Shown piece by piece: positions 1 to 55,534 of a DNA stretch of 55,534 nt. The notes under the pieces are model-generated. The model was not told where the DNA came from, ran no database searches, and was given only the letters and a program-made list of their open reading frames with translations. The translations under genes and the position numbers were made by a program. Position 1 is the stretch's first letter; the number at the start of each line of letters is the position of its first letter. The stretch lies in the IMG/VR virus record IMGVR_UViG_3300031277_000003, positions 1 through 55,534 of that record, one strand, 5' to 3'. Source of the stretch: a virus. Lineage: Duplodnaviria > Caudoviricetes.

Positions 1-44
1 GTTTCCTGTTTTTAGGGTTGTAGAGATTGTTTACTTGGGGGGTG
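1..44 (-). other. Genome end, one half of a cos-like packaging site
   Basis: The minus strand reads ...AATCTCTACAACCCTAAAAACAGGAAAC up to the window edge. Joined to the other end it resembles the HNH-cos-terS motif of HK97-like phages. Circular gene order is HNH, this site, terS. Confidence 0.6.
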
Positions 45-1011
45 AACATAATCCATACTCATAATTCAGTCTATCTTTTTTGATTTCTTTTTCATTATTT
101 ATATGATACTCCTTATCGACAAAGCCATCTTTATTTGTACCTCTTAAGTGTGGTTGCCACCAATATAAACCGGTGTGTTTACCAAATAATTTATTATCTT
201 CCATGTATTGTTTGAAATGACCGCGCTGAAAATGCAATCGCTGATGAATATCTGAACTCACAATTGGGCCTATTCTTTTTTTACCACCGCATGATAAATC
301 CACATTTAAAACATGGTATGAGTATAATGGTAGAAGCCCTTTTTTAATTCTCTTTTTGTTTACTTTTTCAGGACGTTGTATTTCTTCTGTTGATATATTT
401 TTACAGTTTAACAACATTAGAAATGAACCAAGAAATGGAACATCGTATAAAACCCCGTCGTCAAACCTTGTTGGTTTCTTTCCAAATGGTATATTACATA
501 CATTACTATTGTATTGTTCATAATTTTTTGATACAATTTCAAGATTTGTATCATTATTATATATACTTTTTGATTTTATAATGTTTAAATCATTTGAATT
601 AAGTAACGATCCTACTTTTACGACTGAAAAACTTGGAATTACAGTAAATAAATCATAAGATATGTTTTTTACGATAGAATAAACTAATATTATTTCGTTG
701 TTTAATTGATGACATAATAAAACACATTTACCATTTTTATCTAATTTGCCAGAATCGTCCACTTTATCATAGTGCTCAAAAATAGTATATTCAAACGGCA
801 GTCTATTAGCAGTATTTTTACTCATAAACCACCCTAACTTTTCTTTAATCTCAATATTTTCTAATGATTGTGTATTAATATCTCCAATGTGGAAAACAAT
901 GCTTTTTTGTATCATATTTTTAATAAAAATTATTTCGGTATCTTTTAAAAGGAGCGTTACCAAATTATTTTTACTGCTGCACAAATCTCCCAATATCTCA
1001 TGTTTCCACAT
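31..1011 (-). CDS. Hypothetical phage protein, AT-rich, 326 aa
   Basis: Long ORF with AGGAG RBS. The C-terminal RLHFQRGHF...YWWQPHLRG motif recurs in phage hypothetical proteins. Confidence 0.75.
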   Translation of the reverse strand: MWKHEILGDLCSSKNNLVTLLLKDTEIIFIKNMIQKSIVFHIGDINTQSLENIEIKEKLGWFMSKNTANRLPFEYTIFEHYDKVDDSGKLDKNGKCVLLCHQLNNEIILVYSIVKNISYDLFTVIPSFSVVKVGSLLNSNDLNIIKSKSIYNNDTNLEIVSKNYEQYNSNVCNIPFGKKPTRFDDGVLYDVPFLGSFLMLLNCKNISTEEIQRPEKVNKKRIKKGLLPLYSYHVLNVDLSCGGKKRIGPIVSSDIHQRLHFQRGHFKQYMEDNKLFGKHTGLYWWQPHLRGTNKDGFVDKEYHINNEKEIKKDRLNYEYGLCSPPK

Positions 1012-1019
1012 ACACTATC

Positions 1020-1095
1020 TCCTGTTGATAATCCCTGACATTTAAAGTGCAAGGCCGGTCAGGTTCCGGCCGTTCGGGAGCTAACCTATGCACTT
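1020..1095 (-). ncRNA. Putative structured cis-regulatory RNA leader
   Basis: Outer stem AAGTGCA/TGCACTT and inner stem GGCCGG/CCGGCC. The loop CCTGA can pair with downstream TCAGG or with the CAGGAG RBS. Confidence 0.45.
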
Positions 1096-1111
1096 GTTCA
1101 ATAATTCAACC

Positions 1112-1336
1112 TCATCCCTTCTCAATCGGAAATGCTGTTTTTTCTGATATAGTTTCCACCCCGTTTAGAAAACTATCTATATCAATCTTTCTGACTATAT
1201 AATTTCTACCGTTATGAATAACCTGAACATCGCAACAACTCTTGTATGATATAGCAAAGGCATCAACAATCGCCTGTTCTAATGTAGCGCCGAAGTTAGC
1301 ATTGATAACAATTTTACATATATGACTATTCTCCAT
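1112..1336 (-). CDS. Hypothetical protein
   Basis: 74 aa ORF with AGGAGG RBS. Confidence 0.75.
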   Translation of the reverse strand: MENSHICKIVINANFGATLEQAIVDAFAISYKSCCDVQVIHNGRNYIVRKIDIDSFLNGVETISEKTAFPIEKG

Positions 1337-1362
1337 TTAATGCCTCCTTTTGTTATTTATTA

Positions 1363-1701
1363 TTATTCAATCGGATACCCGTCCAACCCAATTTTTTTAA
1401 TCACCTTCCCGCTCTTCTCGAACGCCTGTTTAACAGAATCATGGCACTGTTTGCAGAGTGATTGAAACGGGCCGTTCCAGAACTTGACCATGTTCCCGCG
1501 GTGCGGTTCGATGTGATCGCAAACCATATCACGAGAATTCATTACCCTTCCACATATTGCGCACTCTGGATATTTAGCAATTTGATATGCCCTTATCTTT
1601 CTCCACCTTGGAGTACGGTATAGGTGGCTATACTTTCCGGCGCGTTCTCTGTGAATATCGGGTTCGTGATACGGTTTATACGTTTTTGATTTTTTAGGCA
1701 T
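1363..1701 (-). CDS. HNH endonuclease (HK97 gp74-like terminase accessory)
   Basis: LYRTPRWRKIR...CAIC...DHIEPHRG...QSLCKQCH motifs. The likely ATG at 1701 overlaps the end of the upstream ORF. Confidence 0.9.
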   Translation of the reverse strand: MPKKSKTYKPYHEPDIHRERAGKYSHLYRTPRWRKIRAYQIAKYPECAICGRVMNSRDMVCDHIEPHRGNMVKFWNGPFQSLCKQCHDSVKQAFEKSGKVIKKIGLDGYPIE

Positions 1702-1879
1702 CGGTATTCTTAATTGGTTTTCCGTCGAGGTATTGACCTGGCTCTTCGCAGTCATCATTTTTTTTACTATCATTCATAACGTAATCGATAAGCTCTTGGT
1801 TCGATACCGCAAGCGCGTTGATGGCGATGGTAAGATCCTCGATTAATTTGCAGAGTTTTTCAAATTGTGGATCGGTCAT
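1694..1879 (-). CDS. Hypothetical protein
   Basis: 61 aa ORF, ATGA-coupled to the upstream ORF. Confidence 0.6.
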   Translation of the reverse strand: MTDPQFEKLCKLIEDLTIAINALAVSNQELIDYVMNDSKKNDDCEEPGQYLDGKPIKNTDA

Positions 1880-2070
1880 TGTTTATTACCCCGCAATTTG
1901 AAACGCCGGTGCCAACAGCGTTGAGGATAATTCGCGTCGTATGTCTTCGATGCATCTACTATCGAAACAAAATTAAGGCGCTTGTCTCCTGGTTTCAGGT
2001 TCGACAGTTCGCACTCACCGAGAGTATTCTGCGGACAGTTTTCAATACTGCATACCATCTTATCCTCCAA
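1876..2070 (-). CDS. Hypothetical Cys-containing protein
   Basis: 64 aa ORF coupled to the next gene. The start may be the ATG after GGAGG. Confidence 0.6.
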   Translation of the reverse strand: MEDKMVCSIENCPQNTLGECELSNLKPGDKRLNFVSIVDASKTYDANYPQRCWHRRFKLRGNKQ

Positions 2071-2404
2071 TCAATACCGTTGCCCCCTTTCCCCCAAATA
2101 TTATTAGGGTTAGGGGGGAGTGTTGCCTGGCTGCAATCGTCACCACTGCCGGGTTATCCGGGGGCGTCGCGGCGGTTAGTATCCGGTCGCCTGCTGCTGG
2201 TGTACAGTCACGTGCGGCAGGGCGTTAATGTTGTGACCTGTCATTCAGTCACCCACCCGATGATATTAGATTCTATCATCAATGCCGCACTCCCTATAAA
2301 ACAAAAACGGGCCGCCGTTACCGGACAGCCCGCGACTCGATGCACTATTGTCGCCCGGTGTTGCAACATCTCGCAGCGCCACCCGGGCCGGTAATCCAGA
2401 CGTT

Positions 2405-2665
2405 TCATGCATCGATATTATCCTCATATCGCATCATATCGCAATAATTACTGCCTGGATCAGCATTGATCTCACATTTTACCGCGACATTACCGTGACC
2501 GCATTTAGCGCATTCCGGGCAATCTATATTGGAGGCTATTTTTAGAAGTTCCTTAACCTCATCGAATTTTAAAATATCTCCCTTTTGACGTACCTTAAGC
2601 GCCGGAGTGGCATATCCGTTCTCATCCCTGCGTATAACCATCGTGTATCTTTTAAATTTCGGCAT
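2405..2665 (-). CDS. Hypothetical protein with Cys cluster
   Basis: 86 aa ORF, GAGG RBS, CPECAKC motif. Confidence 0.65.
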   Translation of the reverse strand: MPKFKRYTMVIRRDENGYATPALKVRQKGDILKFDEVKELLKIASNIDCPECAKCGHGNVAVKCEINADPGSNYCDMMRYEDNIDA

Positions 2666-2683
2666 ACAATAAATACCTCAAAT

Positions 2684-2716
2684 AAAAAATACCCCGCACT
2701 GTGTGATCATGCGGGG
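2684..2716 (-). terminator. Rho-independent terminator-like hairpin
   Basis: CCCCGCA...TGCGGGG stem followed by a U-tract on the minus strand. Confidence 0.55.
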
Positions 2717-3052
2717 CAGATCCAATATACCATGCCGAAACTGAAGCATGGCTGACGCAATCCGGGTGCAGCTCGACCGTCTACGGCACACTCCTGAACA
2801 CCGACTCCTCTGCACTCGCGTCGGTTGGTAATCCTCTCGTAATTGCGCCATCTTTGTCCTATCTAAGGATTTTCCTAAATAAAAAACCGGTATTGTATTT
2901 AACCTTCCCTCCCCCACTGCGACGAAAGGGAGGGCGAAACACAATACCGGTCTGTTTGTCTTTTCCCGGTGTCGCAGTGTATTTCAACGAACAAAATCCC
3001 TATAAACATACATCCGTTTCCCAGCCGATGCAAGATATTTTTTATTTGAGAC

Positions 3053-3079
3053 AAAAAAAGCCCTGTCCGGAGACAGGGC
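3053..3079 (-). terminator. Rho-independent terminator-like hairpin
   Basis: GCCCTGTC/GACAGGGC stem followed by U7 on the minus strand. Confidence 0.6.
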
Positions 3080-3309
3080 ATAAAATTAAAAATGTCCAAA
3101 ATCTCTAAATATCTAACCTTCAGCTACCTTTGCGTATCATGTAGCACATATGTGCCCTCCTCCAGGAATCACCCTGTCACAGTTAAGTTTCGGCCAAAAT
3201 ATAACTGAATAAAATTATGCATACGGAAGTAATATAATAAAAATTCTGGCATGAAGCTACTTTTTTCAACCTGTAAAAAATCCCGACTTTGGGACTATAT
3301 TTTTTTATC

Positions 3310-3338
3310 TTGTATCGTATACGTTTTAGTTGTATATT
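3310..3338 (+). promoter_or_regulatory. Sigma70-type promoter (early P1)
   Basis: TTGTAT-N17-TATATT upstream of the RBS and ORF at 3360. Confidence 0.6.
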
Positions 3339-3359
3339 ATAAAGGAAAGGAGAATAAAC

Positions 3360-3521
3360 ATGCATACGGTAAAAATGTGGACTGCAGCGGAAATGGGACG
3401 AAAGGGTGGGAAAATAAGTCGTCGAATACTTACTCCGGAACAAGCCAGGGAAATGGTAAGAATACGCGAAGAGCTCAAACGAGCAAAAACAGCCTCAAAT
3501 AATCCAAATATTGTGCAATAA
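3360..3521 (+). CDS. Small basic protein with KGG-type motif
   Basis: AAGGAG RBS; AAEMGRKGG motif. Confidence 0.65.
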   Translation: MHTVKMWTAAEMGRKGGKISRRILTPEQAREMVRIREELKRAKTASNNPNIVQ

Positions 3522-3548
3522 TCTGAATACGCTTTTTTAAAATAATCC

Positions 3549-3577
3549 TTGCATCGTAAACGATTATGTTGTATATT
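3549..3577 (+). promoter_or_regulatory. Sigma70-type promoter (early P2)
   Basis: TTGCAT-N17-TATATT, a near-copy of the 3310 promoter. Confidence 0.65.
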
Positions 3578-3614
3578 ATAGGTATAACCAAAACAACCAA
3601 CCGAGGAGGAACAG

Positions 3615-3869
3615 ATGAATAGATTAACATGGCAAAACGGGTATGAATGTCACTACGGAGATACCACAGTAGTGATATCCACCAACGTGGATCTTGACGA
3701 CGATTACGATTGGCCGCGCACTCACAAGGCTCTTACTCGCGAGGGGCGGTCCATCCGTGTTATTATCAATCATGACGCGACGGGAACAGCCACGCCAGGT
3801 ACTGGTGATACTGTTGTGCGGTCAATCCCACGAGGCTGGACCGTCGGCGATCGAGATTTTGCGGCATAA
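3615..3869 (+). CDS. Hypothetical early protein
   Basis: 84 aa ORF with GAGGAGG RBS. Confidence 0.75.
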   Translation: MNRLTWQNGYECHYGDTTVVISTNVDLDDDYDWPRTHKALTREGRSIRVIINHDATGTATPGTGDTVVRSIPRGWTVGDRDFAA

Positions 3870-3921
3870 GGTCGAAACGGGCAAACGCCCGTATGCCGGT
3901 TAATCCGGTACTGACGAGACC
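3870..3921 (+). ncRNA. Hammerhead ribozyme, type II
   Basis: GGTC-GAAA-CGGGC(AAAC)GCCCG-TA-TGCCGG(TTAAT)CCGGTA-CTGACGA-GACC. The catalytic core and all three stems are present. Predicted cleavage is after GUA at 3893. Confidence 0.9.
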
Positions 3922-3945
3922 AAATCAACCAACCAGGAGGACAGA

Positions 3946-4125
3946 ATGAGAGCTACCGCAGTTGTAAAAGCGAAAAATGGCGTAATGGGATTCACACTAT
4001 TTCTGAACGATTCTGAATATGGTCATTATCCCTGCGATGATGGGCGGTTTCAAGAATCGATGAATGCGGCATTATCTGACGCTGCCGATTATGGATATAC
4101 CGAGATATCGTTTATTGATGGATAA
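3946..4125 (+). CDS. Hypothetical protein, 59 aa (not in ORF track)
   Basis: AGGAGG RBS; open ATG-TAA frame starting MRATAVVKAKNG. Confidence 0.7.
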   Translation: MRATAVVKAKNGVMGFTLFLNDSEYGHYPCDDGRFQESMNAALSDAADYGYTEISFIDG

Positions 4126-4170
4126 CCCACCCACCCCGCCCCGGCAACGGGGCATCACCGAGGAGGAAAT

Positions 4171-4329
4171 ATGACAATAACAATGAATTGCCCGGTATGC
4201 GACTCGGGAGAGTTCACGGTAGAACTGCCGGAACTCAAATTAGAATTAATTGCTCACGAAACAGAAACGGTATCGAAAGCAGAATTTCAGTGCCCGGAAT
4301 GCGGAAAGCTTTTTTGGATAACAGGGTAA
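4171..4329 (+). CDS. Small zinc-ribbon protein, 52 aa (not in ORF track)
   Basis: GAGGAGG RBS; CPVC...CPECGK. Confidence 0.7.
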   Translation: MTITMNCPVCDSGEFTVELPELKLELIAHETETVSKAEFQCPECGKLFWITG

Positions 4330-4338
4330 TCAGGAGGC

Positions 4339-4575
4339 GTGCAAATGACACAACCAACCGACATTTGCCCCTACTGTCGCCAGTCGTATACGGATTGGGA
4401 CGAGCACAAAGCCCACTGCCACGAGCTGCGGCGGATGCGGTCGTTCAGCTACCCAAGCTTACGGCAACGTGAACCGGAGAGCACGACAGAACGGCTTCGT
4501 AAAATCCGGCAATACGCCGGGAACATAGAGAAAAACCTTGGATTTATCCACGAGGGAAATAATGACATCGGATAA
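4339..4575 (+). CDS. Hypothetical zinc-finger-like protein
   Basis: AGGAGG RBS; CPYC...HKAHC. Confidence 0.65.
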   Translation: MQMTQPTDICPYCRQSYTDWDEHKAHCHELRRMRSFSYPSLRQREPESTTERLRKIRQYAGNIEKNLGFIHEGNNDIG

Positions 4576-4762
4576 CGCTATCACCCTGGCTAAATCCCTG
4601 GCAAACTCAACCGGGCACTCATGGTGGTTGATCACCTTCGTGTTTGATGATAAACTATACCGGCACGTCCGGCGTTTTCCGGACCTGTCGGATTATCCGA
4701 AACTGGTTGTTGTGAATGAAATTAAACCCGATAAGGAGGGGACAGATGCAATTCCTCATTGA
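4562..4762 (+). CDS. Hypothetical protein
   Basis: GAGG RBS before ATG at 4562; overlaps neighbouring genes. Confidence 0.55.
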   Translation: MTSDNAITLAKSLANSTGHSWWLITFVFDDKLYRHVRRFPDLSDYPKLVVVNEIKPDKEGTDAIPH

Positions 4763-5003
4763 TAACTTCTATCTGATTTTTTCTTTGTGCTTGATCATCA
4801 TTGCCGTGGTTTTACTGTTTCTATCGTTTCACCGGCCGTCGATACAGTGCCGGTTTTGCAACAAAAAAATGTCCGCCCATGATTTCGAGCTTCATTTCTG
4901 CAAAGAGAAGTACATCGAGTTAAGCAAATCAGTAGCGAAAAAAAGCGGAGGGACTGTCCATTCGGTGATGTTCTTTAACACAAGAACAGGATGGAAACCA
5001 TGA
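4746..5003 (+). CDS. Membrane-anchored zinc-finger protein
   Basis: AGGAGG RBS; N-terminal hydrophobic helix followed by CRFC...HFC. Confidence 0.6.
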   Translation: MQFLIDNFYLIFSLCLIIIAVVLLFLSFHRPSIQCRFCNKKMSAHDFELHFCKEKYIELSKSVAKKSGGTVHSVMFFNTRTGWKP

Positions 5004-5489
5004 TAATGCACTCAATTGCTAAACCTCGGCCGGAAATCCCGAAAAGGGTTAGAAACGCTGAAAAGATGCTGAAAATCCTGTATCCTGGTCTATACGCAGA
5101 TCGCCGGGTATCGAAACTGTCAGCACATGGATGAATTGCACTTTGAAAAATTAAAAATCTTATGCGCCAGATACGGATGGTGGCATCATATCAAGGATTA
5201 TATTTTTCCATTCTGCGGTTTCCCGAAATCCGGACCGGAGGAAGCGCCGGCGCCGAAGGAAAAACTGATGCACCGCATTAAAATCTCGAATTCCTCAGTC
5301 AGTTACGCCCGCCGATCCCACCGGAGCGGGCGGTCATGAGATCCGGGAAAATAACCGATCGTGCAGCACTGCGATATCTCCGCAGGATGGAGCGGGGATA
5401 TGATATCCGTCCATGGTATATAATATGGGGGATTCTCCTCGCTGCTGCCGCGGGGTGGCTATTCATATTTGGGTTCATTTGGAGGATGT

Positions 5490-5664
5490 TATGAAAGATT
5501 TCATCATTATCGGCGGTTCGATTCTGTTTTGCTTGGCACTGGCAATTATAGCCAGCTACCGGGAGTTTAAAAACGCCCCTTTCCAGTGCCAGAAATGCGG
5601 GAAGATTTTTAAAAAATCCGAGTGGCTTGAATACTCGAACCATGTCAGGAGTTGCAATGGATAA
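5490..5664 (+). CDS. Membrane-anchored zinc-finger protein (start approximate)
   Basis: GGAGG RBS; hydrophobic helix then FQCQKCGK...HVRSC. Same architecture as the 4746 ORF. Confidence 0.55.
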
Positions 5665-5842
5665 TTGGAAATCTTTTAAAATGCCGTTCGGAAAATATTC
5701 CGGCGATACGATGTATATTATTTATATCAATGATTTTTCTTACATCGAATATCTTGATACACTTAATTTGCATCCGGATATTAGGGCAGCTGTGGACGCT
5801 GCCATTGAGCATAAAAATAAAACAGATCCATGGAGTAAATAA
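5657..5842 (+). CDS. Small MPFGKY-motif protein (DUF3820/ExoX C-terminal-like)
   Basis: KMPFGKYSG...SYIEYL motif; AGGAG RBS. Confidence 0.7.
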   Translation: MDNWKSFKMPFGKYSGDTMYIIYINDFSYIEYLDTLNLHPDIRAAVDAAIEHKNKTDPWSK

Positions 5843-5938
5843 TTCCCCCGCCGGGTGAGTGGTTACTTCGGGCCGGTCGGTGGTCCTCCACGGTGTCGGC
5901 CGGCCACCGGCGGGAATTATATAAAAGAAAGGAACGTT

Positions 5939-6283
5939 ATGGATAATTGTATCGCCCGCCGGATTTTGATTACTGAAACGAAGTATGTTGCCCAAAAAAA
6001 CGATGGCTCTATTATAGACCGATTCAAAGCTGCAAAGGAGGTCGCCAAATCGCACTGGCTCGTTACTAATGAGGACGACCGCTTTCGTGGAGCCATTGGT
6101 GGAGTCATGATGTCTTACGGCGAAGGGACGCCTGAGTATGAACGCATTGAGAAAGAGATGCGCATGCTCAACCAGTTCTCCGCCATGATGCAAGCGGCCA
6201 AGGCCGGTTTATCAGTACAAGCGCCTGATACAGAAGACGGATTTGAACCGATAGGACTATTGAAACTATGGCGCGAGGAATAA
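5939..6283 (+). CDS. Hypothetical protein
   Basis: AAGGA RBS before ATG at 5939. The upstream extension in the ORF track is a hairpin. Confidence 0.7.
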   Translation: MDNCIARRILITETKYVAQKNDGSIIDRFKAAKEVAKSHWLVTNEDDRFRGAIGGVMMSYGEGTPEYERIEKEMRMLNQFSAMMQAAKAGLSVQAPDTEDGFEPIGLLKLWREE

Positions 6284-6316
6284 GCCACCGGCGGGAATTT
6301 TGAGAGAGGAGATATT

Positions 6317-6544
6317 ATGGACGTTTATGATGTAGTTAAAAAGCTTCTTGGCCCAATAGAACCAATTGGGGATTCCGGTATTGACGAAAAACGGTTTTCC
6401 AACCTGATCGAAACTGAAAAGCTGGTTAATCAACTTTTATTCGACATATCACAAGTAGCTTCATACAAAGATTGCCCTGAACATTCTCGTAAAATCGCAG
6501 GCGAACGGGCTGAACAATTTTTGAAGGATATCAAGGAGGAATGA
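6317..6544 (+). CDS. Hypothetical phage protein
   Basis: GAGGAG RBS; VVKKLLGPIEPIGDS motif. Confidence 0.75.
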   Translation: MDVYDVVKKLLGPIEPIGDSGIDEKRFSNLIETEKLVNQLLFDISQVASYKDCPEHSRKIAGERAEQFLKDIKEE

Positions 6545-6547
6545 ACG

Positions 6548-6745
6548 ATGTTCCCAGAACTTAAACTTTCATGTTCAGACAGTTTCATCGAGCTCCAGGC
6601 GCTAATGACCAAGCGTGACGGCATGGTAGCTGAAAACATATACCTGGAGCATGCCGGTGATATGCCTATTTACGGTAAGCAGAATTTCGACATCATTGCC
6701 GAAAAAATGCGGGCGTTGAAGGAGGTAAACAATGGCGATGTATAG
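6548..6745 (+). CDS. Hypothetical protein
   Basis: AGGAGG RBS; operon-like spacing. Confidence 0.7.
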   Translation: MFPELKLSCSDSFIELQALMTKRDGMVAENIYLEHAGDMPIYGKQNFDIIAEKMRALKEVNNGDV

Positions 6746-6968
6746 AAAGCCTAAAGCATGGCAACTTGACTACGATAAAGCCTATGTCCGGAAACGTGGC
6801 TATGTGTGGTTCTCACTCGGCGTCTTTCGTTGGATTCCTACCACAAACCAGAAACGCCTTAAACGCGGCCCGATAATCATGTTGTTTTCTTGTGTGACCA
6901 ACGAGGCGGAACAATTCATACGCTGCCTCGAACGGGCGGAGAAAAATCCGCATTGCGGGGGAAAATGA
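6732..6968 (+). CDS. Hypothetical protein
   Basis: AGGAGG RBS; overlapping operon. Confidence 0.7.
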   Translation: MAMYRKPKAWQLDYDKAYVRKRGYVWFSLGVFRWIPTTNQKRLKRGPIIMLFSCVTNEAEQFIRCLERAEKNPHCGGK

Positions 6969-7111
6969 TTAAACCAGAGCAAATAATGCCATGCGCTTTC
7001 ATAGTGCAATACCTGATTGCATCGGTGATCTATTTCTGCCGTGGAAATATCATTCAAGGCGTTTACTGGATAGCGGCGAGCGTTCTAACCTTTTGCGTGA
7101 CGTTCCGATGA
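6965..7111 (+). CDS. Small two-helix membrane protein
   Basis: ATGA overlaps at both ends; hydrophobic 48 aa. Confidence 0.55.
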   Translation: MIKPEQIMPCAFIVQYLIASVIYFCRGNIIQGVYWIAASVLTFCVTFR

Positions 7112-7698
7112 AACCATACTATCAGGATTCAGCGGTAACTATATACCATGGTGATTGTCGTGAGATATTGCCGGATCTTGGCCGATTTGATTTGCTGCTT
7201 ACGGATCCTCCTTATGGCTTGAATATGTCCGGTGGCACGTGGGGCAAAAAAATGGATACAGTATATCAGAAGTGGGATAGCAAGCCAGCAGACATTGCTC
7301 ACCTTTTTCAATTTTCAGAAAAGGCAATAGTTTGGGGTGGTAATTACTTTACTCTTCCGCCGTCTCGGTGTTGGCTTGTTTGGAAAAAGCCGTTTTTCCC
7401 TACAATGGCAGACTGTGAGATGGCATGGACTAATTTTGATGCAAACTCAAGAGTAAAAGAGCTTGGTCGCAGTCCTGACGGTAAACAGTTTCACCCTACA
7501 CAAAAGCCGGTCGCTCTAATGTCGTGGTGTATCGGGATCGCTGGTGATGTGGAAAATATTCTCGACCCTTTCATGGGAAGCGGCACCACTCTCCGTGCGG
7601 CAAAGGATCTAAACCGTAAGGCAATCGGGATCGAAATCGAAGAAAAATACTGCGAGATCGCAGCACAACGAATGTGCCAGGAAGTTTTGGAATTATGA
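7108..7698 (+). CDS. DNA methyltransferase (N6-adenine/N4-cytosine, beta class)
   Basis: TDPPY motif IV precedes HPTQKP and the DPFMGSGTT motif I. The start MKPYYQD at 7108 is ATGA-coupled. Confidence 0.92.
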   Translation: MKPYYQDSAVTIYHGDCREILPDLGRFDLLLTDPPYGLNMSGGTWGKKMDTVYQKWDSKPADIAHLFQFSEKAIVWGGNYFTLPPSRCWLVWKKPFFPTMADCEMAWTNFDANSRVKELGRSPDGKQFHPTQKPVALMSWCIGIAGDVENILDPFMGSGTTLRAAKDLNRKAIGIEIEEKYCEIAAQRMCQEVLEL

Positions 7699-7707
7699 TC
7701 TTCCCCG

Positions 7708-7736
7708 TTGACTTCCACCGGGAACGGTGGTATATT
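7708..7736 (+). promoter_or_regulatory. Sigma70-type promoter of the replication operon
   Basis: TTGACT-N17-TATATT with TGn extension. The spacer contains the palindrome CCACCG-GGAA-CGGTGG. Confidence 0.65.
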
Positions 7737-7865
7737 AGGGTTATGGTTCGCGAAATCAATTTGAAAAAATAACTCCCCCGGCAACCGAACCTCCACGGTA
7801 CGGCGTCTTGTGGTTTTCTTCGCGGACCATCACAGGGCAGCCGAGGGGCTTTTTTAGGGTTATCG

Positions 7866-8612
7866 ATGCCAAGACCAAAAAAGGAAGGGCTTGATTATTT
7901 TCCGCTCGATACAACCTTCGATCAGAAAATGAACGCCTTCTTATCGATACATGGGAAAGATGGTTTTACTTGGATAATTCAGTTATGGAGAGAAGCATAC
8001 AAATCATCGATCGGAGTAGTGAAACTTCGGGGTATTTTCGGCGAAGTATTGGCGAAAAACTCCTGGACAACAACTGAAAATCAAGAAATTATGCTAAAAT
8101 CAGCACTTGAACTCGATCTACTGAAAGAAACAGATGAGGGCATCACATCAAATGGTATCCAGAAAAGAATTGCATCTGTTTCAAATGATCGTGAAAAAGC
8201 CCTTCTAAGATACTTTAAAGGAAAAGAAAAGAAGAGTAAAGAAAAGAAGAGTAGAGTAAAGGATTTCGGGCATACTTCGGAGAAGTATTCTTGGAAGATA
8301 AGATGTTCTACTTTCGAGGATTACCAGAAATGGGAACAAGAGGAGTATGAAAAAATAATTTCAGATTCAGCGTGGATTCAGGGGAGAATTGAATTCCATG
8401 GAAAATTGAATATACTCCTTTCCATCAAAAAAGCCCACATCGATTACTGGTCTACCAAGGAAGGTTGGAAAAAAATAAAATCCCGCAAAGGTGAATCAAT
8501 AGATTGGCGGGCAACCTGGGCGAACGCTCTTACCATGAAATCTAATCAGGTATGGCTTAAAGATGGTGAATCAAACGTATCGACCGATCCTTCCCACCGG
8601 GTGATGAACTGA
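7866..8612 (+). CDS. Phage replication initiator-like protein (DUF4373 N-terminus)
   Basis: MPRPKKEGLDYFPLDT start; directly upstream of DnaB. Confidence 0.8.
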   Translation: MPRPKKEGLDYFPLDTTFDQKMNAFLSIHGKDGFTWIIQLWREAYKSSIGVVKLRGIFGEVLAKNSWTTTENQEIMLKSALELDLLKETDEGITSNGIQKRIASVSNDREKALLRYFKGKEKKSKEKKSRVKDFGHTSEKYSWKIRCSTFEDYQKWEQEEYEKIISDSAWIQGRIEFHGKLNILLSIKKAHIDYWSTKEGWKKIKSRKGESIDWRATWANALTMKSNQVWLKDGESNVSTDPSHRVMN

Positions 8613-9964
8613 TGGAAAACTTGGAACGAATACCGCCACAGGCGCTCGACGTTGAGCGTACAATTTTAGGCTCAATGCTGATAGACAAAAAATGTTGCGC
8701 CGTTGCCTTTGATTTACTCAATACCGGCAGTTTTTATGTCGACGCAAACCGGAAAATATTTAATGCAATGAAGGATCTTTTCATTAAATCACAGCCTATT
8801 GATATAATTTCTGTAGTCGACAAGCTTGAAAAAATGGGACAGCTGGATTCAATCGGAGGGCCTTCTTATATCGGAGAGATTTCAGAAGCGATAGCCACGT
8901 TTGAAAATATCGAATATTATTCTAAAATCCTTCTGGAAAAACAGCAGCGCCGGGAAATTATTGAAACCGCGAGTAACGCCATAAACGCCTGTTACAGCGA
9001 TGATGAGTCGGAGGCCGGGGAAATCTCTTCTCGGCTGGTTTCCGGACTCCTGCAGGCGGGGAACGAAGCCAAGGGGGAAATTAAGCGGGTAGGAGAATTT
9101 CTATCCGACGAATTTACCCGACTTCACGTTGTTTGTAATTCCGGGAAGTCGAATGCTTTCATCACAACCGGGATACGCACGATCGATGAAAATATGATAA
9201 TTGAGCAGCATGATTATATCATAATCGGCGCACGTCCATCCAACGGAAAATCTTCTCTCGCAGGTTGTATTGCCCGGCATCTCGGGAAAGAAGGGAAGAT
9301 TGTTCTTAAAATCACCCTTGACTCTACTTCACGCAATGAAGTGTCCCGGGATCTCTTTTCAGAATCCCGAGTGAACCTTCACGATTTTAACCGCGGATTC
9401 GGAACCAAACGCGATTTAGGACGGCTACAGGTTGGCGCCGGACCACTCTATGAAATGCCGGTTTATATCGACGATCCGGCAAAAATCACCCCGGCACAGA
9501 TTTACGCGAAAGCCCTGCAGGTTAAATATAAAACCGGTGGGCTTCACCTGGTGATATTCGATTACATTCAACAGGCGGATTCAGACATCCAGCGCATGAA
9601 GCGGAACGAACAGATAAGCTCGGTTTCAAGAGCATTGAAAGCGCTTCCGAAACAAATAGGTTGCCCGGTTATCGCATTGTCTCAATTGGCGAGATATACC
9701 GACGAGGAGAAAAACCCGCCCACCCTTCGAATGTTGAAAGAATCCGGCGACCTTGAGGCTGATGTGAATATTGCTATCCTTCTCTATTTTCCTGAAAGGT
9801 ATAATACATCAGCAGAAAAAAATATGCTCCAATTCATAATTGCAAAGAATAAGAACGGTTCTATTGGAACATACAAGCTTAACTTTTTAAAGGAATATTA
9901 TTTGATTACCGATCGAGAGGAAAAACATGGAGAACCAAGCGTATACCAAACAGCCGGAGAATAA
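8612..9964 (+). CDS. dnaB: Replicative DNA helicase
   Basis: RIPPQA N-terminal domain, GARPSNGKS Walker A, DYIQ, ALSQL and ESGDLEAD motifs. Confidence 0.95.
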   Translation: MENLERIPPQALDVERTILGSMLIDKKCCAVAFDLLNTGSFYVDANRKIFNAMKDLFIKSQPIDIISVVDKLEKMGQLDSIGGPSYIGEISEAIATFENIEYYSKILLEKQQRREIIETASNAINACYSDDESEAGEISSRLVSGLLQAGNEAKGEIKRVGEFLSDEFTRLHVVCNSGKSNAFITTGIRTIDENMIIEQHDYIIIGARPSNGKSSLAGCIARHLGKEGKIVLKITLDSTSRNEVSRDLFSESRVNLHDFNRGFGTKRDLGRLQVGAGPLYEMPVYIDDPAKITPAQIYAKALQVKYKTGGLHLVIFDYIQQADSDIQRMKRNEQISSVSRALKALPKQIGCPVIALSQLARYTDEEKNPPTLRMLKESGDLEADVNIAILLYFPERYNTSAEKNMLQFIIAKNKNGSIGTYKLNFLKEYYLITDREEKHGEPSVYQTAGE

Positions 9965-10096
9965 TAAGTATCACCCTGAAACATGGCCGCGAAAACCGAA
10001 CGGTAAAATCGATTACGACGCATGGATTCAGCGTATAATGGCAATATGGCCCGAACCTAAACCTAAAATCAACCGCGATCTGACAAAGGTGTTCTG

Positions 10097-10489
10097 ATGA
10101 AAGTAATGATACTGAAAAACCCAGGCAGGCCGACAATTTGGTATAATGGTAAAATCGGGAGAATTTTTGATGTCGTTGATTACGATAAGGAACACTATAA
10201 AGTAAAAAATAAAAAATTGTTTATCCGAAAATGTAACTGTTCGGAGTACGGTAGAATGAAACTGTTCAAGAAAACGCTCGATTTCAAGCTGTTCGGCGTC
10301 CGGGTGCTAGCCATGCTCTCAACGTATCAGTATAAATACAAGGCATTAATCATGTTCTCCACCCACCGTTACGGTTACAAGCGCGGGGAGAAGCGGGAAC
10401 CGGCGCCGGATGCCAGCCAGACTAATTCGTTCACTGAAAACGATTCGGACTTTTTAACGTCACCAATAATTAAGGAGGAAGCATTATGA
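10097..10489 (+). CDS. Hypothetical protein
   Basis: 130 aa ORF in operon, ATGA-coupled to the next gene. Confidence 0.6.
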   Translation: MKVMILKNPGRPTIWYNGKIGRIFDVVDYDKEHYKVKNKKLFIRKCNCSEYGRMKLFKKTLDFKLFGVRVLAMLSTYQYKYKALIMFSTHRYGYKRGEKREPAPDASQTNSFTENDSDFLTSPIIKEEAL

Positions 10490-11007
10490 TTTACAAATTA
10501 ACAGTCAGCAGGCCGACAAGAAAAGGTTCCATGGTGCTGGTTGAAAGAGTAGTACAAAGCGACGCAAGCCAGCCGGAACTTTACGGTAAATTCTTAAATG
10601 ATTATACTGGATTTAACATATCAGTTACCGAGATAGAAAAGATTGAGGTGGTTGATATCCCGACAAAACAAACATCGGTAACGATAAACGCTAAGAAGCC
10701 TGAGGTAATTAATTCCATTGATATAAGAGTTAATTATAACGACAAAGAAAGAGAGCTTCTCTGTAAGTATAAAGAGTGTATTACAAACGCATTATCTATT
10801 AAGCACAATTTAGTAGAAATGGTAAAAATGCGATATGAGGAAAAGTATAACTATTTAGGGTATACTCATATGGTTGACCTTTGTCTATCAAGTGACTATC
10901 CCTCTCCTAAAATAAATGTACGTCTCTATGAGCCTATCAAGGAAATTGAAAAGAAAATATCTGAGGCCGGAGAAATTGAAACGCAGGAGTCAAATAATGT
11001 CGGCTGA
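10486..11007 (+). CDS. Hypothetical protein
   Basis: AGGAGG RBS; 173 aa. Confidence 0.75.
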   Translation: MIYKLTVSRPTRKGSMVLVERVVQSDASQPELYGKFLNDYTGFNISVTEIEKIEVVDIPTKQTSVTINAKKPEVINSIDIRVNYNDKERELLCKYKECITNALSIKHNLVEMVKMRYEEKYNYLGYTHMVDLCLSSDYPSPKINVRLYEPIKEIEKKISEAGEIETQESNNVG

Positions 11008-11131
11008 ACTTGAGGATTACGAAAAAGTTAAAAATGATATCGATGATCTCGTCGGCGAAACGTTTGAAGATATGGGAATCGACGAGGATGATATCGACGG
11101 TCTCGATGAAGACGAGGATCACGGTCAATAG
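10997..11131 (+). CDS. Very acidic small protein
   Basis: AGGAG RBS; MSAELEDYEK...DEDEDHGQ. Confidence 0.55.
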   Translation: MSAELEDYEKVKNDIDDLVGETFEDMGIDEDDIDGLDEDEDHGQ

Positions 11132-11146
11132 AAAAGGAAGAATATC

Positions 11147-11521
11147 ATGGTATTGAATTACGAAACTGACGAAGGAAAGATTCTTTCTGCAATTAATATC
11201 GCTCTTGGTGGCGATTGGTGGGAAGATTTATCAGAAGAGGCACAAGAAAGGATTCATGACGCTTTATATCAGGTGATGAACACAGTTAAAAAGGAAGCTT
11301 CTGATGTTAAAATTGGTGGTCACAGTTATTTACATACACCTAAAGACTGTAAAGAATGCCCTGTCAAGGTATGCAGGATTGATGATACTTACGGATCGGT
11401 AATTTGCCATGCAACACTATTTCGACATTTATGCAATATTAAGGATGATAAATACTCCCCGGTACGCCTCGACAAGGACATCCCGAAAGGTGGACCAGAA
11501 GGCTATCAGGCCGGGGAATAA
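11147..11521 (+). CDS. Hypothetical protein with Cys cluster
   Basis: AAGGA RBS; CKECPVKVC. Confidence 0.7.
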   Translation: MVLNYETDEGKILSAINIALGGDWWEDLSEEAQERIHDALYQVMNTVKKEASDVKIGGHSYLHTPKDCKECPVKVCRIDDTYGSVICHATLFRHLCNIKDDKYSPVRLDKDIPKGGPEGYQAGE

Positions 11522-11638
11522 TTTTAAAGGAGGAACGGATGGATGAGGAAGTGAAACATTGCCCAGAGTGCGGGGCTGTTTGGGATACTGAACATAACCG
11601 ATGTACTGCAAATTGTCAATCAACAGAAAGGTTCGATT

Positions 11639-12532
11639 ATGAGCAAACTAAAAGCTAAAAAGCCGGAAGAAGTAAAACAGGGAAAAGCAAAAGGTCTTAT
11701 TTTTGGAGCAAGCGGAGTGGGTAAAACGTTTTTTGCGCTTACCTTTCCAACCCCTTACTATATCGACACCGAAGGGGGAGCTGATGGCATAGAGTACCAG
11801 AAACGTCTCAAAGCGGCGGGAGGCGCGTACATGGGACCGGAAGAAGGGGCGCTTGACCTTTCGGCGATCGTTACCGAAATGCAGACTCTTGCCACCGAAA
11901 AACATGGCTACCATACATTGGTGATCGATTCGATTACGAAAGCGTATCAAACCTGTATCGCTAATGAAGCAGAGCGTCTTGGTGAACGTGATGTTTTTGG
12001 CGCGTCAAAAAAACCGGCTATTGCACAAATGAGACGCCTCGTCAATTGGTGCATGAAGCTTGACATGAATATCTGGTTTATCGCGCATGAAACATCGGAA
12101 TGGGGAGTAAATCCAAAAACAGGACAGCGGGAAGAAATAGGCAAGTGTCCAGACGTGTGGGATAAACTCGTTTATGAGCTTGATCTGGGGCTTCGTATTA
12201 TTCGCAGAGGAACAGGTTTCCCGGCTATTGCCTTTGTTGCTAAATCCAGGCTTCCAGGCTTTCAAGATGGAACAACATTTCCTCTTGAATATGCTGAATT
12301 TTCAGCACGGTATGGTAAGGATTCCATTGAATCGGAAACATCACAAATAATCCTTGCCACAAAAGAACAAGTTGAGGAGATTGAAAGAATCGTTTCCGTT
12401 TTAAAAATAAAGGAAGAAGAAACGGAAAAAATCCTCACAAAGGCTGGAGCATCTTCATGGAGTGAACTCACTACCGAACAGGCAATAAAAACATTGGAAT
12501 GGTTAAACAATAAAATCAAAGGAGTAAAGTAA
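11639..12532 (+). CDS. AAA ATPase, Sak4-like single-strand annealing protein
   Basis: GASGVGKT Walker A, YIDTEGG, LVIDS Walker B and IAHE motifs; adjacent to an SSB-like gene. Confidence 0.85.
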   Translation: MSKLKAKKPEEVKQGKAKGLIFGASGVGKTFFALTFPTPYYIDTEGGADGIEYQKRLKAAGGAYMGPEEGALDLSAIVTEMQTLATEKHGYHTLVIDSITKAYQTCIANEAERLGERDVFGASKKPAIAQMRRLVNWCMKLDMNIWFIAHETSEWGVNPKTGQREEIGKCPDVWDKLVYELDLGLRIIRRGTGFPAIAFVAKSRLPGFQDGTTFPLEYAEFSARYGKDSIESETSQIILATKEQVEEIERIVSVLKIKEEETEKILTKAGASSWSELTTEQAIKTLEWLNNKIKGVK

Positions 12533-12957
12533 TGCATTTCACACCATATTCAGAAAAAGATTTACCACGCCAGCTTCTTGAAAAAGGAGAATATGACGTT
12601 GAGGTTCTTGAATCAACAGATGTAATCAGTAAAAACACAAGTGCTGAAATGATAAAACTCAATCTTGCGGTATGGGTGGGAGATAAAGTCCGTTGCAGAT
12701 TATTCGATTATCTTCTTGATGCCATGCCTGCAAAACTGCGTCACGCTTGTGATACTTTCGGGTTACTTGATAAATACCAAAACGGAAGTCTTCGTGCCTT
12801 CGATTTTGAGGGAAGGACCGGTAAGGCGAAAATAGGTATTCAGTCTGATAAGACAGGGCAATACCCGGATAAAAACTCAATCGTCGATTACGTTTGCAGA
12901 CCGGCAAAACAACTTTCAAAAGAACAGCCCCAGAAAGACGACGATTTACCGTTTTAA
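12532..12957 (+). CDS. DUF669-like single-stranded DNA-binding protein
   Basis: GEYDVEV...MIKL pattern and acidic DDDLPF C-terminus. Confidence 0.8.
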   Translation: MHFTPYSEKDLPRQLLEKGEYDVEVLESTDVISKNTSAEMIKLNLAVWVGDKVRCRLFDYLLDAMPAKLRHACDTFGLLDKYQNGSLRAFDFEGRTGKAKIGIQSDKTGQYPDKNSIVDYVCRPAKQLSKEQPQKDDDLPF

Positions 12958-12975
12958 AATAGAAGGGCTCGAACA

Positions 12976-13209
12976 ATGAAACTTTTAGAGAAAGAAACCA
13001 CTAAAAAGGCATCACTTGATGCCATAGTATTGGTAAGTAAAGACGTGCTCAATGGTAACGATATTCCATTTGTGACTATTCAAATTTGTGTCCCGAACGG
13101 TCATTCGAACATAATCGTTGATACCGTCGATGAACTGGATGATATAATCTCAGGACTAAAAAAGGTCCGGGAAGAGTTTCATGCAAAGATCAAAGAATCT
13201 ACCAAATAA
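12976..13209 (+). CDS. Hypothetical protein
   Basis: 77 aa ORF in operon. Confidence 0.65.
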   Translation: MKLLEKETTKKASLDAIVLVSKDVLNGNDIPFVTIQICVPNGHSNIIVDTVDELDDIISGLKKVREEFHAKIKESTK

Positions 13210-13235
13210 TATAAACAATTAACAGAAAGACAACC

Positions 13236-13532
13236 ATGAAAAATCTCTATGTTTGCAGTAAAGCAGTAAAAGATTGCGGAGAGTGTCCCTCCGCCGTCCC
13301 GTACAAGTGGGGTCTGCGATGTATGTTCGGCGGCTGCCGGGAATACGCCGACCGGTGGAAAAAGGACATTCCGACCTGTGAAGAGTGCCCGGTAAAAAAT
13401 AACTGCTTTAAATATGAGCAGGGCAATCGATACGATCTGTCGAAGATGCCTGAATTCTGCCCAGAATATATGAGTAGAATTATCAAAAACGCAATATGCG
13501 TAAAAGTACAACCGCCGAAACAAGATGAATAA
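13236..13532 (+). CDS. Cys-rich hypothetical protein
   Basis: Multiple CxxC motifs. Confidence 0.65.
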   Translation: MKNLYVCSKAVKDCGECPSAVPYKWGLRCMFGGCREYADRWKKDIPTCEECPVKNNCFKYEQGNRYDLSKMPEFCPEYMSRIIKNAICVKVQPPKQDE

Positions 13533-13562
13533 CGTCTTGTCAATTCACACCGGTGGCCCCCG

Positions 13563-14143
13563 ATAACGGCGGCGGGGGCCGTTTTGTTATGAAAATGAAT
13601 AGCATTGACATAGAACTTGCGGTTACAGAATATTTTGGAGTACGCCGGAACATTATTGTCCCGAATGTATGGTGGGGCCTCGGCCTTAACCATGAATGCG
13701 ATTTACTGGTATTAACAAAAGCAAACTGTGCTTATGAAGTCGAAATAAAAACATCAAAGTCTGATTTGATAAAAGACAAAAAGAAACCTCATGGACATTT
13801 CTCAATGATAATCAGTGGATTGTACTTTGCAATACCATCTTACCTTGAACCATATATTGAACATATACCAGATAAAGCCGGAATACTGGTTTGTGATTAT
13901 TTAAAAAAGTACGGATTCACTGAAGTTGATGGACGATATACGGTTAAAAAATTGAGAACTCCAAAAATAGATAAAGTCAGATTTTCCGATTCACAACGAT
14001 TGAAACTTGCCGAACTCGGATGTATGAGAATTTTTGATCTGAAAAAATGTGCAAACTATCATGCCAAACAATACAAATTATTGTTAAAAAAATATTATGA
14101 ACTGGAAATAAGAAAATCATAACGGCGGCGGGGGCCGTTTTGT
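13563..14143 (+). repeat. 25-bp direct repeat flanking one gene
   Basis: ATAACGGCGGCGGGGGCCGTTTTGT at 13563-13587 and 14119-14143. Confidence 0.85.
13589..14122 (+). CDS. MmcB-like PD-(D/E)xK nuclease
   Basis: HECDLL...EVEIKTSKSDLIKD...LYFAIP...AGIL motifs. Confidence 0.75.
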   Translation: MKMNSIDIELAVTEYFGVRRNIIVPNVWWGLGLNHECDLLVLTKANCAYEVEIKTSKSDLIKDKKKPHGHFSMIISGLYFAIPSYLEPYIEHIPDKAGILVCDYLKKYGFTEVDGRYTVKKLRTPKIDKVRFSDSQRLKLAELGCMRIFDLKKCANYHAKQYKLLLKKYYELEIRKS

Positions 14144-14155
14144 GAAAGGTTGATT

Positions 14156-14569
14156 ATGCGTAATATGTCATTTATGCTAAAACCACAACAGATTATAGAT
14201 GAAACAGCATTCGCTACCCGTCGGCTTGGATGGTGGTTTCTTAAACGGCTTGATCTGGTCTGCGCGGTCAAAAAAGGCATGGGTCTTAAGAAGGGTGAAA
14301 AAGTAGTACGGTTAAAAACAATAATCATCCTCTCCACCTATCCGCAGGAATTAAATAAAATAACGGTTAGGGATGTAGAATTAGAGGGATTCCCAGGCAA
14401 ATCTCCGGAATGGTTCATAGATTTTTTTTGTACATCGCATAAACGATGCTTTCCAAACACGATAGTAAATGTAATCAATTTTACTTATTATAAAAATTGG
14501 GAAGAATTTGGAATTGAAGTAGACAAACAATTTAAAGCCTATCAAAACAGGAAAAAATTAAATGGGTAG
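14156..14569 (+). CDS. ASCH-domain protein
   Basis: MRNMSF...TRRLGW...LNKITVRDVELEGFP...VINF pattern. Confidence 0.75.
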   Translation: MRNMSFMLKPQQIIDETAFATRRLGWWFLKRLDLVCAVKKGMGLKKGEKVVRLKTIIILSTYPQELNKITVRDVELEGFPGKSPEWFIDFFCTSHKRCFPNTIVNVINFTYYKNWEEFGIEVDKQFKAYQNRKKLNG

Positions 14570-14999
14570 ATTATCACAGCAGCTCGGGAAAACCGGGGAA
14601 GAGGCCGCACGGTGGTATCTGCAAAACCTTGGATTCAAAGACGTGGAAAAATTAGCCACCCCTATGGTTAAAACTAAAAAAGGATGGGTTCACAGCAAAA
14701 AATCTTCGGTTGACTTCATCGCATGTATGCCGCAACCCGGGTGCATTTATCCCTATGCCGTCGCAAGGATCGAGGTTAAATATCACAACGGCGACACCCT
14801 ACCACATAGCGTAATGCAACCACATCAGTCGGAAAAACTGAGATCCTGGCACGAGAAAAAACTCCCTGCATTCGTTCTCTGGGTTCATACATGGATAGGA
14901 AACCAAATAGAATGCTATCTTATTGATTATCCAAACCCATACTTTAGACGCGGTAAAGCCCTGTCCGTGGAAACAGCAAAAAAAATATCATGGAAATGA
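14562..14999 (+). CDS. PD-(D/E)xK nuclease, RecU-like Holliday junction resolvase
   Basis: GKTGE...KSSVDF...IEVK...HQ motifs. Confidence 0.7.
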   Translation: MGRLSQQLGKTGEEAARWYLQNLGFKDVEKLATPMVKTKKGWVHSKKSSVDFIACMPQPGCIYPYAVARIEVKYHNGDTLPHSVMQPHQSEKLRSWHEKKLPAFVLWVHTWIGNQIECYLIDYPNPYFRRGKALSVETAKKISWK

Positions 15000-15043
15000 A
15001 AAAAAATAACGCATTTAAACAAATAATATATTAAATTACTATT

Positions 15044-15268
15044 ATGTCAGCAAAAAAAACACAGTTCCCTAAACCAAGCCACGGACTCTATATTGAAGAT
15101 TCTTTGTGGGAATTCTGTAGAGACAAATCAACAGAACGCGGATCATTCCATAATAAAACAGGATCATCAAGCGAATACATCAGACGTGCTTTCAAAGCAT
15201 GGATTTTAAAAGAAATGCCATACTTAAAAAAAGTTATGAAAGATGTTGACTGGGATGAAGCATATTAG
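15044..15268 (+). CDS. Ribbon-helix-helix-like DNA-binding protein
   Basis: HGLYIEDSLWE...SSSEYIRRA pattern. Confidence 0.55.
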   Translation: MSAKKTQFPKPSHGLYIEDSLWEFCRDKSTERGSFHNKTGSSSEYIRRAFKAWILKEMPYLKKVMKDVDWDEAY

Positions 15269-15274
15269 TATATT
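15246..15274 (+). promoter_or_regulatory. Pc-like promoter driving the cassette array
   Basis: TTGACT-N17-TATATT, ending 23 nt before the first GTT crossover. Confidence 0.7.
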
Positions 15275-15280
15275 AATATC

Positions 15281-15304
15281 GTTACACATAAACAACCGTT
15301 GTGT
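15281..15304 (+). other. attI-like primary recombination site
   Basis: GTTACACATAAACAACC-GTTGTGT. The GTT core at 15298 has no upstream attC hairpin and resembles attI1 (TAAAACAAAGTT). Confidence 0.55.
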
Positions 15305-15322
15305 GGAAATAAAGGAGCCTTT

Positions 15323-15430
15323 TATGTCAGTAAGCGCGCGTGTGAAAAGTGAGCCAGTCGGGTCACTGCATGCATACCTGAACGCCCTAGAGGGTTCGAG
15401 TCCCGTAGCAAGTGCGCGCGGAACACTATG
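15323..15430 (+). ncRNA. Cassette 1: tRNA-like structured RNA
   Basis: No convincing ORF. Closing stem GCGCGC and T-arm GGG-TTCGAGT-CCC. Confidence 0.5.
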
Positions 15431-15653
15431 GAAGGCTCCTTTACGTTCACACAACAGCCGCAGCCAGCAATATCCGGCGTTCAGGTCAACGGTCGGGGTC
15501 ATGTCCGAACGTTTAGCCCGTACCGGTGCGGTTGATACCAAGTCCGGAACTGCGCCGGATACTGCTGGCGACCCGGCGAAGCGCCAGTGCGGCCAACCGT
15601 TGTGCAACATTAACCGGTGAGTCTCTATTGGAGGCCGCCGCAAGAAAGGGAAT

Positions 15654-15947
15654 ATGAAATATCTAACAATTGGCAAGTATCGTGGCGATGATTTTCCAGG
15701 CTGCCCGTTCATCATATCAAAAGAACTAGATTCGAAAGAAGAAGCTATTCGCATTTTATCAACTCTTACTTCGTCGTTCTACGATTTGATGATAGTAGAA
15801 ATAACCGACATATTTTTCGAAGTCGCAGACGTTGTAGCGGCGGCTGGGCAAGTGGAATCACCGGTAAACGTCGCACAACAAACGCTACCCGCAGCGGGCG
15901 AAGCGCCCTTGGCCGATGGCACATTGGAAACGTCGGGTAGCGTCTGA
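15654..15947 (+). CDS. Cassette 2 hypothetical protein (reads into attC)
   Basis: RBS-ATG inside the cassette; C-terminus encoded by the attC. Confidence 0.7.
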   Translation: MKYLTIGKYRGDDFPGCPFIISKELDSKEEAIRILSTLTSSFYDLMIVEITDIFFEVADVVAAAGQVESPVNVAQQTLPAAGEAPLADGTLETSGSV

Positions 15948-16006
15948 CCGTTGTGTGCAATTGCCTGCGAGAGCGTTATTGTAGGCCGCGCTAAAAAGGG
16001 GATTTT

Positions 16007-16240
16007 ATGAATATACAATGTCCATTTTGCAAAGAAACCGATTTTGATCTTATTGGCCTGAAGAATCATTTGTTGTCTGGTCACTGCGAAGATTTCAATG
16101 ATGTGATGTCTGTTGAAGAAGAGCAGGCGGCGCGGCAGCATTTTAAGGAGTCGCAGGCCACAGACGCACAACAAACGCTACCCGCAGCGGGCGAAGCGCC
16201 CTTGGCCGATGGCACATTGGAAACGTCGGGTAGCGTCTGA
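16007..16240 (+). CDS. Cassette 3 zinc-finger protein (reads into attC)
   Basis: CPFC...DLIGLKNHL...C motif. Confidence 0.75.
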   Translation: MNIQCPFCKETDFDLIGLKNHLLSGHCEDFNDVMSVEEEQAARQHFKESQATDAQQTLPAAGEAPLADGTLETSGSV

Positions 16241-16297
16241 CCGTTATAAGGCAATAAATTATTCTTTTATATAAATAGTCAAAATGGAGCGGAACTT

Positions 16298-16534
16298 ATG
16301 AAATGGCAAGATGCGAGAATCGCTGAAAATGTAACGGATGAACTTTCCGACCTTAACTCTGTTCTCAATATTGTTTCTCAGATACCGAAAGGTGCTGCAA
16401 ACAGAATATTGCATTACTGTCATAATTATGTTAATAGAGACAGTGATGAATCACATCCAGTTGTTGAAAAGAAAGTGTCTGATGTAATGGAAGCTTTAAA
16501 GGGTTCCATTTTGAAGGATGATAAGGAGTCATAA
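16298..16534 (+). CDS. Cassette 4 hypothetical protein
   Basis: GGAG RBS; stop codon just before the attC. Confidence 0.75.
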   Translation: MKWQDARIAENVTDELSDLNSVLNIVSQIPKGAANRILHYCHNYVNRDSDESHPVVEKKVSDVMEALKGSILKDDKES

Positions 16535-16750
16535 TTTACATGCTTATAACAGCGGCAGCCAGCAATACCGGGCATTGGATAGAGGCGGTATCTAATAATG
16601 TTACGACATTGTAAAATGATACAATATCACGTCGGGCATCGACGCCCGGTACTGCTGGCGAACCGTCGAAGCGCCGATGCCGCTGACCGTTATCGGCAAT
16701 AAACCGGCGAGTCTTTGTTGGAGGCCGCCACAAAATACGGAGCGTTTTTT

Positions 16751-17029
16751 ATGATCCTTACTGAATTAATAGCCGAGAAACTTGATTGCGCACACGACTA
16801 TGTTAAATTATCGTCACTTTTTAAAGAGGATTTTGAAATAGATTCTCTTGATGAAATTGAACTTATTATGGCATGCGAGGATGAATACGATGTTGAAATA
16901 TCTGATGAAGAGGCGCAAGATATTAAGTCCGTTTCCGACGCCGCAAAGCTTCTTCTAGAAAAAGGCGTGGCGGCGGATAAATTAGGAGTCGCTGGTTTAC
17001 AGCCTATAACAGCGCCAGCCCAACATTGA
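16751..17029 (+). CDS. acpP: Cassette 5 acyl carrier protein
   Basis: EDFEIDSLDEIELIMACEDEYDVEISDEEA contains the DSL phosphopantetheine attachment motif. Confidence 0.88.
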   Translation: MILTELIAEKLDCAHDYVKLSSLFKEDFEIDSLDEIELIMACEDEYDVEISDEEAQDIKSVSDAAKLLLEKGVAADKLGVAGLQPITAPAQH

Positions 17030-17080
17030 AACGTCGGGCGGGTGGCGCGGGCCGTTGTGTGGAAATAAAGGAGCCTTTTT

Positions 17081-17210
17081 GAATTGTATTGCGCGACGAA
17101 GAGAACGTAGCCGATGTACGGCAAGGACGAAAAGTGTGGGCATGAGCGACATACGGCGGAGCCTGCAACGTCAAGCTGGCGGAAAATCATCGGTTCGCGC
17201 GACACTAGGG
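17081..17210 (+). ncRNA. Cassette 6: putative structured RNA
   Basis: No RBS-led ORF. Nested stems GCGCGA/TCGCGC and CCGATG/CATCGG. Same terminal inverted repeats as cassette 1. Confidence 0.45.
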
Positions 17211-17401
17211 AAGGCTCCTTTACGTTCACACAACAGCCGCAGCCAGCAATTGCACCGCTCCCCAAGGTGCCCGCAGATGCGTAATAGCATACACCTATCC
17301 AGCCCCTTGCAGCGAGGTGATGCGGTCGGGGGCGGTGCAACAGCTGGCGGGTGCGGCAAACCGTTATCGGCAATTATTGCCTCTTGAGAATTGGAGTTGA
17401 A

Positions 17402-17605
17402 ATGGTCGATAAAAACGGAGTTAAAATTAAGCCCGGATATGTTTTGTATAACCCTCACGATGAATACGGGTACTATACTGTAATTGCTGGTCCAGACGAT
17501 AAATTATTTCTTGGAGATTTAGATTCTCCATTAGAAAGATTTTCTCCGGAAGAGTTTTGGACCATTTCAAATAGAAATAAGGAATCGGCAACAACATGCT
17601 TATAA
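17402..17605 (+). CDS. Cassette 7 hypothetical protein (YopX-like DKNG motif)
   Basis: GGAG RBS; starts MVDKNGVKIKPG. Confidence 0.7.
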   Translation: MVDKNGVKIKPGYVLYNPHDEYGYYTVIAGPDDKLFLGDLDSPLERFSPEEFWTISNRNKESATTCL

Positions 17606-17782
17606 CAGCCGCAGCCAGCAATATGTGGGGCATCATGCTACGGAAGAAAGTGTGTGTGATTGAACGGTGTTGCGCAACATTTATTAAGTCCATGCCCCAC
17701 ATACTGCTGGCGACCCGTCGAAGCGCCGGTGCGGCCAACCGTTATGCAAAATTTCGTTACAAGAGATCGATTGGAGTTTTTT

Positions 17783-18034
17783 ATGCTTGATAAAGATATC
17801 GACACTGTTGACACAATGGTGCATTGGAGTATTACATCAACAGCGGCAAACGAGGCGTGGCAACGCATAAAAAAAGAACTGTCGGAACTCGCTCAACTAT
17901 CGCATAACACAGGCAGCCCAAAATTGCCGACTAGCTGTATTGATTGTCCGTTAAGTTTGATTTGTGGTCAACCGGTAGTTATAAATGATGAGTCGTGCCA
18001 GTATTGTCGTCGGCAACTTCGGGCGGGTGCCTGA
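17783..18034 (+). CDS. Cassette 8 protein; Cys-rich C-terminal half encoded within attC
   Basis: GGAG RBS; the frame runs through nearly all of attC 17902-18045. Confidence 0.6.
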   Translation: MLDKDIDTVDTMVHWSITSTAANEAWQRIKKELSELAQLSHNTGSPKLPTSCIDCPLSLICGQPVVINDESCQYCRRQLRAGA

Positions 18035-18080
18035 CGACGTTGTGTTACATTAAGTTTTCTTGAGTATTGGAGGTTTCAAG

Positions 18081-18428
18081 TTGGCTGTTCATTATTTAAA
18101 AACGTGGCCTCAGTATTTTGCCGCCATAATCAGCGGTGAAAAAACGTTCGAAATTCGTAAAAACGATAGAGAGTTTAAGGTTGGCGACAGCCTTTGCCTT
18201 CAAGAATTTATTCCAAGCCACGAACAGTTTACAGGCCGGGTTTGGGTTGTAATAGTAACATACATTTTCAATGGCGGCTCGTTAGGCGTCTATTCTTCAT
18301 ACTGCGTACTTGGTATCCGCCAACTTTCAACAGCAGAATTAGGAATCAAACTGAACGTCACACAACAGCGGCTAAATGCTACGCCTTCGGCTCCGGCACA
18401 AGGCACATGCGAAACGCACGTCACTTAG
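18081..18428 (+). CDS. Cassette 9 DUF3850/ASCH-domain protein
   Basis: HYLKTWPQYF...GEKTFEIRKNDREFKVGD...TGR; GGAGG RBS with TTG start. Confidence 0.85.
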   Translation: MAVHYLKTWPQYFAAIISGEKTFEIRKNDREFKVGDSLCLQEFIPSHEQFTGRVWVVIVTYIFNGGSLGVYSSYCVLGIRQLSTAELGIKLNVTQQRLNATPSAPAQGTCETHVT

Positions 18429-18495
18429 CCGCAGATGTTAAATGAAATACCGCCCTCTTGAGATTTGGGGGCGCGGCTAAAACCGGGAGGTTATC

Positions 18496-18690
18496 TTGTT
18501 AATAAACATTATTGTTCAGGTTGACACATCTACAGATCCAGTGTACAACAATAAATCTTTTGATGATGTGCGCAAGTATTTATTTGATGAAGCAAAACGA
18601 ATATATGAAGATGGGATTGAATTAATAGACGTTGTTGTCGCCGCGCAGGAGAAAGAGGAATCGGGCGGTACTTCACTTAACATCGGGTAA
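18496..18690 (+). CDS. Cassette 10 hypothetical protein
   Basis: GGAGG RBS with TTG start. Confidence 0.65.
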   Translation: MLINIIVQVDTSTDPVYNNKSFDDVRKYLFDEAKRIYEDGIELIDVVVAAQEKEESGGTSLNIG

Positions 18691-18797
18691 ATGTCGCTTA
18701 CGCTTAATGCTACGCACTACACTTACCCGAGGGCCGTTGTGTGGAAATAAAATTGATTTTTATATAAATAGTTTTTGCTCACTACATTGGAGGTTCT

Positions 18798-18941
18798 ATG
18801 AAAGTTAAAATGATATTTAAAAGGCTCGATTCTCGTCGAGAAGATTTTGATAGAATGATGAAAAGCAACATTGGAGAGCTTAAGGTGCGTGCTAGAATGG
18901 AAACAGGCGGTTATCACAAGCCCGGTAGTCTAAAGAAATAA
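18798..18941 (+). CDS. Cassette 11 small basic protein, 47 aa (not in ORF track)
   Basis: GGAGG RBS; MKVKMIFKRLDSRR...YHKPGSLKK. Confidence 0.65.
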   Translation: MKVKMIFKRLDSRREDFDRMMKSNIGELKVRARMETGGYHKPGSLKK

Positions 18942-19161
18942 CACCGTTCGCAAAATAATATTATGGTAATCAATTTTACATTCACACAACAAACGTTAAA
19001 TTCAATACCGGCATACGGTGCGGGCAATTGTCAATGTCTCATGGCAGGGGTGGAGCCCTCCGAAGTACATTATGCCGGTACTAAACTTAACCTAATCCGT
19101 TGTACAAAATGTCTGGCCGGAGAAAATTGGAGTTCGGCTGGCTTAACATTGGAGGCTTCGA

Positions 19162-19434
19162 GTGAGTGATATCAAAGTTATTTTCCATTGCAAAAAGCAC
19201 GGAATATTAAAGTGCTCCGATGTGATTGCGTTAAATGGCGGATACATTTGTGGGTTATGTTTTAATTCACAGCCAGCCGAAGTACAGGGGGACGGCCAGG
19301 CACATCGTACAACACTGCCAGCCCAAAATATCGACTTAAAGACAGGTGTTATTAATATTAACAATTTACATGGTTCCGATCAGTGTAACGGAACTGAGGT
19401 ACCGGCGCAACTTCTGTTATCGCCAATACGTTAA
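19162..19434 (+). CDS. Cassette 12 zinc-binding protein (reads through attC)
   Basis: GGAGG RBS; CKKHG...ICGLC. Confidence 0.65.
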   Translation: MSDIKVIFHCKKHGILKCSDVIALNGGYICGLCFNSQPAEVQGDGQAHRTTLPAQNIDLKTGVININNLHGSDQCNGTEVPAQLLLSPIR

Positions 19435-19493
19435 ATGAAATTTTTGGCGAGTCTTTATAATAGGCCGCCGCTAACCATAAACGAAAGGGTATC

Positions 19494-19751
19494 ATGTCTA
19501 GGCCAGATTGTTATAATTGTAAAGGGCGCGGTTCTATTCCAGGTGATTGTCATTCAACCTGTTCACAGCGACAAGCCCATGTTGTTGGTGATACTACTGG
19601 TATTCGTGGGGGTTGGTTTAATTGGCCGTGGAATTTTGATCCTACATGGCTAGTATCGTGCGATAGTTTTGTACCATTAAGTGGCAAAGAAGCGGCGGAA
19701 GAACAAGGGGAGTCACCGTTTACTTCTGCTAACAGCGGCAGCACAAAATAG
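19494..19751 (+). CDS. Cassette 13 Cys/Trp-rich phage protein
   Basis: CYNC...PGDCHSTC...GWFNWPWNFDPTWL. Confidence 0.75.
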   Translation: MSRPDCYNCKGRGSIPGDCHSTCSQRQAHVVGDTTGIRGGWFNWPWNFDPTWLVSCDSFVPLSGKEAAEEQGESPFTSANSGSTK

Positions 19752-19830
19752 CGGAGCTACTTCGTGCGCCCCGGCTCTGGCCGGTGCCGCGATCCGTTGG
19801 CGGTAATTGCCGCCTTAGAAACTAATTAAT

Positions 19831-20067
19831 ATGAGCAGCGCATATAAAATAGAGGATACTGGAAAGGAGTTTATTGTAAAGCGGCACGGAGGATGGTCTA
19901 GGGCTATTATCCAGTATACTATGCATAATATTGATAGGTCTTTTTACATGGCAAAGGTTTGTTGCGCTGCTCTAAATGCTGCGGAATCGGCGACAACTAA
20001 CCGCCAACAAACGCTACCCGCAGCGGGCGAAGCGGGCTTGGCTTCGCACATTGGAAACGTCGGGTAG
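19831..20067 (+). CDS. Cassette 14 hypothetical protein (reads into attC)
   Basis: Single ORF filling the cassette. Confidence 0.65.
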   Translation: MSSAYKIEDTGKEFIVKRHGGWSRAIIQYTMHNIDRSFYMAKVCCAALNAAESATTNRQQTLPAAGEAGLASHIGNVG

Positions 20068-20136
20068 CGTATGACCGTTGGTAAAAATTTGCCGGGCTTG
20101 AGATAATAAAGCGCGGCTCTTTTAAGGAGGTATCAG

Positions 20137-20424
20137 TTGCTTACAGTTCGCTTTCCTAATGGCCAAGCCGTTCAGTATAACACTGCAAATTATGTTAAGA
20201 GCTCCACCGAATATTCAGACATATACGAGAAGAAAGATGGCGTATGGGTGGCTCAAGTTCCTAATACTTGCATTATTGAAGCTGTCAATGCCTGTCGTGT
20301 GTACCATGCCCCGGAAAGCGAACTGACGGCCAGTATTGCTAATCAAATAGAAGTTTTAGGTCGGAAGTTACTCCGCGCTTATCGTGATGAGGCCCGGAAA
20401 ACTTCTACCAACAAGCGGCTATAA
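20137..20424 (+). CDS. Cassette 15 hypothetical protein
   Basis: AAGGAGG RBS with TTG start. Confidence 0.75.
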   Translation: MLTVRFPNGQAVQYNTANYVKSSTEYSDIYEKKDGVWVAQVPNTCIIEAVNACRVYHAPESELTASIANQIEVLGRKLLRAYRDEARKTSTNKRL

Positions 20425-20508
20425 GGCTCGCGGACTCGTCCCAAATTGCAAGGCGACTTCGCATAGCCGCTGACCGTTACACGCAATAAAAATTTAAGGA
20501 GGTTTCCA

Positions 20509-20769
20509 TTGGATAAAATTTTGGCTTTTTTCGGATTGTGCAGAATCGAGAAGGCGAAGGGTGTTTCACTTTGCATGCATTTGCATTACGTCAGGCAGGT
20601 TCAATATGGTGTTGAAAAAGATTTCGGCGTTAAGCCTAATCAAGAGGCTATTGAGATAACAACATCGGCGTGGTTACAAAATTTCTATCAAGCCATGAAA
20701 GAGTCTGAAAACTCGAACGGCGTCAATATTACAAACGCGCCAAAATTTTCTGATTGCTATGAAAATTAA
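20509..20769 (+). CDS. Cassette 16 hypothetical protein
   Basis: AAGGAGG RBS with TTG start. Confidence 0.7.
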   Translation: MDKILAFFGLCRIEKAKGVSLCMHLHYVRQVQYGVEKDFGVKPNQEAIEITTSAWLQNFYQAMKESENSNGVNITNAPKFSDCYEN

Positions 20770-20975
20770 ATTTTTACAGTCGTATAACAGCCGCAGCCAG
20801 CAATACCGGGCATTGGATAGAGGCGGTATCTAATAATGTTACGACATTGTGAAATGATACAATATCACGTCGGGCATCAGTGCCCGGTATTGCTGGCGAC
20901 CCGGCCAGGGGCCAGTGCGTGAGGACGGTGTACAATGCCTGCCTTTTTAGAATATAGGCGGGCGGAAAGGAGCTT

Positions 20976-21359
20976 ATGAAATATCAAGAAGCTATTAAAA
21001 CGGTACAAGCGGCTTTGCGAAGAGACAAAGAGTTGTATTATTCTTTTCAGGCTAATATCGCCATGCAATTTGTTGACGAAAATCGCCGTCAAGGAAGTCG
21101 CGATTCATATAAAAAGGTTCACGGAGTTGCGAACGAAGCAGCAAAGAATTTTCTTAACTTGCTTATTAAACCAGTCCGCCCGCAGAAAAGCGGAAGCGGC
21201 AGTCACTATACACAACAAAGCAAGGCAGGCTCCGAAGACTGCGCCCAAATTGCCGCTCGTATGCGTGAACTTGCTTCTGAACCGTGCAAGGCCGGATTTG
21301 TTCCAATATCAACAGAAACCTTAAACGAATGGGCGCGGCAACTTCTGCCTTGCTCATGA
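20976..21359 (+). CDS. Cassette 17 protein (reads through the final attC)
   Basis: AAGGAG RBS; YYSFQANIAMQFVDE...ANEAAKNFLNLL motif. Confidence 0.75.
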   Translation: MKYQEAIKTVQAALRRDKELYYSFQANIAMQFVDENRRQGSRDSYKKVHGVANEAAKNFLNLLIKPVRPQKSGSGSHYTQQSKAGSEDCAQIAARMRELASEPCKAGFVPISTETLNEWARQLLPCS

Positions 21360-21406
21360 AGTTATCCCATACCTATTTCAACCATATGCTTCATAGCTGA
21401 TATATA

Positions 21407-21983
21407 TTAAAAAGATCCCATTCTTTTAATCCTGCGCCATCTATCATAGCGTTTAGTTATCACCGCAGAGCATTCCCCATTATACTCACATCCAGCTCCT
21501 ATGCTCATATTACCTGTAATGGTAAAAGATCCCGCCGCGGAACTACCCGTATAATCTCCAGTATACCCGGCAAAGGCGCTACAAGCCTCGCAGATTACGG
21601 TAGTATGGACCAGAGTGTTAGAGTCTACCGTAAGCCCCTCTGTGATCGTCCATGAGGACAGATTGCTTCCCCAGGTAGTGTCTATGGTGTAAGAAGGCCA
21701 TTCATGCTCTATGGCTGTTACTGTAGAATCCTCCGTAACATCTATAAATAACCCCGTTTTTTGGAGTAAAAACCCCTCTATTAATACCACCGTCATATAC
21801 GCAGAATACAGTATCCCCAGCATTAAAAGAGGCAGCGTTATGAGTTGCAAGCGTCATACACGCAGTATAGTCAGTTGACGGGCCTACGGCGTTTACTTTT
21901 GTAGCTGTACCATCGGCTCTTATATAAAAATTTGCTGACATACACAATGTCGTTAAAAGAAAAATAAACAGATTTGGTTTCAT
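21407..21983 (-). pseudogene. Split gene for a signal-peptide protein with a beta-helix-like N-terminus
   Basis: ORF 21983-21702 has a signal peptide and FYIRADG...FNAGDTV. A Thr/Ser/Gly-rich continuation lies in another frame down to 21407. Confidence 0.45.
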
Positions 21984-21996
21984 TTAAAAATACTCC

Positions 21997-22431
21997 TCAC
22001 TTTTTTAAAAATCGTTGCAGGTTTTCTATGAGTGCAACCTGTTCTCGGTGGCCGTCCTCATGAATAAATTGAGCCCATTGTCGATACCTGCAAATATCCG
22101 CATGGTAAGAATAAATCCCTTTATAATTAAGATATACACCGATTGCCTTGAAACCTGAATATGCCAACCTGCAGACCACTTCCCACACGGGAGGCTGGTG
22201 CCCGATGATGGTAATGTCGATCGCCTCTCCGGCCGGATGTTCCGGGCTGTCGTGCTTCCCGGTATTACACCCATTGTGCAGCAATTGCACGGCGGCGTTG
22301 TCAGGCAGTCCAAGTGCGAATTGATCCATACAATGAACCGCCTCAAATCGCATTCCATCAATCTCTGCTCCGGCCCTTTTAAAGTCCTCAATAGTGAGGA
22401 CTGAAAGAGTTAAAAAATCTTCCGGTTTCAT
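21997..22431 (-). CDS. Endolysin, peptidase M15-like
   Basis: HPAGEAIDI (H-x6-D) and YHAD zinc ligands; lies at the end of the late operon. Confidence 0.75.
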   Translation of the reverse strand: MKPEDFLTLSVLTIEDFKRAGAEIDGMRFEAVHCMDQFALGLPDNAAVQLLHNGCNTGKHDSPEHPAGEAIDITIIGHQPPVWEVVCRLAYSGFKAIGVYLNYKGIYSYHADICRYRQWAQFIHEDGHREQVALIENLQRFLKK

Positions 22432-22775
22432 TTTTTCATCGCATCATTAAAAGAATTTAACAAGTTTTTGTCGATTTTCTTTTCCACCGATTCTTTGATG
22501 TTGTCGGCCTTACACCCTTTTAGAAACCGCTGTGCTCCATTGATTACAATGTCAACAATTTTTGAAATGATATCATTTTCTAATTTATCCATACTTTTTT
22601 TCCCAAGCCTTGTATTACCTATGGCCGATACTAGTCGGCCAAATTTTTCACAAGCAGCCCCGGTAATATCAAGAGCTTTTTGCTTCGGGAATTTATGAGC
22701 GATTATTAAACATATAATTGAAATCGCTCCCGGAATCCCGACGTTGATTAAAATTGTATGTAGCATTTCGTTCAT
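22428..22775 (-). CDS. Membrane protein, possible holin
   Basis: N-terminal transmembrane helix; adjacent to the endolysin. Confidence 0.5.
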   Translation of the reverse strand: MNEMLHTILINVGIPGAISIICLIIAHKFPKQKALDITGAACEKFGRLVSAIGNTRLGKKSMDKLENDIISKIVDIVINGAQRFLKGCKADNIKESVEKKIDKNLLNSFNDAMKK

Positions 22776-23446
22776 ACCTTTACCTCCTTAATTTTCCGAG
22801 AAATCTGCCATTGCCGCGGAGTCATCGGTTTTACCCGATGCTTGAAATATCCAATATGTTCATATACGCGCTGTGCCAATTCAGAGCAGATTAATTCCTC
22901 CGGCGAACCGGTTATATGTAAAGCAGACAATACTTTCCAGAGTCCGGCAACGTCGGCGTAATCGTACCGCCTACCGTGATGGTAGATGTCGAATAGATAA
23001 TTGTTGCCATCCTTTATTTGCTGTAGTGTCAGCTTAGCTCGACCGATCCAGCAAACGTGCGGATCTCTGATGTTATCGGTAACATATTCCCGGGGATCAG
23101 TGAGCTTCACCCCGGAAATAATATGCGTCTTCGTCCACTTCCCGCGCATGTCGGCATTGTGGTGATATTCCTCTTCAGTGATTATTTTTTTACCATCGGC
23201 CGAAATGTAGATATCCTTTTTCTTGGTAGCGTCCATTTCAATAATCCAATACCGTCCGTCTTTGCCAATAGCCGTTATCGCGGTATGAGTGGAGAGCATC
23301 GCGCGCTTTTTGTACAGCCCGATACCGCCCCAGGTGTTGCGGTGTATTATTCTCGGCAGAACGCCGAAAGAAGTGGTCCCGATAATATCAAGAGGCCTTA
23401 TGCGATGAACAAGGTATTTCTGGAAATCAATCATACGAGGATTCAT
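22772..23446 (-). CDS. Permuted papain-like (YiiX/YebB-type NlpC/P60) enzyme
   Basis: His (STHTAI) precedes YDY and ICSEL, the permuted catalytic order. Confidence 0.75.
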   Translation of the reverse strand: MNPRMIDFQKYLVHRIRPLDIIGTTSFGVLPRIIHRNTWGGIGLYKKRAMLSTHTAITAIGKDGRYWIIEMDATKKKDIYISADGKKIITEEEYHHNADMRGKWTKTHIISGVKLTDPREYVTDNIRDPHVCWIGRAKLTLQQIKDGNNYLFDIYHHGRRYDYADVAGLWKVLSALHITGSPEELICSELAQRVYEHIGYFKHRVKPMTPRQWQISRKIKEVKV

Positions 23447-23700
23447 TTTACCGCCTTTGGATGAATGATCACCTGCTCATGTTTCTGCCCTACTATTATT
23501 TTCTCAATCTGTTTGAGAGTGAGAAAACCGACATAGGGAGGCGATATCAGATCGGTGTAAATTGTAACCCCATACCGTACCTCTTTCGGTTCCGCCCCTA
23601 CCCGGTCGCCCGGAATAAAAACACAGAGCACGGTTGAAATGAAGAGAAGCATTAAAAGGTATCTGTATAACCTTGTTTTATCCGCGTAGGTTGTTTTCAT
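23443..23700 (-). CDS. Membrane or secreted hypothetical protein
   Basis: N-terminal hydrophobic helix. Confidence 0.6.
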   Translation of the reverse strand: MKTTYADKTRLYRYLLMLLFISTVLCVFIPGDRVGAEPKEVRYGVTIYTDLISPPYVGFLTLKQIEKIIVGQKHEQVIIHPKAVK

Positions 23701-23709
23701 TTTACCGCC

Positions 23710-24003
23710 TCATTTAGACCTTCTTGATATATATTTTAATTCAGCTTTTATTTCTTTAATATCACCTTTTATATCATATACGGCATTCATTATCTCCTTG
23801 GTTGATACATTCTGTTCTCTGTTATCAACCTCACATTGCGTGGTCCTACGTTCAATATCCTTCATTGACTGGACCTGTTGCCCATAAATGAATATAAGTC
23901 CGCCAATGGTGAGCAAAAGCTGTATCCATCCAAGATGTCTGTTCAGTGCCGCCATCATACGATTCTTTCTATGCTCATTGTTTTGAGCTTTGCGGCATTT
24001 CAC
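23710..24003 (-). CDS. Transmembrane plus coiled-coil protein (holin/XhlA-like)
   Basis: TM helix followed by DIKGDIKEIKAEL coil; lysis-region position. Confidence 0.55.
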   Translation of the reverse strand: MKCRKAQNNEHRKNRMMAALNRHLGWIQLLLTIGGLIFIYGQQVQSMKDIERRTTQCEVDNREQNVSTKEIMNAVYDIKGDIKEIKAELKYISRRSK

Positions 24004-24073
24004 TCCCGGTTGCCGCCAACCGTTCCGGGAGCACTAATTAAAACCTATACTCCAACTCTATCGTAATTATTCT

Positions 24074-26389
24074 TTAATAAAACCAATCTACTTGGCATGG
24101 ATAAATACCTCCAGAAGCATCTTCGCCCATATATCCATACGGAATACTTCCATATACACGTAAAACAGTATTCGTACTATCCTTTATCCATCCCATTCCA
24201 TCAGGTATACTATTTATTGGTATCGGGTGTAATGGATAGAAACTTAAAGAAGATACTGGAGCAACTAAATATCCAGCTGGAAAATGGATCGTTGTAATCG
24301 TTGACGCTGTTATTGCTCCTGTCAACTGTGGTAGTTGAATTGAAATTCTCTTCAATGATTTTCTAACAAACGCCTGTGCTCTTGCCCGATACGTTGCGCC
24401 ATCAAACAAACTGCAATATGGTGTAGATGTCAACAAAACACTATCAAGTGCAGCTATTTCAGTTGTATCAATTGAAGATAATACCGATTTTATCTCCTTG
24501 TCACCACCTATCCATGCCATCCTATTTGCCGTTGTATAACTACATTGTAAATCACCACCAAATACATTAGGAGCCGTTCCGTTCTGGTAAATGCCGTAAT
24601 CAATGCCGCTGGCTTCATTAAGATACAGCATGTACGACGTTCCGCCGACTGTTCCGTCAAGATCGACATAAATTTGTATTCCGTAAACATCTCCGGTAAT
24701 TTCGTTAGCAGCTTCTTGATCAATACTAAAAAATCCAACAATGGCATCTCCCCATATTTTTCCACCATTTAAATCAAGAAACGAAAGATTATTTATTGCT
24801 GTCCTGCTATTAGAAACGTCACCAATATTACCATCAGTAACCCTAAGTAAATTATAGGTACTTCTAACATACCCGATTGTTCCAGCATTTTGGTTTAAAT
24901 CAATTAAATTATAATTACCATAAAAATGATCATTAACATCACTGGCCCCCGCCGTTTTAACCAAATTCTGATATATCCCATAAAACGTGCTTGTAAACGA
25001 TAGTGCAGCATCATCAATATTTATATACCGATTCGGGTCTGCGGTGGTATTAATCCCAATCCGTCCGACATTATCAAGCTCCTGACTGTTCCAGTCGAAT
25101 GATGCTGAAGCTGTCCCACTTAAAGAAGCCAACAAATCTGAAACCAGTAATGGCCGTACTCTCCCATTATTTTTTATCAATATAGTATCTGCTGAAACCG
25201 CTGGTACTGCATCACTCAATAATACAATACCATTTAAACTTATTGTATCTGCCCACAAAGAAGTATGATTAGATTCCTCGTTTCCAAGTTCTATCATACC
25301 ACCGGTCGTTGATGATCCTTTTCCACCTAATATCCTTATTACTGAATTTTCACCAGAATTTCTATATGCACGTATAAATACCGTATTTGAATCATCATAA
25401 CCGATAATCCCATGAGTTATTAACAAATCATATTTAATATCAGCAAGATCATCAGATGGGTCATATAAATGAATTATTATGCTATCACCAGACAAATTGA
25501 CATTCCCTTTAATACCAGCCTTTAATGTCACTGATCCAGTGCTGTCCTCATCACCGTTACCATTTAACTGTAAATATGACCCGTGCTCTGAACTCCACGA
25601 TGCTCCTCCAGCAATATATGTTGTCCGTGGCCCAGAGCCTAAATTGGATATACCGATACCGGTATGAGTTGAATCACACCAAATAGCGCCAGGAAAAATA
25701 GTGGCATCGCCGTAAAATTTTACATAAGTGGTGCATAACTTCCCTACGGAGTTTGCGTAAATAAATTTATTATCTGAATATAAATCTTGAACTGCCAAAC
25801 TTCCCTTTATTAAGCATGGGTAGGTATCGCTTCCGAAGTGAAACGTCTTATCATTAATAATGGTTTGCCCCGTTGAATCATTAATGTAAATAATATCATT
25901 TATTCCCATTAATGATCTATCGTAGCTACTGAAACACGCTTCAAGACCCATATTGGAATTCGCTATTGAATCTTTACCTGATTTTTGTGTTCTGTTAAAT
26001 GATCCAATACGAAATTGACTGAAATAATTTCCGGCATAGAAATATCGTGATTTACGTTGAACAATACAGAAATGTGGCCCTGTCTGATCTTCGGCAACAT
26101 CCATATCATAATTAGATAATGTATCAATGAGAAACATTTTTGCGGGATAACCAGACCCCGAGCCATTGGAATAGTATTGTAACCATAAATTATAATAATC
26201 ACTGAAACTGCCATCAACTATCAAATTACCATCAGAATCAGTATAGGTGAAATTATTGTTAGAACCTGATTCTGTTATTTTAACCGCCTCCGTCTCAATG
26301 CTATCAGGCAATTCTTGCACAACTGCATAACTTATTGAAAAACAATAAATCAATAACAGTAATGAAATGTTTATCTTTTTAATATGCAT
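24074..26389 (-). CDS. Tail fibre / receptor-binding protein
   Basis: 771 aa, G/S/T/N-rich, GRIGINTT fibre motif, distal tail position. Confidence 0.65.
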   Translation of the reverse strand: MHIKKINISLLLLIYCFSISYAVVQELPDSIETEAVKITESGSNNNFTYTDSDGNLIVDGSFSDYYNLWLQYYSNGSGSGYPAKMFLIDTLSNYDMDVAEDQTGPHFCIVQRKSRYFYAGNYFSQFRIGSFNRTQKSGKDSIANSNMGLEACFSSYDRSLMGINDIIYINDSTGQTIINDKTFHFGSDTYPCLIKGSLAVQDLYSDNKFIYANSVGKLCTTYVKFYGDATIFPGAIWCDSTHTGIGISNLGSGPRTTYIAGGASWSSEHGSYLQLNGNGDEDSTGSVTLKAGIKGNVNLSGDSIIIHLYDPSDDLADIKYDLLITHGIIGYDDSNTVFIRAYRNSGENSVIRILGGKGSSTTGGMIELGNEESNHTSLWADTISLNGIVLLSDAVPAVSADTILIKNNGRVRPLLVSDLLASLSGTASASFDWNSQELDNVGRIGINTTADPNRYINIDDAALSFTSTFYGIYQNLVKTAGASDVNDHFYGNYNLIDLNQNAGTIGYVRSTYNLLRVTDGNIGDVSNSRTAINNLSFLDLNGGKIWGDAIVGFFSIDQEAANEITGDVYGIQIYVDLDGTVGGTSYMLYLNEASGIDYGIYQNGTAPNVFGGDLQCSYTTANRMAWIGGDKEIKSVLSSIDTTEIAALDSVLLTSTPYCSLFDGATYRARAQAFVRKSLKRISIQLPQLTGAITASTITTIHFPAGYLVAPVSSLSFYPLHPIPINSIPDGMGWIKDSTNTVLRVYGSIPYGYMGEDASGGIYPCQVDWFY

Positions 26390-26889
26390 CTGGCTAACCC
26401 TTCTCCCGATCTTGATTCAAAAACCCATCCCAATAATCTCAAAGGATCAACCCTTGAAATACTATCTGATTGCGCCCTGCCGTTATCGGTATAACCAGTA
26501 TCGGCAGATTTCGACATTCTAACATAATTTTCACGAGTTGCACCATTTGAATTAAAATAAACATCCGCAGGACCGGATACAATCACTTTACACAACCCTC
26601 CGCTTTCAACATCTTCATAAATTACCCCTGATATATTATAGTCGTTTTCAACGGCTATTACAAATGTGAGATCGGTGGTTAATGATGTTTTTACAAGCAA
26701 CCCCTTATTTAATTTATATCCCATTCCATTTATTCCGGTTATATAAAAACCGCCTTCTGCCGTTATCGGGTAAGTTGTTGCAACCGATACAGTTCCCGAA
26801 GAGCTTCCTTGTCGATTTATATACGCTATCAAATCATCGAAGCATCTATCAACTGTAGGTAATCCGGAAGATGATTTTTTAAGATACAT
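26371..26889 (-). CDS. Tail-associated structural protein
   Basis: Position; beta-rich C-terminal domain. Confidence 0.55.
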   Translation of the reverse strand: MYLKKSSSGLPTVDRCFDDLIAYINRQGSSSGTVSVATTYPITAEGGFYITGINGMGYKLNKGLLVKTSLTTDLTFVIAVENDYNISGVIYEDVESGGLCKVIVSGPADVYFNSNGATRENYVRMSKSADTGYTDNGRAQSDSISRVDPLRLLGWVFESRSGEGLARCILKR

Positions 26890-26893
26890 TTTA

Positions 26894-27340
26894 TTAATTC
26901 CTATTCATTAATTGCCATGTTATACCATTGTAAATAAACGAGGCAACCATGTAATCATTGAAATCAACGGTCCCGCTAAAATCTTTAGTTGATACTTGTG
27001 CGTAACCTGATTGTGTCCCGGTAAGCCTAAGCAAAGTAAGCGTATATGTATCATCGGTCAGTAAATGAATCTTGTTTCCAATTGCTCTATCCGTGGTTGA
27101 AATAAGATGCACCTCTAAATTAGCACCAATAACAAATGAATCGTATTTAATCAAATCTCCGGTACTAATATCAAGTGCATAACTCGGAGCAGTACCTATT
27201 ATTGGTAATGACTCACCTGCGGCGATACCCCCGCCCCGATGCAATACTGTAAGATTTTCCCCAACCTCATTATAATAAGTCGTTGGTATAGCCTCTACAC
27301 CGAAATCTGTTTTAGGCGCTACCCATACTTCACCTGCCAT
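26894..27340 (-). CDS. Tail protein
   Basis: WVAPKTDF...YNEVGENL N-terminal motif common in tail proteins. Confidence 0.6.
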   Translation of the reverse strand: MAGEVWVAPKTDFGVEAIPTTYYNEVGENLTVLHRGGGIAAGESLPIIGTAPSYALDISTGDLIKYDSFVIGANLEVHLISTTDRAIGNKIHLLTDDTYTLTLLRLTGTQSGYAQVSTKDFSGTVDFNDYMVASFIYNGITWQLMNRN

Positions 27341-27342
27341 AT

Positions 27343-29319
27343 TTAGCTCCCGAAATCAATAGTATTTTTTGCCGTAACTTGCAACTTCAATCCATATTTA
27401 TTTATTTCAAATTGATTTCTTATTATTCTAAATTCTTCATAAGTTGATAATTTGGAATACGTTTCAATACTTGCGATATCCCCTATTTCGGTACACGGAT
27501 TCCCTTGAATAGTAATATCAATATCTCTCCTATTGTTTTTGAGTGATTGCAATAATGCGTCTGCTACTGATGCCGCAACAGTTGAATCCTGTATCAAATA
27601 ATTTTCTTTTAAATCATACTCCTGTTTATCGTATTTTGATTGTGATTCGGTATCCTCTGCTATTTCATTGTCAATTCCGACAACTGGAATTAGTTTTTTT
27701 CCGGTTATCTTATATTCAAAAGATCCTGATGTCCCTGATATTTTAGTAAATATAAGATTAGCTCCCCAAGGAAAATATTCTTCTGAAGTTAACGTCATTA
27801 CAACATCGGTATTGGTAATATCTACGCTGGCAAACTCATATACCGCATCATCTTCCCATTTAATATTTTGTTCAATCGATGTGTCTAAAGCCCCGACATC
27901 GATAGTATCAGAACTGTATATATCCCCGTCCTCTTCTTCTGGAGCAAGCGGGCATACAGGAACAATTATACTGTTTTTAACTTCTTTCATTTCCCTTCTT
28001 TTTTCAAAACAATCACCATGATCAATAGTAATGTCAGGATCTTCCGATACTTGATCTGCTGAATAAGATTCGATTACAATAACATCATCTCTATTGCAAT
28101 AACACCTACCAATACAGGCAGAAGCTATTTTTTTAAGCGCCTCGAAATAAGTTACCTTTCCCAACCATGCGTAATCTACCGTATAGCTTTCGAGTGAATC
28201 GTCAACACTCCAAGAAAGATCATTAAGTGGAATATTTACCTTTGCATGATTTAATACATATTCTGCAATTTCTTTCAGGTTTGTGCTTTCAAGTATTTCG
28301 TCGGCTTGGAAATAATTTTTTGACAATATATAAAGCCTGTCTCTTGCAGTAACAGACGCCGCAAACATACTTTCCGATGTATCCCAATTCGTGGACCAGA
28401 AAACTCCCATAGGGACATATTCAATAGATGTATCAGGCAATTTAAATCCGATATACGGAGTAATTCTCACATTTTGTGTTATTGAACTACTTAAATACGA
28501 ATCATCATTTTCGGGTAAATAGGGATTTTCTATATCTACCCCATCAACCGTAATCTCTATATTCTGAAGTTCAATTTTCATTTCATTACATGACATACAC
28601 CCAAAAGGAGAGTAACTTTCTTCTGATTCCGTTTCCTCAAGGATATTCATTGATACGACATCGCCACCATACAAGGTGCTCGTCAGCACTCCAAAAAATT
28701 CGACAATCTTTCCTATCGTACCGCTAGCAGACCATTGGTTTAATTTTAAAACCATGTACTTTGCTGTTGTTATATCGTCAGAAACAAAGTCGAGCATTGT
28801 CTCAACCGAAGTTCCGGCAAAATTGGTAACTGGATTCAAAAGAACATCGCCTTCATCATATATAAAAACGTCGAAGTCAACCGGGTATTCTTCCAACGTC
28901 GGTTCACCGACAACGATTAATTTTTTAATTGATCTTGCCTCCGCAAACTTGACGGTAAGTTCCGGCTCTTCGCTAAAAATACCGTCACTATCACTCACAT
29001 CTTCCGTATACCATCCAACTTGATTATAAGCCGCCTCTTCAACGGTCCCAGGAACAGGGTAGAAGGTTCCGTCATTTATAAGCGTCCCGTCATTAATAAC
29101 GTATTTGTGCGGTGTTGATAATTTAGTATCAACCGTATGCAATAATAAATCATCCACTACCGTTGATCCAAGATCACCAAAATTATTTACATCATCAGAG
29201 GTAACTTTATTACCTGATAAAACAAACGGATCAGTCCAAAGGAAATCTACCCTTACCTTTGGTTCTCTATCTGCGGCATTAGCGGCAGTAGTAAATTCAG
29301 CACTTGGAGCGGTTAACAT
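27343..29319 (-). CDS. Baseplate hub / tail tip protein
   Basis: YVPMGVFW...VTARD...GNPCTEIGD motifs; second gene after the tape measure gene. Confidence 0.75.
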   Translation of the reverse strand: MLTAPSAEFTTAANAADREPKVRVDFLWTDPFVLSGNKVTSDDVNNFGDLGSTVVDDLLLHTVDTKLSTPHKYVINDGTLINDGTFYPVPGTVEEAAYNQVGWYTEDVSDSDGIFSEEPELTVKFAEARSIKKLIVVGEPTLEEYPVDFDVFIYDEGDVLLNPVTNFAGTSVETMLDFVSDDITTAKYMVLKLNQWSASGTIGKIVEFFGVLTSTLYGGDVVSMNILEETESEESYSPFGCMSCNEMKIELQNIEITVDGVDIENPYLPENDDSYLSSSITQNVRITPYIGFKLPDTSIEYVPMGVFWSTNWDTSESMFAASVTARDRLYILSKNYFQADEILESTNLKEIAEYVLNHAKVNIPLNDLSWSVDDSLESYTVDYAWLGKVTYFEALKKIASACIGRCYCNRDDVIVIESYSADQVSEDPDITIDHGDCFEKRREMKEVKNSIIVPVCPLAPEEEDGDIYSSDTIDVGALDTSIEQNIKWEDDAVYEFASVDITNTDVVMTLTSEEYFPWGANLIFTKISGTSGSFEYKITGKKLIPVVGIDNEIAEDTESQSKYDKQEYDLKENYLIQDSTVAASVADALLQSLKNNRRDIDITIQGNPCTEIGDIASIETYSKLSTYEEFRIIRNQFEINKYGLKLQVTAKNTIDFGS

Positions 29320-29720
29320 TATACCTCTGTAAAAACAAGCGACAAACTTTTGTATACTTTAGTTGTAAATCCTGTCCTAAAATCGATAAAAGAAAACGGT
29401 TCAATCACTACGACAGGTATTTCATCGTCAAAATTAGTGAACCATGTCGAATCCGTTATATACATTTTTAATTCCATTCTTGTATCTGGAGAATAATCGG
29501 TATAAATTAAATCAAGCGTATCCTGGTCTATATATTCATAGCTTATTGTAAATGTGTATTTCAGTGATGTTGTATCTCTTTTTAAGCTTCCATCAAGCGT
29601 TCTATCGGAGCTTCCGAATCTTTCAAAACTTCTTTGAACCTCCCGTGCATACGTTGATATCAACACTGCGTCGGATTCAACACCTTCAGGGTACAGATAA
29701 ATTTCGCCTTCTGCTGCCAT
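29319..29720 (-). CDS. Distal tail protein
   Basis: RTLDGSL...LVFTEV; directly after the tape measure gene. Confidence 0.65.
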   Translation of the reverse strand: MAAEGEIYLYPEGVESDAVLISTYAREVQRSFERFGSSDRTLDGSLKRDTTSLKYTFTISYEYIDQDTLDLIYTDYSPDTRMELKMYITDSTWFTNFDDEIPVVVIEPFSFIDFRTGFTTKVYKSLSLVFTEV

Positions 29721-31984
29721 TATACTATTGCCCCGCGGCGAGAAAGTTCATGTTTTATATTCTTGTCTATCTGAATAGCAAGATCGCGCATTGCAGCATT
29801 GTTTCCTATAAAATTGCCATGTAAATTTACCATAATAGTAGTTTTACTACCACCGGAAGATATCTTTGATAAAATATTATCAAGCCTTTGCGATGTATCA
29901 GCCGCCACAACCCGTTCACCTTTTTGTAGTAACCATGTTCCGGTTTCTGGCACGCTTTCAATTCCATCATGCGCCATACCAGCCAGCATTGCAGCGGTTA
30001 CACCGCCAACCATAGGTTGTGTAACCGCTTCAGCGGCAGCCATTGCACCCGGAGCCATAGCCCAACCGACATACGGAATAGCAGCGGCTGATGCATAGGC
30101 GTTTATTCCAGCAAGTAATGACCCCGCCTCTGCCGCAGCAACCATTTCTGGTATTGCGGCGGCATGGACTGCTTTATTCGCTGCAATTTTTGTAATCTTA
30201 TATACCAACCATTGAGCGATCATTTCTCCGATTGCTGATAGCATTGATTTTGCTATTCCAAGAGCCATATTTTTAAATGATTCCTCAAGGTTCTCGGAAT
30301 CCATTATTGCCGATGCAAAAAAATCACCAAACTGTGAAGATAAATTACTTATAGAATCACCAACAATCTGATCCATATTTTTCATATTGTTTTCGAGTGA
30401 TACCAAATAATTATCCCAATAGCTTTCATTAAATTCATTATTTATTTTTTCAAGTTCCGCAGTTTTGATTCGTTCTATTTGTTGCCGCTCTTCACTGTCC
30501 TCTTCATATAATTCTTTCAACTTTGCGAATTTATATTCATGTAGTTTCAACTCTCGTTTATGATTGTCTTTTGTATTGTTTATTTCCGCAATATCTGCTT
30601 CTTCAATGTATTGTCTCAATACCGCGTCTCTTGCAATATCCTCTTTGAGCTGCCTATCATTTTCTGCTGCTATCGCCGCATTTGAATTTTTTATTAATTC
30701 AAGTCTTTGCTTGTTTACTTTCGATGTTTCTTCAATAACCTTTCCAAAATCAGCCCAAGAAGTATCTTCTCCAGTTAGCTTCTTATTAAGTGCAATCATT
30801 TTCTGATTGAAAATTTCTTGTGCGGCCAATTTATCACCGGTGATTTCGATAAATTCATCTCGGTCTTTTTCGTATTCCGATTTTAGCACATTGAATATTT
30901 TAGGTGTTATCTTATCAAGGCTTGAAAAGGCCAATTTATATTTATTGACAACTTCTTGTCCGATCTCACCACCGACATCACCAGCGTCAACATTAGAAAG
31001 TGAACCTATTTCCTCTTTTAATATTTTTATTTGTGCTCGTGCCGATCCTATAGTATTAACAAAAGCACCCTCTGATGTCATTGTTGCAAAGGTTTTTACG
31101 CCAGCCTCCTCGGCGTCTTTAAGTGCAGCTTCAAGCGAAATTAGCTCTTCTTTAAGTTTATCGATATAAGGAGTCTCCTTAACTTCTCGGTCTGCGGCTT
31201 TGAAAAAACTTGAAATTGCAATAGTGGCACCGGTTATTCCTTGCGTTACCGCTATTATAGTTGGAGCTAATTCAATAAAAGCAGAAGTGAGCTGTGTTTT
31301 TATTATTCTTGACATCGTATCCATTTTGTCATTTGCAATTTCAGCGTTTTTGATTAAATCTCCATCGATTACAAGGCCAAGATCTCTTGCTTCCTTTCTT
31401 AATTGTTCGTAATCATCTACCATTATTGATATTCGTTGACCCGATCTTCCAAATGCCGCAGCGGCAATTGCTGCACGGTCTGAAGAATTAGCAACATCTT
31501 TCATTGACTTGAAAACAAGATCAAGTGCTTCATCAGTAGATTTTGCCGATGTCACTTGACCCATCAATGCTTTATTTGTTTTATTCAGGTATGTATATAA
31601 TGCACCGGTACCTGCTCTCAATTCACCAACGCGCTTATTGAATTGCTGCATACCTTGATCAAGGTCTCCGAACGCTATTCCTGATAAGCTTGCTGCATGT
31701 CTCATTTCTTGAATGGTATCAGTGGTAACACCCGCTGTTTTTGATACCTTTCCTATTGCGTCGGCAGAAGACAGGCTCATTTTTGTAAAAGCGATTGCCG
31801 CCGCAGGTGCCGCAATCGCTATCCCCGCAGCCCACGCATCTATTCTTTTCATTGAGTTTTTAAATGATGCGCTTATATCGGAAGATGCTTTTTTAGATTT
31901 GCGCGAGGCTTGATCAAGTGGCCCTATAAAACCACCTGTTTTCGCGACAAGGTCCAAAGTCAAAACTCCAAGTGAACTTGCCAT
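29720..31984 (-). CDS. Tape measure protein
   Basis: SLGVLTLDLVAKTGGF start, Ala-rich helices, and GMAHDG...GTWLLQKGERV C-terminus. Confidence 0.92.
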   Translation of the reverse strand: MASSLGVLTLDLVAKTGGFIGPLDQASRKSKKASSDISASFKNSMKRIDAWAAGIAIAAPAAAIAFTKMSLSSADAIGKVSKTAGVTTDTIQEMRHAASLSGIAFGDLDQGMQQFNKRVGELRAGTGALYTYLNKTNKALMGQVTSAKSTDEALDLVFKSMKDVANSSDRAAIAAAAFGRSGQRISIMVDDYEQLRKEARDLGLVIDGDLIKNAEIANDKMDTMSRIIKTQLTSAFIELAPTIIAVTQGITGATIAISSFFKAADREVKETPYIDKLKEELISLEAALKDAEEAGVKTFATMTSEGAFVNTIGSARAQIKILKEEIGSLSNVDAGDVGGEIGQEVVNKYKLAFSSLDKITPKIFNVLKSEYEKDRDEFIEITGDKLAAQEIFNQKMIALNKKLTGEDTSWADFGKVIEETSKVNKQRLELIKNSNAAIAAENDRQLKEDIARDAVLRQYIEEADIAEINNTKDNHKRELKLHEYKFAKLKELYEEDSEERQQIERIKTAELEKINNEFNESYWDNYLVSLENNMKNMDQIVGDSISNLSSQFGDFFASAIMDSENLEESFKNMALGIAKSMLSAIGEMIAQWLVYKITKIAANKAVHAAAIPEMVAAAEAGSLLAGINAYASAAAIPYVGWAMAPGAMAAAEAVTQPMVGGVTAAMLAGMAHDGIESVPETGTWLLQKGERVVAADTSQRLDNILSKISSGGSKTTIMVNLHGNFIGNNAAMRDLAIQIDKNIKHELSRRGAIV

Positions 31985-32293
31985 CTATTGCCATTCCTTT
32001 AAATCGTCTGCCGTCAATTCCGGTTCATCAAGATGCGGCGCGAAATCATATATCTTATACGGAGGAGTATTTTCAGGTCTGTACCTGTTCGCAATCATTT
32101 GAGTAATTTGTGCCATTGAATTTTCAATCCTCATCCCAACGTGCAAAGATCCGCGGCGGTTTCTATATGCAATCCAGCTCGTAAATTCTTCGTAGCTGAT
32201 ATTATTCTGTGCCTCTTCAATCGTCTTTCCTCCGATACCACATAATACAAGTTCATGCCAAAGCTCATCTATCGGCGTCAGATCTTCTTTTTT
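31985..32293 (-). CDS. Tail assembly chaperone, frameshifted extension (lambda gpGT-like)
   Basis: Slippery A-AAA-AAG at 32293-32287. The -1 frame reads EDLTPIDELWHELVLCGIGGKTIEEA...KEWQ and stops at the tape measure start. Confidence 0.85.
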   Translation of the reverse strand, partial: KKEDLTPIDELWHELVLCGIGGKTIEEAQNNISYEEFTSWIAYRNRRGSLHVGMRIENSMAQITQMIANRYRPENTPPYKIYDFAPHLDEPELTADDLKEWQ

Positions 32294-32673
32294 TTTATTG
32301 CTCCGTTGACCTCTCCAATTGCGGCAAGCAGGGCAATAGTAAGGCTATGATTCAAAGGCCCTCGTTCCCTTATCTTTGCTTTCCTATCTTTCTCTTCTTT
32401 GGTATCGCCTTTTTCGTCTACCACGTTCCCGGTAATATCCTCAACACTGAAAACCTGATTTCCGTTTTTATCACAGATACACGATGCGATACGCCCGGCA
32501 ATGACTTCCCCGCCGAATTGACGAACATCGGATACCGCCGATTTATAAGAAAGCTTCCTCACATAAGCGGTCGCGGTAAGTGTCTCGCCGTCCTGTTCCC
32601 ATTTAATTTCTTTTTCAACAGGAGCGCCGGTAAATGCACCGGCACCCTGAAGAGAATTAATACTTAATTCCAT
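32278..32673 (-). CDS. Tail assembly chaperone (gpG-like)
   Basis: GAFTGAPVEKEIKW...IAGRIASCICD; lies between the tail tube and tape measure genes. Confidence 0.85.
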   Translation of the reverse strand: MELSINSLQGAGAFTGAPVEKEIKWEQDGETLTATAYVRKLSYKSAVSDVRQFGGEVIAGRIASCICDKNGNQVFSVEDITGNVVDEKGDTKEEKDRKAKIRERGPLNHSLTIALLAAIGEVNGAIKKKKI

Positions 32674-32674
32674 A

Positions 32675-33148
32675 TTACACGCTCTTTTCGGTCCACGTTG
32701 AAGTCCCGGTACGCTGCAGCGCGATGGTTGATTTTACAACACTGTTCGTGTTGAAATCCATCGGGAAATCGGCAACATAAGCATTGAACTGAAACCATGT
32801 CCGGCTTGTCGCCAAAACATAATCCCCGCTCGAATCGACATCGGCATCAACGGTCCCATCAGACCAACCAATAGCCCATTCGAGATATTCAACCGTATCA
32901 TCGATTGAAAGCTCGTGGAGCCTGATGTGGCTCGCGTTCGTAGGATCGGCATTGATCTCCATAGATGCCTGTCCAGGGGTGCGTAGCCCACGCATAAACG
33001 TCTTTACCGTATCGGTAAGAGAAGTAGTCTCAATCTGATCTGCAGGCGCCCCTCCGGGGTTAAACGTGGTTACACTCGTAACCTCGACAATCGAATCATC
33101 TTCAGGATCGATAAAATAAATCTGTGTTCCTTGAGTTAATTTAGCCAT
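32675..33148 (-). CDS. Major tail (tube) protein
   Basis: TQGTQIYFIDP...QIETTSL...GLRTPG...GWSDG motifs. Confidence 0.88.
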   Translation of the reverse strand: MAKLTQGTQIYFIDPEDDSIVEVTSVTTFNPGGAPADQIETTSLTDTVKTFMRGLRTPGQASMEINADPTNASHIRLHELSIDDTVEYLEWAIGWSDGTVDADVDSSGDYVLATSRTWFQFNAYVADFPMDFNTNSVVKSTIALQRTGTSTWTEKSV

Positions 33149-33158
33149 AATTTTCTCC

Positions 33159-33524
33159 TTATCTGGCTGTGAAAAAGTTTATATCGAAAGAATACCTATA
33201 ATGACCTGTTGAATTATCTATCTGTTCCCCCCTCCAGGCTGTAATATGAGCGTATGGCTCAAGCGCATCCCTCAAAGCTTCCGCCCCTGATCTTGCCGAT
33301 TCAGCACTCGACGCGTAAATATCCATCTGCACAAGAAAGTTATCAATATCAGGGGAATTACCGATATAATTTTCTGGCGTACCTCCTATTATTTGCCATA
33401 CCGCATAAGGCAATGTGACCCCCTCCGGAGCACTGCCAAACGGAAAAACTCTTATCGGGCTCGTTCCGAATACGGTTTTTACCGTTGCATCACCAGCTAT
33501 TATAGCAAATAATGGAGGGTACAT
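33159..33524 (-). CDS. Tail terminator (DUF3168-like)
   Basis: PFGSAP...PYAVWQ...QMDIYA motifs; synteny. Confidence 0.85.
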   Translation of the reverse strand: MYPPLFAIIAGDATVKTVFGTSPIRVFPFGSAPEGVTLPYAVWQIIGGTPENYIGNSPDIDNFLVQMDIYASSAESARSGAEALRDALEPYAHITAWRGEQIDNSTGHYRYSFDINFFTAR

Positions 33525-34000
33525 TATGCTGCCACCTTCTTGGCATTTTTAATTGCCCTGTCGATCGCTTTTTTATATTGACCTATAAACTCATTTGTTG
33601 CCGCCGAAATATTGTTTTCGAGCGCAGGCCGCATGAACGGATGTGCAGACATTTTCTCTGTACCGAATTCAATCAATCGCCAATGCGGTGTCGGTGCTTT
33701 CGGTGAAATATCGCCGCCCTTATTTAACTGCGCACCATGCAAAACACCTACTCGAAACATCAAATTTCCTAATCGTTTGAAAGTTCTATTACTAAATCTC
33801 ACAGCTATATTGCTTTGAATACTTCTACCGGTCGCCGGATCGTCTATTGTAGCCGCGGATGTTTTAGCCGCATTTGCCACAAGGTTGGCAGCTTTACGCA
33901 ATGCAAATCGACCGCCCTTATATTTGACATCGTTTTTTATCGATGCAAACTTACCCAAAAGCTCATCTAACCCTTTAAGTTCAAATTGAGTATCAGGCAT
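33524..34000 (-). CDS. HK97 gp10-like tail component
   Basis: EFGTEKMSAHPFMRPAL motif. Confidence 0.9.
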   Translation of the reverse strand: MPDTQFELKGLDELLGKFASIKNDVKYKGGRFALRKAANLVANAAKTSAATIDDPATGRSIQSNIAVRFSNRTFKRLGNLMFRVGVLHGAQLNKGGDISPKAPTPHWRLIEFGTEKMSAHPFMRPALENNISAATNEFIGQYKKAIDRAIKNAKKVAA

Positions 34001-34328
34001 CTATTACCTCGGCAAGCATAAGGGTAAGATATTCAAGCCCGGAATCTTTATCAGATAACGGAGGGCCAACTATTTCATACGTTTTCGTTCTAAATTGAAT
34101 TCTCATTCCCGCGGTAATATCGGATCGATACCTTATTACTGCCCGTACAGACGTTTGATTTTGAGTTGTAGCGGACGCGATAAACTCCTTTGTTGAATAC
34201 GATTCGAACGATCCCCAAACAGTATCGAGTTCAGTCCAGGTCAATTCCATATCGCCGGTATCGGAATCCTGCTCTTCAGTAGATTCCAGTATCGTTAATC
34301 GGTGACGTAATTTTCCGGCCTCAAGCAT
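33993..34328 (-). CDS. Head closure / head-tail adaptor
   Basis: AGKLRHRLTI...IRYRSDITAGMRI motifs. Confidence 0.9.
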   Translation of the reverse strand: MLEAGKLRHRLTILESTEEQDSDTGDMELTWTELDTVWGSFESYSTKEFIASATTQNQTSVRAVIRYRSDITAGMRIQFRTKTYEIVGPPLSDKDSGLEYLTLMLAEVIDA

Positions 34329-35018
34329 TTAAGCCACTTTTCTCATTATTCTTCTGTTAAATTTATTAATATGATGCCTAAAACTCAAACAACAGTTTTT
34401 TCTTAAATCCTCATCGATTGAATAAATACTCAATCCTGTTTTCCATAATATAAAGGGGAAACTTATTTGATCTCTATAATGATCATTTAACGATATTTCA
34501 TTCCACCATAATTCCATTGCATCTGAAATTTCTTTTTCATTATGCCTTCGAAACAATACTCCGCATTCATAAAGACCGAATTTTTCAGGCATTCCAATTT
34601 TTATATATTCTTTTAAGTTATTAAAAATATGTGATATCTCACATTTATCAACTTCTATAACTCGCTCCATCTCTTTATAAATACAATTCCTTTTTGGGTG
34701 TAAATGCAATGCCATGTTATACCCATCAAGATAACTATTGCATTTATCTACAATATTATTTTTAGGAATTACATTCCCATCCACCCATATTGATATTTCG
34801 TAATCTTTAAATATCCTATGCGGTAATATCTTTGGATATTTTGCTATTAGAACAGGATTTTTTCCGTTAAATTCAAATGGCACTATCTTCCATATTTTTG
34901 ATCTTATAATTTGATCAGTAAAACATATATAGTCAACATTAGGTATCGGTTCGGGATCTCTTAAAATATCCTTTGTGTGACCTGCAATTGCCGTATATAT
35001 AACTATTTTGTTATTCAT
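34329..35018 (-). CDS. Glycosyltransferase-like protein (DUF616 / TOD1-MUCI70)
   Basis: IYTAI...DYICFTD...KILPH...SIWVDGN...HPKRNCIY...RDQISF. Confidence 0.85.
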   Translation of the reverse strand: MNNKIVIYTAIAGHTKDILRDPEPIPNVDYICFTDQIIRSKIWKIVPFEFNGKNPVLIAKYPKILPHRIFKDYEISIWVDGNVIPKNNIVDKCNSYLDGYNMALHLHPKRNCIYKEMERVIEVDKCEISHIFNNLKEYIKIGMPEKFGLYECGVLFRRHNEKEISDAMELWWNEISLNDHYRDQISFPFILWKTGLSIYSIDEDLRKNCCLSFRHHINKFNRRIMRKVA

Positions 35019-35080
35019 AAATTAATTCTTGCTCGATATTGCTATCGATATTTTTGAAAAAAGGAATTATTACAGATAAT

Positions 35081-35779
35081 TTATACAAATTTTCTCTCCA
35101 TTAAATCAATGTAAACTTCAGCGTCATCGCACCATTGCACCAATTTTAAATAATCTTTGTCCAGTTTATAGTATTGGATTAATCCACCAATTCCGGCATT
35201 TTCACGTCCAGGCATTCCCTTTATAGAACAATGAAGTTTTAAATCACGGCCATTCTTTAATAATCCAGTATTGTTTTTCCATAATCTTAAATCGATAGAA
35301 ATATTTCCCGGAATAGACTTTATCAAATTTGGAATAAATGACTTATTAAAAGCCGTTTGAGAAAGTGAAGCATGGGTATTTTTTCCCATTTCACGATAAC
35401 CGGGAACTTTCACATTGTAATAATTTGTTCCCCATAGCCCGACAAGATCACACTGTTCGAGAAGGCTATGCATAAAAAATATATAGCCATTAGAATACCA
35501 GTCATCATCTTCCATTATCAGTACATCATCACATTTAACTTCTGATAATGCGGCTAAAAGATTTCTTCCTATACTATACCCTGATTCATTTTTGCTTTTC
35601 TCTTTCCTGATATAATGAGCATATTCCGGCAACCCGTCAGTTCCGTATGGCGTATCACCATCATCAACGATAATCCATTGATCAGGTTTCATTATCTGAT
35701 TTTTCATCCACCGGTCACGCAACAGTCCGAACGCAAGCGGCCTGTCACCGGTTGGTGTTATGACGGTAATTCCGTTCAC
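35081..35779 (-). CDS. Glycosyltransferase family 2-like
   Basis: ITPTGDRP...WIIVDDG...IMEDDDWY. Confidence 0.85.
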   Translation of the reverse strand: MNGITVITPTGDRPLAFGLLRDRWMKNQIMKPDQWIIVDDGDTPYGTDGLPEYAHYIRKEKSKNESGYSIGRNLLAALSEVKCDDVLIMEDDDWYSNGYIFFMHSLLEQCDLVGLWGTNYYNVKVPGYREMGKNTHASLSQTAFNKSFIPNLIKSIPGNISIDLRLWKNNTGLLKNGRDLKLHCSIKGMPGRENAGIGGLIQYYKLDKDYLKLVQWCDDAEVYIDLMERKFV

Positions 35780-36318
35780 TTTAAAACATCCTCAAGGTTT
35801 GCAATTTCAAAACAATCCAATTCGGTATACCGGCTACAATTATAGATTTTAACACCAAGCTTTTTTGCAGAATCCGATACCCGCTTAAAATGGCCTTTCC
35901 ACATATTAACTTTATCTTTATTTGGATTGCGTAATTTTTTTCCGATATGATCACCGTGCCAGTGAATACCGTTTTTCAATGAGCAATCATACCCAAGAAG
36001 AGCAATATTTTTAAACCCTTTGAATATTCCGAACTGTATAGCACGCATACCGGAATTGTAGCCGCCTGAAGCGAAATGAAAATTTATTTTATACTTATTC
36101 GCTGCGGTTGTTGAACAGGTCCATTTTTCTACGTCAATATTTATTTTATTGAAATAGATATCCCACCATTTAGTATCACCGGCGTAAATATAGTCACAAA
36201 AAGAAGCGATTTCCCATGAGTTATTAACGGCAACGGTTTTTATACTGCTCTGTTTTACCAACTCACAATCATCAGCGGTAAGACTCGGCCCTGATGCTAT
36301 GCAGAAAAGATCAATCAC
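35776..36318 (-). CDS. Maf/DUF115 (GT29-like fold) transferase
   Basis: IASGPSL...AVNNSW...NSGMRAI...LLGYD...IYNCS. Confidence 0.7.
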   Translation of the reverse strand: MIDLFCIASGPSLTADDCELVKQSSIKTVAVNNSWEIASFCDYIYAGDTKWWDIYFNKINIDVEKWTCSTTAANKYKINFHFASGGYNSGMRAIQFGIFKGFKNIALLGYDCSLKNGIHWHGDHIGKKLRNPNKDKVNMWKGHFKRVSDSAKKLGVKIYNCSRYTELDCFEIANLEDVLK

Positions 36319-36335
36319 AATATTAATACCAGTTG

Positions 36336-36620
36336 TTATATGATTATTTCAGAACTTGACTCCGACACCTTAATAATAAATGACCTTTCAGCGGTTCGCC
36401 CGTCTGAAGTTGTTATTGTATTAGTAATAACATATCGTGACCCATTAGTACCTCCAGACAGCCAAACCGTTGCAGTAGTGGTAGTGTTTGACGAGCTATC
36501 CTTAGTAATACCAGTTTGAACAACAAAAGCACTTGTACTAATCGTATCAGTATCGAGCCAATCAGACCAATTTACCTGATAATCAAGAACCTCTTGTGGA
36601 TCTTTTACAAACTGCTGCAT
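36336..36620 (-). CDS. Virion structural adaptor protein
   Basis: KDPQEVLDYQVNWSDWL...VWLSGG...GRTAERS. Confidence 0.75.
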   Translation of the reverse strand: MQQFVKDPQEVLDYQVNWSDWLDTDTISTSAFVVQTGITKDSSSNTTTTATVWLSGGTNGSRYVITNTITTSDGRTAERSFIIKVSESSSEIII

Positions 36621-36729
36621 TATAATACCTTACTATCATTTTATTTTTTTTAATCGGAGTTAACGTCAATATCACCGATTGCAAACTTCGGTTTCCGCTA
36701 CATTAGAGAATGACATTTTTTACTCCTTA

Positions 36730-36984
36730 TTAAATTATTATGCTTCTGTTTTCATAGTCTACTTCTAAAGTTCTATTATCTGTCAGAATAAATATCGTTC
36801 TTTCGTCAGGTGTTATTATTATTTCCGTTGAAACATCGAGCCCGATCCAATACCCGAGAACGTTCTCACTGTCATCGGTGGAAAACGAACTATCGGGAGT
36901 CAGCGGGATAAAAAGCAAACTGGTTATCCCGAACGTAGCCAGGTTCATGGCGCTTCTCCGGAGATCGACGGTATCGAAAGCCAT
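36730..36984 (-). CDS. Hypothetical virion protein
   Basis: Translationally coupled within the structural operon. Confidence 0.6.
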   Translation of the reverse strand: MAFDTVDLRRSAMNLATFGITSLLFIPLTPDSSFSTDDSENVLGYWIGLDVSTEIIITPDERTIFILTDNRTLEVDYENRSIII

Positions 36985-38918
36985 CAGCTCATCGCCCCCG
37001 AGGTTTGTGTTGTTCCGTCGTCGGTCAGCGTTCTGGTTCCCAAAGTGCTGACCCCATCACTCTGATAAATCGTATGCACGCCAGTATCTTTATTGAAAGT
37101 TGCTTTCTGTATTGCAGAGTGAACTAAATATGCAAGTTTACCCGCAAGGGCGGCCCCGTCGGCTGGCTTTGCCGTTACCTCTGCAAAAGCGGAAAGAAAA
37201 ACAGTTTGCAGCGCGTCGGTATCCGCGAGAACCGCATCAACCACGGTATCAATTGTATCGAGTTTTCCCTCATTGGTATCGCCCTGGGAGGTCAATTCAT
37301 CGAGGATAAGATCGACACGCCCGCCGTTCGTGATATCGGTTTGCAGCTCGTTGGTATCGGCTACAATCGCCGCGAGTTGCGTGCTGTTGCTATCCATCTC
37401 CGCCCGGTTTTCCGCTGCGGTTGGAAGCGCGGCGTGCTCCGCCGGTAGAGTGGTTCCGGTATCTACGAGAATGGCGTCTGCCGTGGTATCGATAATATCT
37501 ATTTTCGCATCAATCGCCGACAGTGCGCCCGGGGTATCATCGGTCTGGAGTTCGTTGGTATCAGCGAGGATAGCATCGAGAATCAAATCAAGCCTCCCGC
37601 CGTCTGCCCAGTCTACTACTACCGTCGATCCGGTATTGAGAACGGCGAAATAACTATCCCCGTCCGGAATCGTCGCCCATGCCGGTGTAACCGTCGCTGT
37701 TTTAGTCGCGCCGTCATATCCTACACAAGTCCGGGCCTGTCCTGCTCCGGTCCCTAAAACTATGGCGATCAGTTGCCCTTTGTAAAAATCATTTACCGCT
37801 GAGGCCCCGGCATCAAGATCGATTGTCGTTACTCCTCCGGCATCGCCGCATTGAGCAACCCGCACAACAACGGTAGAATAAGTTGTCCCTACGGCAAGGC
37901 CCATCGTGCCCGCTCCGGTATGCCCTGATTGCGCCTCATCCCATACCGCATCTGCAATACCTTCCTCGGTAAGAGCCGATCCACCGGCGTTATCCGCTGT
38001 CTCTTTTACCACCGATCCGGCAACCGCAGATGCGTAATCCGTACCGCTGTCGGTATTAAATAGGTCGGCAAGCGCCGAAGCCTGAATCTCGTCAACACTC
38101 ACATCGGCCACCGCCGTATCGAGTTCCGCCTTTGTCGGGGGATCGTAAGCGGTAAGTGCGTCAGCGCACTCGCTTTGTACCTCAGCGTCCCAATTGGCGT
38201 TCCAGGGCACCGCTGTAAACTGGTCTCCTGTCCCTCCCGCTTCGGTAAGACCGGCACCTGCTGCCCCTATCTCTGCGGTATCAACCAAAATGTCATCGAC
38301 AATCCCGTCAACGGTATCAAGTTTCCCGTCATGAGTGGCTAATGCTGTTGCGGTCGCCGCGCTATCGGTCCCGCGCATATCGGAATTGGTCGTACAGGTA
38401 TCGGTAAGCACAACACCCGCAACTTTATGAGTCGTTGGATCATACCCGGTATCGGCAAAGTCTTTTAAATCGGTTGCGGATTGTGCGACTCCGCCGATCA
38501 TGGTCAGGTTTGCATCCACTTCACCAGTTGCCTGGATATCAAGGGTGCGTCCTGCTGTCGTCGGGCGCAAGGTGCAGCCGATTGAAAACCCGCCCACCCA
38601 GGCGTTAAGCGTTCCGCCGTCAACGGTCACACCTTCAATGCGGACAAGATACCTCGACCCTGCGGAATAAAAACCGGCGTCCGTATTGTCACTTAAATCA
38701 ATATGGATCATGTGGTTTCCAGTAATACTATCGAAATCAATATCAACGGTCATCCCGTTATCACTCGCCCGTTGCGTCGCACTTCCATCCTTGTGGATCT
38801 CAATATCCCCGGCGGCCAAATTTGTCATCGTGACCGATGCCGTCGGGTCGTCGGATGAAAAAGAATTTACCGGTATATGAACCGTTTCCGTAGTGTCAAA
38901 ATCGCCTGCATTATACAT
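36984..38918 (-). CDS. Large acidic A/D/T-rich virion fibre-like protein with internal repeats
   Basis: 644 aa; repeated ADTNELQTD, GGR(L/V)DLILD and LDT(V/I)D segments. Confidence 0.7.
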   Translation of the reverse strand: MYNAGDFDTTETVHIPVNSFSSDDPTASVTMTNLAAGDIEIHKDGSATQRASDNGMTVDIDFDSITGNHMIHIDLSDNTDAGFYSAGSRYLVRIEGVTVDGGTLNAWVGGFSIGCTLRPTTAGRTLDIQATGEVDANLTMIGGVAQSATDLKDFADTGYDPTTHKVAGVVLTDTCTTNSDMRGTDSAATATALATHDGKLDTVDGIVDDILVDTAEIGAAGAGLTEAGGTGDQFTAVPWNANWDAEVQSECADALTAYDPPTKAELDTAVADVSVDEIQASALADLFNTDSGTDYASAVAGSVVKETADNAGGSALTEEGIADAVWDEAQSGHTGAGTMGLAVGTTYSTVVVRVAQCGDAGGVTTIDLDAGASAVNDFYKGQLIAIVLGTGAGQARTCVGYDGATKTATVTPAWATIPDGDSYFAVLNTGSTVVVDWADGGRLDLILDAILADTNELQTDDTPGALSAIDAKIDIIDTTADAILVDTGTTLPAEHAALPTAAENRAEMDSNSTQLAAIVADTNELQTDITNGGRVDLILDELTSQGDTNEGKLDTIDTVVDAVLADTDALQTVFLSAFAEVTAKPADGAALAGKLAYLVHSAIQKATFNKDTGVHTIYQSDGVSTLGTRTLTDDGTTQTSGAMS

Positions 38919-40486
38919 TATATTCCTCTTCCTCCTAATGATCCGGATAACGCTTTACCGTACAATCCACCAAAACGAACCGCACCCGAGGGCGGTGCTC
39001 CTCCGGTATCTATCCAATCCGCACCTATAAAAAATTCTGCGCTTGTTCTTGTATCTCCGTTTATATCGTCGGTAAATGTTCCGGTTAAATCCTCCCCGGC
39101 CTTAAGAGTATCAATTGCATCTCCTCCGGAAGCAATACGGTAATCATTGGCATCATAATTGATAAAATTACTTGTTCCGTCGTGAAAATTGCCTATCAAT
39201 GCATCCGGGCTATCATCTTCTCCATAATTTTTAGCTGTTGTCCCGAAGCCGCCACCGTCGTCAGCATAATCGGCCCCACCGGTATTTCCCTGAGCGAGAT
39301 TGTTTTTAAACGTATATGTACCGAGGCTGTACACGTCATCCTGATAAAAATTATTATAATTTTTAATGCAGGTATTATTACAACAATAAACGGTTTGCCC
39401 ACTTCTAAATCGTGAGAAATGTATTCCTGCGTCTGTACCTCCATCACCGACGCCATATACTATGTTGTTTGTTAACTTAACATTATTATAATAATAATAA
39501 ACTTCGATCCCAAAAACTGAATTACTGTCTCCAGCAATTAACATTCTATTTATTTTTATTTCACCGCCAGCTCCAGATTCATCTATCTGTATCCCTTTAT
39601 TGCCGCCTCCAGCTATATTTAAGGCTATTTTTTCAACGATAACATCAGTAAGATTTGCTCCTGAAGCACCGTCGTCCAAATTGGCAAAACAATCGTTTGT
39701 ACCAAATGCTACTCTGGCTCCATTGCCATAGGCTCCACCATTATGTTCTGCCCCTGTTTTTGCAACTAAATGAAGCGTATTTCCATTACAGTCTACATCG
39801 TATGTAATGTATCCGGTAATTGCAGTTTCCTCATCCAATCCCAATCCGTATAAATCACCTGTCAATTGAGCTGCAAAATCAGCCTCAAATGCAGTCCATG
39901 TAGCATAAGCGGCGGCAGCGCCTATTTCATACGACCCGCTTGCAATAGATGCATGTTTCTGGTCGTTCTCCGTTGATTTCCTATGGAATTCATCTTCATG
40001 TTTTAAAAGGTGAGTAAATGATCCATCAGAAATAATTATCGGCCCACTCTTTCTTGAAAAATCATATATCTGCTCGTATTCTCCGAGAGTTATATAATGT
40101 TTTTCAAGCAATTCAAGTATGTCAATAAAATAATCACGCCGCCTTGCTGGTTTTACATAACCATTCTTTACTTTGTAATCCCACGGGTAATTTCCATAGT
40201 TGTCTGTTGCTACTGTATATTTCCTGAAATCATTTATTACAGGAGTAGACAATTTGAAATTTGTTTCAGTTCTTCCATAATAAGGCACATTTGGGAATTG
40301 TAATAAAAGAGTAGAATAGCCAACACGCCAACCACTATTTAATCCAATAGGGCTTATATCAATTATCATACCATCACGCCATGATGTATAATGACGTGGG
40401 TCATTCAAATCGGGAAAACGGGAACCGAGTTTTACTAGTATCTCGGTTCCGCTGTAATCAAGGTTTCTGCCGAAAAACTTTCTCAA
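38918..40486 (-). CDS. Virion protein with beta-helix-like C-terminal domain
   Basis: NNIVYG/NNTC/NNLAQ repeats and DDINGDTR...IGADW tail. Confidence 0.65.
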   Translation of the reverse strand: MRKFFGRNLDYSGTEILVKLGSRFPDLNDPRHYTSWRDGMIIDISPIGLNSGWRVGYSTLLLQFPNVPYYGRTETNFKLSTPVINDFRKYTVATDNYGNYPWDYKVKNGYVKPARRRDYFIDILELLEKHYITLGEYEQIYDFSRKSGPIIISDGSFTHLLKHEDEFHRKSTENDQKHASIASGSYEIGAAAAYATWTAFEADFAAQLTGDLYGLGLDEETAITGYITYDVDCNGNTLHLVAKTGAEHNGGAYGNGARVAFGTNDCFANLDDGASGANLTDVIVEKIALNIAGGGNKGIQIDESGAGGEIKINRMLIAGDSNSVFGIEVYYYYNNVKLTNNIVYGVGDGGTDAGIHFSRFRSGQTVYCCNNTCIKNYNNFYQDDVYSLGTYTFKNNLAQGNTGGADYADDGGGFGTTAKNYGEDDSPDALIGNFHDGTSNFINYDANDYRIASGGDAIDTLKAGEDLTGTFTDDINGDTRTSAEFFIGADWIDTGGAPPSGAVRFGGLYGKALSGSLGGRGI

Positions 40487-40932
40487 AAAGCCTCCGGATT
40501 TGTTATCTCAACGCTTTGCAATCCACTGTCAACATATATGAGATACCATTTAATTTCAATATGATCGGTAACGTAAACCATTGCCCGAACAATGGCAAAC
40601 TGCTGCACGGTATCAATGTTCCGTATCCAGTAGCTTTTCATATCGGGAATGGCTTCGATTTTTGTTATCAAAGCATTATACCCAGATAGATTTTCCTTGA
40701 ATGCCGGAACGTAGCTTGTCAGCACTTCCTCCGATCCTCCGCCCTCGTCGTAAACAACGAAACGGTGTTTTACCGATATCCCGTTTCCATTGTCACGTTC
40801 CAGAACATTGACATCGTATACCGTGTATTTGATTTCAGGAGTTGATTCTCCAGCTACCTCGACAGGTGTGCCGACTTCGGATATATAGCTTAACCCGGCA
40901 AGAGCAGTGATGTATTCTGATTTCGTTGCCAT
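40483..40932 (-). CDS. Hypothetical virion protein
   Basis: AAGGA RBS; structural operon. Confidence 0.65.
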   Translation of the reverse strand: MATKSEYITALAGLSYISEVGTPVEVAGESTPEIKYTVYDVNVLERDNGNGISVKHRFVVYDEGGGSEEVLTSYVPAFKENLSGYNALITKIEAIPDMKSYWIRNIDTVQQFAIVRAMVYVTDHIEIKWYLIYVDSGLQSVEITNPEAF

Positions 40933-40966
40933 TTAGTATCCTTTCATTTTTGATCTCATTTTAATT

Positions 40967-41563
40967 TTATATGAAACTATCGTGCAATATTTCATTGTAT
41001 AATAAATTCATAACAGTATTGTTATTCCTGTAATCTTGCCCGCTTAATACTTGGCTTTCCCTATTTGCATATAAATTGCCGCATATTAATTTAATTGCAG
41101 ATTTAATCGTACTCGGTATAGCCGCTATAGTCGTCCATCCACATACAAATTGTATGACTATTGGATTTGAAGTATAGGCAGTAAATGAAGGCCAGGCGAC
41201 CGAATAAGGTAATACTATTCGCCCGCATTGGCTCCCATTTGTTTCAACGATATAATCATTGCTAACTGTCATCGTTGTTTGTGTTCCGTCGCTATCGGTA
41301 TATTTCACATGGGTAATACTTTGCAAATTACCGAATGGTATTTTTATGTATCTTTCGGTTGGGAAAGCGTCGATATAGTAATTCCAGGTTTGGATAAATA
41401 GTTTTCTCGATGTAATACTTTCTACATGTTCTCTTCCCGTTCGGATAATATTTACTAAGTCTTCGTTTATGCTATAATCGTCAGCGTCAATTCTTAAATG
41501 TGTTTTTAATTCACTAACGGCTATAGGTTCAGACGTAGGGGCCGTATTTATAACGAGTTGCAT
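40967..41563 (-). CDS. Head-tail connector (HK97 gp6-like)
   Basis: PTSEPI...KTHLRID...IKSAIKLICGNLYANRE. Confidence 0.9.
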   Translation of the reverse strand: MQLVINTAPTSEPIAVSELKTHLRIDADDYSINEDLVNIIRTGREHVESITSRKLFIQTWNYYIDAFPTERYIKIPFGNLQSITHVKYTDSDGTQTTMTVSNDYIVETNGSQCGRIVLPYSVAWPSFTAYTSNPIVIQFVCGWTTIAAIPSTIKSAIKLICGNLYANRESQVLSGQDYRNNNTVMNLLYNEILHDSFI

Positions 41564-41913
41564 TACTCTATATACCCCTGAACGATAACTGTAACATTTC
41601 CAGCCCCAGACGCATCAGCCGTCAATGCGGTTGCAGCAGTTACCTTTATCGGGCGTGTAAATACCAACTCTAATGAAGAATTAGCCGCTCCGTAGAGCGG
41701 CCCGATCAATACCGTATCGACGCCATCTGACGATTCCCCCTCGCCAATAGTAACTGTTATTGCGGCACCAAAAGATACCGCAATGCGCTCAATATATATT
41801 GATTGTCCCGCAACGGCAGCGACTAGCGTCTCACAACCTGATAAATCGGCACTATTGCCATTAGCTACAAACCCACGCTCTGCAACGTTGTTAGTTACAA
41901 GTGTTATAGCCAT
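41563..41913 (-). CDS. Head-associated structural protein
   Basis: Beta-rich 116 aa protein; position. Confidence 0.6.
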   Translation of the reverse strand: MAITLVTNNVAERGFVANGNSADLSGCETLVAAVAGQSIYIERIAVSFGAAITVTIGEGESSDGVDTVLIGPLYGAANSSLELVFTRPIKVTAATALTADASGAGNVTVIVQGYIE

Positions 41914-42656
41914 TATGACCTACTTTGAAAGACTTTGACGTAATCAATATAAATCGTACCGATACCGGTATTATTTGACGATACAGCCTTGCTTACATTA
42001 ATATATGGCTGTACCTTTGCTTCTGATGCACTTAACGTGGTAGACATATCAGACGTACCAACGAGAGTTTCATCAACATAAAACTTTACCGCTGCTGTAT
42101 TGGTACAATCAATCCGGTAAATATTATATGTATCTGCAACCAGTATAGTACTTGCGCTGTTGTCATTGTCGTCGGTATCGCCATTGTCTGTTTCCCACAG
42201 GAGTGCTGTCTGAGCCGCACTTTCGACTTTGAACCATACGTTTGTGGCAATGTTATCTAAAACAGCATTATGTGCGCTTGCAAGTCCGATAACAGCCTGG
42301 ACATCTTCGGTTCCCGTTGTCGGCAACACATGAAAAGTCAGCCTTGCTTCGAAGATAAGCCCCTGCGCCATACTCAGACAAAGATTATCTCCAAAATGTA
42401 ACGCGGCAATCTCTGCATTATCGTCAGAATCAAGGGTCAATTGCAAGACACCATTTATTTCACTGGCAACCAGTGCAATGGCTGTATTGAGATTTGTCTC
42501 GGTCGTTCCCCAGAAGGTTGTATTATACGCCTCTCCGAGAAAGTCATCATTGACAACAACCGGATACATCGGGAGCAGTGTTTCGCCGTTTGACCCATCG
42601 TAGAAAACCTGGCGACCGTGCGCGAACTTCGAATAATTACATTTTACGATACTCAC
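41913..42656 (-). CDS. Head-associated protein (lectin/concanavalin-like)
   Basis: DDFLG...FEARL...VKFYVD...YIDYV pattern. Confidence 0.65.
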   Translation of the reverse strand: MSIVKCNYSKFAHGRQVFYDGSNGETLLPMYPVVVNDDFLGEAYNTTFWGTTETNLNTAIALVASEINGVLQLTLDSDDNAEIAALHFGDNLCLSMAQGLIFEARLTFHVLPTTGTEDVQAVIGLASAHNAVLDNIATNVWFKVESAAQTALLWETDNGDTDDNDNSASTILVADTYNIYRIDCTNTAAVKFYVDETLVGTSDMSTTLSASEAKVQPYINVSKAVSSNNTGIGTIYIDYVKVFQSRS

Positions 42657-42883
42657 AATAAACCCCTTTCACTCATATAGAGCACTGACGTTTTAGTCAG
42701 CGAAATTAGTTTTTTCCTTTTTCGGTTTTACCGGATCTGATTTTTTTGCTTTTCCTGCCTCTTCACATATGACTTGACGAGCAATTTCTTTTATTTGCTC
42801 TATCTCATCAGATTTAAATTTTCGTGCCATTTTTTATCCTTTGTTATGGCGACAGGAATTACCCTGCCGCCTTCATTAAAATG

Positions 42884-43384
42884 TTAGGTTAGTTGGGTTG
42901 CCGTAAGCTCCTGGTACCGCAGATTGATCAGTTTTGCCGTAATTGAGCCATCGACCGCATCACTTTGCGTCTCGGTGGCTTTCAGACGAACGTAACTGTT
43001 GCCATACGTGCTATTAACCGCTGCAGCGGCAACGGTAGCGGCATCCACCTCGATAAGAACAATGCGATTAGCCGTCCCAACCGAAAGCCCTGTCGATGCA
43101 CATGCCGTAACCGCACCCTGCGTGTCTCCGGAGCTCACGACCTTATACCTGAATGCAATAGCCGTCGTATTGCTCGGAGTGGCGTTGTCGCATGCTTCGA
43201 TTGTTATCGTCGCTGCACCTGAACCTGCATTGGCATTTGTGAGAACTTCGAAAACAACACCGTCAGCATTTTTCAGATTGATAACATCTGTTGCCGGATC
43301 TCCGCTGAAAATATCTTCATTGGCCGCAACGAAAGACGAATTCCCGCAATGTACGGGGTGAATCGATTCAAGAATTGACTTCAT
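42884..43384 (-). CDS. Capsid decoration-like protein
   Basis: Follows the major capsid gene; beta-sandwich pattern with YVRL. Confidence 0.6.
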   Translation of the reverse strand: MKSILESIHPVHCGNSSFVAANEDIFSGDPATDVINLKNADGVVFEVLTNANAGSGAATITIEACDNATPSNTTAIAFRYKVVSSGDTQGAVTACASTGLSVGTANRIVLIEVDAATVAAAAVNSTYGNSYVRLKATETQSDAVDGSITAKLINLRYQELTATQLT

Positions 43385-43436
43385 TTTTCTTCTCCTTTTT
43401 TAGTTATTTGGCCCTGTTTCCAGGGCCATTGATTAA

Positions 43437-44744
43437 TTATTCCCGTGTATCCAGAACGATGAAATGCGACTGCGTATTGCTGCCTTTGTACGGGGTAAGC
43501 GCAGAAGCACGCCAAGGCTGTCCATCCATACGGAGGACAAACCGAAGAACGCTTTCATCATAAACGAACCGAACATGGATACTCATATCCTGTTTCAGCC
43601 CGCCCTTCTCCGCCATCAGATAACCGTCTCGAAAGTTGGCAAGGATAATATCACCCTGCGTTCCAAGGGTCGCACATTGCTCGATTGCATAGGCCGGAAG
43701 CCCCATGATACGACCGTAAGGGCTGACACTGAGGCCACCCGGAGGCATGTAAATGGGCGTTCCACCGGTACCGACAGCCGTGCTCATCAAGAACAACTGA
43801 GGCTCGATATCCTGATTGTAGTACCAAGCGTAGTTGGCAGTCTGCGCGGCGAACCGACGTGCGTACATATTCACGATATTTTCCGCCACTATTGTCGCTG
43901 CCGCCTGGCCGGTTTCTGCACCAACCGAGACAAGGCAGCCAGCGTTCATAATACCAAGTGCCATCCCGGCTCCAGAGCCATTGATGATATCATCCTGAAC
44001 CTGGAAATTGAAGGCAGACTGGAAGGCCGAACTCACGCGGGTTTCCATTGCCGGGGCATCCATCATCAGCTCATCGGTAAGATAACAAAGGCCTATAAGC
44101 TTTTTGAGTGAAAGCTCGACTTTGCGGAACTTCGGTTTGCTTGCAGTCTTTTCCCCGGCCTCTTCGTCATGATAAACGACAATCCCGCCGGCGGTGCTCG
44201 AAGCTCTCGATGTTTCATCGAATCCGTTCACCTTGATGCTATTTGAGTTGCCGGAAATAGGCAGCTTTTCGCACTGCCCGGCAATAAGGCCGTTACCGAA
44301 CAGGTCTTCGTAAAGTTTCGTAGTGAAATCTGACTGGACCAGAAATCCGCCCTCGGAGCCGACTGTCTCATTGAGTCCGGATGCGGCGTTATGAAGCCTC
44401 GGGTCAACATGACCGTTGGGTTTCCCGGCGTTGATAATCGCTCCAAGTTGTTCGCCAAGGCTATTGAATTTGTCGCGGTTTTTGTCGTTTTTGACTTCAA
44501 TTCTGGAGTCTTTCGGAACCGTCAGGGCATCACCGGGCTTTTCGAGTGCATCGGCAATGCGAAGTTCACGCTCACGGACCTTGATTTCGTCCTGTATCTC
44601 TTCGACCTTATCAAGCAATTCGGTTTTGAGATTTTTTTCAGCTTCTAAAAGACCGCGATTTTCCAACGTTGCCTTTGCATCGATATCGGCCGACGCTTTC
44701 ATCAACTGTTTCAACTCATCTTTGAGCTGGGTAATGGTTTTCAT
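43437..44744 (-). CDS. Major capsid protein (HK97 fold)
   Basis: Coiled-coil delta domain, EGGFLVQ, and IINGSGAGMALGI motifs. Confidence 0.95.
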   Translation of the reverse strand: MKTITQLKDELKQLMKASADIDAKATLENRGLLEAEKNLKTELLDKVEEIQDEIKVRERELRIADALEKPGDALTVPKDSRIEVKNDKNRDKFNSLGEQLGAIINAGKPNGHVDPRLHNAASGLNETVGSEGGFLVQSDFTTKLYEDLFGNGLIAGQCEKLPISGNSNSIKVNGFDETSRASSTAGGIVVYHDEEAGEKTASKPKFRKVELSLKKLIGLCYLTDELMMDAPAMETRVSSAFQSAFNFQVQDDIINGSGAGMALGIMNAGCLVSVGAETGQAAATIVAENIVNMYARRFAAQTANYAWYYNQDIEPQLFLMSTAVGTGGTPIYMPPGGLSVSPYGRIMGLPAYAIEQCATLGTQGDIILANFRDGYLMAEKGGLKQDMSIHVRFVYDESVLRFVLRMDGQPWRASALTPYKGSNTQSHFIVLDTRE

Positions 44745-45733
44745 ACTGCTTTCTCCTTTTGAGTTATTGATTTTGTTTTTTCCAACAATTCGACAACCGG
44801 GTCAACCAATTTTTTGGCCTCTTCAATATGGTCAACCGTGTCGCCCTCTTCACCTTGTGGCTTTTCACCAGCATCTCGCTGATCGGCACCGGTATCTTTT
44901 TGTGCATCTCGCACATCGGGATTATCGGGTTCGCTCCGGGCATCTCGCTCGTTACGAAAAACCTTTGCCACTATATCCTTGGCCTGATTCCGGGAATACC
45001 CTACATCTCGCAGGTTTTTCTCCAAATCACGCTCGTTAAGATCCTTTTTGTTATCGGTAGTTGCTTTATTTCGTATTTTCAGCCTGTCGGGTACGTTGTT
45101 ATATACCGATAGATCGTATTTTCCTTCAACAGGTTCACCGTCATACACTCGATCAACAAGGCCGATATCCAAAGCTTCTTGTGCGGTAAACCACGTTTCT
45201 TTATCCATATAATCAAGAAACTCGGAAGCTTCTTTACCGGTCTTTTTAGCGTAATCGTTCGCTATAGATTGATTTATTTTTTCATGAAGCGATATTTCTT
45301 TGTTTATACTTTCAACAAGTTCCTGCATTGACTTTATATTGAAATATCCCAACACGTCAAGAATACTTAATGCGTTATGTATCATTAAAAACCCGCCATC
45401 AACAATTTCGATTTCATCGGCGCCCATAACAAGAAACGATGCGGCAGAAGCAGCAAGGCCATCGATATGTGCGATCACCTTTGACTTATGCTGCATTATA
45501 GCGGTTTTCATCGCCCGCGCCGTGAAAATATCACCACCCCCGGAATCGACACGAAGATGGATAGTTTTAGCCTTTATCTCATTAAATTCTTTAATGAAAT
45601 CCGTTTGGTCAATTCCAAACCAGCCGCCTATATCACCGTAAAGGTAAATCGTAGCCTCATCGTCTTTGTTCTGAATATCTATCTTGTTTTCCATCCGGCG
45701 TGATGCCATTTTCCGCATTGTAATCATTTGCAA
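44741..45733 (-). CDS. ClpP-type prohead protease
   Basis: DSGGGD, DGLAASAAS (Ser), MIHN (His) and ETWF motifs. Confidence 0.92.
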   Translation of the reverse strand: MQMITMRKMASRRMENKIDIQNKDDEATIYLYGDIGGWFGIDQTDFIKEFNEIKAKTIHLRVDSGGGDIFTARAMKTAIMQHKSKVIAHIDGLAASAASFLVMGADEIEIVDGGFLMIHNALSILDVLGYFNIKSMQELVESINKEISLHEKINQSIANDYAKKTGKEASEFLDYMDKETWFTAQEALDIGLVDRVYDGEPVEGKYDLSVYNNVPDRLKIRNKATTDNKKDLNERDLEKNLRDVGYSRNQAKDIVAKVFRNERDARSEPDNPDVRDAQKDTGADQRDAGEKPQGEEGDTVDHIEEAKKLVDPVVELLEKTKSITQKEKAV

Positions 45734-45742
45734 AATCCTTTT

Positions 45743-47065
45743 TTAAGTTGCAAAAAGTTTCATTTTTTTAACAAATGTATTGTCAGGTTCACCCTCATCA
45801 GGATTGTTTTCATCCGGTTTAGGAGCTGAACCGTTTTGGTTTTTGCTCAAATATTCAGAGAACTTACTCAACGGTATATTGCCGGTAGGCGCCCAAAGTT
45901 CATCGGCAAGAGGATCATCACTTGGGTTCATATCCTCTTTTTCTCGGGCTTCGTTCGGCGTCATTATGGTACTGCCGATCATTAATTTGTAAAATTCCGC
46001 CCGTTCTTTTGAATTTGCCCGTAAAAGTCCCTCTAAAACGTGCTTGAAATACATCCCGGCTTCATATTGGCGTTTGCTTAATAGTTGCACATCGTATATC
46101 TGCTCAAGATGTATCGCCCACGGCAGAATCGTATCGATCACATACGAAGCGTTTTCCGCTTCGATATTATTGAACGATGATTTTGTCATGTCTTTTAGTT
46201 TATGCGGAGGGATGTTAAACCATCGGGCAATATCCGTGATATGGTGCTGTTTTGATTCCAAAAACTGCGAATCTTCAGGAGAAAAACCGATTTTTTCTAT
46301 CTTCATTGCCTCTTCGAGAAGCATTAATTTATGGGAATTGCCTAACCCGCTGTAAGTTTCGGTCAATGCACGCCTCATGTTATCATGTGCTTGTGCCGAC
46401 ATTGCCGGGCCAGGGTGCGACACTATTACCCCGGGGTGCGTTCCTTTTCCAAAGAAATTGGATGAGAACGTTTCCATTGCCATACCCCACCCGATATTTT
46501 TCCGAGCCATGGTAATGGGGGAATATCCGACAAGTCCGTCAAAGCCAAACCCGGCAATATGGAGTACTTTGTCACGTTTTAGGGTAATTTCGTCACTATC
46601 AACCCTGACATTATAAACAAGTTCCTTGTTTTCAAGCTTCGGAGTGACCCGGTTCGGCGTGATCGGCCATAGCTCAACGATGTCCCCGGTTCCATTCGTA
46701 ACCTTTTCAGCATACCCGTTGCCCCAAGTAAGGACATGGGACATAATGCATTCACGGCCTATTTTCGCCGTCATGAACGGGTTAAATTGAGTATGCATCA
46801 CCCGGTAAAGGCTATTTTCAGTCGCGTATCGCGTTTTTCTGCCCTTATGTTGCCGTAAATGGAGCGGGAGACTGCCGCAAGTCGATGAAATCTGGTAAAC
46901 AGCGTTCCAAACGGCGCTGTATGTCAGCGCATTGTACTCATTTACGTTTTCGCCGGAAGGGGTTTGAGATCCGTAGACGTTCCAAAATGCTGAACTCCAT
47001 GCCTTCGGATCATTCAAGGCAAGATCGTTTTTGAAGAACTTTTTAAGATTTCCGAAAAATCCCAT
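45743..47065 (-). CDS. Portal protein (HK97 family)
   Basis: WGNGYA, LHI...DGLVGYSPI, DSQFLE, SFNNIE and TPNEAR motifs. Confidence 0.95.
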   Translation of the reverse strand: MGFFGNLKKFFKNDLALNDPKAWSSAFWNVYGSQTPSGENVNEYNALTYSAVWNAVYQISSTCGSLPLHLRQHKGRKTRYATENSLYRVMHTQFNPFMTAKIGRECIMSHVLTWGNGYAEKVTNGTGDIVELWPITPNRVTPKLENKELVYNVRVDSDEITLKRDKVLHIAGFGFDGLVGYSPITMARKNIGWGMAMETFSSNFFGKGTHPGVIVSHPGPAMSAQAHDNMRRALTETYSGLGNSHKLMLLEEAMKIEKIGFSPEDSQFLESKQHHITDIARWFNIPPHKLKDMTKSSFNNIEAENASYVIDTILPWAIHLEQIYDVQLLSKRQYEAGMYFKHVLEGLLRANSKERAEFYKLMIGSTIMTPNEAREKEDMNPSDDPLADELWAPTGNIPLSKFSEYLSKNQNGSAPKPDENNPDEGEPDNTFVKKMKLFAT

Positions 47066-47207
47066 TAAGTACGCTCAATGGTTAAATTTGACCTTAAGCG
47101 GTCAATTCAACCTTAAACATACTTAAAAGTGTATAGAAATACGATGTTTTTTATACAGAAGTGTATAAAAACTGTGAAATATTAGGAAAATTTAGGAAAT
47201 TGATAGC

Positions 47208-47747
47208 TTATTGAGTAGCAAACGACCATGGAATTACCGGTAGAATACAGAGCAAAAATGGAATCGGCATAGCTTCACGTTTTATAATTGCACACGATAC
47301 CATGCCTGCAACACCGATGCCACCGATCGCAATTTGAACAATTCCGAGCCGTTTTCGCCCTGATTTAATCTGACAATATCCGGGTATCAACCCAAAAGCT
47401 GATTTTTTCTGCTGTTTAAACTCCGATGGGATATTGGTTGTGCGCCTCATCCCTGTGTTATCCAAATCGGCAATAATCATTTTATCGGTATACCCAGCAT
47501 GGCGATATTTGAACCAGCGTTCGCGTGAAATACCTATACTATCCCACGGGCATGAGTAATATTCGGTAATCCCGATTCCATTACCTATCAACAACCTGAT
47601 CGAATCTTCAGGCATACCATTTTTTTGAGCAATGGCATACTCCTTTGATGTAATCCCGAGCTTTTCCCACGGTTTAATGCTTTGTGTAAAATAATCTTGA
47701 GAGAAACAACAGGAAATCATAGCGAAAAGGATCAAGACTGACTTCAT
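47208..47747 (-). CDS. Exported or membrane protein
   Basis: Signal peptide, repeated PW.. LGI/IGI motifs and C-terminal TM helices. Confidence 0.7.
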   Translation of the reverse strand: MKSVLILFAMISCCFSQDYFTQSIKPWEKLGITSKEYAIAQKNGMPEDSIRLLIGNGIGITEYYSCPWDSIGISRERWFKYRHAGYTDKMIIADLDNTGMRRTTNIPSEFKQQKKSAFGLIPGYCQIKSGRKRLGIVQIAIGGIGVAGMVSCAIIKREAMPIPFLLCILPVIPWSFATQ

Positions 47748-47920
47748 TTTTTACCTTTCAATATCTCCTCGATTTTCTTCTCGTACTTCTCCGGGATATC
47801 AACGAAATCATTCAACCACTGGTTAAGGTATGCGTAAGATACTCCGATCATTCTGGAAAGGTCTTTCCTACTGATACCGGATTCTTCAATTCTTTTTTTC
47901 AGTTTTTTCATTTTACACAT
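47744..47920 (-). CDS. XRE/Cro-like HTH protein, 58 aa (not in ORF track)
   Basis: AAGGA RBS; IEESGISRKDLSRMIGVSYAYLNQWLN. Confidence 0.8.
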   Translation of the reverse strand: MCKMKKLKKRIEESGISRKDLSRMIGVSYAYLNQWLNDFVDIPEKYEKKIEEILKGKK

Positions 47921-47951
47921 TGTAAGTCCTTTTTTATAAAAATAATAGCTT

Positions 47952-48009
47952 GTCCTGTCTTGTCTCGTCTCGTCCAGTTCTGTCTAGTCATGTCATGTCT
48001 AGTCACGTT
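47952..48009 (-). repeat. Pentamer array 4 (GAC-NN x ~12)
   Basis: GTC (occasionally GTT) every 5 nt on the + strand. Confidence 0.9.
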
Positions 48010-48516
48010 TTATTTAAACAATTTAGTTAAATCCTCCAGTTTTGGCAACTCAGCTTTTCCTGATTCGAGGATATTGTCATGTGCTCTTTGAGTGCTGAAA
48101 AGGTGAATCGCTGAAAATTGAGCGGTTGCCGTAACGTGCTGTTTCTGCATCTCCGGTGTGAGTTCGGGAAGCTTAACGGTGTACAGCTTTCTTTTTGCCC
48201 GGTATGCCCGGCGTCTGATTGAATCAGTATCGCGGGAAGAATTCAATACAACCTCGTCGCCGTTCATGCACCTGATCTTGTGTTCCTTATACTGGCGTTC
48301 CCATACTACGCCGTGATTGTTGATGCAGTACCGGATTGCACTCAACAGTTTTCCGTAATGCGGAGTACCGACGGCAACTGAAAAACCGCATTTGATATTG
48401 AGTTGTTCATCAGTGAATTCGTTCCCCGGTTTTCCATTTTTCAGCGCGTCGATAAGCGCCGATGTGATTGGGTGCCGGTTCGATATGTGGTTAACTTCTT
48501 TGGTTTTTTCAAACAT
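48010..48516 (-). CDS. Hypothetical protein associated with the RAMP gene and pentamer arrays
   Basis: 168 aa, AAGGA RBS, flanked by arrays 3 and 4. The N-terminus may be wHTH-like. Confidence 0.8.
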   Translation of the reverse strand: MFEKTKEVNHISNRHPITSALIDALKNGKPGNEFTDEQLNIKCGFSVAVGTPHYGKLLSAIRYCINNHGVVWERQYKEHKIRCMNGDEVVLNSSRDTDSIRRRAYRAKRKLYTVKLPELTPEMQKQHVTATAQFSAIHLFSTQRAHDNILESGKAELPKLEDLTKLFK

Positions 48517-48542
48517 TTTGTTGTCCTTTGGTTAAAAATGAA

Positions 48543-48647
48543 GTCTTGTCCTGTCGGGTTTGGTCATGTCATGTCGCGTCTTGTCCAGTCAGGTCAAGTC
48601 GAGTCATGTCGAGTCCGGTCCTGTCGCGTCAAGTCGCGTCGGGTCCC
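48543..48647 (-). repeat. Pentamer array 3 (GAC-NN x 21)
   Basis: Strict 5-nt period of GTC on the + strand, with one GTT. Confidence 0.95.
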
Positions 48648-48687
48648 GGTTTATTTTAAATTGAATTATCATAGTTAAAGAAAACTT

Positions 48688-48765
48688 GTCTTGTCTTGTT
48701 GGGTCGGGTTTTGTCACGTCGCGTCCCGTCGGGTCCCGTCTGGTCTCGTCTGGTCCCGTCCCGTT
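48688..48765 (-). repeat. Pentamer array 2 (GAC-NN x 16)
   Basis: Strict 5-nt period of GTC/GTT on the + strand. Confidence 0.95.
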
Positions 48766-48775
48766 TATTTGACCA

Positions 48776-49342
48776 TTACTTATTGATGATAAACTTCTCA
48801 ACCGTGAACCGTCCGAAATACCCACCATTACGTGGACGGAAGAAACCGATTCCGATGAATTTACCAGCATGGCCCAGATATTCTTTGACCTTTTCCGGTT
48901 TATCGATCAGAATGGGGTCGAGCAGCATGATTTCAACATCCGCCTTCCACTCCTGAATTACCGGGAATGTTTTCCAGACGCGGGTACCTCCGCCCTTTTT
49001 GCCATCGGAAGGAACAAATAACCGCAACGGTTCAAAGGCTTCCGCTTTGACGCCGAGGCTTGCAGGCTGAACGCATAGGATACCGGCCTCGAAATGCTTC
49101 GTGTACGTTGCCTTGCCCTTGCCGGGGACCGTCTCGGATAGGTAGCGAGCGCAGTCCGATAGGCAGTTTTTAATCGCCATTGGCGGAATAAAAACAATGC
49201 CATCTTTGTCTACGTGCTGCCGTTCCCGCCAGGTGCGATCTTCATAAGCATCGTGATTTTCTCCAGTGTTCTTCTTGCTCTGTATTGCCCTCGATTGTCC
49301 GTAAGGGCTTGCGGATTTTAATGATGCAATTACGGTTACCAT
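48776..49342 (-). CDS. Stand-alone RAMP / Cas7-like RNA-binding protein
   Basis: N-terminal strand ending in SP, IPPMAIKNCL helix (compare IPGSSLKG), and C-terminal Gly-rich loop AGKFIGIGFFRPRNGGYFGRF. Confidence 0.75.
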   Translation of the reverse strand: MVTVIASLKSASPYGQSRAIQSKKNTGENHDAYEDRTWRERQHVDKDGIVFIPPMAIKNCLSDCARYLSETVPGKGKATYTKHFEAGILCVQPASLGVKAEAFEPLRLFVPSDGKKGGGTRVWKTFPVIQEWKADVEIMLLDPILIDKPEKVKEYLGHAGKFIGIGFFRPRNGGYFGRFTVEKFIINK

Positions 49343-49369
49343 ATAACCGCCTTTCTTTGTTAAAATGAA

Positions 49370-49514
49370 GTCCTGTCCTGTCTTGTCGAGTCATGTCGTG
49401 TCCCGTCTTGTCTGGTCACGTCTCGTCAAGTCCAGTCCCGTCATGTCCCGTCCGGTCCAGTCCGGTCATGTCGGGTCGGGTCAAGTCGGGTTGTGTCCCG
49501 TCTTATCCAGTCTG
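49370..49514 (-). repeat. Pentamer array 1 (GAC-NN x 29)
   Basis: GTC every 5 nt from 49370 to 49510, with two variant units. Confidence 0.95.
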
Positions 49515-49526
49515 TTTTTGTTATTA

Positions 49527-49555
49527 AATATAATATTAATAATAATAATATGCAA
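49527..49555 (-). promoter_or_regulatory. Sigma70-type promoter for the pentamer-array/RAMP operon
   Basis: TTGCAT-N17-TATATT on the minus strand; the predicted start is a few nt before array 1. Confidence 0.7.
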
Positions 49556-49593
49556 TGTTTTTCTATGAAAGTTGAAAAAAAGTAGAAAATTAA

Positions 49594-49938
49594 CTATGGA
49601 ATTACAAATAAGGTATCTGTTTTACCGACTACTAAATGCTGTATATATTTAGTTGTCAGTTTTTTACCATTTGAAATTACATCGGCGCTAAATATAGCGA
49701 CTACTGAATCTCCAGGATTTGCTTTTATTGATAAGCAAGTACTATCAGGATAAACGATTCCTACTGAATCCCCTTCAAGAAAAATTGTAGCCATATACCA
49801 TACAATTTTAAAATCAGTATTATTTATTGGAGAGTAGCACGTTGTAACAGTTTTTCGATTGTCTATTACAGGATTAATAACATTATTTTCCATACAAGTT
49901 ACTACAAACATTGATAGTATTATAATTATCGTTTTCAC
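49594..49938 (-). CDS. Putative lipoprotein
   Basis: MKTIIIILSMFVVTC signal ending in Cys. Confidence 0.6.
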   Translation of the reverse strand: MKTIIIILSMFVVTCMENNVINPVIDNRKTVTTCYSPINNTDFKIVWYMATIFLEGDSVGIVYPDSTCLSIKANPGDSVVAIFSADVISNGKKLTTKYIQHLVVGKTDTLFVIP

Positions 49939-49962
49939 ATATACCAGCCTTTTTTATATGAT

Positions 49963-50160
49963 TTATTTTTTCTTAAACCTGCACCGAATTATCGATTCCC
50001 GCGGAACCCGCACCGACCCGACTATTTTTTCACTCAAAAGGTGTCCATGCTCTATCCATAATCTGATGGTCCTTTCAGTGACTCCAAAATATTCTGCTAC
50101 TTCGAATACGGTGAACAGGCTTTTTTTCGGCAAAAGCGAATCGTCGCACTTTTCGCTCAT
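49963..50160 (-). CDS. MerR/excisionase-like HTH protein
   Basis: FTVFEVAEYFGVTERTIRLWIEHGHL...VRVPRES; ATGA-coupled start. Confidence 0.8.
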   Translation of the reverse strand: MSEKCDDSLLPKKSLFTVFEVAEYFGVTERTIRLWIEHGHLLSEKIVGSVRVPRESIIRCRFKKK

Positions 50161-50429
50161 ACCATCCGTCTCGAATTGAATTTGCACCGTGTAATAGAGC
50201 GCATCGGAATCCGCCCGTTCCGTTCCTCTAAATGGCCGTGGTCAATCCATACTTTTATGGTCGCCTCGGACGTTTTGAAGTGTTCAGCTGCTTCAAAATA
50301 AGAAACTTCCTTATCCGTTTCCTGTTCGACCGCTGCCGGTTTCGGCTGTTCCTGCTGTTCCGGTTCGTTGCTTTCTGCTGCTTTAACATCTTCATCCACT
50401 TTGTTTTTACTGCCCCTTGGTCGTGCCAT
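50157..50429 (-). CDS. HTH protein with AT-hook-like N-terminus
   Basis: RPRGSKNK followed by EAAEHFKTSEATIKVWIDHGHL. Confidence 0.75.
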   Translation of the reverse strand: MARPRGSKNKVDEDVKAAESNEPEQQEQPKPAAVEQETDKEVSYFEAAEHFKTSEATIKVWIDHGHLEERNGRIPMRSITRCKFNSRRMV

Positions 50430-50650
50430 TATTCCTCCTTATGTTTTGGTTCTGAACCGGCCTTGTAATAAATAGATTCTATCACCGGCACTCCGTTGTT
50501 GTTATGTGACGTTTTTTTTAATCTGAATTCGCGTCCTTCATTTTCAAAATCATTCAAAGCTGAAAAAAAACCCTACTTACTCTGATTCCATCAACGATTA
50601 TAACATCTGCATCGTGCGGGACCGTGTATTCAATCATTGTTCCTCCTGTT

Positions 50651-50896
50651 TTATATTTTTTTAATAGAACATTCTTTGAACCAACCTTCATTTAGCTTTT
50701 TACCTATAAACCATTGGCAAAGATACCTACCGTCATGGTGACAGCTAGATATTCCAGTGAATACCATTTTAGGACCACCGGTTTTTAAACGAACGAAATC
50801 ACCAGTATTGATATCATTATTAAAAAAACTTGTGTGCAACTGTTTGCCATTGAATGCAATTACATCAACATTTTTTGGAACCTCATGAATTACCAT
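50651..50896 (-). CDS. YodC/DUF2158-family protein
   Basis: GDFVRLKTGGPKMV...CQWF. Confidence 0.75.
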   Translation of the reverse strand: MVIHEVPKNVDVIAFNGKQLHTSFFNNDINTGDFVRLKTGGPKMVFTGISSCHHDGRYLCQWFIGKKLNEGWFKECSIKKI

Positions 50897-50914
50897 TATT
50901 CCTCCTGTTTTAAA

Positions 50915-51283
50915 TTATTCTGCAATATAAATTTCAGTTGGTCGCATATATTCATTAATTCCGTTTTTTGCATCTGCCTGCCAATCAAAAACCTTTTCGG
51001 TATCCGGTTTATCTTCAGATTTAACGGCATAATGTATCTGACAACCGGCAATAATAATATGTTTCTTTTCAGATCCTATTTTCGCGAACCAGTTTGATGA
51101 TCCGTGGTTTGTTTTTATTCCAAGAAAACTATCGCTTAATATTTCAACGTTTCCCCATGCTGCCCTATACTGTTTTCCGTCGGGAGCAACAAACCAATTG
51201 TCGGTAGATATCAGATACTTGTTTTTGCTGCCATTTATTCCAAGTGAATTTCTCGGTGCGTTAGTTGTCATTAATACCTCCAT
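50915..51283 (-). CDS. Hypothetical phage protein
   Basis: KYLISTDNWFVAPDGKQYRAAWG...IAGCQIHYAV. Confidence 0.75.
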   Translation of the reverse strand: MEVLMTTNAPRNSLGINGSKNKYLISTDNWFVAPDGKQYRAAWGNVEILSDSFLGIKTNHGSSNWFAKIGSEKKHIIIAGCQIHYAVKSEDKPDTEKVFDWQADAKNGINEYMRPTEIYIAE

Positions 51284-51345
51284 AGTATTGCGTTAAAAAA
51301 ATGAAAAATAACTTGCATCTGTGTCTGATAAAGCCATCCTATTTT

Positions 51346-51837
51346 TTATTGCAATCTGTACATTATTATTCCATCAACAAAGCCATATTTCAATGCAGAT
51401 GATGCATTGAAACACGTTTCATTATCCATCATTCTTGAAATATCTTCCCGTTGAATAGAAAGCCCTCTTGTCATATAAGCATCTATAATCATAGATTTTA
51501 TTTGACGCAATATATCACTTGAATATGTGCTTTTATCCAAAGAGTAAACACATGGGTTTTTAATAATAATATTAGATTTTGGTGTCATATATATTTTTTT
51601 ACCTGCCATTGCAATAACTGAAGCTATTCCGGCTACAATACCATCAATTATGACCGTGGTGTCATATTCATAATTTTTAATTAAATTGTAAATGGAAAAA
51701 CCTTCAAATACTTCACCGCCATTTGAATTTATTTCAATTTCAACATTGCTATTCGATTCTATATACAAATAGTCACGCCATTTATTTGCTGTATGACAAC
51801 CATTACCTATTTCTCCACTTAAAATAATCTTTTTCAT
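51346..51837 (-). CDS. Second ClpP-like protein, catalytically degenerate
   Basis: INSNGGEVFEG present, but DGIVAGIAS (Ser to Gly) and IIKNP (His to Lys). Confidence 0.75.
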   Translation of the reverse strand: MKKIILSGEIGNGCHTANKWRDYLYIESNSNVEIEINSNGGEVFEGFSIYNLIKNYEYDTTVIIDGIVAGIASVIAMAGKKIYMTPKSNIIIKNPCVYSLDKSTYSSDILRQIKSMIIDAYMTRGLSIQREDISRMMDNETCFNASSALKYGFVDGIIMYRLQ

Positions 51838-51846
51838 AGTGCCATC

Positions 51847-52056
51847 CTATTTTGCCTCTCTCATAATTCCAATATCTGCACCATTTGTAAGCACTATGAT
51901 TTTATTATTTGGAAAAATTTCTTTCATTTCTTCTTTTATACGCACGTATATTTCCGTTTTTACACTACCATCAATTTTTACAACGATTACATCGTTATCC
52001 ATTACCTGTAGAGTGGCAATGTTTTTTAAATATTGAATTTCAATTGGCTTTTCCAT
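51847..52056 (-). CDS. Hypothetical protein
   Basis: 69 aa ORF after terL. Confidence 0.65.
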   Translation of the reverse strand: MEKPIEIQYLKNIATLQVMDNDVIVVKIDGSVKTEIYVRIKEEMKEIFPNNKIIVLTNGADIGIMREAK

Positions 52057-52070
52057 TTCTTGCCTTTCTG

Positions 52071-53843
52071 TTACAATGCCATCCTACTCATAATTTCGTT
52101 GTATTCCATCTCTTCATAAACCGACTTAACCGGATCTTGGTTTTCAACCGTTAACCCCACAGCCATTAACAGCGCAACCATATCGTCTATCTTATCGGCA
52201 GACTTCTTGCGGTCCGGCGCCATATTCAGATTAACGTCTCTCCGCGTAACGATATTCGAGGCACACCAGTTTAAAACCGGATCACCACCATGTTTTATTT
52301 TACCCGATACGTACAGCTTTTCCAGCTTTTTCATTGCCGGGTGATAACTCTTTGTTCCCTGGATAAATTCAACGAGATTGATATTTTCTTTTATTAAATT
52401 GTTTGCCAGTTCGGTTGCGTTCCACCGGTCGAAAGCTATTTTTTGTATTTTAAACCTCGAATTTAACGCCTTAATATCCGCCTCTATCACATCGTAATCA
52501 GTTACATTGCCTTCAGTTCGTTTGATCAATCCAGCACTTACCCAGGCGGCATATGGGACGGTCCCGCGCTCGGTGCGGTACTTGATTGCATCCTCCGGGC
52601 ACCATCGCCAACCGTAGGTAAAATACAGGCCGTCTACTTCCCATAGCAACCGGAGCGCCGCAAGGTCCATCGTGCTTGCCAGATCAAGCCCGCCGTAGCA
52701 GGGATAATCTTTGAGAAATTCAAGGTCGATTTCCGACGAACAGGCCCGCCATTTAATCAGGTCAATCCATCCTCCAGCGGTCGATGCCTGCCGGTTGAGC
52801 CGTTTAATTTTAAATTCGGCAAGCTTTGACGGCATCTGTTTAGCTTCGATCGCCTCTTTCCGTATCGCTGCAAGCAGATAAGGGTTACACTCTATCAGCG
52901 GGTTGGCCTTTACCCATTTCGATTCATCGAAATCATCATCCCCTTTTATCCCGGCAGTCTTATCCTCATCATCGACCGCCCAGAATAGCGCGAGAAAATG
53001 ATCTGCGTCGTTTCCGAATACCCCAAGAAGCAGCTTTTTCGCAAAGTCCCGTAATTCCCCCCATGGTCCCGGCGACGTGTACCCCTCGGTGGTAGTATAC
53101 AGCCATAACGGGTTAGAACGTGCCCCTGCCGCCGACGTAAGTACGTTCAGCAGGTCAGCGGTCTTGTGGGCGTGTATCTCATCCAGCGCGGTATGGGAAG
53201 GGTTTAACCCGTCCTGCGTGCTTGCCTTTGCATTTATAGGTTTAAAACTCGCGCCAGTTTCGTATCTTGTTATTGAATTTGCCCATGTTTTTAAATTAAA
53301 CGCTTCCCGCAGATCCGGAGTTTTATCCACCATCTTATATGCTGGAGTCCAAACTTTACGAGCTTGATCTCCTGTGGTTGCAGCGCTAATTATTTGAGCC
53401 CCTGGCTCTGGTTCACAAGACATACAATAAAGCATAATACATGCTGCAAGAGTTGATTTTGCATTTTTTCTGGCAATTGCAAAAAGTGCAGACGTAAATC
53501 TTCTTGGATAAAATAATCCGCATTCTCCATAATCAGGTATTTTTAATGGAACTCGCAACCTAAAACCAAATAATTGAACAACAAATAAAACATGCGATGG
53601 ATGCAATATTATATTTGGCGTTTCCCATGTTCCCTCGACATGCGGAAGCTTTTCTATAAAATCACAGGCATTATCGGCGTGCCACTTATCGAACTTAAAG
53701 GCACAATCTTTTTTATTTGCCCGCTTTAGATCGTCTAAAAACCGTTGCGCTGCAAGCCGTATCCATCGGCCATGCCGTTTGTGTTTTTTGTCGGCAATGG
53801 CTTTTTTGGCGTACTCTATGGCTATCGATGTATAATCTTTCAC
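52071..53843 (-). CDS. terL: Terminase large subunit
   Basis: ARKNAKST Walker A, LDEIH, GLDLAS and DKIDD motifs. Confidence 0.95.
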   Translation of the reverse strand: MKDYTSIAIEYAKKAIADKKHKRHGRWIRLAAQRFLDDLKRANKKDCAFKFDKWHADNACDFIEKLPHVEGTWETPNIILHPSHVLFVVQLFGFRLRVPLKIPDYGECGLFYPRRFTSALFAIARKNAKSTLAACIMLYCMSCEPEPGAQIISAATTGDQARKVWTPAYKMVDKTPDLREAFNLKTWANSITRYETGASFKPINAKASTQDGLNPSHTALDEIHAHKTADLLNVLTSAAGARSNPLWLYTTTEGYTSPGPWGELRDFAKKLLLGVFGNDADHFLALFWAVDDEDKTAGIKGDDDFDESKWVKANPLIECNPYLLAAIRKEAIEAKQMPSKLAEFKIKRLNRQASTAGGWIDLIKWRACSSEIDLEFLKDYPCYGGLDLASTMDLAALRLLWEVDGLYFTYGWRWCPEDAIKYRTERGTVPYAAWVSAGLIKRTEGNVTDYDVIEADIKALNSRFKIQKIAFDRWNATELANNLIKENINLVEFIQGTKSYHPAMKKLEKLYVSGKIKHGGDPVLNWCASNIVTRRDVNLNMAPDRKKSADKIDDMVALLMAVGLTVENQDPVKSVYEEMEYNEIMSRMAL

Positions 53844-53849
53844 TGATTA

Positions 53850-54350
53850 TCAGCTTGCCTGTGCATTAAGATTTTCCGAAAACCTATTTTTGTTCTTATT
53901 CTTCTTTTCGCTCTTCGTTTTCGTCCGGCTCGAAGGTGTCATACCGAATTCAGTTAGGAATTTATGGCACAATTCCATGGCACGATGAGATATACCGACT
54001 AAAGGATTTTGCAATTCGTTTCCCTTGTCGCTAATTACTGTAAATCCTTTTCCGACTATACCTTTTTCCTCATCACCGTAAATTTCCAGTTGAGCGTCAA
54101 CGAATTCACCCCATGCCTGACAATACAAAGCGAGTGCCGAATAGTCGATCTCTGTCAATAACCCATTATTATACAGTTTTTTCGATATATTATCCCATTC
54201 GGCTTGTGCTGAATCTGATAAAAACTCCGGTGCCGATGGTATTTCATCGGGGATATCAGGTTTCGGCTCTTCTTTGTTACGGCGGCAAGGTCGGTCGGTG
54301 CCGTTAATAACGTGAAATTCTCTTGGCTTTGGTTTTCTTCCTTGTGACAT
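53850..54350 (-). CDS. terS: Terminase small subunit (P27 family)
   Basis: GRKPKP...LALYCQAW...NPLV...EFGMTPSSR. Confidence 0.92.
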   Translation of the reverse strand: MSQGRKPKPREFHVINGTDRPCRRNKEEPKPDIPDEIPSAPEFLSDSAQAEWDNISKKLYNNGLLTEIDYSALALYCQAWGEFVDAQLEIYGDEEKGIVGKGFTVISDKGNELQNPLVGISHRAMELCHKFLTEFGMTPSSRTKTKSEKKNKNKNRFSENLNAQAS

Positions 54351-54386
54351 ATATCATCCATGTTCCGTTAGCAATAAAAACTCACG

Positions 54387-54863
54387 CTACTTTGATTCCC
54401 ACCATGTAGGCTGCGGCCTCCAATTGCCGCCTCCGGTACTTCCATCATCCGCTATTTTATCAAGGATAGAACTTTTAGAAAAATCATCTGGCGGATATAT
54501 GCAGCCACGCAGTTTTAACATTTTCGGCATTTCTCTATCGTCCCACCATATAGCACCCTTTATTAAAGACCACGGCTCTTTCTTACTTTCGTGTGGATGA
54601 AAAAAAGCGGTGAGTGTTCCATCTGGCATTGGGCCTACCTCGCGCACTATATGACCATAATCTATATCCAAACCATTCCACCGTACGATTAAAAATCCAG
54701 CTCCATCGTCAGCAGATGTTTCTCGAACCCACATCCATGAACGAGCGTCGGTCGCTCCAACCTCCCATTCAGCAACATGCTTGCGGGAACAAATAATGAC
54801 CGGATGAAACATGGCCTTGTGATAGCTTGGTCGAGGACCGCGTTTGATAAGATAGAGATTCAT
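54387..54863 (-). CDS. Hypothetical protein
   Basis: 158 aa ORF, ATGA-coupled. Confidence 0.65.
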   Translation of the reverse strand: MNLYLIKRGPRPSYHKAMFHPVIICSRKHVAEWEVGATDARSWMWVRETSADDGAGFLIVRWNGLDIDYGHIVREVGPMPDGTLTAFFHPHESKKEPWSLIKGAIWWDDREMPKMLKLRGCIYPPDDFSKSSILDKIADDGSTGGGNWRPQPTWWESK

Positions 54864-55048
54864 TTTTGCCTTTCTCTGGCGCGATGTCCGCTTGGTACAG
54901 TTTCATCGTTTTCTTTATTGACCCTATCCACCTTTTCGAGTACGGCAACTTTAACAAAATGCTGCCGCCTAACACCGGTTTTTACACATGCCGAAACAAA
55001 TCTTTCGTGATCTGCGGCGGATAGTTTGATGGCTACTGTCTTATTCAT
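54860..55048 (-). CDS. Ribbon-helix-helix-like protein
   Basis: TVAIKLS...HERF...RQHFVKVAVLEK. Confidence 0.55.
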   Translation of the reverse strand: MNKTVAIKLSAADHERFVSACVKTGVRRQHFVKVAVLEKVDRVNKENDETVPSGHRARERQK

Positions 55049-55379
55049 GTTTTATATTTAACTTCGAAAAGGCAATTTTGCGCATATCGTTAAGATGTCT
55101 TTCAGTTGCGGACAGCTGACCAATACTTCCCGCGGCACCAACCGGACGAATACCAAGATCAAAAAGATCATTGCAGAGTTGCTGCGCCTGGCCTTCATTT
55201 ATTACTATTCCATTGCTTCGACAAAACGGTGCAGCAGAATCCCATACTTCACCATCAAAAATGTATCGCAGTTCCGGATTTTCAGAATCCTTACAAACAA
55301 TACCTATCTCAATATTGTTTCCGATACGAAAAAATTCTTGAAAAGCCCTTATTTGATGAACCTTATTTATTCTTGCCAT
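55041..55379 (-). CDS. Hypothetical phage protein
   Basis: GGAGG RBS; AQQLCNDLFDLGIRP...ATERHLNDMRKIAF. Confidence 0.75.
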   Translation of the reverse strand: MARINKVHQIRAFQEFFRIGNNIEIGIVCKDSENPELRYIFDGEVWDSAAPFCRSNGIVINEGQAQQLCNDLFDLGIRPVGAAGSIGQLSATERHLNDMRKIAFSKLNIKHE

Positions 55380-55507
55380 TTATTAACCTCCACTACTATG
55401 TGCGGTTCAGCTTTTGCTTAACTATGTTGTTATGAATAAATATAATAAAAAATTATAATAAAATATTAAATATTTTTTATTTCTGGAATCGGGGTATATC
55501 CGGGTTC

Positions 55508-55534
55508 ATAATTTCGGCCGTGCAAAAAGATGCC
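55508..55534 (-). other. Genome end, other half of the cos-like site
   Basis: The minus strand begins GGCATCTTTTTGCACGGCCGAAATT, similar to the sequence that follows cos in HK97-like phages. Confidence 0.55.

Follow-up and report, generated by a model that had tools for sequence, protein, structure and literature searches.

An integrase-less array of 17 integron-type cassettes in a complete siphovirus-type phage genome

How does a phage that carries no recombinase come to hold a long array of gene cassettes, and which enzyme could move them? The question is raised by the virus record IMGVR_UViG_3300031277_000003, whose 55,534 nucleotides were analysed in full (the window). The record is a complete siphovirus-type phage of 55.5 kb with a CheckV completeness of 100%, and the recombinase profiles PF00589, TIGR02249, PF00239 and PF01797 matched nowhere in it. 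The statement of the preliminary description that no tyrosine recombinase is visible was thus upheld, and no serine or Y1 recombinase was found in the record either. The bare finding of an integrase-less phage attC cluster is already published: Qi et al. 2023 (PMC9892861) screened 10,705 NCBI isolate genomes and used the term CALIN for two or more predicted sites.

Architecture of the array and its junctions

The array lies at the 3' end of the rightward early operon of the phage and spans 15298-21367, where 17 cassettes stand in the same orientation and each is closed by an AAC...GTT hairpin. The attC-type sites number 17 and measure 57-158 nt, exactly as first claimed; their R'' AAC triplets run from 15453 to 21214 and their R' GTT triplets from 15599 to 21361. 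The AAC triplet is invariant (17/17), and GTT is intact in 16 of the 17 sites, the exception being GGT in site 16. All 17 sites fold into imperfect hairpins, and the proposed check of bottom-strand folding found that strand more stable than the top in 16. Nearly identical attC families occur within the array (sites 2/3/14 and sites 4/16). The features are given below with the matches of R1, a covariance model built from sites of the array, whose E-values are rough owing to a shortened calibration.

15246..15274, +: candidate Pc, promoter-like TTGACT-17-TATATT facing the array; 10/12 consensus positions, a consensus match only
15286..15305, +: attI-like simple site ACATAAAC-AACC-G/TTGTGTG; crossover between 15298 and 15299
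15299..15599, +: cassette 1, without a credible ORF, closed by a long stem; attC 15449-15605 (157 nt), R1 E 0.0014; paralogue of cassette 6
15600..15950, +: cassette 2, ORF 15654-15947 (97 aa, extends into attC); attC 15873-15956 (84 nt), R1 77 bits
15951..16243, +: cassette 3, ORF 16007-16240 (77 aa); attC 16166-16249 (84 nt), nearly identical to attC 2
16244..16689, +: cassette 4, ORF 16298-16534 (78 aa); attC 16544-16695 (152 nt), R1 match
16690..17054, +: cassette 5, ORF 16751-17029 (92 aa), PP-binding / acyl carrier protein; attC 17004-17060 (57 nt)
17055..17363, +: cassette 6, without a credible ORF, closed by a long stem; attC 17228-17369 (142 nt), R1 match
17364..17741, +: cassette 7, ORF 17402-17605 (67 aa); attC 17600-17747 (148 nt), R1 match
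17742..18039, +: cassette 8, ORF 17783-18034 (83 aa, spans attC); attC 17902-18045 (144 nt), R1 match
18040..18437, +: cassette 9, ORF 18081-18428 (115 aa), DUF3850/ASCH; attC 18360-18443 (84 nt), R1 match
18438..18736, +: cassette 10, ORF 18496-18690 (64 aa); attC 18675-18742 (68 nt), R1 match
18737..19099, +: cassette 11, ORF 18798-18941 (47 aa); attC 18984-19105 (122 nt), R1 match
19100..19430, +: cassette 12, ORF 19162-19434 (90 aa, spans attC); attC 19307-19436 (130 nt), R1 match
19431..19796, +: cassette 13, ORF 19494-19751 (85 aa); attC 19727-19802 (76 nt), R1 match
19797..20077, +: cassette 14, ORF 19831-20067 (78 aa); attC 20002-20083 (82 nt), family of attC 2 and 3
20078..20476, +: cassette 15, ORF 20137-20424 (95 aa); attC 20406-20482 (77 nt), R1 match
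20477..20927, +: cassette 16, ORF 20509-20769 (86 aa); attC 20782-20933 (152 nt), nearly identical to attC 4, missed by R1
20928..21361, +: cassette 17, ORF 20976-21359 (127 aa, spans attC), right end of the array; attC 21210-21367 (158 nt), missed by R1

One short unit per hairpin had been described, which is correct for 15 cassettes with a single ORF each but not for cassettes 1 and 6. The cargo had been taken for phage accessory genes, a weak claim with only 2 of the 15 cassette ORFs matching a PHROG: cassette 5 (phrog_5934, acyl carrier protein; PF00550 at 32 bits, cut-off 20.8) and cassette 9 (phrog_986, ASCH/DUF3850 protein; PF12961 at 99.7 bits). The ORF of cassette 3 gave a weak zinc-finger match under the cut-off. 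Several elements are common to the array of another phage, G002: the 5' UTR of cassette 7 matches a G002 cassette with 97% identity over 37 nt, the attC ends of cassette 8 recur there, and the attC family AAC-AAAGCAAGGCAG of cassette 17 is also present.

The six bases past the R'' triplet agree with the start box of their own cassette at 79 of 102 positions, versus a chance-level 46/102 for the downstream box of the same site; permutation gave a mean of 45.3 (sd 4.6) and reached 79 in 0/100,000 trials. By site, the upstream box fitted better in 15 cases, tied in 2 and was never surpassed, the weakest agreement being that of cassette 13 (3/6). In nine other arrays, 47 adjacent site pairs gave 214/282 for the upstream and 129/282 for the downstream box, and 214 was reached in 0/20,000 permutations. 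The complementarity and the G/TT footprint reported at first were therefore both borne out. The footprint supports the insertion of circular cassettes at G/TT, carried out by a tyrosine recombinase of integron type; as a former circle opened and joined at this point, each cassette has an R'' box that pairs with its own start box.

Cassette 1 has no preceding hairpin. The left boundary consists of an inverted YATAAC box, 4-5 nt and then GTTG, a layout that recurs at the array start of the unrelated phages G002 (ACATAAC-GTCTA-GTTG) and G301 (CGTATAAC-AAGTA-GTTG), and it looks like a simple attI-type site, in agreement with the original assignment. Both array ends are exact recombination points, with the simple site on the left and an intact attC R' on the right. 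The proposed Pc is the best plus-strand sigma-70-like match in 14500-22000, but promoter-like sites in the array region are not enriched (18 versus 14.1 in shuffles, sd 3.4). In the one sequencing run holding the array, read depth across it was flat (about 30 versus 28-29 in the flanks), and contigs ended at repeated attCs.

Distribution of the site class and its neighbouring recombinase

In the window, R1 gave 15 matches at E <= 0.0014, all on the plus strand within the array and 8 of them outside the training set; the best match outside the array had E 0.035. Over 520 kb of other loci it gave 47 matches, every one in viral loci, and detected arrays in seven further viral contigs, bringing the contigs with this class to eight; local GC of the array-bearing contigs ranged from 0.29 to 0.56 (five loci measured). 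The array of G301 has 40-45% GC on a backbone of about 25% GC, and its cassettes therefore originated elsewhere. Among the related arrays, those of G002 and G299 include DNA methyltransferase cassettes.

Across 43 canonical intI loci (about 270 kb) R1 gave no match; the integrons there bear attC sites of other types, whose spacer is a symmetric 2x2. The unpaired features of the window's sites lie on the L'-R' arm, opposite to those of canonical attC sites. None of the models trained on canonical attC sites recognises them, and an Rfam search of the array found no family at gathering thresholds or at E <= 10. The window's sites are a distinct recombination-site class.

In the order of G003, which includes a MAG titled Chitinispirillaceae (Fibrobacterota), 31 of 81 genomes gave R1 matches as well. 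At six loci in five genomes (G036:C22, G036:C85, G042:C2, G045:C15, G048:C157 and G052:C56, three of them examined base by base), a co-oriented tyrosine recombinase precedes the matches by 0.8-3.2 kb. This enzyme is IntI/XerA-like, lacks the IntI-specific segment of about 45 residues and scores 177 bits on TIGR02249 (cut-off 265). G036:C22 and G036:C85 have a common recombinase 3' end, a spacer of about 300 nt and attI (...GGAAGAA/GTTGTYTGCAAT), followed by different first cassettes. Flanking genes of the bacterial platforms are cellular (CstA, an HZS_alpha-domain protein). Phage G301 encodes a 30%-identical recombinase (E 2e-28) whose gene ends directly at the attI-like site of its array. Genomes with a homologue of at least 65% identity were R1-positive in 13 of 19 cases, versus 18 of 62 others; any homologue at E <= 1e-25 was present in just 17 of the 31 R1-positive genomes, which are incomplete MAGs. 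Some "bacterial" arrays may lie in prophages or mis-binned phage contigs: G071:C332, an R1-positive contig with at least 10 sites, also has a portal-like match. The left boundary of the window's array is unlike the bacterial attI sequences seen, which argues against attI and array having been taken over from such a platform as a single piece.

A proposed recombinase in trans and the alternatives

The array is probably an integrase-less cassette array (CALIN) of a distinct integron class, serviced by a recombinase in trans. A cassette comprises one short gene or none and an imperfect hairpin site, and would have started as a circle, opened by a tyrosine recombinase and joined at G/TT. The full platform would run from recombinase gene through attI to co-oriented cassettes on chromosomal contigs of the order of the Chitinispirillaceae MAG, and of this the phage has the simple attI-like site and the cassettes alone. 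Because the phage has no recombinase, cassette entry, exit and movement would depend on an enzyme that the host or a co-resident element provides in trans while infection proceeds. The early operon may drive expression, or else the promoter-like site at 15246 may. Adjacency alone points to the IntI/XerA-like recombinase as the cognate enzyme of the site class; against this, it could be an ordinary element integrase beside the arrays by chance. The cassettes were presumably inserted into the phage genome itself, through the attI-like site; the phage host would come from the order of the same MAG. No CRISPR-type match of the phage to genomes of this order was found, and portal and TerL comparisons gave no consistent host signal.

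The enzyme had been proposed to be the host IntI. That a classical IntI with the IntI-specific domain recognises both the attC and the attI-like sites, and assembles and rearranges the phage's array, appears unlikely, although the triplets, the hairpins and the G/TT footprint are IntI substrate features and the bottom strand folds better, as in canonical sites. Bona fide IntI genes occur above the curated cut-off in 53 of 296 genomes of the phylum having the same cassette type, IntI1 recombined phage-borne attC sites in the assays described by Qi 2023 (PMC9892861), and IntIs are described as accepting varied attC sites (PMC2095811). However, R1 found the class in none of the 43 canonical intI loci, it adjoins a recombinase devoid of the IntI-specific segment, and its L'-R' arm features mirror the layout that favours bottom-strand binding by IntI; the enzyme is probably not a classical one. 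Active acquisition and shuffling in the phage, also proposed at first, found no support: no backbone relatives of the phage were found, no alternative joints were seen in the contigs of one run, from which rare variants drop out, and site 16 has lost its GTT.

Somewhat less likely still is passive cargo, a stretch of host array acquired on one occasion, whether through illegitimate or homologous recombination or through one multi-cassette insertion, since fixed and serviced by no recombinase. The recombinase-free genome, the mutated R' of site 16 and the lack of variant joints in the run's contigs agree with it, as do the Vibrio phages with captured chromosomal-integron pieces described by Qi 2023 (PMC9892861). 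Yet the array ends at exact recombination points rather than at arbitrary places within cassettes, its left boundary type is repeated in two unrelated phages, and the class occurs in at least eight viral contigs, with a local GC of 0.29 to 0.56 at the five loci measured, which points to a process that happens repeatedly; entry of several cassettes in one insertion by the recombinase would be the same mechanism as servicing in trans. Very improbable is a reading unrelated to integrons, in which the small phage genes are separated by transcription terminators, REP-like elements or repeats of another kind. On the minus strand several sites do resemble terminator stems by score, and neither Rfam nor the canonical attC models recognise them, but this reading is already contradicted by the junction footprint in the window and other arrays. 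It also leaves unexplained why R'' pairs with the upstream box of its own gene and not the adjacent box, why AAC and GTT are invariant, and how one platform holds different first cassettes.

Relation to known systems

The phage CALINs of PMC9892861 likewise hold co-oriented attC-type sites and cassettes without an integrase, include five MTases comparable to the methyltransferase cassettes of G002 and G299, and led to the same proposal of phages as cassette carriers. Here, in contrast, 17 cassettes bear a statistically proven junction footprint, and the class is linked to a non-canonical recombinase; in TJE1, one of the phages validated there, neither R1 nor a separate scanner found any site of this class. 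What goes beyond the published phage CALINs is thus a distinct site class, present also in other phages and beside a non-standard bacterial integrase.

Sedentary chromosomal integrons and CALINs, as described by Cury et al. 2016 (PMC4889954), resemble the array in their length, in their mostly single-gene cassettes of unassigned function, and in having few near-identical attC families with AAC/GTT most conserved. The window's array is in a virus, and its sites have spacers of 1-2 nt by 4-6 nt where the bacterial attC are given about 5-6 nt in each arm; the bulge is on the other arm, and the outer helix reaches well past the 7-nt R box. The classical platform (intI, Pc, attI and cassettes, e.g. 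class 1) shares the simple attI-type site with its G/TT crossover and a promoter-like site upstream of promoterless cassettes. It differs in that the window's phage lacks intI and in that classical intI diverges from attI, whereas the bacterial and G301 recombinase genes, of sub-cut-off TIGR02249 score in bacteria, are co-oriented and end at attI.

The DUF1874 motif, proposed as an unusual attC site by Weinberg et al. 2017 (PMC5737381), similarly forms a structured element in consecutive intergenic regions without a 5' integrase; the window's array differs in being blank in Rfam, of which the copy searched may not include the motif. IntI-catalysed insertion outside att sites (bioRxiv 10.1101/2022.09.11.507474) would offer a route for a cassette or multi-cassette circle into a phage at a short GTT-containing site, but the phage boundary here is a conserved inverted-box site in three phages and not an arbitrary GTT.

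Junction footprint and phage setting of the array

The preliminary description had reported an integron-like array of 17 sites and cassettes, and this observation was confirmed by the box pairs, the hairpins and the footprint left at the junctions. Seventeen pairs of an R'' box (…AAC) and an R' box (GTT…) lie within positions 15449-21367 of the window, delimiting sites of 57-158 nt, and cassette lengths and spacing range from 281 to 451 bp. The AAC triplet is invariant at 17 of the 17 sites and the GTT triplet is intact at 16. In folds predicted with DNA parameters, AAC and GTT close an imperfect hairpin at every site, and the bottom strand is more stable than the top strand in 16 of 17, in agreement with the bottom-strand folding anticipated for attC sites.

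The junction pattern claimed earlier, in which each R'' box pairs with the GTT box that opens its own cassette, was also borne out. Over the six bases past the triplet, R'' matched the upstream box of its own cassette at 79 of 102 positions, a score reached by 0 of 100,000 permutations, compared with 46 of 102 for its own downstream box, which is the chance level (45.3, sd 4.6). Matching of this kind is what circular cassettes leave behind when they are opened and joined at G/TT (the slash marks the crossover), and the sites are chimeric as in an integron cassette array. Extending the test to 47 site pairs in nine arrays (four viral loci and five bacterial MAG loci) gave 214/282 versus 129/282, and none of 20,000 permutations reached 214. 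At site 16 the R' triplet (window 20927-20929) reads GGT, one base away from GTT, although the surrounding ...GGACGTTGTACAAT sequence is typical; judged from the sequence, this should fuse cassettes 16 and 17 into one uncuttable unit.

The left boundary of the array reads ACATAAAC-AACC-G/TTGTGTG in the window, ACATAAC-GTCTA-GTTG in the viral contig G002 and CGTATAAC-AAGTA-GTTG in the viral contig G301. A search for the inverted-box pattern in 220 kb returned two matches only, in the window and G002, each exactly at the array start. The attI-like site proposed earlier is thereby supported as a layout, the window form recurring at the array starts of G002 and G301; in a putative attI, the inverted boxes would bind the integrase on double-stranded DNA and the crossover would fall at G/TT. 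The bacterial attI sequences read below differ from this boundary upstream of GTT.

The 55,534-base record is rated 100% complete by CheckV, and its PHROG matches to a large terminase, portal, major head protein, tape measure protein and DnaB-like helicase identify a tailed, siphovirus-type phage. The array occupies the 3' end of the rightward early/replication operon, directly past a Holliday-junction-resolvase-like gene, and converges with the leftward structural genes. The GC content of the cassette bodies (0.416) matches that of the backbone (0.417). Profiles PF00589, TIGR02249, PF00239 and PF01797 gave 0 matches over the whole record, and tblastn of two array-linked recombinases against the window returned nothing (best E 0.29), so the absence of a tyrosine recombinase stated in the preliminary description stands.

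Assembly was examined in the contigs of one public run, X1, which is listed as a salt marsh metagenome and is possibly the source sample. X1 contains 98% of the array's sampled words at an even depth of about 30 over the array and 28-29 in the flanks, and the array is therefore not a foreign insert of other abundance. The X1 contigs are broken at the repeated attCs. Any present cassette movement in the window phage would be set against a mutated site 16, and the X1 contigs show no alternative joints or variants of the array; since contigs drop rare variants, this lack says nothing on activity. Other X1 contigs match the window only up to or from 21210, 21251, 18274, 18622 and 19128 and then diverge. 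Position 21210 coincides with the start of attC 17, and the divergence there suggests that the same attC occurs in another context in that community.

No relatives of the backbone were found in viral contigs with the 145-aa flanking protein and DnaB as queries. The packaging module (TerL and portal; window 52071-53843 and 45743-47065) is mosaic in its sequence affinities. TerL is 69% identical to that of the Pseudomonas siphoviruses TC7, phi2 and Psp6, and the best cultured-phage matches of the portal reach about 37% identity (Oscillospiraceae phages), with 30-36% to elements in Fibrobacterota. TerL and portal gave no consistent host signal, and CRISPR-type comparison of 20 kb of backbone (21400-41399 of 55.5 kb) with 81 genomes yielded only chance-level matches of 24-42 nt.

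Site geometry and spread over viruses

Passages of Nivina et al. (2016, PMC5027507) describe canonical attC hairpins of about 57-141 nt, with a spacer of about 5-6 nt per arm and extrahelical bases near L'', i.e. on the AAC arm of the top strand. The window sites share the triplets that close an imperfect hairpin. In contrast to the canonical spacer of 5-6 nt on each arm, the phage class has an R box followed by a first internal loop of 1x5 or 2x5-6, then 6 bp and then either a side hairpin or a bulge of 1-3 nt, in many cases GGG or GAG. Its unpaired bases lie mostly on the L'-R' arm and not on the canonical L'' side: in predicted folds, this arm carries more of them at 10 window sites, the other arm at 2, and 5 are equal, and the corresponding numbers in the other phage contigs are 21, 1 and 4. 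Cassette polarity is canonical despite this mirrored asymmetry, with a hairpin-less simple site at the start and a hairpin at the end. In nine bacterial attCs beside canonical intI, the first loop is mostly symmetric, 2x2 nt. The array has no counterpart among the Rfam families, whether gathering thresholds or E <= 10 are applied.

Exact motifs supplied by three of the window's attC families were searched in viral contigs and led to seven further ones, G001, G002, G299, G300, G301, G302 and G303.

Viral contigs carrying the site class
G001: 32 kb; viral contig with the site class
G002: 73 kb, 96% complete; at least 17 cassettes with the same junction footprint
G300: 467 kb IMG/VR record, listed as provirus, 98% complete; at least 3 sites of the class (locus L111)
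G301: 128 kb; viral contig with the site class and a tyrosine recombinase

None of these viral records contains IntI, and a tyrosine recombinase was found in G301 only; PF00589 had no match in all 467 kb of G300. The window TerL has no match in G001 or G002, and beyond attC pieces and the ends of cassettes, whole-genome comparison yields just a few weak protein matches, which makes the window phage, G001 and G002 unrelated. GC content spans 0.29-0.56 across five measured viral loci. In G301 it rises from a backbone of about 0.25 to 0.40-0.45 exactly at the array start (locus L118, G301:C1:118566-128185: from 0.20-0.29 to 0.37-0.45). This jump sits at the end of the recombinase gene and the contig ends inside the array; the contig may be a chimeric assembly joined at that point. 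An RHH-like gene as a common upstream neighbor of the arrays was rejected, as no significant similarity links the ORFs upstream of the arrays in the window, G002 and G299; there was only a weak match, at E 1e-4, to an ORF that lies within a G002 cassette.

A covariance model, R1, was trained on 22 short sites of four phages (88 positions, 12 pairs), and its E-values are rough. Applied to the window with filters off, it recovered 15 sites at E <= 0.0014, all on the plus strand inside the array and 8 of them untrained, missing sites 16 and 17; its best match elsewhere in the window was at E 0.035. In 520 kb of other loci it gave 47 matches (E <= 0.1), all viral. R1 found nothing in 43 Fibrobacterota loci around canonical intI, nothing at a degenerate lone cassette in the bacterial locus L035 and nothing in TJE1, a validated phage of Qi et al. 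(2023), in which a site scanner likewise showed no regular array.

Bacterial platforms and the array-linked recombinase

An exact-motif scan of 185,579 species genomes returned 30 matches, one of which is real, a lone cassette in G003, a MAG titled Chitinispirillaceae bacterium with the NCBI family lineage Chitinispirillales, Fibrobacterota. The other 29 were single, without attC-like context and mostly coding, and were read as chance. Scanning metagenomes gave two contigs, equal in length to G001 and G002. The lone cassette (L035:2400-3730) has the start box GTTATAGGC and the R'' box GCCTATAAC, paired at 9/9 positions; its attC is cut short, its flanks are short tandem repeats of the GGAATCGG / CGATACCG type, and a second copy of the 45 nt upstream of it lies about 300 nt further back. 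When the array was compared by BLAST with 296 genomes of the phylum, the matches fell almost entirely on acyl-carrier-protein genes belonging to the bacteria, and none was of attC type. IntI above the curated cut-off occurs in 53 of these 296 genomes, adjoining arrays of other attC types. In nineteen further intI neighborhoods the contigs stop shortly after intI, which leaves few attCs in them. Nine bona fide bacterial attC sites were collected, and one family dominates their alignment, making it too family-specific for a covariance model.

With R1 at E <= 0.001, 31 of the 81 genomes in G003's order gave matches, which often form co-oriented runs along a single contig. At six loci in five genomes, a tyrosine recombinase gene in the same orientation lies upstream of the first match, at a distance of 0.8-3.2 kb. 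Three of these platforms were read base by base.

Bacterial platforms read base by base (a slash marks the joint)
G042:C2: 515-aa recombinase ORF, 65 nt, ...GTGTTTGAAGGA/GTTGTTTGCAAT, then cassettes
G036:C22 and G036:C85: common recombinase 3' end, spacer of about 300 nt and ...GGAAGAA/GTTGTYTGCAAT

The two G036 platforms begin with different cassettes: one encodes an Rce1-like protease, and the other is longer, holds several genes and reads as possibly radical-SAM-like; one platform with different first cassettes is integron behavior. The flanking genes of the bacterial platforms are cellular (CstA and an HZS_alpha-domain protein). Contig G071:C332 carries the array together with a portal-like match, and some R1-positive "bacterial" contigs may be prophage. 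On the minus strand of G036:C22 (L142:3300-3800), the recombinase gene is truncated at its 5' end and preceded by two copies of a repeat of about 70 nt (…GGAAATATCGAATATCGAATA…), as if disrupted by an insertion. The order of G003 holds two integron types side by side, one in which a canonical IntI gene is oriented divergently from its arrays, whose attCs are uniform at 127-138 nt, and the other with a non-canonical recombinase co-oriented with R1-class arrays.

The array-linked recombinase consists of about 225 N-terminal residues without family match, followed by Phage_int_SAM_4 and Phage_integrase domains, with 135 bits on PF00589 and 42.7 bits on PF13495 (N-terminal SAM-like, IntI type). 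On TIGR02249 (cut-off 265) the G042:C2 enzyme scores 176.9 bits in two stretches, below the IntI threshold, and the G301 enzyme 114 bits; two G003 tyrosine recombinases score 209.6 and 163.6 bits, the latter (G003:C121) being a homologue of the array-linked family. On the XerA model, the array-linked recombinase reaches 187 bits against a cut-off of 220. Alignment showed that the IntI-specific segment of about 45 residues, present in both bona fide IntIs of the phylum, is absent from all three array-linked recombinases, which keep the R, HxLRH and Y catalytic residues. At E <= 1e-25, 30 of the order's 81 genomes have a homologue, and R1 matches are found in 13 of the 19 genomes with a homologue at least 65% identical versus 18 of the 62 others. 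The recombinase of phage G301 has 30% identity to the bacterial enzyme (E 2e-28) and is likewise without the IntI-specific segment, and its gene stops directly at the G301 attI-like site; in viral contigs, a search for its relatives gave only the query itself and one 26%-identical protein without an adjoining array.

Integrons are bacterial gene-capture devices, and IntegronFinder takes two or more co-oriented attC sites close together as the threshold for a CALIN, an attC cluster without integrase. Phage attC clusters were reportedly first described in 2023; they came from the genomes of isolates and were for the most part small. Passages of Qi et al. (2023, PMC9892861), in which the CALIN rule is two or more sites within 3 kb, give 3 complete integrons, 1 In0 and 17 CALINs with at least 2 predicted sites among 10,705 isolate phage genomes, and IntI1 recombined five of the six phage attC sites tested; the phage CALIN as such is therefore already known. 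The window array, with at least two close co-oriented attC-type sites and no integron integrase, is a CALIN of a distinct integron class. What sets it apart from a plain phage CALIN is a separate class of sites, which has a mirrored geometry, is spread over unrelated phages and is linked to an integrase that lacks the IntI-specific domain. Neither comparable long phage arrays nor this recombinase-attC pairing were found in the literature on phage attC sites, integrons and CALINs and on Fibrobacterota integrons.

The preliminary description had the phage using the host IntI to acquire and shuffle its accessory genes; the observation behind it stands, and the interpretation is supported in part. 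The enzyme for the array is likely a non-canonical recombinase supplied in trans, as the bacterial platforms and the G301 gene suggest. The recombinase would have inserted cassettes into a simple site in the phage genome. Capture of a chromosomal piece would be the alternative; insertion is favored over it by a boundary unlike bacterial attI and by array ends that are both exact recombination points. We tentatively join these elements, with less than even confidence, into a separate integron lineage in which an IntI-like, co-oriented enzyme without the IntI-specific domain would act on mirror-image hairpins, perhaps on the other strand, and cassettes would travel mainly via phages. In this reading, integrase-less arrays would be carried by many unrelated phages (backbone or locus GC of about 0.25-0.56) and serviced in trans, forming a shared, exchangeable store of small accessory genes.

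The array is long and cleanly built in a complete uncultivated phage, and its site class recurs in one bacterial order and in no fewer than eight viral contigs. If the adjoining recombinase is cognate, neither the IntI-specific domain nor the canonical extrahelical placement is needed for integron-type cassette recombination. The definition would then become wider than that of the detection tools, which call the integrase by the IntI-specific domain, and a concrete enzyme and site pair would be at hand to probe how strand choice is set. The arrays suggest phage cassette stores open to host enzymes, a little-explored route of gene exchange between phages and bacteria.

Contents and ends of the cassettes

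Fifteen cassettes contain one ORF with a ribosome-binding site each, and cassettes 1 and 6 lack a credible ORF. Two of the 15 ORFs pass the Pfam cut-off (PP-binding and DUF3850/ASCH) and the same two match PHROGs; one more has a weak zinc-finger match below the cut-off, and the other 12 match no Pfam or PHROG family. The earlier assignment of the cargo to phage accessory genes is supported by the two PHROG matches and, with so few ORFs in a family, only weakly. As 13 of the 15 match no family, the array is also a pool of small phage-borne genes of unknown function. DNA methyltransferase cassettes occur in the related arrays of G002 (PF00145) and G299 (MT-A70).

Four ORF-less cassettes in three phages are alike only at their ends.

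ORF-less cassettes
Window 15299-15452: ORF-less cassette
Window 17055-17231: ORF-less cassette
L004:110-316: ORF-less cassette
L003 ~7331-7188, minus strand: ORF-less cassette

Their start (GTT box and AAAGGAGCC) pairs with the stretch before R'' (GGCTCCTTT...CACACAAC), and the inner stem exists in three versions related by compensatory changes (GGAGCC/GGCTCC, GAAGG/CCTTC and GTGAGC/GCTCAC). A single long hairpin of -51 to -79 kcal/mol (RNA parameters) is predicted for each cassette, and all four are followed by the same attC type and preceded by differing attCs. No tRNA, tmRNA or Rfam match was found in them (tRNA and tmRNA searched in cassette 1). On these predicted folds, the cassettes may give a structured RNA, or the stem may just be the outer helix of the attC, greatly lengthened.

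Many cassette ORFs lack a stop codon ahead of the attC, and their reading frame enters or crosses the site, giving the unrelated proteins of cassettes 2, 3 and 14 common site-encoded C-termini. Likewise, attC-encoded C-termini occur in G002 and G301. At the 5' ends of cassettes, a motif past the GTT box (...CAAT/AAAT) is followed by a short stem-loop with CTTGAGA or GAGTCT and a GGAG ribosome-binding site.

Cassette-end features in the window
15873-15947, 16166-16240, 20002-20067: ORFs reading into or through attC
17902-18034, 19307-19434, 21210-21359: also ORFs reading into or through attC
15599-15645, 16689-16735, 17363-17400, 19430-19475: examples of the cassette-start motif

The cassette 5' ends of the window and G002 have 37 nt in common at 97% identity in front of different genes.

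Follow-up and report, generated by a model that had tools for sequence, protein, structure and literature searches.

The strand recombined by integron integrases is the bottom strand. Long-range pairing between the 5' and 3' ends of a message hides the ribosome-binding site in hok-type type I toxin mRNAs and in the MS2 maturation gene. RNase III processing stems enclose rRNAs or flank the early genes of phage T7, a duplex of about 27 bp being close to the size of an RNase III substrate. According to the abstract of PMC11511950, both the stability of the polycistronic mRNA and how strongly the downstream cassettes are expressed are determined by the rate at which an integron cassette is translated, and excerpts of two further reports describe ORF-less cassettes with regulatory (promoter) activity (PMC6557892; bioRxiv 10.1101/2023.11.21.568050). 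Groups of attC sites without an integrase (CALINs) have already been published from phages (PMC9892861), and the one whose size is stated in the available sections of that paper had 3 attC sites; the integrase applied to phage attC sites in that work was IntI1.

The stretch of DNA analysed here, referred to below as the window, is the whole of an IMG/VR virus record of 55,534 bases, 100% complete by CheckV, with phage genes for a DnaB helicase, a DNA methylase, a capsid protein, a portal protein, a ClpP-like protease and TerL. It carries an array of integron-type cassettes, the first of which is the subject of this report, and the features at and around the left edge of the array are as follows.

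14562-14999: Holliday-junction resolvase-like gene, neighbour of the array
15246-15274, + strand: sigma-70-like promoter match TTGACT-17-TATATT (10/12), 24 nt upstream of the array
15296-15304, + strand: array entry point, attI-like junction CCG/TTGTGT at the left edge of cassette 1, where contigs of runs X2, X3 and X4 pass from the phage backbone into different cassettes
15298-20933, + strand: whole array, about 16 cassettes, the last site degenerate with GGT for GTT at about 20927
15299-15599, + strand: cassette 1, about 301 nt, payload plus attC

Each unit of the array has a ..AAC (R'') and a GTT.... (R') core at its limits, between which lies an imperfect palindrome of ~50-160 nt, and, as in integron attC sites, R'' and R' form imperfect inverted repeats at 16 sites. 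The sequence CCGTTRYRY occurs 15 times in the window against 6.4 expected, eight of these being on the + strand within the array. Bottom-strand DNA folding was carried out on five attC sites other than the 159-nt attC1, and at three of them gave an R stem of 7 bp, a 4-nt spacer on one side and then at least 12 bp of further stem (z -3.1 to -3.8); at the remaining two the hybrid R box was unpaired in array context. The bases at the start of a cassette complement that cassette's own R'' and not its neighbour's (e.g. cassettes 1, 2, 4, 6 and 11; cassette 1 starts TTGTGTG and its own R'' is CACACAA), which is a hallmark of integron cassettes, and the bases past the crossover travel with the cassette. 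An adjacent IntI with an attI, as found in integrons, was not seen: PF00589 tyrosine recombinases gave 0 matches in the window (100% complete), in G002 (96%) and in G001 (56%), and the array is therefore of the CALIN type. Set beside integron cassettes and phage CALINs, as far as the available sections of PMC9892861 describe them, the array shares the R''/R' cores, the G/TT junction, the palindromes of about 50-160 nt, the promoterless small genes in one orientation, the start that complements its own R'', the phage without an integrase and the appearance of one cassette in different contexts. It is unlike them in that the complementarity here runs 12-35 nt past the R box, forming what we call a clasp, and in that many of the ORFs read through the attC and stop just before R'.

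A blastn search of 15250-15650 against 50,697 phage records returned no match, and the protein encoded at 14562-14999 had no relatives in viral contigs. In 14 related phage loci, found by way of an AAA_24 protein, the motif was absent and there was no nucleotide similarity to 15000-21400, so that the array is not a feature of the phage lineage. Across 185,579 representative genomes the attC pattern gave 30 single matches, which is close to the chance expectation, and none of them had an attC partner arm plus CCGTT; no host was identified from them. Cassette 1 is the first and shortest unit of the array. The original prediction called it promoter-proximal, and the promoter-like match at 15246-15274 is the best + strand site within 14900-19200; the sigma-70-like scan as a whole was not above chance, with 10 sites against 8.8 expected, and no + strand promoter-like site was found within 15298-15455.

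Public contigs were compared with the window over 15200-15700. In run X2, positions 15297-15461 recur with 0 differences behind a different left flank, and in runs X2, X3 and X4 the phage backbone continues to 15295-15302 and is then joined to three different first cassettes, X2 also containing the 3' part of attC1 with another cassette behind it. A variant of the payload with 8 differences in 129 nt is present in X7, where it is joined past 15449 to a different R''/attC. Two more copies of the payload, P0003 and P0004, are known from their proteins, their DNA not having been seen: the first has an identical payload peptide behind a different upstream read-through, and the second has 6 residue changes, all of them non-synonymous, synonymous changes being invisible from protein. 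One cassette thus occurs in different arrays with a G/TT junction (X2, X3, X4, X7, P0003 and P0004), as integron cassettes do. From these joins and copies it follows that 15298 is an entry hot spot and that cassette 1 is a discrete mobile unit, in agreement with the original prediction that it is mobilised as a cassette. A complete phage that has no integrase bears about 16 integron-type cassettes that are exchanged at the entry site, which suggests that phages use cassette shuffling to turn over small accessory genes. By their labels, the contigs from the other runs come from three salt marsh metagenomes, one marine sediment metagenome and one wetland metagenome.

Cassette 1 is organized around three nested stems, P0, P1 and P2, which pair its beginning with the sequence leading into R''.

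15298-15307, + strand: 5' side of P0, the R' box GTTGTGTG plus GA, pairing with 15446-15455
15310-15326, + strand: 5' arm of P1, 12 Watson-Crick pairs and then T.G, T.G, A-T, T-A and G.T
15312-15317 and 15324-15326, + strand: ribosome-binding site AAGGAG and ATG, both within the 5' arm of P1
15324-15620, + strand: open frame of 98 codons that starts at the ATG in P1, crosses the 3' arm and all of the attC, and stops 34 nt short of the cassette 2 ATG (15654)
15334-15340, + strand: 5' arm of P2, GCGCGCG
15341-15413, + strand: variable payload interior, holding a hairpin at about 15348-15367 and a T-loop-like hairpin at 15392-15404
15414-15420, + strand: 3' arm of P2
15421-15431, + strand: conserved 3' motif (G)AACACTATGG, whose last five bases, TATGG (15427-15431), are the start of the 3' arm of P1
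15427-15443, + strand: 3' arm of P1
15446-15455, + strand: 3' side of P0, the R'' box CACACAAC of attC1
15448-15605, + strand: attC1, with R'' at 15448-15455, inner arms at 15463-15479 and 15553-15569, and R' at 15599-15605

The inverted repeat arms at 15298-15321 and 15432-15455 are each 24 nt long, 88% complementary and 110 nt apart, with 12-nt repeat cores at 15310-15321 and 15432-15443, and P0 and P1 together make a near-continuous duplex of about 27 bp with a 2x2 internal loop. The + strand RNA fold has an energy of -69.8 kcal/mol against -45.5 +/- 4.1 for shuffled sequences (z -5.9; 0 of 200 shuffles were as good), and the - strand RNA fold one of -59.5 kcal/mol (z -4.8). The 16-nt start motif GTTRYRYGGAAATAAA is present three times in the window versus 0.06 expected, a number that none of 100 shuffles reached, and two further cassettes of the window begin with it. 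Some other readings of the repeats were considered and rejected: a MITE or transposon with terminal inverted repeats, because the arms covary rather than keep one sequence and the ends are cassette junctions; a mirror-image attC, because the R box and the inner stem have opposite orientations; and an intrinsic terminator, none being found on the + strand.

The original prediction held that the region between the inverted repeats encodes a tRNA-like RNA rather than a protein, perhaps a tRNA mimic or Y-RNA-like decoy. The elements on which it was built are all present, namely the inverted repeats, the GCGCGC stem (15334-15340/15414-15420) and the hairpin GGG-TTCGAGT-CCC (15392-15404), a single 13-nt motif with the TTCRANY loop of a T-arm, and its remark that there is no clean cloverleaf agrees with ARAGORN, which found 0 tRNAs or tmRNAs in the window and 0 at the 100% and 90% thresholds on 15250-15650. 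Its interpretation fared less well. At the 70% threshold ARAGORN returned for 15250-15650 only a 'tRNA-???' with a 2-nt anticodon, and Rfam gave 0 matches at the gathering score and 0 at E<=10 on 15200-15700 (501 nt), so that no tRNA, tmRNA, Y RNA or other Rfam family was detected. When the 119-nt interior was searched on its own the sole Rfam match was the T-arm, aligned to mascRNA positions 35-47 with 11.1 bits against a cut-off of 42.5 (E 8.5), and this T-arm is not formed in the minimum-energy fold. Cassette 1 therefore shares with tRNA, tmRNA, mascRNA and Y RNA a 13-nt hairpin of perfect T-loop consensus; unlike those RNAs, it has no acceptor, D or anticodon arm, falls below every detection threshold and is not conserved in this respect in its family, in which conservation is confined to the closing stems and the tRNA-like interior is unrelated in the 15 other members. 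A tRNA fragment left from an integration site was also considered, and rejected since there is no acceptor-stem or CCA context. On the reading preferred here the feature is not an RNA gene, and a small reading frame is more likely than a tRNA mimic.

A broader form of the RNA reading, in which the payload would be a functional non-coding RNA (a T-loop tRNA mimic or decoy, or some other kind) freed by cleavage in the P0-P1 duplex, e.g. by RNase III, appears very unlikely to us. The perfect T-loop consensus and the strong fold speak for it, as does the size of the P0-P1 duplex, and the clasp resembles RNase III stems in that its duplex is about 27-38 bp long, is interrupted by small internal loops and is predicted to flank a payload in a polycistronic transcript, although its sequence motifs differ from those of the rRNA and T7 stems. 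In P0004 both hairpin-encoding stretches are without residue change, four of the six changes falling in the seven codons between them; two of those four, if single-base, would turn Watson-Crick pairs into G.U. Against these points stand the ARAGORN and Rfam results, the failure of the T-arm to form in the minimum-energy fold, and an interior that is not kept even in cassette 6, which has identical arms, and the stop-free frame with its ribosome-binding site would be left unexplained.

What the relatives of cassette 1 have in common was determined from 16 distinct clasp cassettes, three in the window (at 15298, 17054 and 18736) and 13 in other viral or metagenome contigs. An exact 22-mer of the 5' arm had 0 matches in viral contigs. 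The attC pattern led to two further viral contigs, L045 and L047, each with a homologous attC preceded by an element of the same type (homologues of attC1 are the attCs in L045, L047 and P0002), the 3' motif pattern led to 18 metagenome loci, 11 of which had a matching 5' arm in cassette context, and a structure-based scan added three members. Of the other 3'-motif loci, L053, L058, L059, L061 and L062 were set aside as chance matches and L057 and L063 were cut by contig ends; contig copies (L048, L049, L054 and L065) and an identical element (L052) were left out of the 16. The two sisters of cassette 1 in the window are as follows.

17054-17234, + strand: cassette 6, with P0/P1 arms identical to those of cassette 1, a different interior of 133 nt and TTG for ATG
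18736-18990, + strand: cassette 11, with covarying arms and a 47-codon ORF (18798-18941) that has a GGAGG ribosome-binding site

The clasp pairs the first ~45 nt of a cassette with the ~45 nt ending at R'', and consists of P0 (the R'/R'' box, 7-10 pairs), P1 (12 bp, followed by conserved T.G pairs) and the GC-rich P2 (5-11 bp). In all 16 members a constant spacer of 4 nt separates P1 from the R box on either side. Pair counts were taken from anchored registers, the MAFFT alignments A2 and A3 having the 5' arms out of register. Positions 1-4 of P1 are an invariant TAAA/TTTA, whereas positions 5-9 each use 3-4 Watson-Crick pair types and are Watson-Crick in 80 of 80 cells, and position 13 is T.G in 16 of 16. 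The P1 core is 94.5% paired, compared with a mean of 57.7% and a maximum of 75% when partners were shuffled among the members (0 of 2000 shuffles reached the observed value). P2 is likewise found in every member at a near-constant offset (+7 to +15 nt), and is made of at least 10 different sequences. The 3' motif is ACACTAnGGAAG or a close variant (ACAyTAnGGwAG) in 15 of 16, L047b being the one that deviates, and the loop on the 5' side carries the motif TTrTArG. The stems enclose interiors of about 65 to 250 nt that are unrelated among the members, and the signature of the family can be written GTTRYRY-GAAATAAA-arm ... ACACTAnGGAAG-arm'-TTTAC-R'', which is a simple handle for finding further such arrays.

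The start signals of cassette 1 read AAGGAG-N6-ATG. In eight members, cassette 1 included, a purine-rich ribosome-binding site in the 5' arm of P1 is followed by an ATG (TTG in cassette 6), and in seven of these eight the frame of the start codon is free of stops to the end of the element, the exception being L050b with a stop after 15 codons. Summed over all eight, the start-codon frame contains 1 stop and the other two frames 32 and 16; the chance of a stop-free frame is 0.07-0.27 per element, and the product for the seven about 1e-6. Elsewhere in the family a small ORF with its own ribosome-binding site is enclosed by the stems in seven of the 15 relatives (members named with an enclosed ORF are L055, L060, L050c, L050a, L066, L067, L047b and C11); the ORFs of L055 and L060 encode homologous proteins, and that of L050c a 32-residue hydrophobic peptide. 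In a post hoc count, 12 of the 13 members with the ribosome-binding site or start in P1 or P2 have an ORF that continues through the 3' arm, and all 3 members with the ribosome-binding site in the loop have one that ends before this arm. All three phases are represented among the seven open frames where they pass through the conserved 3' module, and their peptides are unrelated, so this module is conserved as nucleic acid and not as peptide.

Codon usage was scored as log-odds trained on the long genes of the phage. For cassette 1 the score was +0.23 in frame 0 versus -1.69 and -0.34 in the other frames, within the range of cassette ORFs used as controls (+0.09 to +0.61). Frame 0 scored highest in all 14 of these controls and likewise in 7 of 7 ORFs of the family. 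Against stop-free shuffles the codon usage was not significant, with z 1.34 (p 0.084) for cassette 1, a Stouffer Z of 1.2 for the short group and z -2.1 for cassette 6. The product of cassette 1 had no match in Pfam or PHROG and half of it is encoded by the attC and does not resemble a folded protein; the peptide is hydrophilic, and those of L051 and L050c are hydrophobic.

Taken together, we consider that cassette 1 may well be a small translated cassette in which the two ends of the mRNA would pair over its own ribosome-binding site and ATG, and to this reading, which has been made from sequence, we assign a probability of about 0.5. In the + strand transcript, synthesis of the 3' arm would allow the clasp to close over the ribosome-binding site and ATG, and initiation would then be confined to nascent RNA or RNA opened by ribosomes. 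The start site would be kept open by ribosomes reading through the 3' arm, and this would account for the lack of stops in the frame across the 3' arm and the attC toward cassette 2; the payload within the clasp would be free to vary. Hok-type mRNAs and the MS2 maturation gene offer a parallel, since here too, by an in-silico fold, the message of a small ORF would bury its ribosome-binding site and start through pairing of its ends, but unlike in hok-type mRNAs the peptide is not hydrophobic and the pairing coincides with the boxes of a recombination site. With a stem this strong covering the ribosome-binding site and ATG, translation would be blocked by the stem alone. Cassettes that have long ORFs and a ribosome-binding site beyond the stem likewise show extended complementarity between 5' and 3' ends, and the general role of the clasp therefore cannot be to gate translation.

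The place of cassette 1 at the head of the array raises the alternative that it is a gene-less regulatory first cassette that sets the expression of the array behind it, its product being irrelevant. It could do so as a 5' stabilizing stem-loop on a transcript begun at the promoter-like site at 15246-15274, or as a leader frame, with translation unfolding attC1 and so sparing cassette 2 from polarity. Cassette 1 lies 24 nt downstream of the best promoter-like site, its frame crosses the whole attC to end 34 nt before the next ATG, and both the control of downstream expression by cassette translation in integron arrays, as set out in the abstract of PMC11511950, and the ORF-less cassettes with promoter activity on record in excerpts of PMC6557892 and bioRxiv 10.1101/2023.11.21.568050 would fit such a role. 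Like those ORF-less cassettes, as the excerpts present them, cassette 1 is very short, with a payload of about 150 nt and no recognisable protein family, but it differs from them in having a ribosome-binding site, an ATG and a 98-codon frame, and in having no + strand promoter-like site of its own; it is thus neither without an ORF nor equipped with an internal promoter. The same type of cassette also turns up within arrays (cassettes 6 and 11), the first position varies, other variants of the phage carrying different first cassettes, and in L045 the frame ends inside the attC. We regard a purely regulatory first cassette as quite unlikely.

Whether the clasp works in RNA, as the translated-cassette reading would have it, or in DNA bears on how it is to be understood. 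The + strand clasp is stabler than the - strand clasp in 12 of the 16 members, by 6-16 kcal/mol in the six that have the ATG in P1, because of the conserved T.G pairs. This bias points to the transcript, with the qualification that it is absent or reversed in the other four members, in which the - strand is as stable or stabler. At the level of DNA, P1 and P2 would extend the attC hairpin into a rod covering most of the 301-nt excised single-stranded circle, and the payload would be incidental. The rod could stabilize the folded recombination substrate or protect the circle, and in the array the same pairing could hinder the two neighbouring attC sites from folding and thereby adjust excision. 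The spacing between P1 and the R box, fixed on either side in every one of the 16 members, fits a DNA element, as do the P1 core, which shows no strand preference (3 T.G versus 4 C.A cells), the four members without a + strand advantage, and the cassettes demonstrably shuffled at clasp junctions. Cassettes with 90-aa ORFs show complementarity past the R box too, and in RNA such a stem would need to bridge >300 nt. On the other hand, the conserved T.G pairs at P1 positions 13-14 would be A.C mismatches on the bottom strand, most members favour the + strand, there is no integrase present to act on such a structure, and neither the stop-free frames nor the extension of ORFs through the 3' arm, which is tied to start signals in the stems, would be explained. 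A role in DNA alone is, in our estimation, rather unlikely. If the clasp does act in DNA, it would bear on the folding and recombination of excised cassettes, and if it acts in RNA it would be a new way to control or insulate expression in cassette arrays.

A phage-borne integron cassette is something already known; a covarying clasp of cassette ends that reaches past the attC boxes was not found described, and the literature searched, mostly listings with some passages, yielded no description of cassette ends pairing beyond the R box. It is possible, if somewhat doubtful, that the clasp is a previously undescribed cis element that joins cassette ends across the boxes and makes each cassette a self-contained unit, its transcript gated or processed independently of its neighbours and its excised strand a rod-like circle, with cassette 1 as the minimal form. 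Complementarity past the R box is not limited to the clasp family and is a general property of the array. With R boxes excluded, 9 of the 16 cassettes in the window prefer their own end over all, or all but one, of 30 non-own pairings, a ranking that again would suit a role in DNA, and the mean energy of own-end pairing among the 16 window cassettes is -14.5 kcal/mol versus -8.3 kcal/mol for non-own pairs.

Many open reading frames of the cassettes run through the attC, the recombination site that follows each cassette, and their stop codon sits directly ahead of the R' box (TGAC-CGTT). Frames that do so include:

15654-15947, window, read-through cassette ORF
16007-16240, window, read-through cassette ORF
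19831-20067, window, read-through cassette ORF
17783-18034, window, read-through ORF, grouped with the next
~9367-9530 of viral contig L047, - strand, read-through ORF with the attC that follows

Since these frames read on through the site, C-terminal tails encoded by the attC are common to otherwise unrelated proteins. One such tail reads ...QQTLPAAGEAPLADGTLETSGSV and another ...NTGSPKLP...RQLRAGA, the latter with a CxxC...CxxC stretch that falls within the loop of one site. A family could be assigned to two cassette products, an acyl-carrier-protein-like product in cassette 5 (16751-17029; phrog_5934, E 2e-12) and an ASCH/DUF3850 RNA-binding-type protein in cassette 9 (18081-18428; PF12961, E 1e-28), while none was found for the remaining cassette ORFs of the window. 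Between 15600 and 20500 the ORF cassettes also share a leader motif, (GAGTC)TCTTGAGAATTGGAGG, in their 5' regions upstream of the start codon. A second shared motif, GGA(G/A)TC, precedes the 3' arm. The GAGTC of the leader is a GANTC site, and a gene for an N6/N4 DNA methylase is present in the phage at 6991-7698.

On the - strand, stop-free frames at 15224-15754 (176 codons) and 16798-17373 (191 codons) span cassettes 1 and 6 together with their attCs, passing the cassette boundaries, and were taken for by-products of palindromic, GC-rich sequence. In the last attC of the array (20781-20933), the GTT crossover triplet of the other sites is replaced by GGT, so the array end may, on its sequence, be recombination-dead.

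The window has nothing like the dense repeats that occupy several kb at the corresponding place in two contigs from related phages (AAA_24 protein 80% identical), L001 (10900-16800) and L002 (11300-16900). These repeats have 31-nt and 5-nt periodicity and are built of GCACAGGCA-type units; a single repeat family can reach 54 copies.

Two members of the clasp family, whose cassette ends pair through covarying stems, encode strongly hydrophobic mini-peptides within the clasp, reminiscent of type I toxins or holin-like peptides:

L051:770-922, - strand, peptide beginning MVVGALLVWFLGL...
L050:228-388, - strand, 32-residue peptide, MKLEDLPLLTIIAAAVGSF...

Follow-up and report, generated by a model that had tools for sequence, protein, structure and literature searches.

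The genome of a tailed phage (IMG/VR virus record IMGVR_UViG_3300031277_000003; the record was analysed as a whole, and its 55,534 bases are called the window below) contains four arrays of a 5-nt unit that lie among small genes on a single strand. The question raised by this locus is whether the two bases that differ from unit to unit carry information, as had been suggested in a first-pass annotation made from the letters alone, or whether the arrays are binding sites, RNA leaders or simple repeats. We conclude, with a probability of roughly 85%, that positions 47744-49569 hold a cassette of the VIPR (Viral Interference Programmable Repeat) type, in its GAC/NN variant.

VIPR was first described in 2026 as a CRISPR-like DNA-silencing device of phages (10.64898/2026.04.26.720920). 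According to the accessible parts of the preprints, experiments with GGY/NN vrRNAs have shown that the fixed trinucleotides serve as scaffold and the dinucleotides as information and that the 3' end is conserved (10.64898/2026.04.26.720920; 10.64898/2026.04.26.720927). Vipr, a small phage RAMP, polymerises with one protomer per 5-nt unit and flips out the GGY (10.64898/2026.04.26.720920; 10.64898/2026.04.26.720927; 10.64898/2026.10.15.759431), and the NN letters of the vrRNA pair with dsDNA in which every third base is skipped, whereby competing phages and satellites are silenced (10.64898/2026.04.26.720920).

Arrays with a fixed core and two variable positions

The four arrays span positions 47952-49514 and are built from the unit NN+GAC on the minus strand (GTCNN on the plus strand). 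Array 1 (49370-49514), which precedes the gene here called vipr (gene A) as part of its leader and is putatively a vrRNA gene, has 29 units, 27 of them with a perfect core, and array 2 (48688-48762; 15 units, 13 perfect) lies directly 3' of the vipr stop codon. Array 3 (48543-48647; 21 units, 20 perfect) is found in the leader of a vap-like gene and array 4 (47952-48006; 11 units, 10 perfect) in that of a small HTH gene. Arrays 1, 3 and 4 stop 24-31 nt 5' of the start codon of a minus-strand gene, and array 2 has no gene directly downstream. The pattern GTCNNx3+GTC, with at most one mismatch allowed, occurred 63 times in the window where 0.08 occurrences were expected; all 63 were located within the four arrays, and the maximum in 100 shuffles of the window was 2. 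A phase-aware scan found zero arrays of this kind on the opposite strand of the window.

The core letters over the 76 units were G in 71, A in 76 and C in 75, corresponding to 1.65, 2.0 and 1.9 bits of information, and the two N positions carried 0.03 and 0.01 bits. The core was a perfect GAC in 70/76 units and degenerate in 6/76. The minus-strand NN series that had been read off the 29-unit and 21-unit arrays in the first-pass annotation were reproduced letter for letter, and its statement that most of the dinucleotides are used can be extended to all 16. Its remark that the arrays differ from each other was likewise borne out, the longest NN run common to any two arrays being 2 consecutive units. 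Adjoining units had the same NN in 8/72 cases, with 5.7 expected. Given that variation is limited to two of the five positions, neutral decay of a simple repeat is excluded as the source of the pattern; neutral repeat decay of the NN letters had been named beforehand as one outcome that would speak against an informational reading, and both this distribution of the variation and the replacement of NN letters in relatives (see below) went against it.

The first-pass annotation had also considered that the 29-unit array might be two guides in tandem. Nothing in the sequence supports such a split: all units of this array are in one phase, and it contains neither an internal tail nor a handle-like stretch with T-rich sequence after it. 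Long arrays recur in the class, with at least 20 units in 13 of 81 arrays and a maximum of 34 among the listed loci, the set of 81 comprising every distinct array with 8 or more units at those loci in which an ORF of the Vipr family is present. The RNA of array 1 (49343-49540, minus strand) was predicted to fold far better than its shuffles (z = -4.81). This value is not evidence of structure, since the C-NN-G four-mers of the repeat can pair with units of complementary NN, and the folding probably follows from the way the repeat is built.

At the 3' end, array 1 closes with the units AA AG AG and the other arrays with AA AA, AG AA and AA AG, which confirmed the earlier remark that all four end in AA/AG units. 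Between array 1 and the vipr start codon (49343-49369, minus strand) there are a short T-rich tail (TTCATTTTAAC...) and the ribosome-binding region. The tail of array 3, TTCATTTTTAACC, is similar to that of array 1; arrays 1 and 3 have TTCATTTT(T)AAC in common, and arrays 2 and 4 continue with AAG and then T-rich sequence. None of the tails had a significant predicted fold (z-scores of -0.57 for the array 1 tail and -0.01, +0.45 and +1.91 for the others), and the tails of relatives were also short and clade-specific. In the 81 arrays, among the listed loci, the last unit was AA or AG in 40 (49%) against 17% of 1,163 units overall; the second-last unit was AA or AG in 30%, and the third-last was at background. 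The conserved 3' handle proposed in the first-pass annotation therefore stands as an AA/AG end bias that holds class-wide, and it shrinks to one to three A-rich units and a short, T-rich tail that lacks a significant predicted fold. A conserved 3' end exists, yet it is small and unlike the pseudoknot tail of SUSP1. Directly after the array 1 tail, a 6-bp hairpin (CGGTTA...TAACCG) at 49333-49349 on the minus strand encloses the vipr start codon; this hairpin could affect translation or mark an RNA end.

Genes of the cassette and the surrounding phage genome

Every gene in the cassette region is on the minus strand, and the order on this strand is promoter-like match, array 1, vipr, array 2, promoter-like match, array 3, the vap1-like gene, array 4 and the HTH gene. 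Array 1 is preceded by an AT-rich stretch with a sigma-70-like promoter match (TTCATA-16-TATTAT; 49542-49569, minus strand) about 28 bp upstream; this consensus match is a candidate start of a vrRNA1-vipr transcript. The 40-bp spacer between arrays 2 and 3 contains further minus-strand promoter-like matches, again by consensus only (AAGACA-16/18-GATAAT/TATGAT; 48665-48697). The number of promoter consensus sites in the region was 12, compared with 7.4 +/- 3.2 in shuffles.

The vipr gene (48776-49342, minus strand) encodes a Cas7-like RAMP of 188 aa that is predicted to be a vrRNA-binding filament protein. When the family profile of gene A (A1) was compared with 177,635 PDB sequences, there was one significant match, 36pp_D, 'SUSP1 Vipr protein' (E = 1.2e-4), the next being at E = 0.44. 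The same profile found the vipr ORF of phiSUSP1 (28474-29061, E = 9.9e-7) and also matched Pseudomonas phage LESphi2 (1.4e-13) and Gordonia phage Trine (1.6e-10); the vipr ORFs of these three phages each have flanking GGY/NN arrays on their own strand. The match to SUSP1 was limited to the C-terminal half, with the G-loop included (profile positions 99-182). Gene A has a glycine-rich loop, GIGFFRPRNGGYFGRF, at residues 164-179, in which G164, R169, P170, G174, G177, R178 and F179 were invariant across 34 family members, and its R-P and G-(R)-F align with R179-P180 and G183-F185 of SUSP1. In the structural model of gene A, strands 104-111 and 121-129 form a long beta-hairpin with a GGG loop, where SUSP1 has its thumb residues R133-R138. 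The gene is intact, and every family-invariant residue is present. Gene A has a RAMP fold and is related in sequence to the SUSP1 Vipr, whose structure is solved. The arrays had at first been read as DNA iterons, as a Rho/rut site or as a leader of the TRAP kind, and these readings were dropped once this relationship was found.

The gene that follows (gene B, 48010-48516, minus strand) encodes 168 aa with a winged-helix-like N-terminal domain and then long helices. Its AF2 model (pLDDT 85.1) starts with the order H-E-H-H-E-E, followed by the long helices, and a Foldseek search with this model gave no PDB match at E <= 0.001, the best hit being at E = 0.03 and the matches being mostly regulators of the MarR/ArsR/GntR type. 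An hhalign comparison of the 11-member gene B profile with the gene after vipr in LESphi2 gave a probability of 88% and E = 3e-6 over 120 columns, and the comparison with vap1 of SUSP1 was weaker (46%, E = 2e-4). BLASTP gave nothing. The profile comparisons and the model suggest that gene B encodes a distant Vap1-like DNA-binding accessory protein. The 58-aa protein encoded next (47744-47920, minus strand) is a Cro/C1-type HTH protein (Pfam HTH_3, E = 2.1e-7; transcriptional regulators in PHROGs) and is possibly a further accessory gene of the cassette; a 179-aa lipoprotein-like gene, also on the minus strand, is located downstream of it.

Genes A and B had no match in Pfam, NCBIfam or PADLOC, and in PHROGs they matched only phrog_4652, a family without an assigned function. 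The relatives of gene A numbered 2,121 at E <= 0.001, and none of the 120 listed carried a Pfam domain or a name. Both proteins come out as 'hypothetical' with all libraries tested, and an annotator might take the arrays for microsatellites. Homologues at 89% and 78% identity (P0002, P0122) exist.

Besides a replication module, the phage has a structural module with genes for both terminase subunits (small and large), the portal, a protease, the major head protein, the tail and the tape measure. The cassette is located in an accessory insert of about 5 kb, which has the large terminase (52071-53843) on one side and the portal (45743-47065) on the other. No long-period array was found in the 55.5 kb by Tandem Repeats Finder, so there is no CRISPR array. 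PHROGs and Pfam searches with the ORFs of the window returned phage replication and structural genes only and no cas genes, PADLOC returned none, and Rfam gave no match on 47000-50500 at E <= 1. The accessory insert also carries small HTH_17/MerR-like genes (49963-50429) and a DUF2158 gene (50651-50896). Two genes resemble ClpP-type head-maturation proteases (51346-51837 and 44741-45733), one of which is a bare protease domain of 163 aa inside this insert. Glycosyltransferase-like and alpha-2,3-sialyltransferase-like genes are found within the structural module at 34329-36318 (PHROGs, E = 3.6e-19 and 3.1e-51).

Relatives, targets and alternative readings

A scan of viral contigs for 7xGTCNN gave at least 140 loci, many with several arrays. 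When the ORFs of loci with flanks were clustered, 40 flanked loci had a member of the gene A family, with 24 distinct proteins in all, and 25 had a member of the gene B family, among the matches listed; loci on the same contig overlap in these counts, and some ORFs of the first cluster cross arrays and may be spurious. The order arrays, gene A (family F0), arrays, gene B (family F2), arrays was repeated in related loci. The MAGs that hold Vipr relatives carry at least 8 unrelated phylum or class labels, and the clusters of TerL look-alikes were mostly from Pseudomonadota.

Two closely related loci were compared in order to see how the NN series behave among relatives, as the first-pass annotation had proposed. 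The loci L040 and L057 show 95.7% identity across 2183 nt, and their array flanks are near-identical, whereas their arrays have 34 and 26 units in one case and 14 and 13 in the other, with mostly different NN. Turnover is thus focused on the NN letters, and judged from these sequences such a focus is what is expected of a guide under changing selection and not of a meaningless spacer. The proposal that the variable NN body is information agrees with the published vrRNA model and is supported by this 96%-identical pair. A second pair, L006 and L037, is 99% identical and differs by one whole array plus spacer: the extra array of L006 (3292-3396, with a 34-bp spacer) is missing in L037. This array agrees with its neighbour in the three NN units at its start and in a run of four NN units close to its 3' end, and it looks as if it arose by recombination between arrays. 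Locus L006 has four stacked arrays in a row without intervening genes.

Since GAC and GTC are reverse complements, the GAC core alone does not fix the strand of the RNA. Asymmetric cores of relatives lie on the vipr strand, namely GGC (L149/L150, SUSP1, LESphi2 and Trine), CGC (L155) and CTC (L154), and for this reason the minus strand was taken as the RNA strand, as it had been in the first-pass annotation. Some relatives (L148, L069/L070) have GTC/NN on the vipr strand, so both GAC and GTC cores exist. Relatives of gene A at 43-60% identity are accompanied by GAC, GGC, GTC, CGC, CTC or GA(H) cores. The loci at 43-50% identity with other cores are L155 (3937-5218; CGC), L154 (1405-3098; CTC), L148 (1150-1350; GTC), L152 (250-1300; GA(T/A/C)) and L149/L150 (GGC), and several of their arrays again end in AA units. 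Residue 167 (F here, R in the GGC relatives) was considered as the residue that sets the second core base and was rejected, because loci with GAC and GTC arrays carry F, S, V, R or Y at this position. The gene A family constitutes a natural series for mapping the residues that set the fixed trinucleotide.

Gapped matches were compared with shuffled controls, the check proposed in the first-pass annotation, where a lack of matches above such controls was named as speaking against the informational reading; with exact seeds and local scans the outcome was negative, and no target above chance emerged. With one skipped base, the matches of the four guides to the phage itself and related loci (543,464 bases) equalled those of unit-shuffled controls; on the same bases, skips of 0 and 2 were also at control level and a skip of 3 merely recovered the arrays themselves. 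The best self-matches with 1-nt skip in the window (33/58, 20/30, 25/42 and 17/22) equalled shuffled controls, and sub-guides of 8, 10 and 12 units were at control level within the window, with no near-match. One match of array 4 at skip 0 reached 15/16 (control maximum 14) and was located in an AT-rich stretch. For 150 guides from all loci with 1-nt skip, 32 real and 31 shuffled matches were obtained at a match of at least 0.8. Self-targets were absent, as reported for published VIPR systems in the accessible text of 10.64898/2026.04.26.720920.

The searches of large collections comprised 8 exact seeds under one skip rule, so that targets with mismatches inside the seed would escape them. Seven 9-unit exact seeds with 1-nt skip gave 0, 0, 1, 0, 0, 7 and 0 matches in viral contigs, and extension of these matches was at chance level (11/40 and 1-4 of 12). 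One 10-unit exact seed in metagenome contigs hit two identical loci (L158/L159, 301-329). As a target of array 3 these loci were counted as chance, given that the flanks matched at 6/22 and that about one such match was expected. The match covers array 3 units 6-15 exactly and its skipped bases fall on third codon positions of an open frame, for which PHROGs gave no match. Because only exact seeds and limited collections were used, the absence of target matches is weak evidence.

One alternative is a true VIPR relative that is inactive or orphaned, its guides having no living targets or its arrays being in decay. Such a state would account for the lack of a target in any search and for the six degenerate cores, but 70/76 cores are perfect, vipr is intact and retains the family-invariant residues, and the target searches were restricted to exact seeds in limited collections. 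We regard inactivity as improbable.

It is also conceivable that the arrays act in cis as RNA leaders, with Vipr or another oligomeric RNA-binding protein coating NNGAC and the NN letters being meaningless, so that translation or termination of vipr, the vap gene and the HTH gene would be controlled in a TRAP-like manner. On the trp leader RNA of Bacillus, the TRAP site consists of a triplet plus a 2-nt spacer, (G/U)AG-NN, with one subunit bound per repeat, and the arrays described here are like it in being repeats of a triplet with 2-nt spacing in 5' leaders, three of them ending shortly before start codons; the empty seed searches are compatible with such a role as well. They are unlike TRAP sites in having GAC as their core, a RAMP as their partner and NN spacers that are hypervariable even when close relatives are compared, and a Pfam search found no TRAP-like family among the neighbouring proteins. 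Meaningless NN letters should moreover drift like the flanks, but the 96%-identical relatives keep their flanks and replace their NN and unit numbers. The stacked gene-less arrays (four in L006) and array 2, which has no gene directly after it, also argue against a leader function, and the homologous SUSP1 system has been shown experimentally to target DNA in trans, according to the accessible text of 10.64898/2026.04.26.720920. An exclusive role in cis is decidedly improbable on this evidence; autoregulation in cis and guiding could coexist.

That the arrays are dsDNA binding sites (iteron-like, operator-like or for partition) for gene B or the small HTH protein would fit the two predicted DNA-binding proteins of the cassette and the promoter-like sites that overlap arrays. 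A 5-bp period would, however, place successive sites on opposite helix faces; the strand asymmetry follows the RAMP gene in relatives (GGC, CGC and CTC on the vipr strand), and the most widely co-occurring partner is an RNA-binding RAMP and not gene B (40 against 25 loci, among the matches listed). This explanation is very improbable.

Ordinary pentanucleotide microsatellites, born by slippage and decaying neutrally, would be short-period tandem repeats whose unit number differs among relatives, as here, but this reading is refuted by the confinement of variation to two positions (0.01-0.03 against 1.65-2.0 bits) and by the NN turnover between L040 and L057, and it also conflicts with adjoining units that are no more alike than chance and with the recurrence of arrays beside one protein family in many unrelated contigs.

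Proposed mechanism and comparison with known systems

For the VIPR reading, homology with the SUSP1 system suggests that each array would be transcribed in the vipr direction into a vrRNA, with one Vipr protomer on every 5-nt unit. Protein pockets would take up the flipped fixed trinucleotide, which is GAC here and GGY in SUSP1, and the two variable bases of each unit would be displayed and would pair with dsDNA that has those dinucleotides between skipped bases, of which there is one in SUSP1. The filament would then block transcription of a competing mobile element. By this analogy the arrays would be transcribed and their transcripts processed, Vipr would bind RNA of the GAC/NN type, and the 1-nt skip rule would apply to the GAC/NN variant as well. 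Guides of 29-34 units would give footprints of 87-102 bp.

The closest known system is the type II VIPR of Escherichia phage SUSP1 (Vipr, Vap1 and four vrRNAs; PDB 36pp). As in SUSP1, the effector is a stand-alone RAMP of small size (188 aa, compared with 195 aa in SUSP1) that has the conserved G-loop motif RP...G(R)F, encoded in a two-gene vipr-vap operon, and the 5-nt arrays, with three fixed and two variable letters, lie on the coding strand on both sides of the genes. Both systems are phage-encoded, without a CRISPR array or other cas genes and without self-targets. Unlike SUSP1, the core is GAC (70/76 units) and the canonical GGY is missing here, which fits the GAC/NN class in the accessible text of 10.64898/2026.10.21.760802. 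The arrays can also be longer, with as many as 29 units in this phage and 34 in its relatives where SUSP1 has 9-16, and the short T-rich tails, without significant predicted fold, differ from the SUSP1 pseudoknot tail of about 40 nt.

The two Vipr proteins are only about 23% identical, and their alignment was anchored on R133-V134, P139, W144, R179-P180, G183 and F185 (SUSP1 numbering). According to the accessible text on the structure, H17, D177, R138 and W178 of SUSP1 hold G1 and G2 and R179 stacks on the pyrimidine (10.64898/2026.04.26.720927). The N-terminal helical region and the thumb of SUSP1 Vipr form the pocket that sets the one-base skip. In the alignment, D177, R138 and W178 correspond to F167, F126 and F168 of gene A, H17 lies where gene A lacks about 15 residues, and R179 is retained. 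The N-terminal helical region is about 15 residues shorter than in SUSP1, and the gene A clade has a clade-specific insert, PGKGKATYTKHF. Given these remodelled residues and the altered N-terminal region, the GAC/NN clade could read DNA by another register or skip rule. A role as cis-regulator could be added, since three of the four arrays are located in the leaders of vipr, the vap gene and the HTH gene. Another register, partial use of the long array or a role in cis would explain the empty seed searches with 1-nt skip, and the clade may in these respects be more than a relabelled SUSP1 system, which we consider unlikely.

Both the VIPR kind of system and the GAC/NN variant are already in print, as far as the accessible parts of the preprints go. 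The 2026 preprints divide 667 classified systems into seven types (I-VII). The discovery paper permits 'a related consensus', and its accessible text names only NNNGG, YNNNG and NNNNG (10.64898/2026.04.26.720920); 'GAC' occurs 0 times in the accessible texts of 10.64898/2026.04.26.720920 and 10.64898/2026.10.15.759431. A survey of intergenic regions by entropy periodicity reports 21 clusters and 6,318 sequences with non-canonical 5-nt arrays, among them GAC/NN, CAC/NN, WGT/NN and TGH/NN cores, which adjoin Vipr-like folds and were read as divergent VIPR (10.64898/2026.10.21.760802). The same unit is thus found there beside a Vipr-like fold, and the accessible text of the survey presents it as clusters only, without targets or experiments. 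In the accessible parts of the 2026 VIPR preprints, the experiments to date concern GGY/NN guides only, and no experiment or target analysis on GAC/NN was found. The present phage offers a compact and intact GAC/NN example, in which a single vipr gene and a single vap1-like gene are accompanied by four arrays with 11-29 units each, and the series of cores in its relatives would allow the universality of the one-base-skip code to be tested.

VIPR systems have been proposed as ancestors of the CRISPR RAMP effectors and represent a new way of programming DNA binding. The class 1 CRISPR systems, whose Cas7 backbones include Csm3, Cmr4 and the type VII Cas7, differ from the cassette described here, which has no Cas5, Cas6 or large subunit and no adaptation genes; neither an array with a period of 60-80 nt nor a multi-gene cas operon, both typical of class 1, was found in the window. 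The period itself also separates the two kinds of filament, being 5 nt with three flipped bases in VIPR and 6 nt with one flipped base in the Cas7 family.
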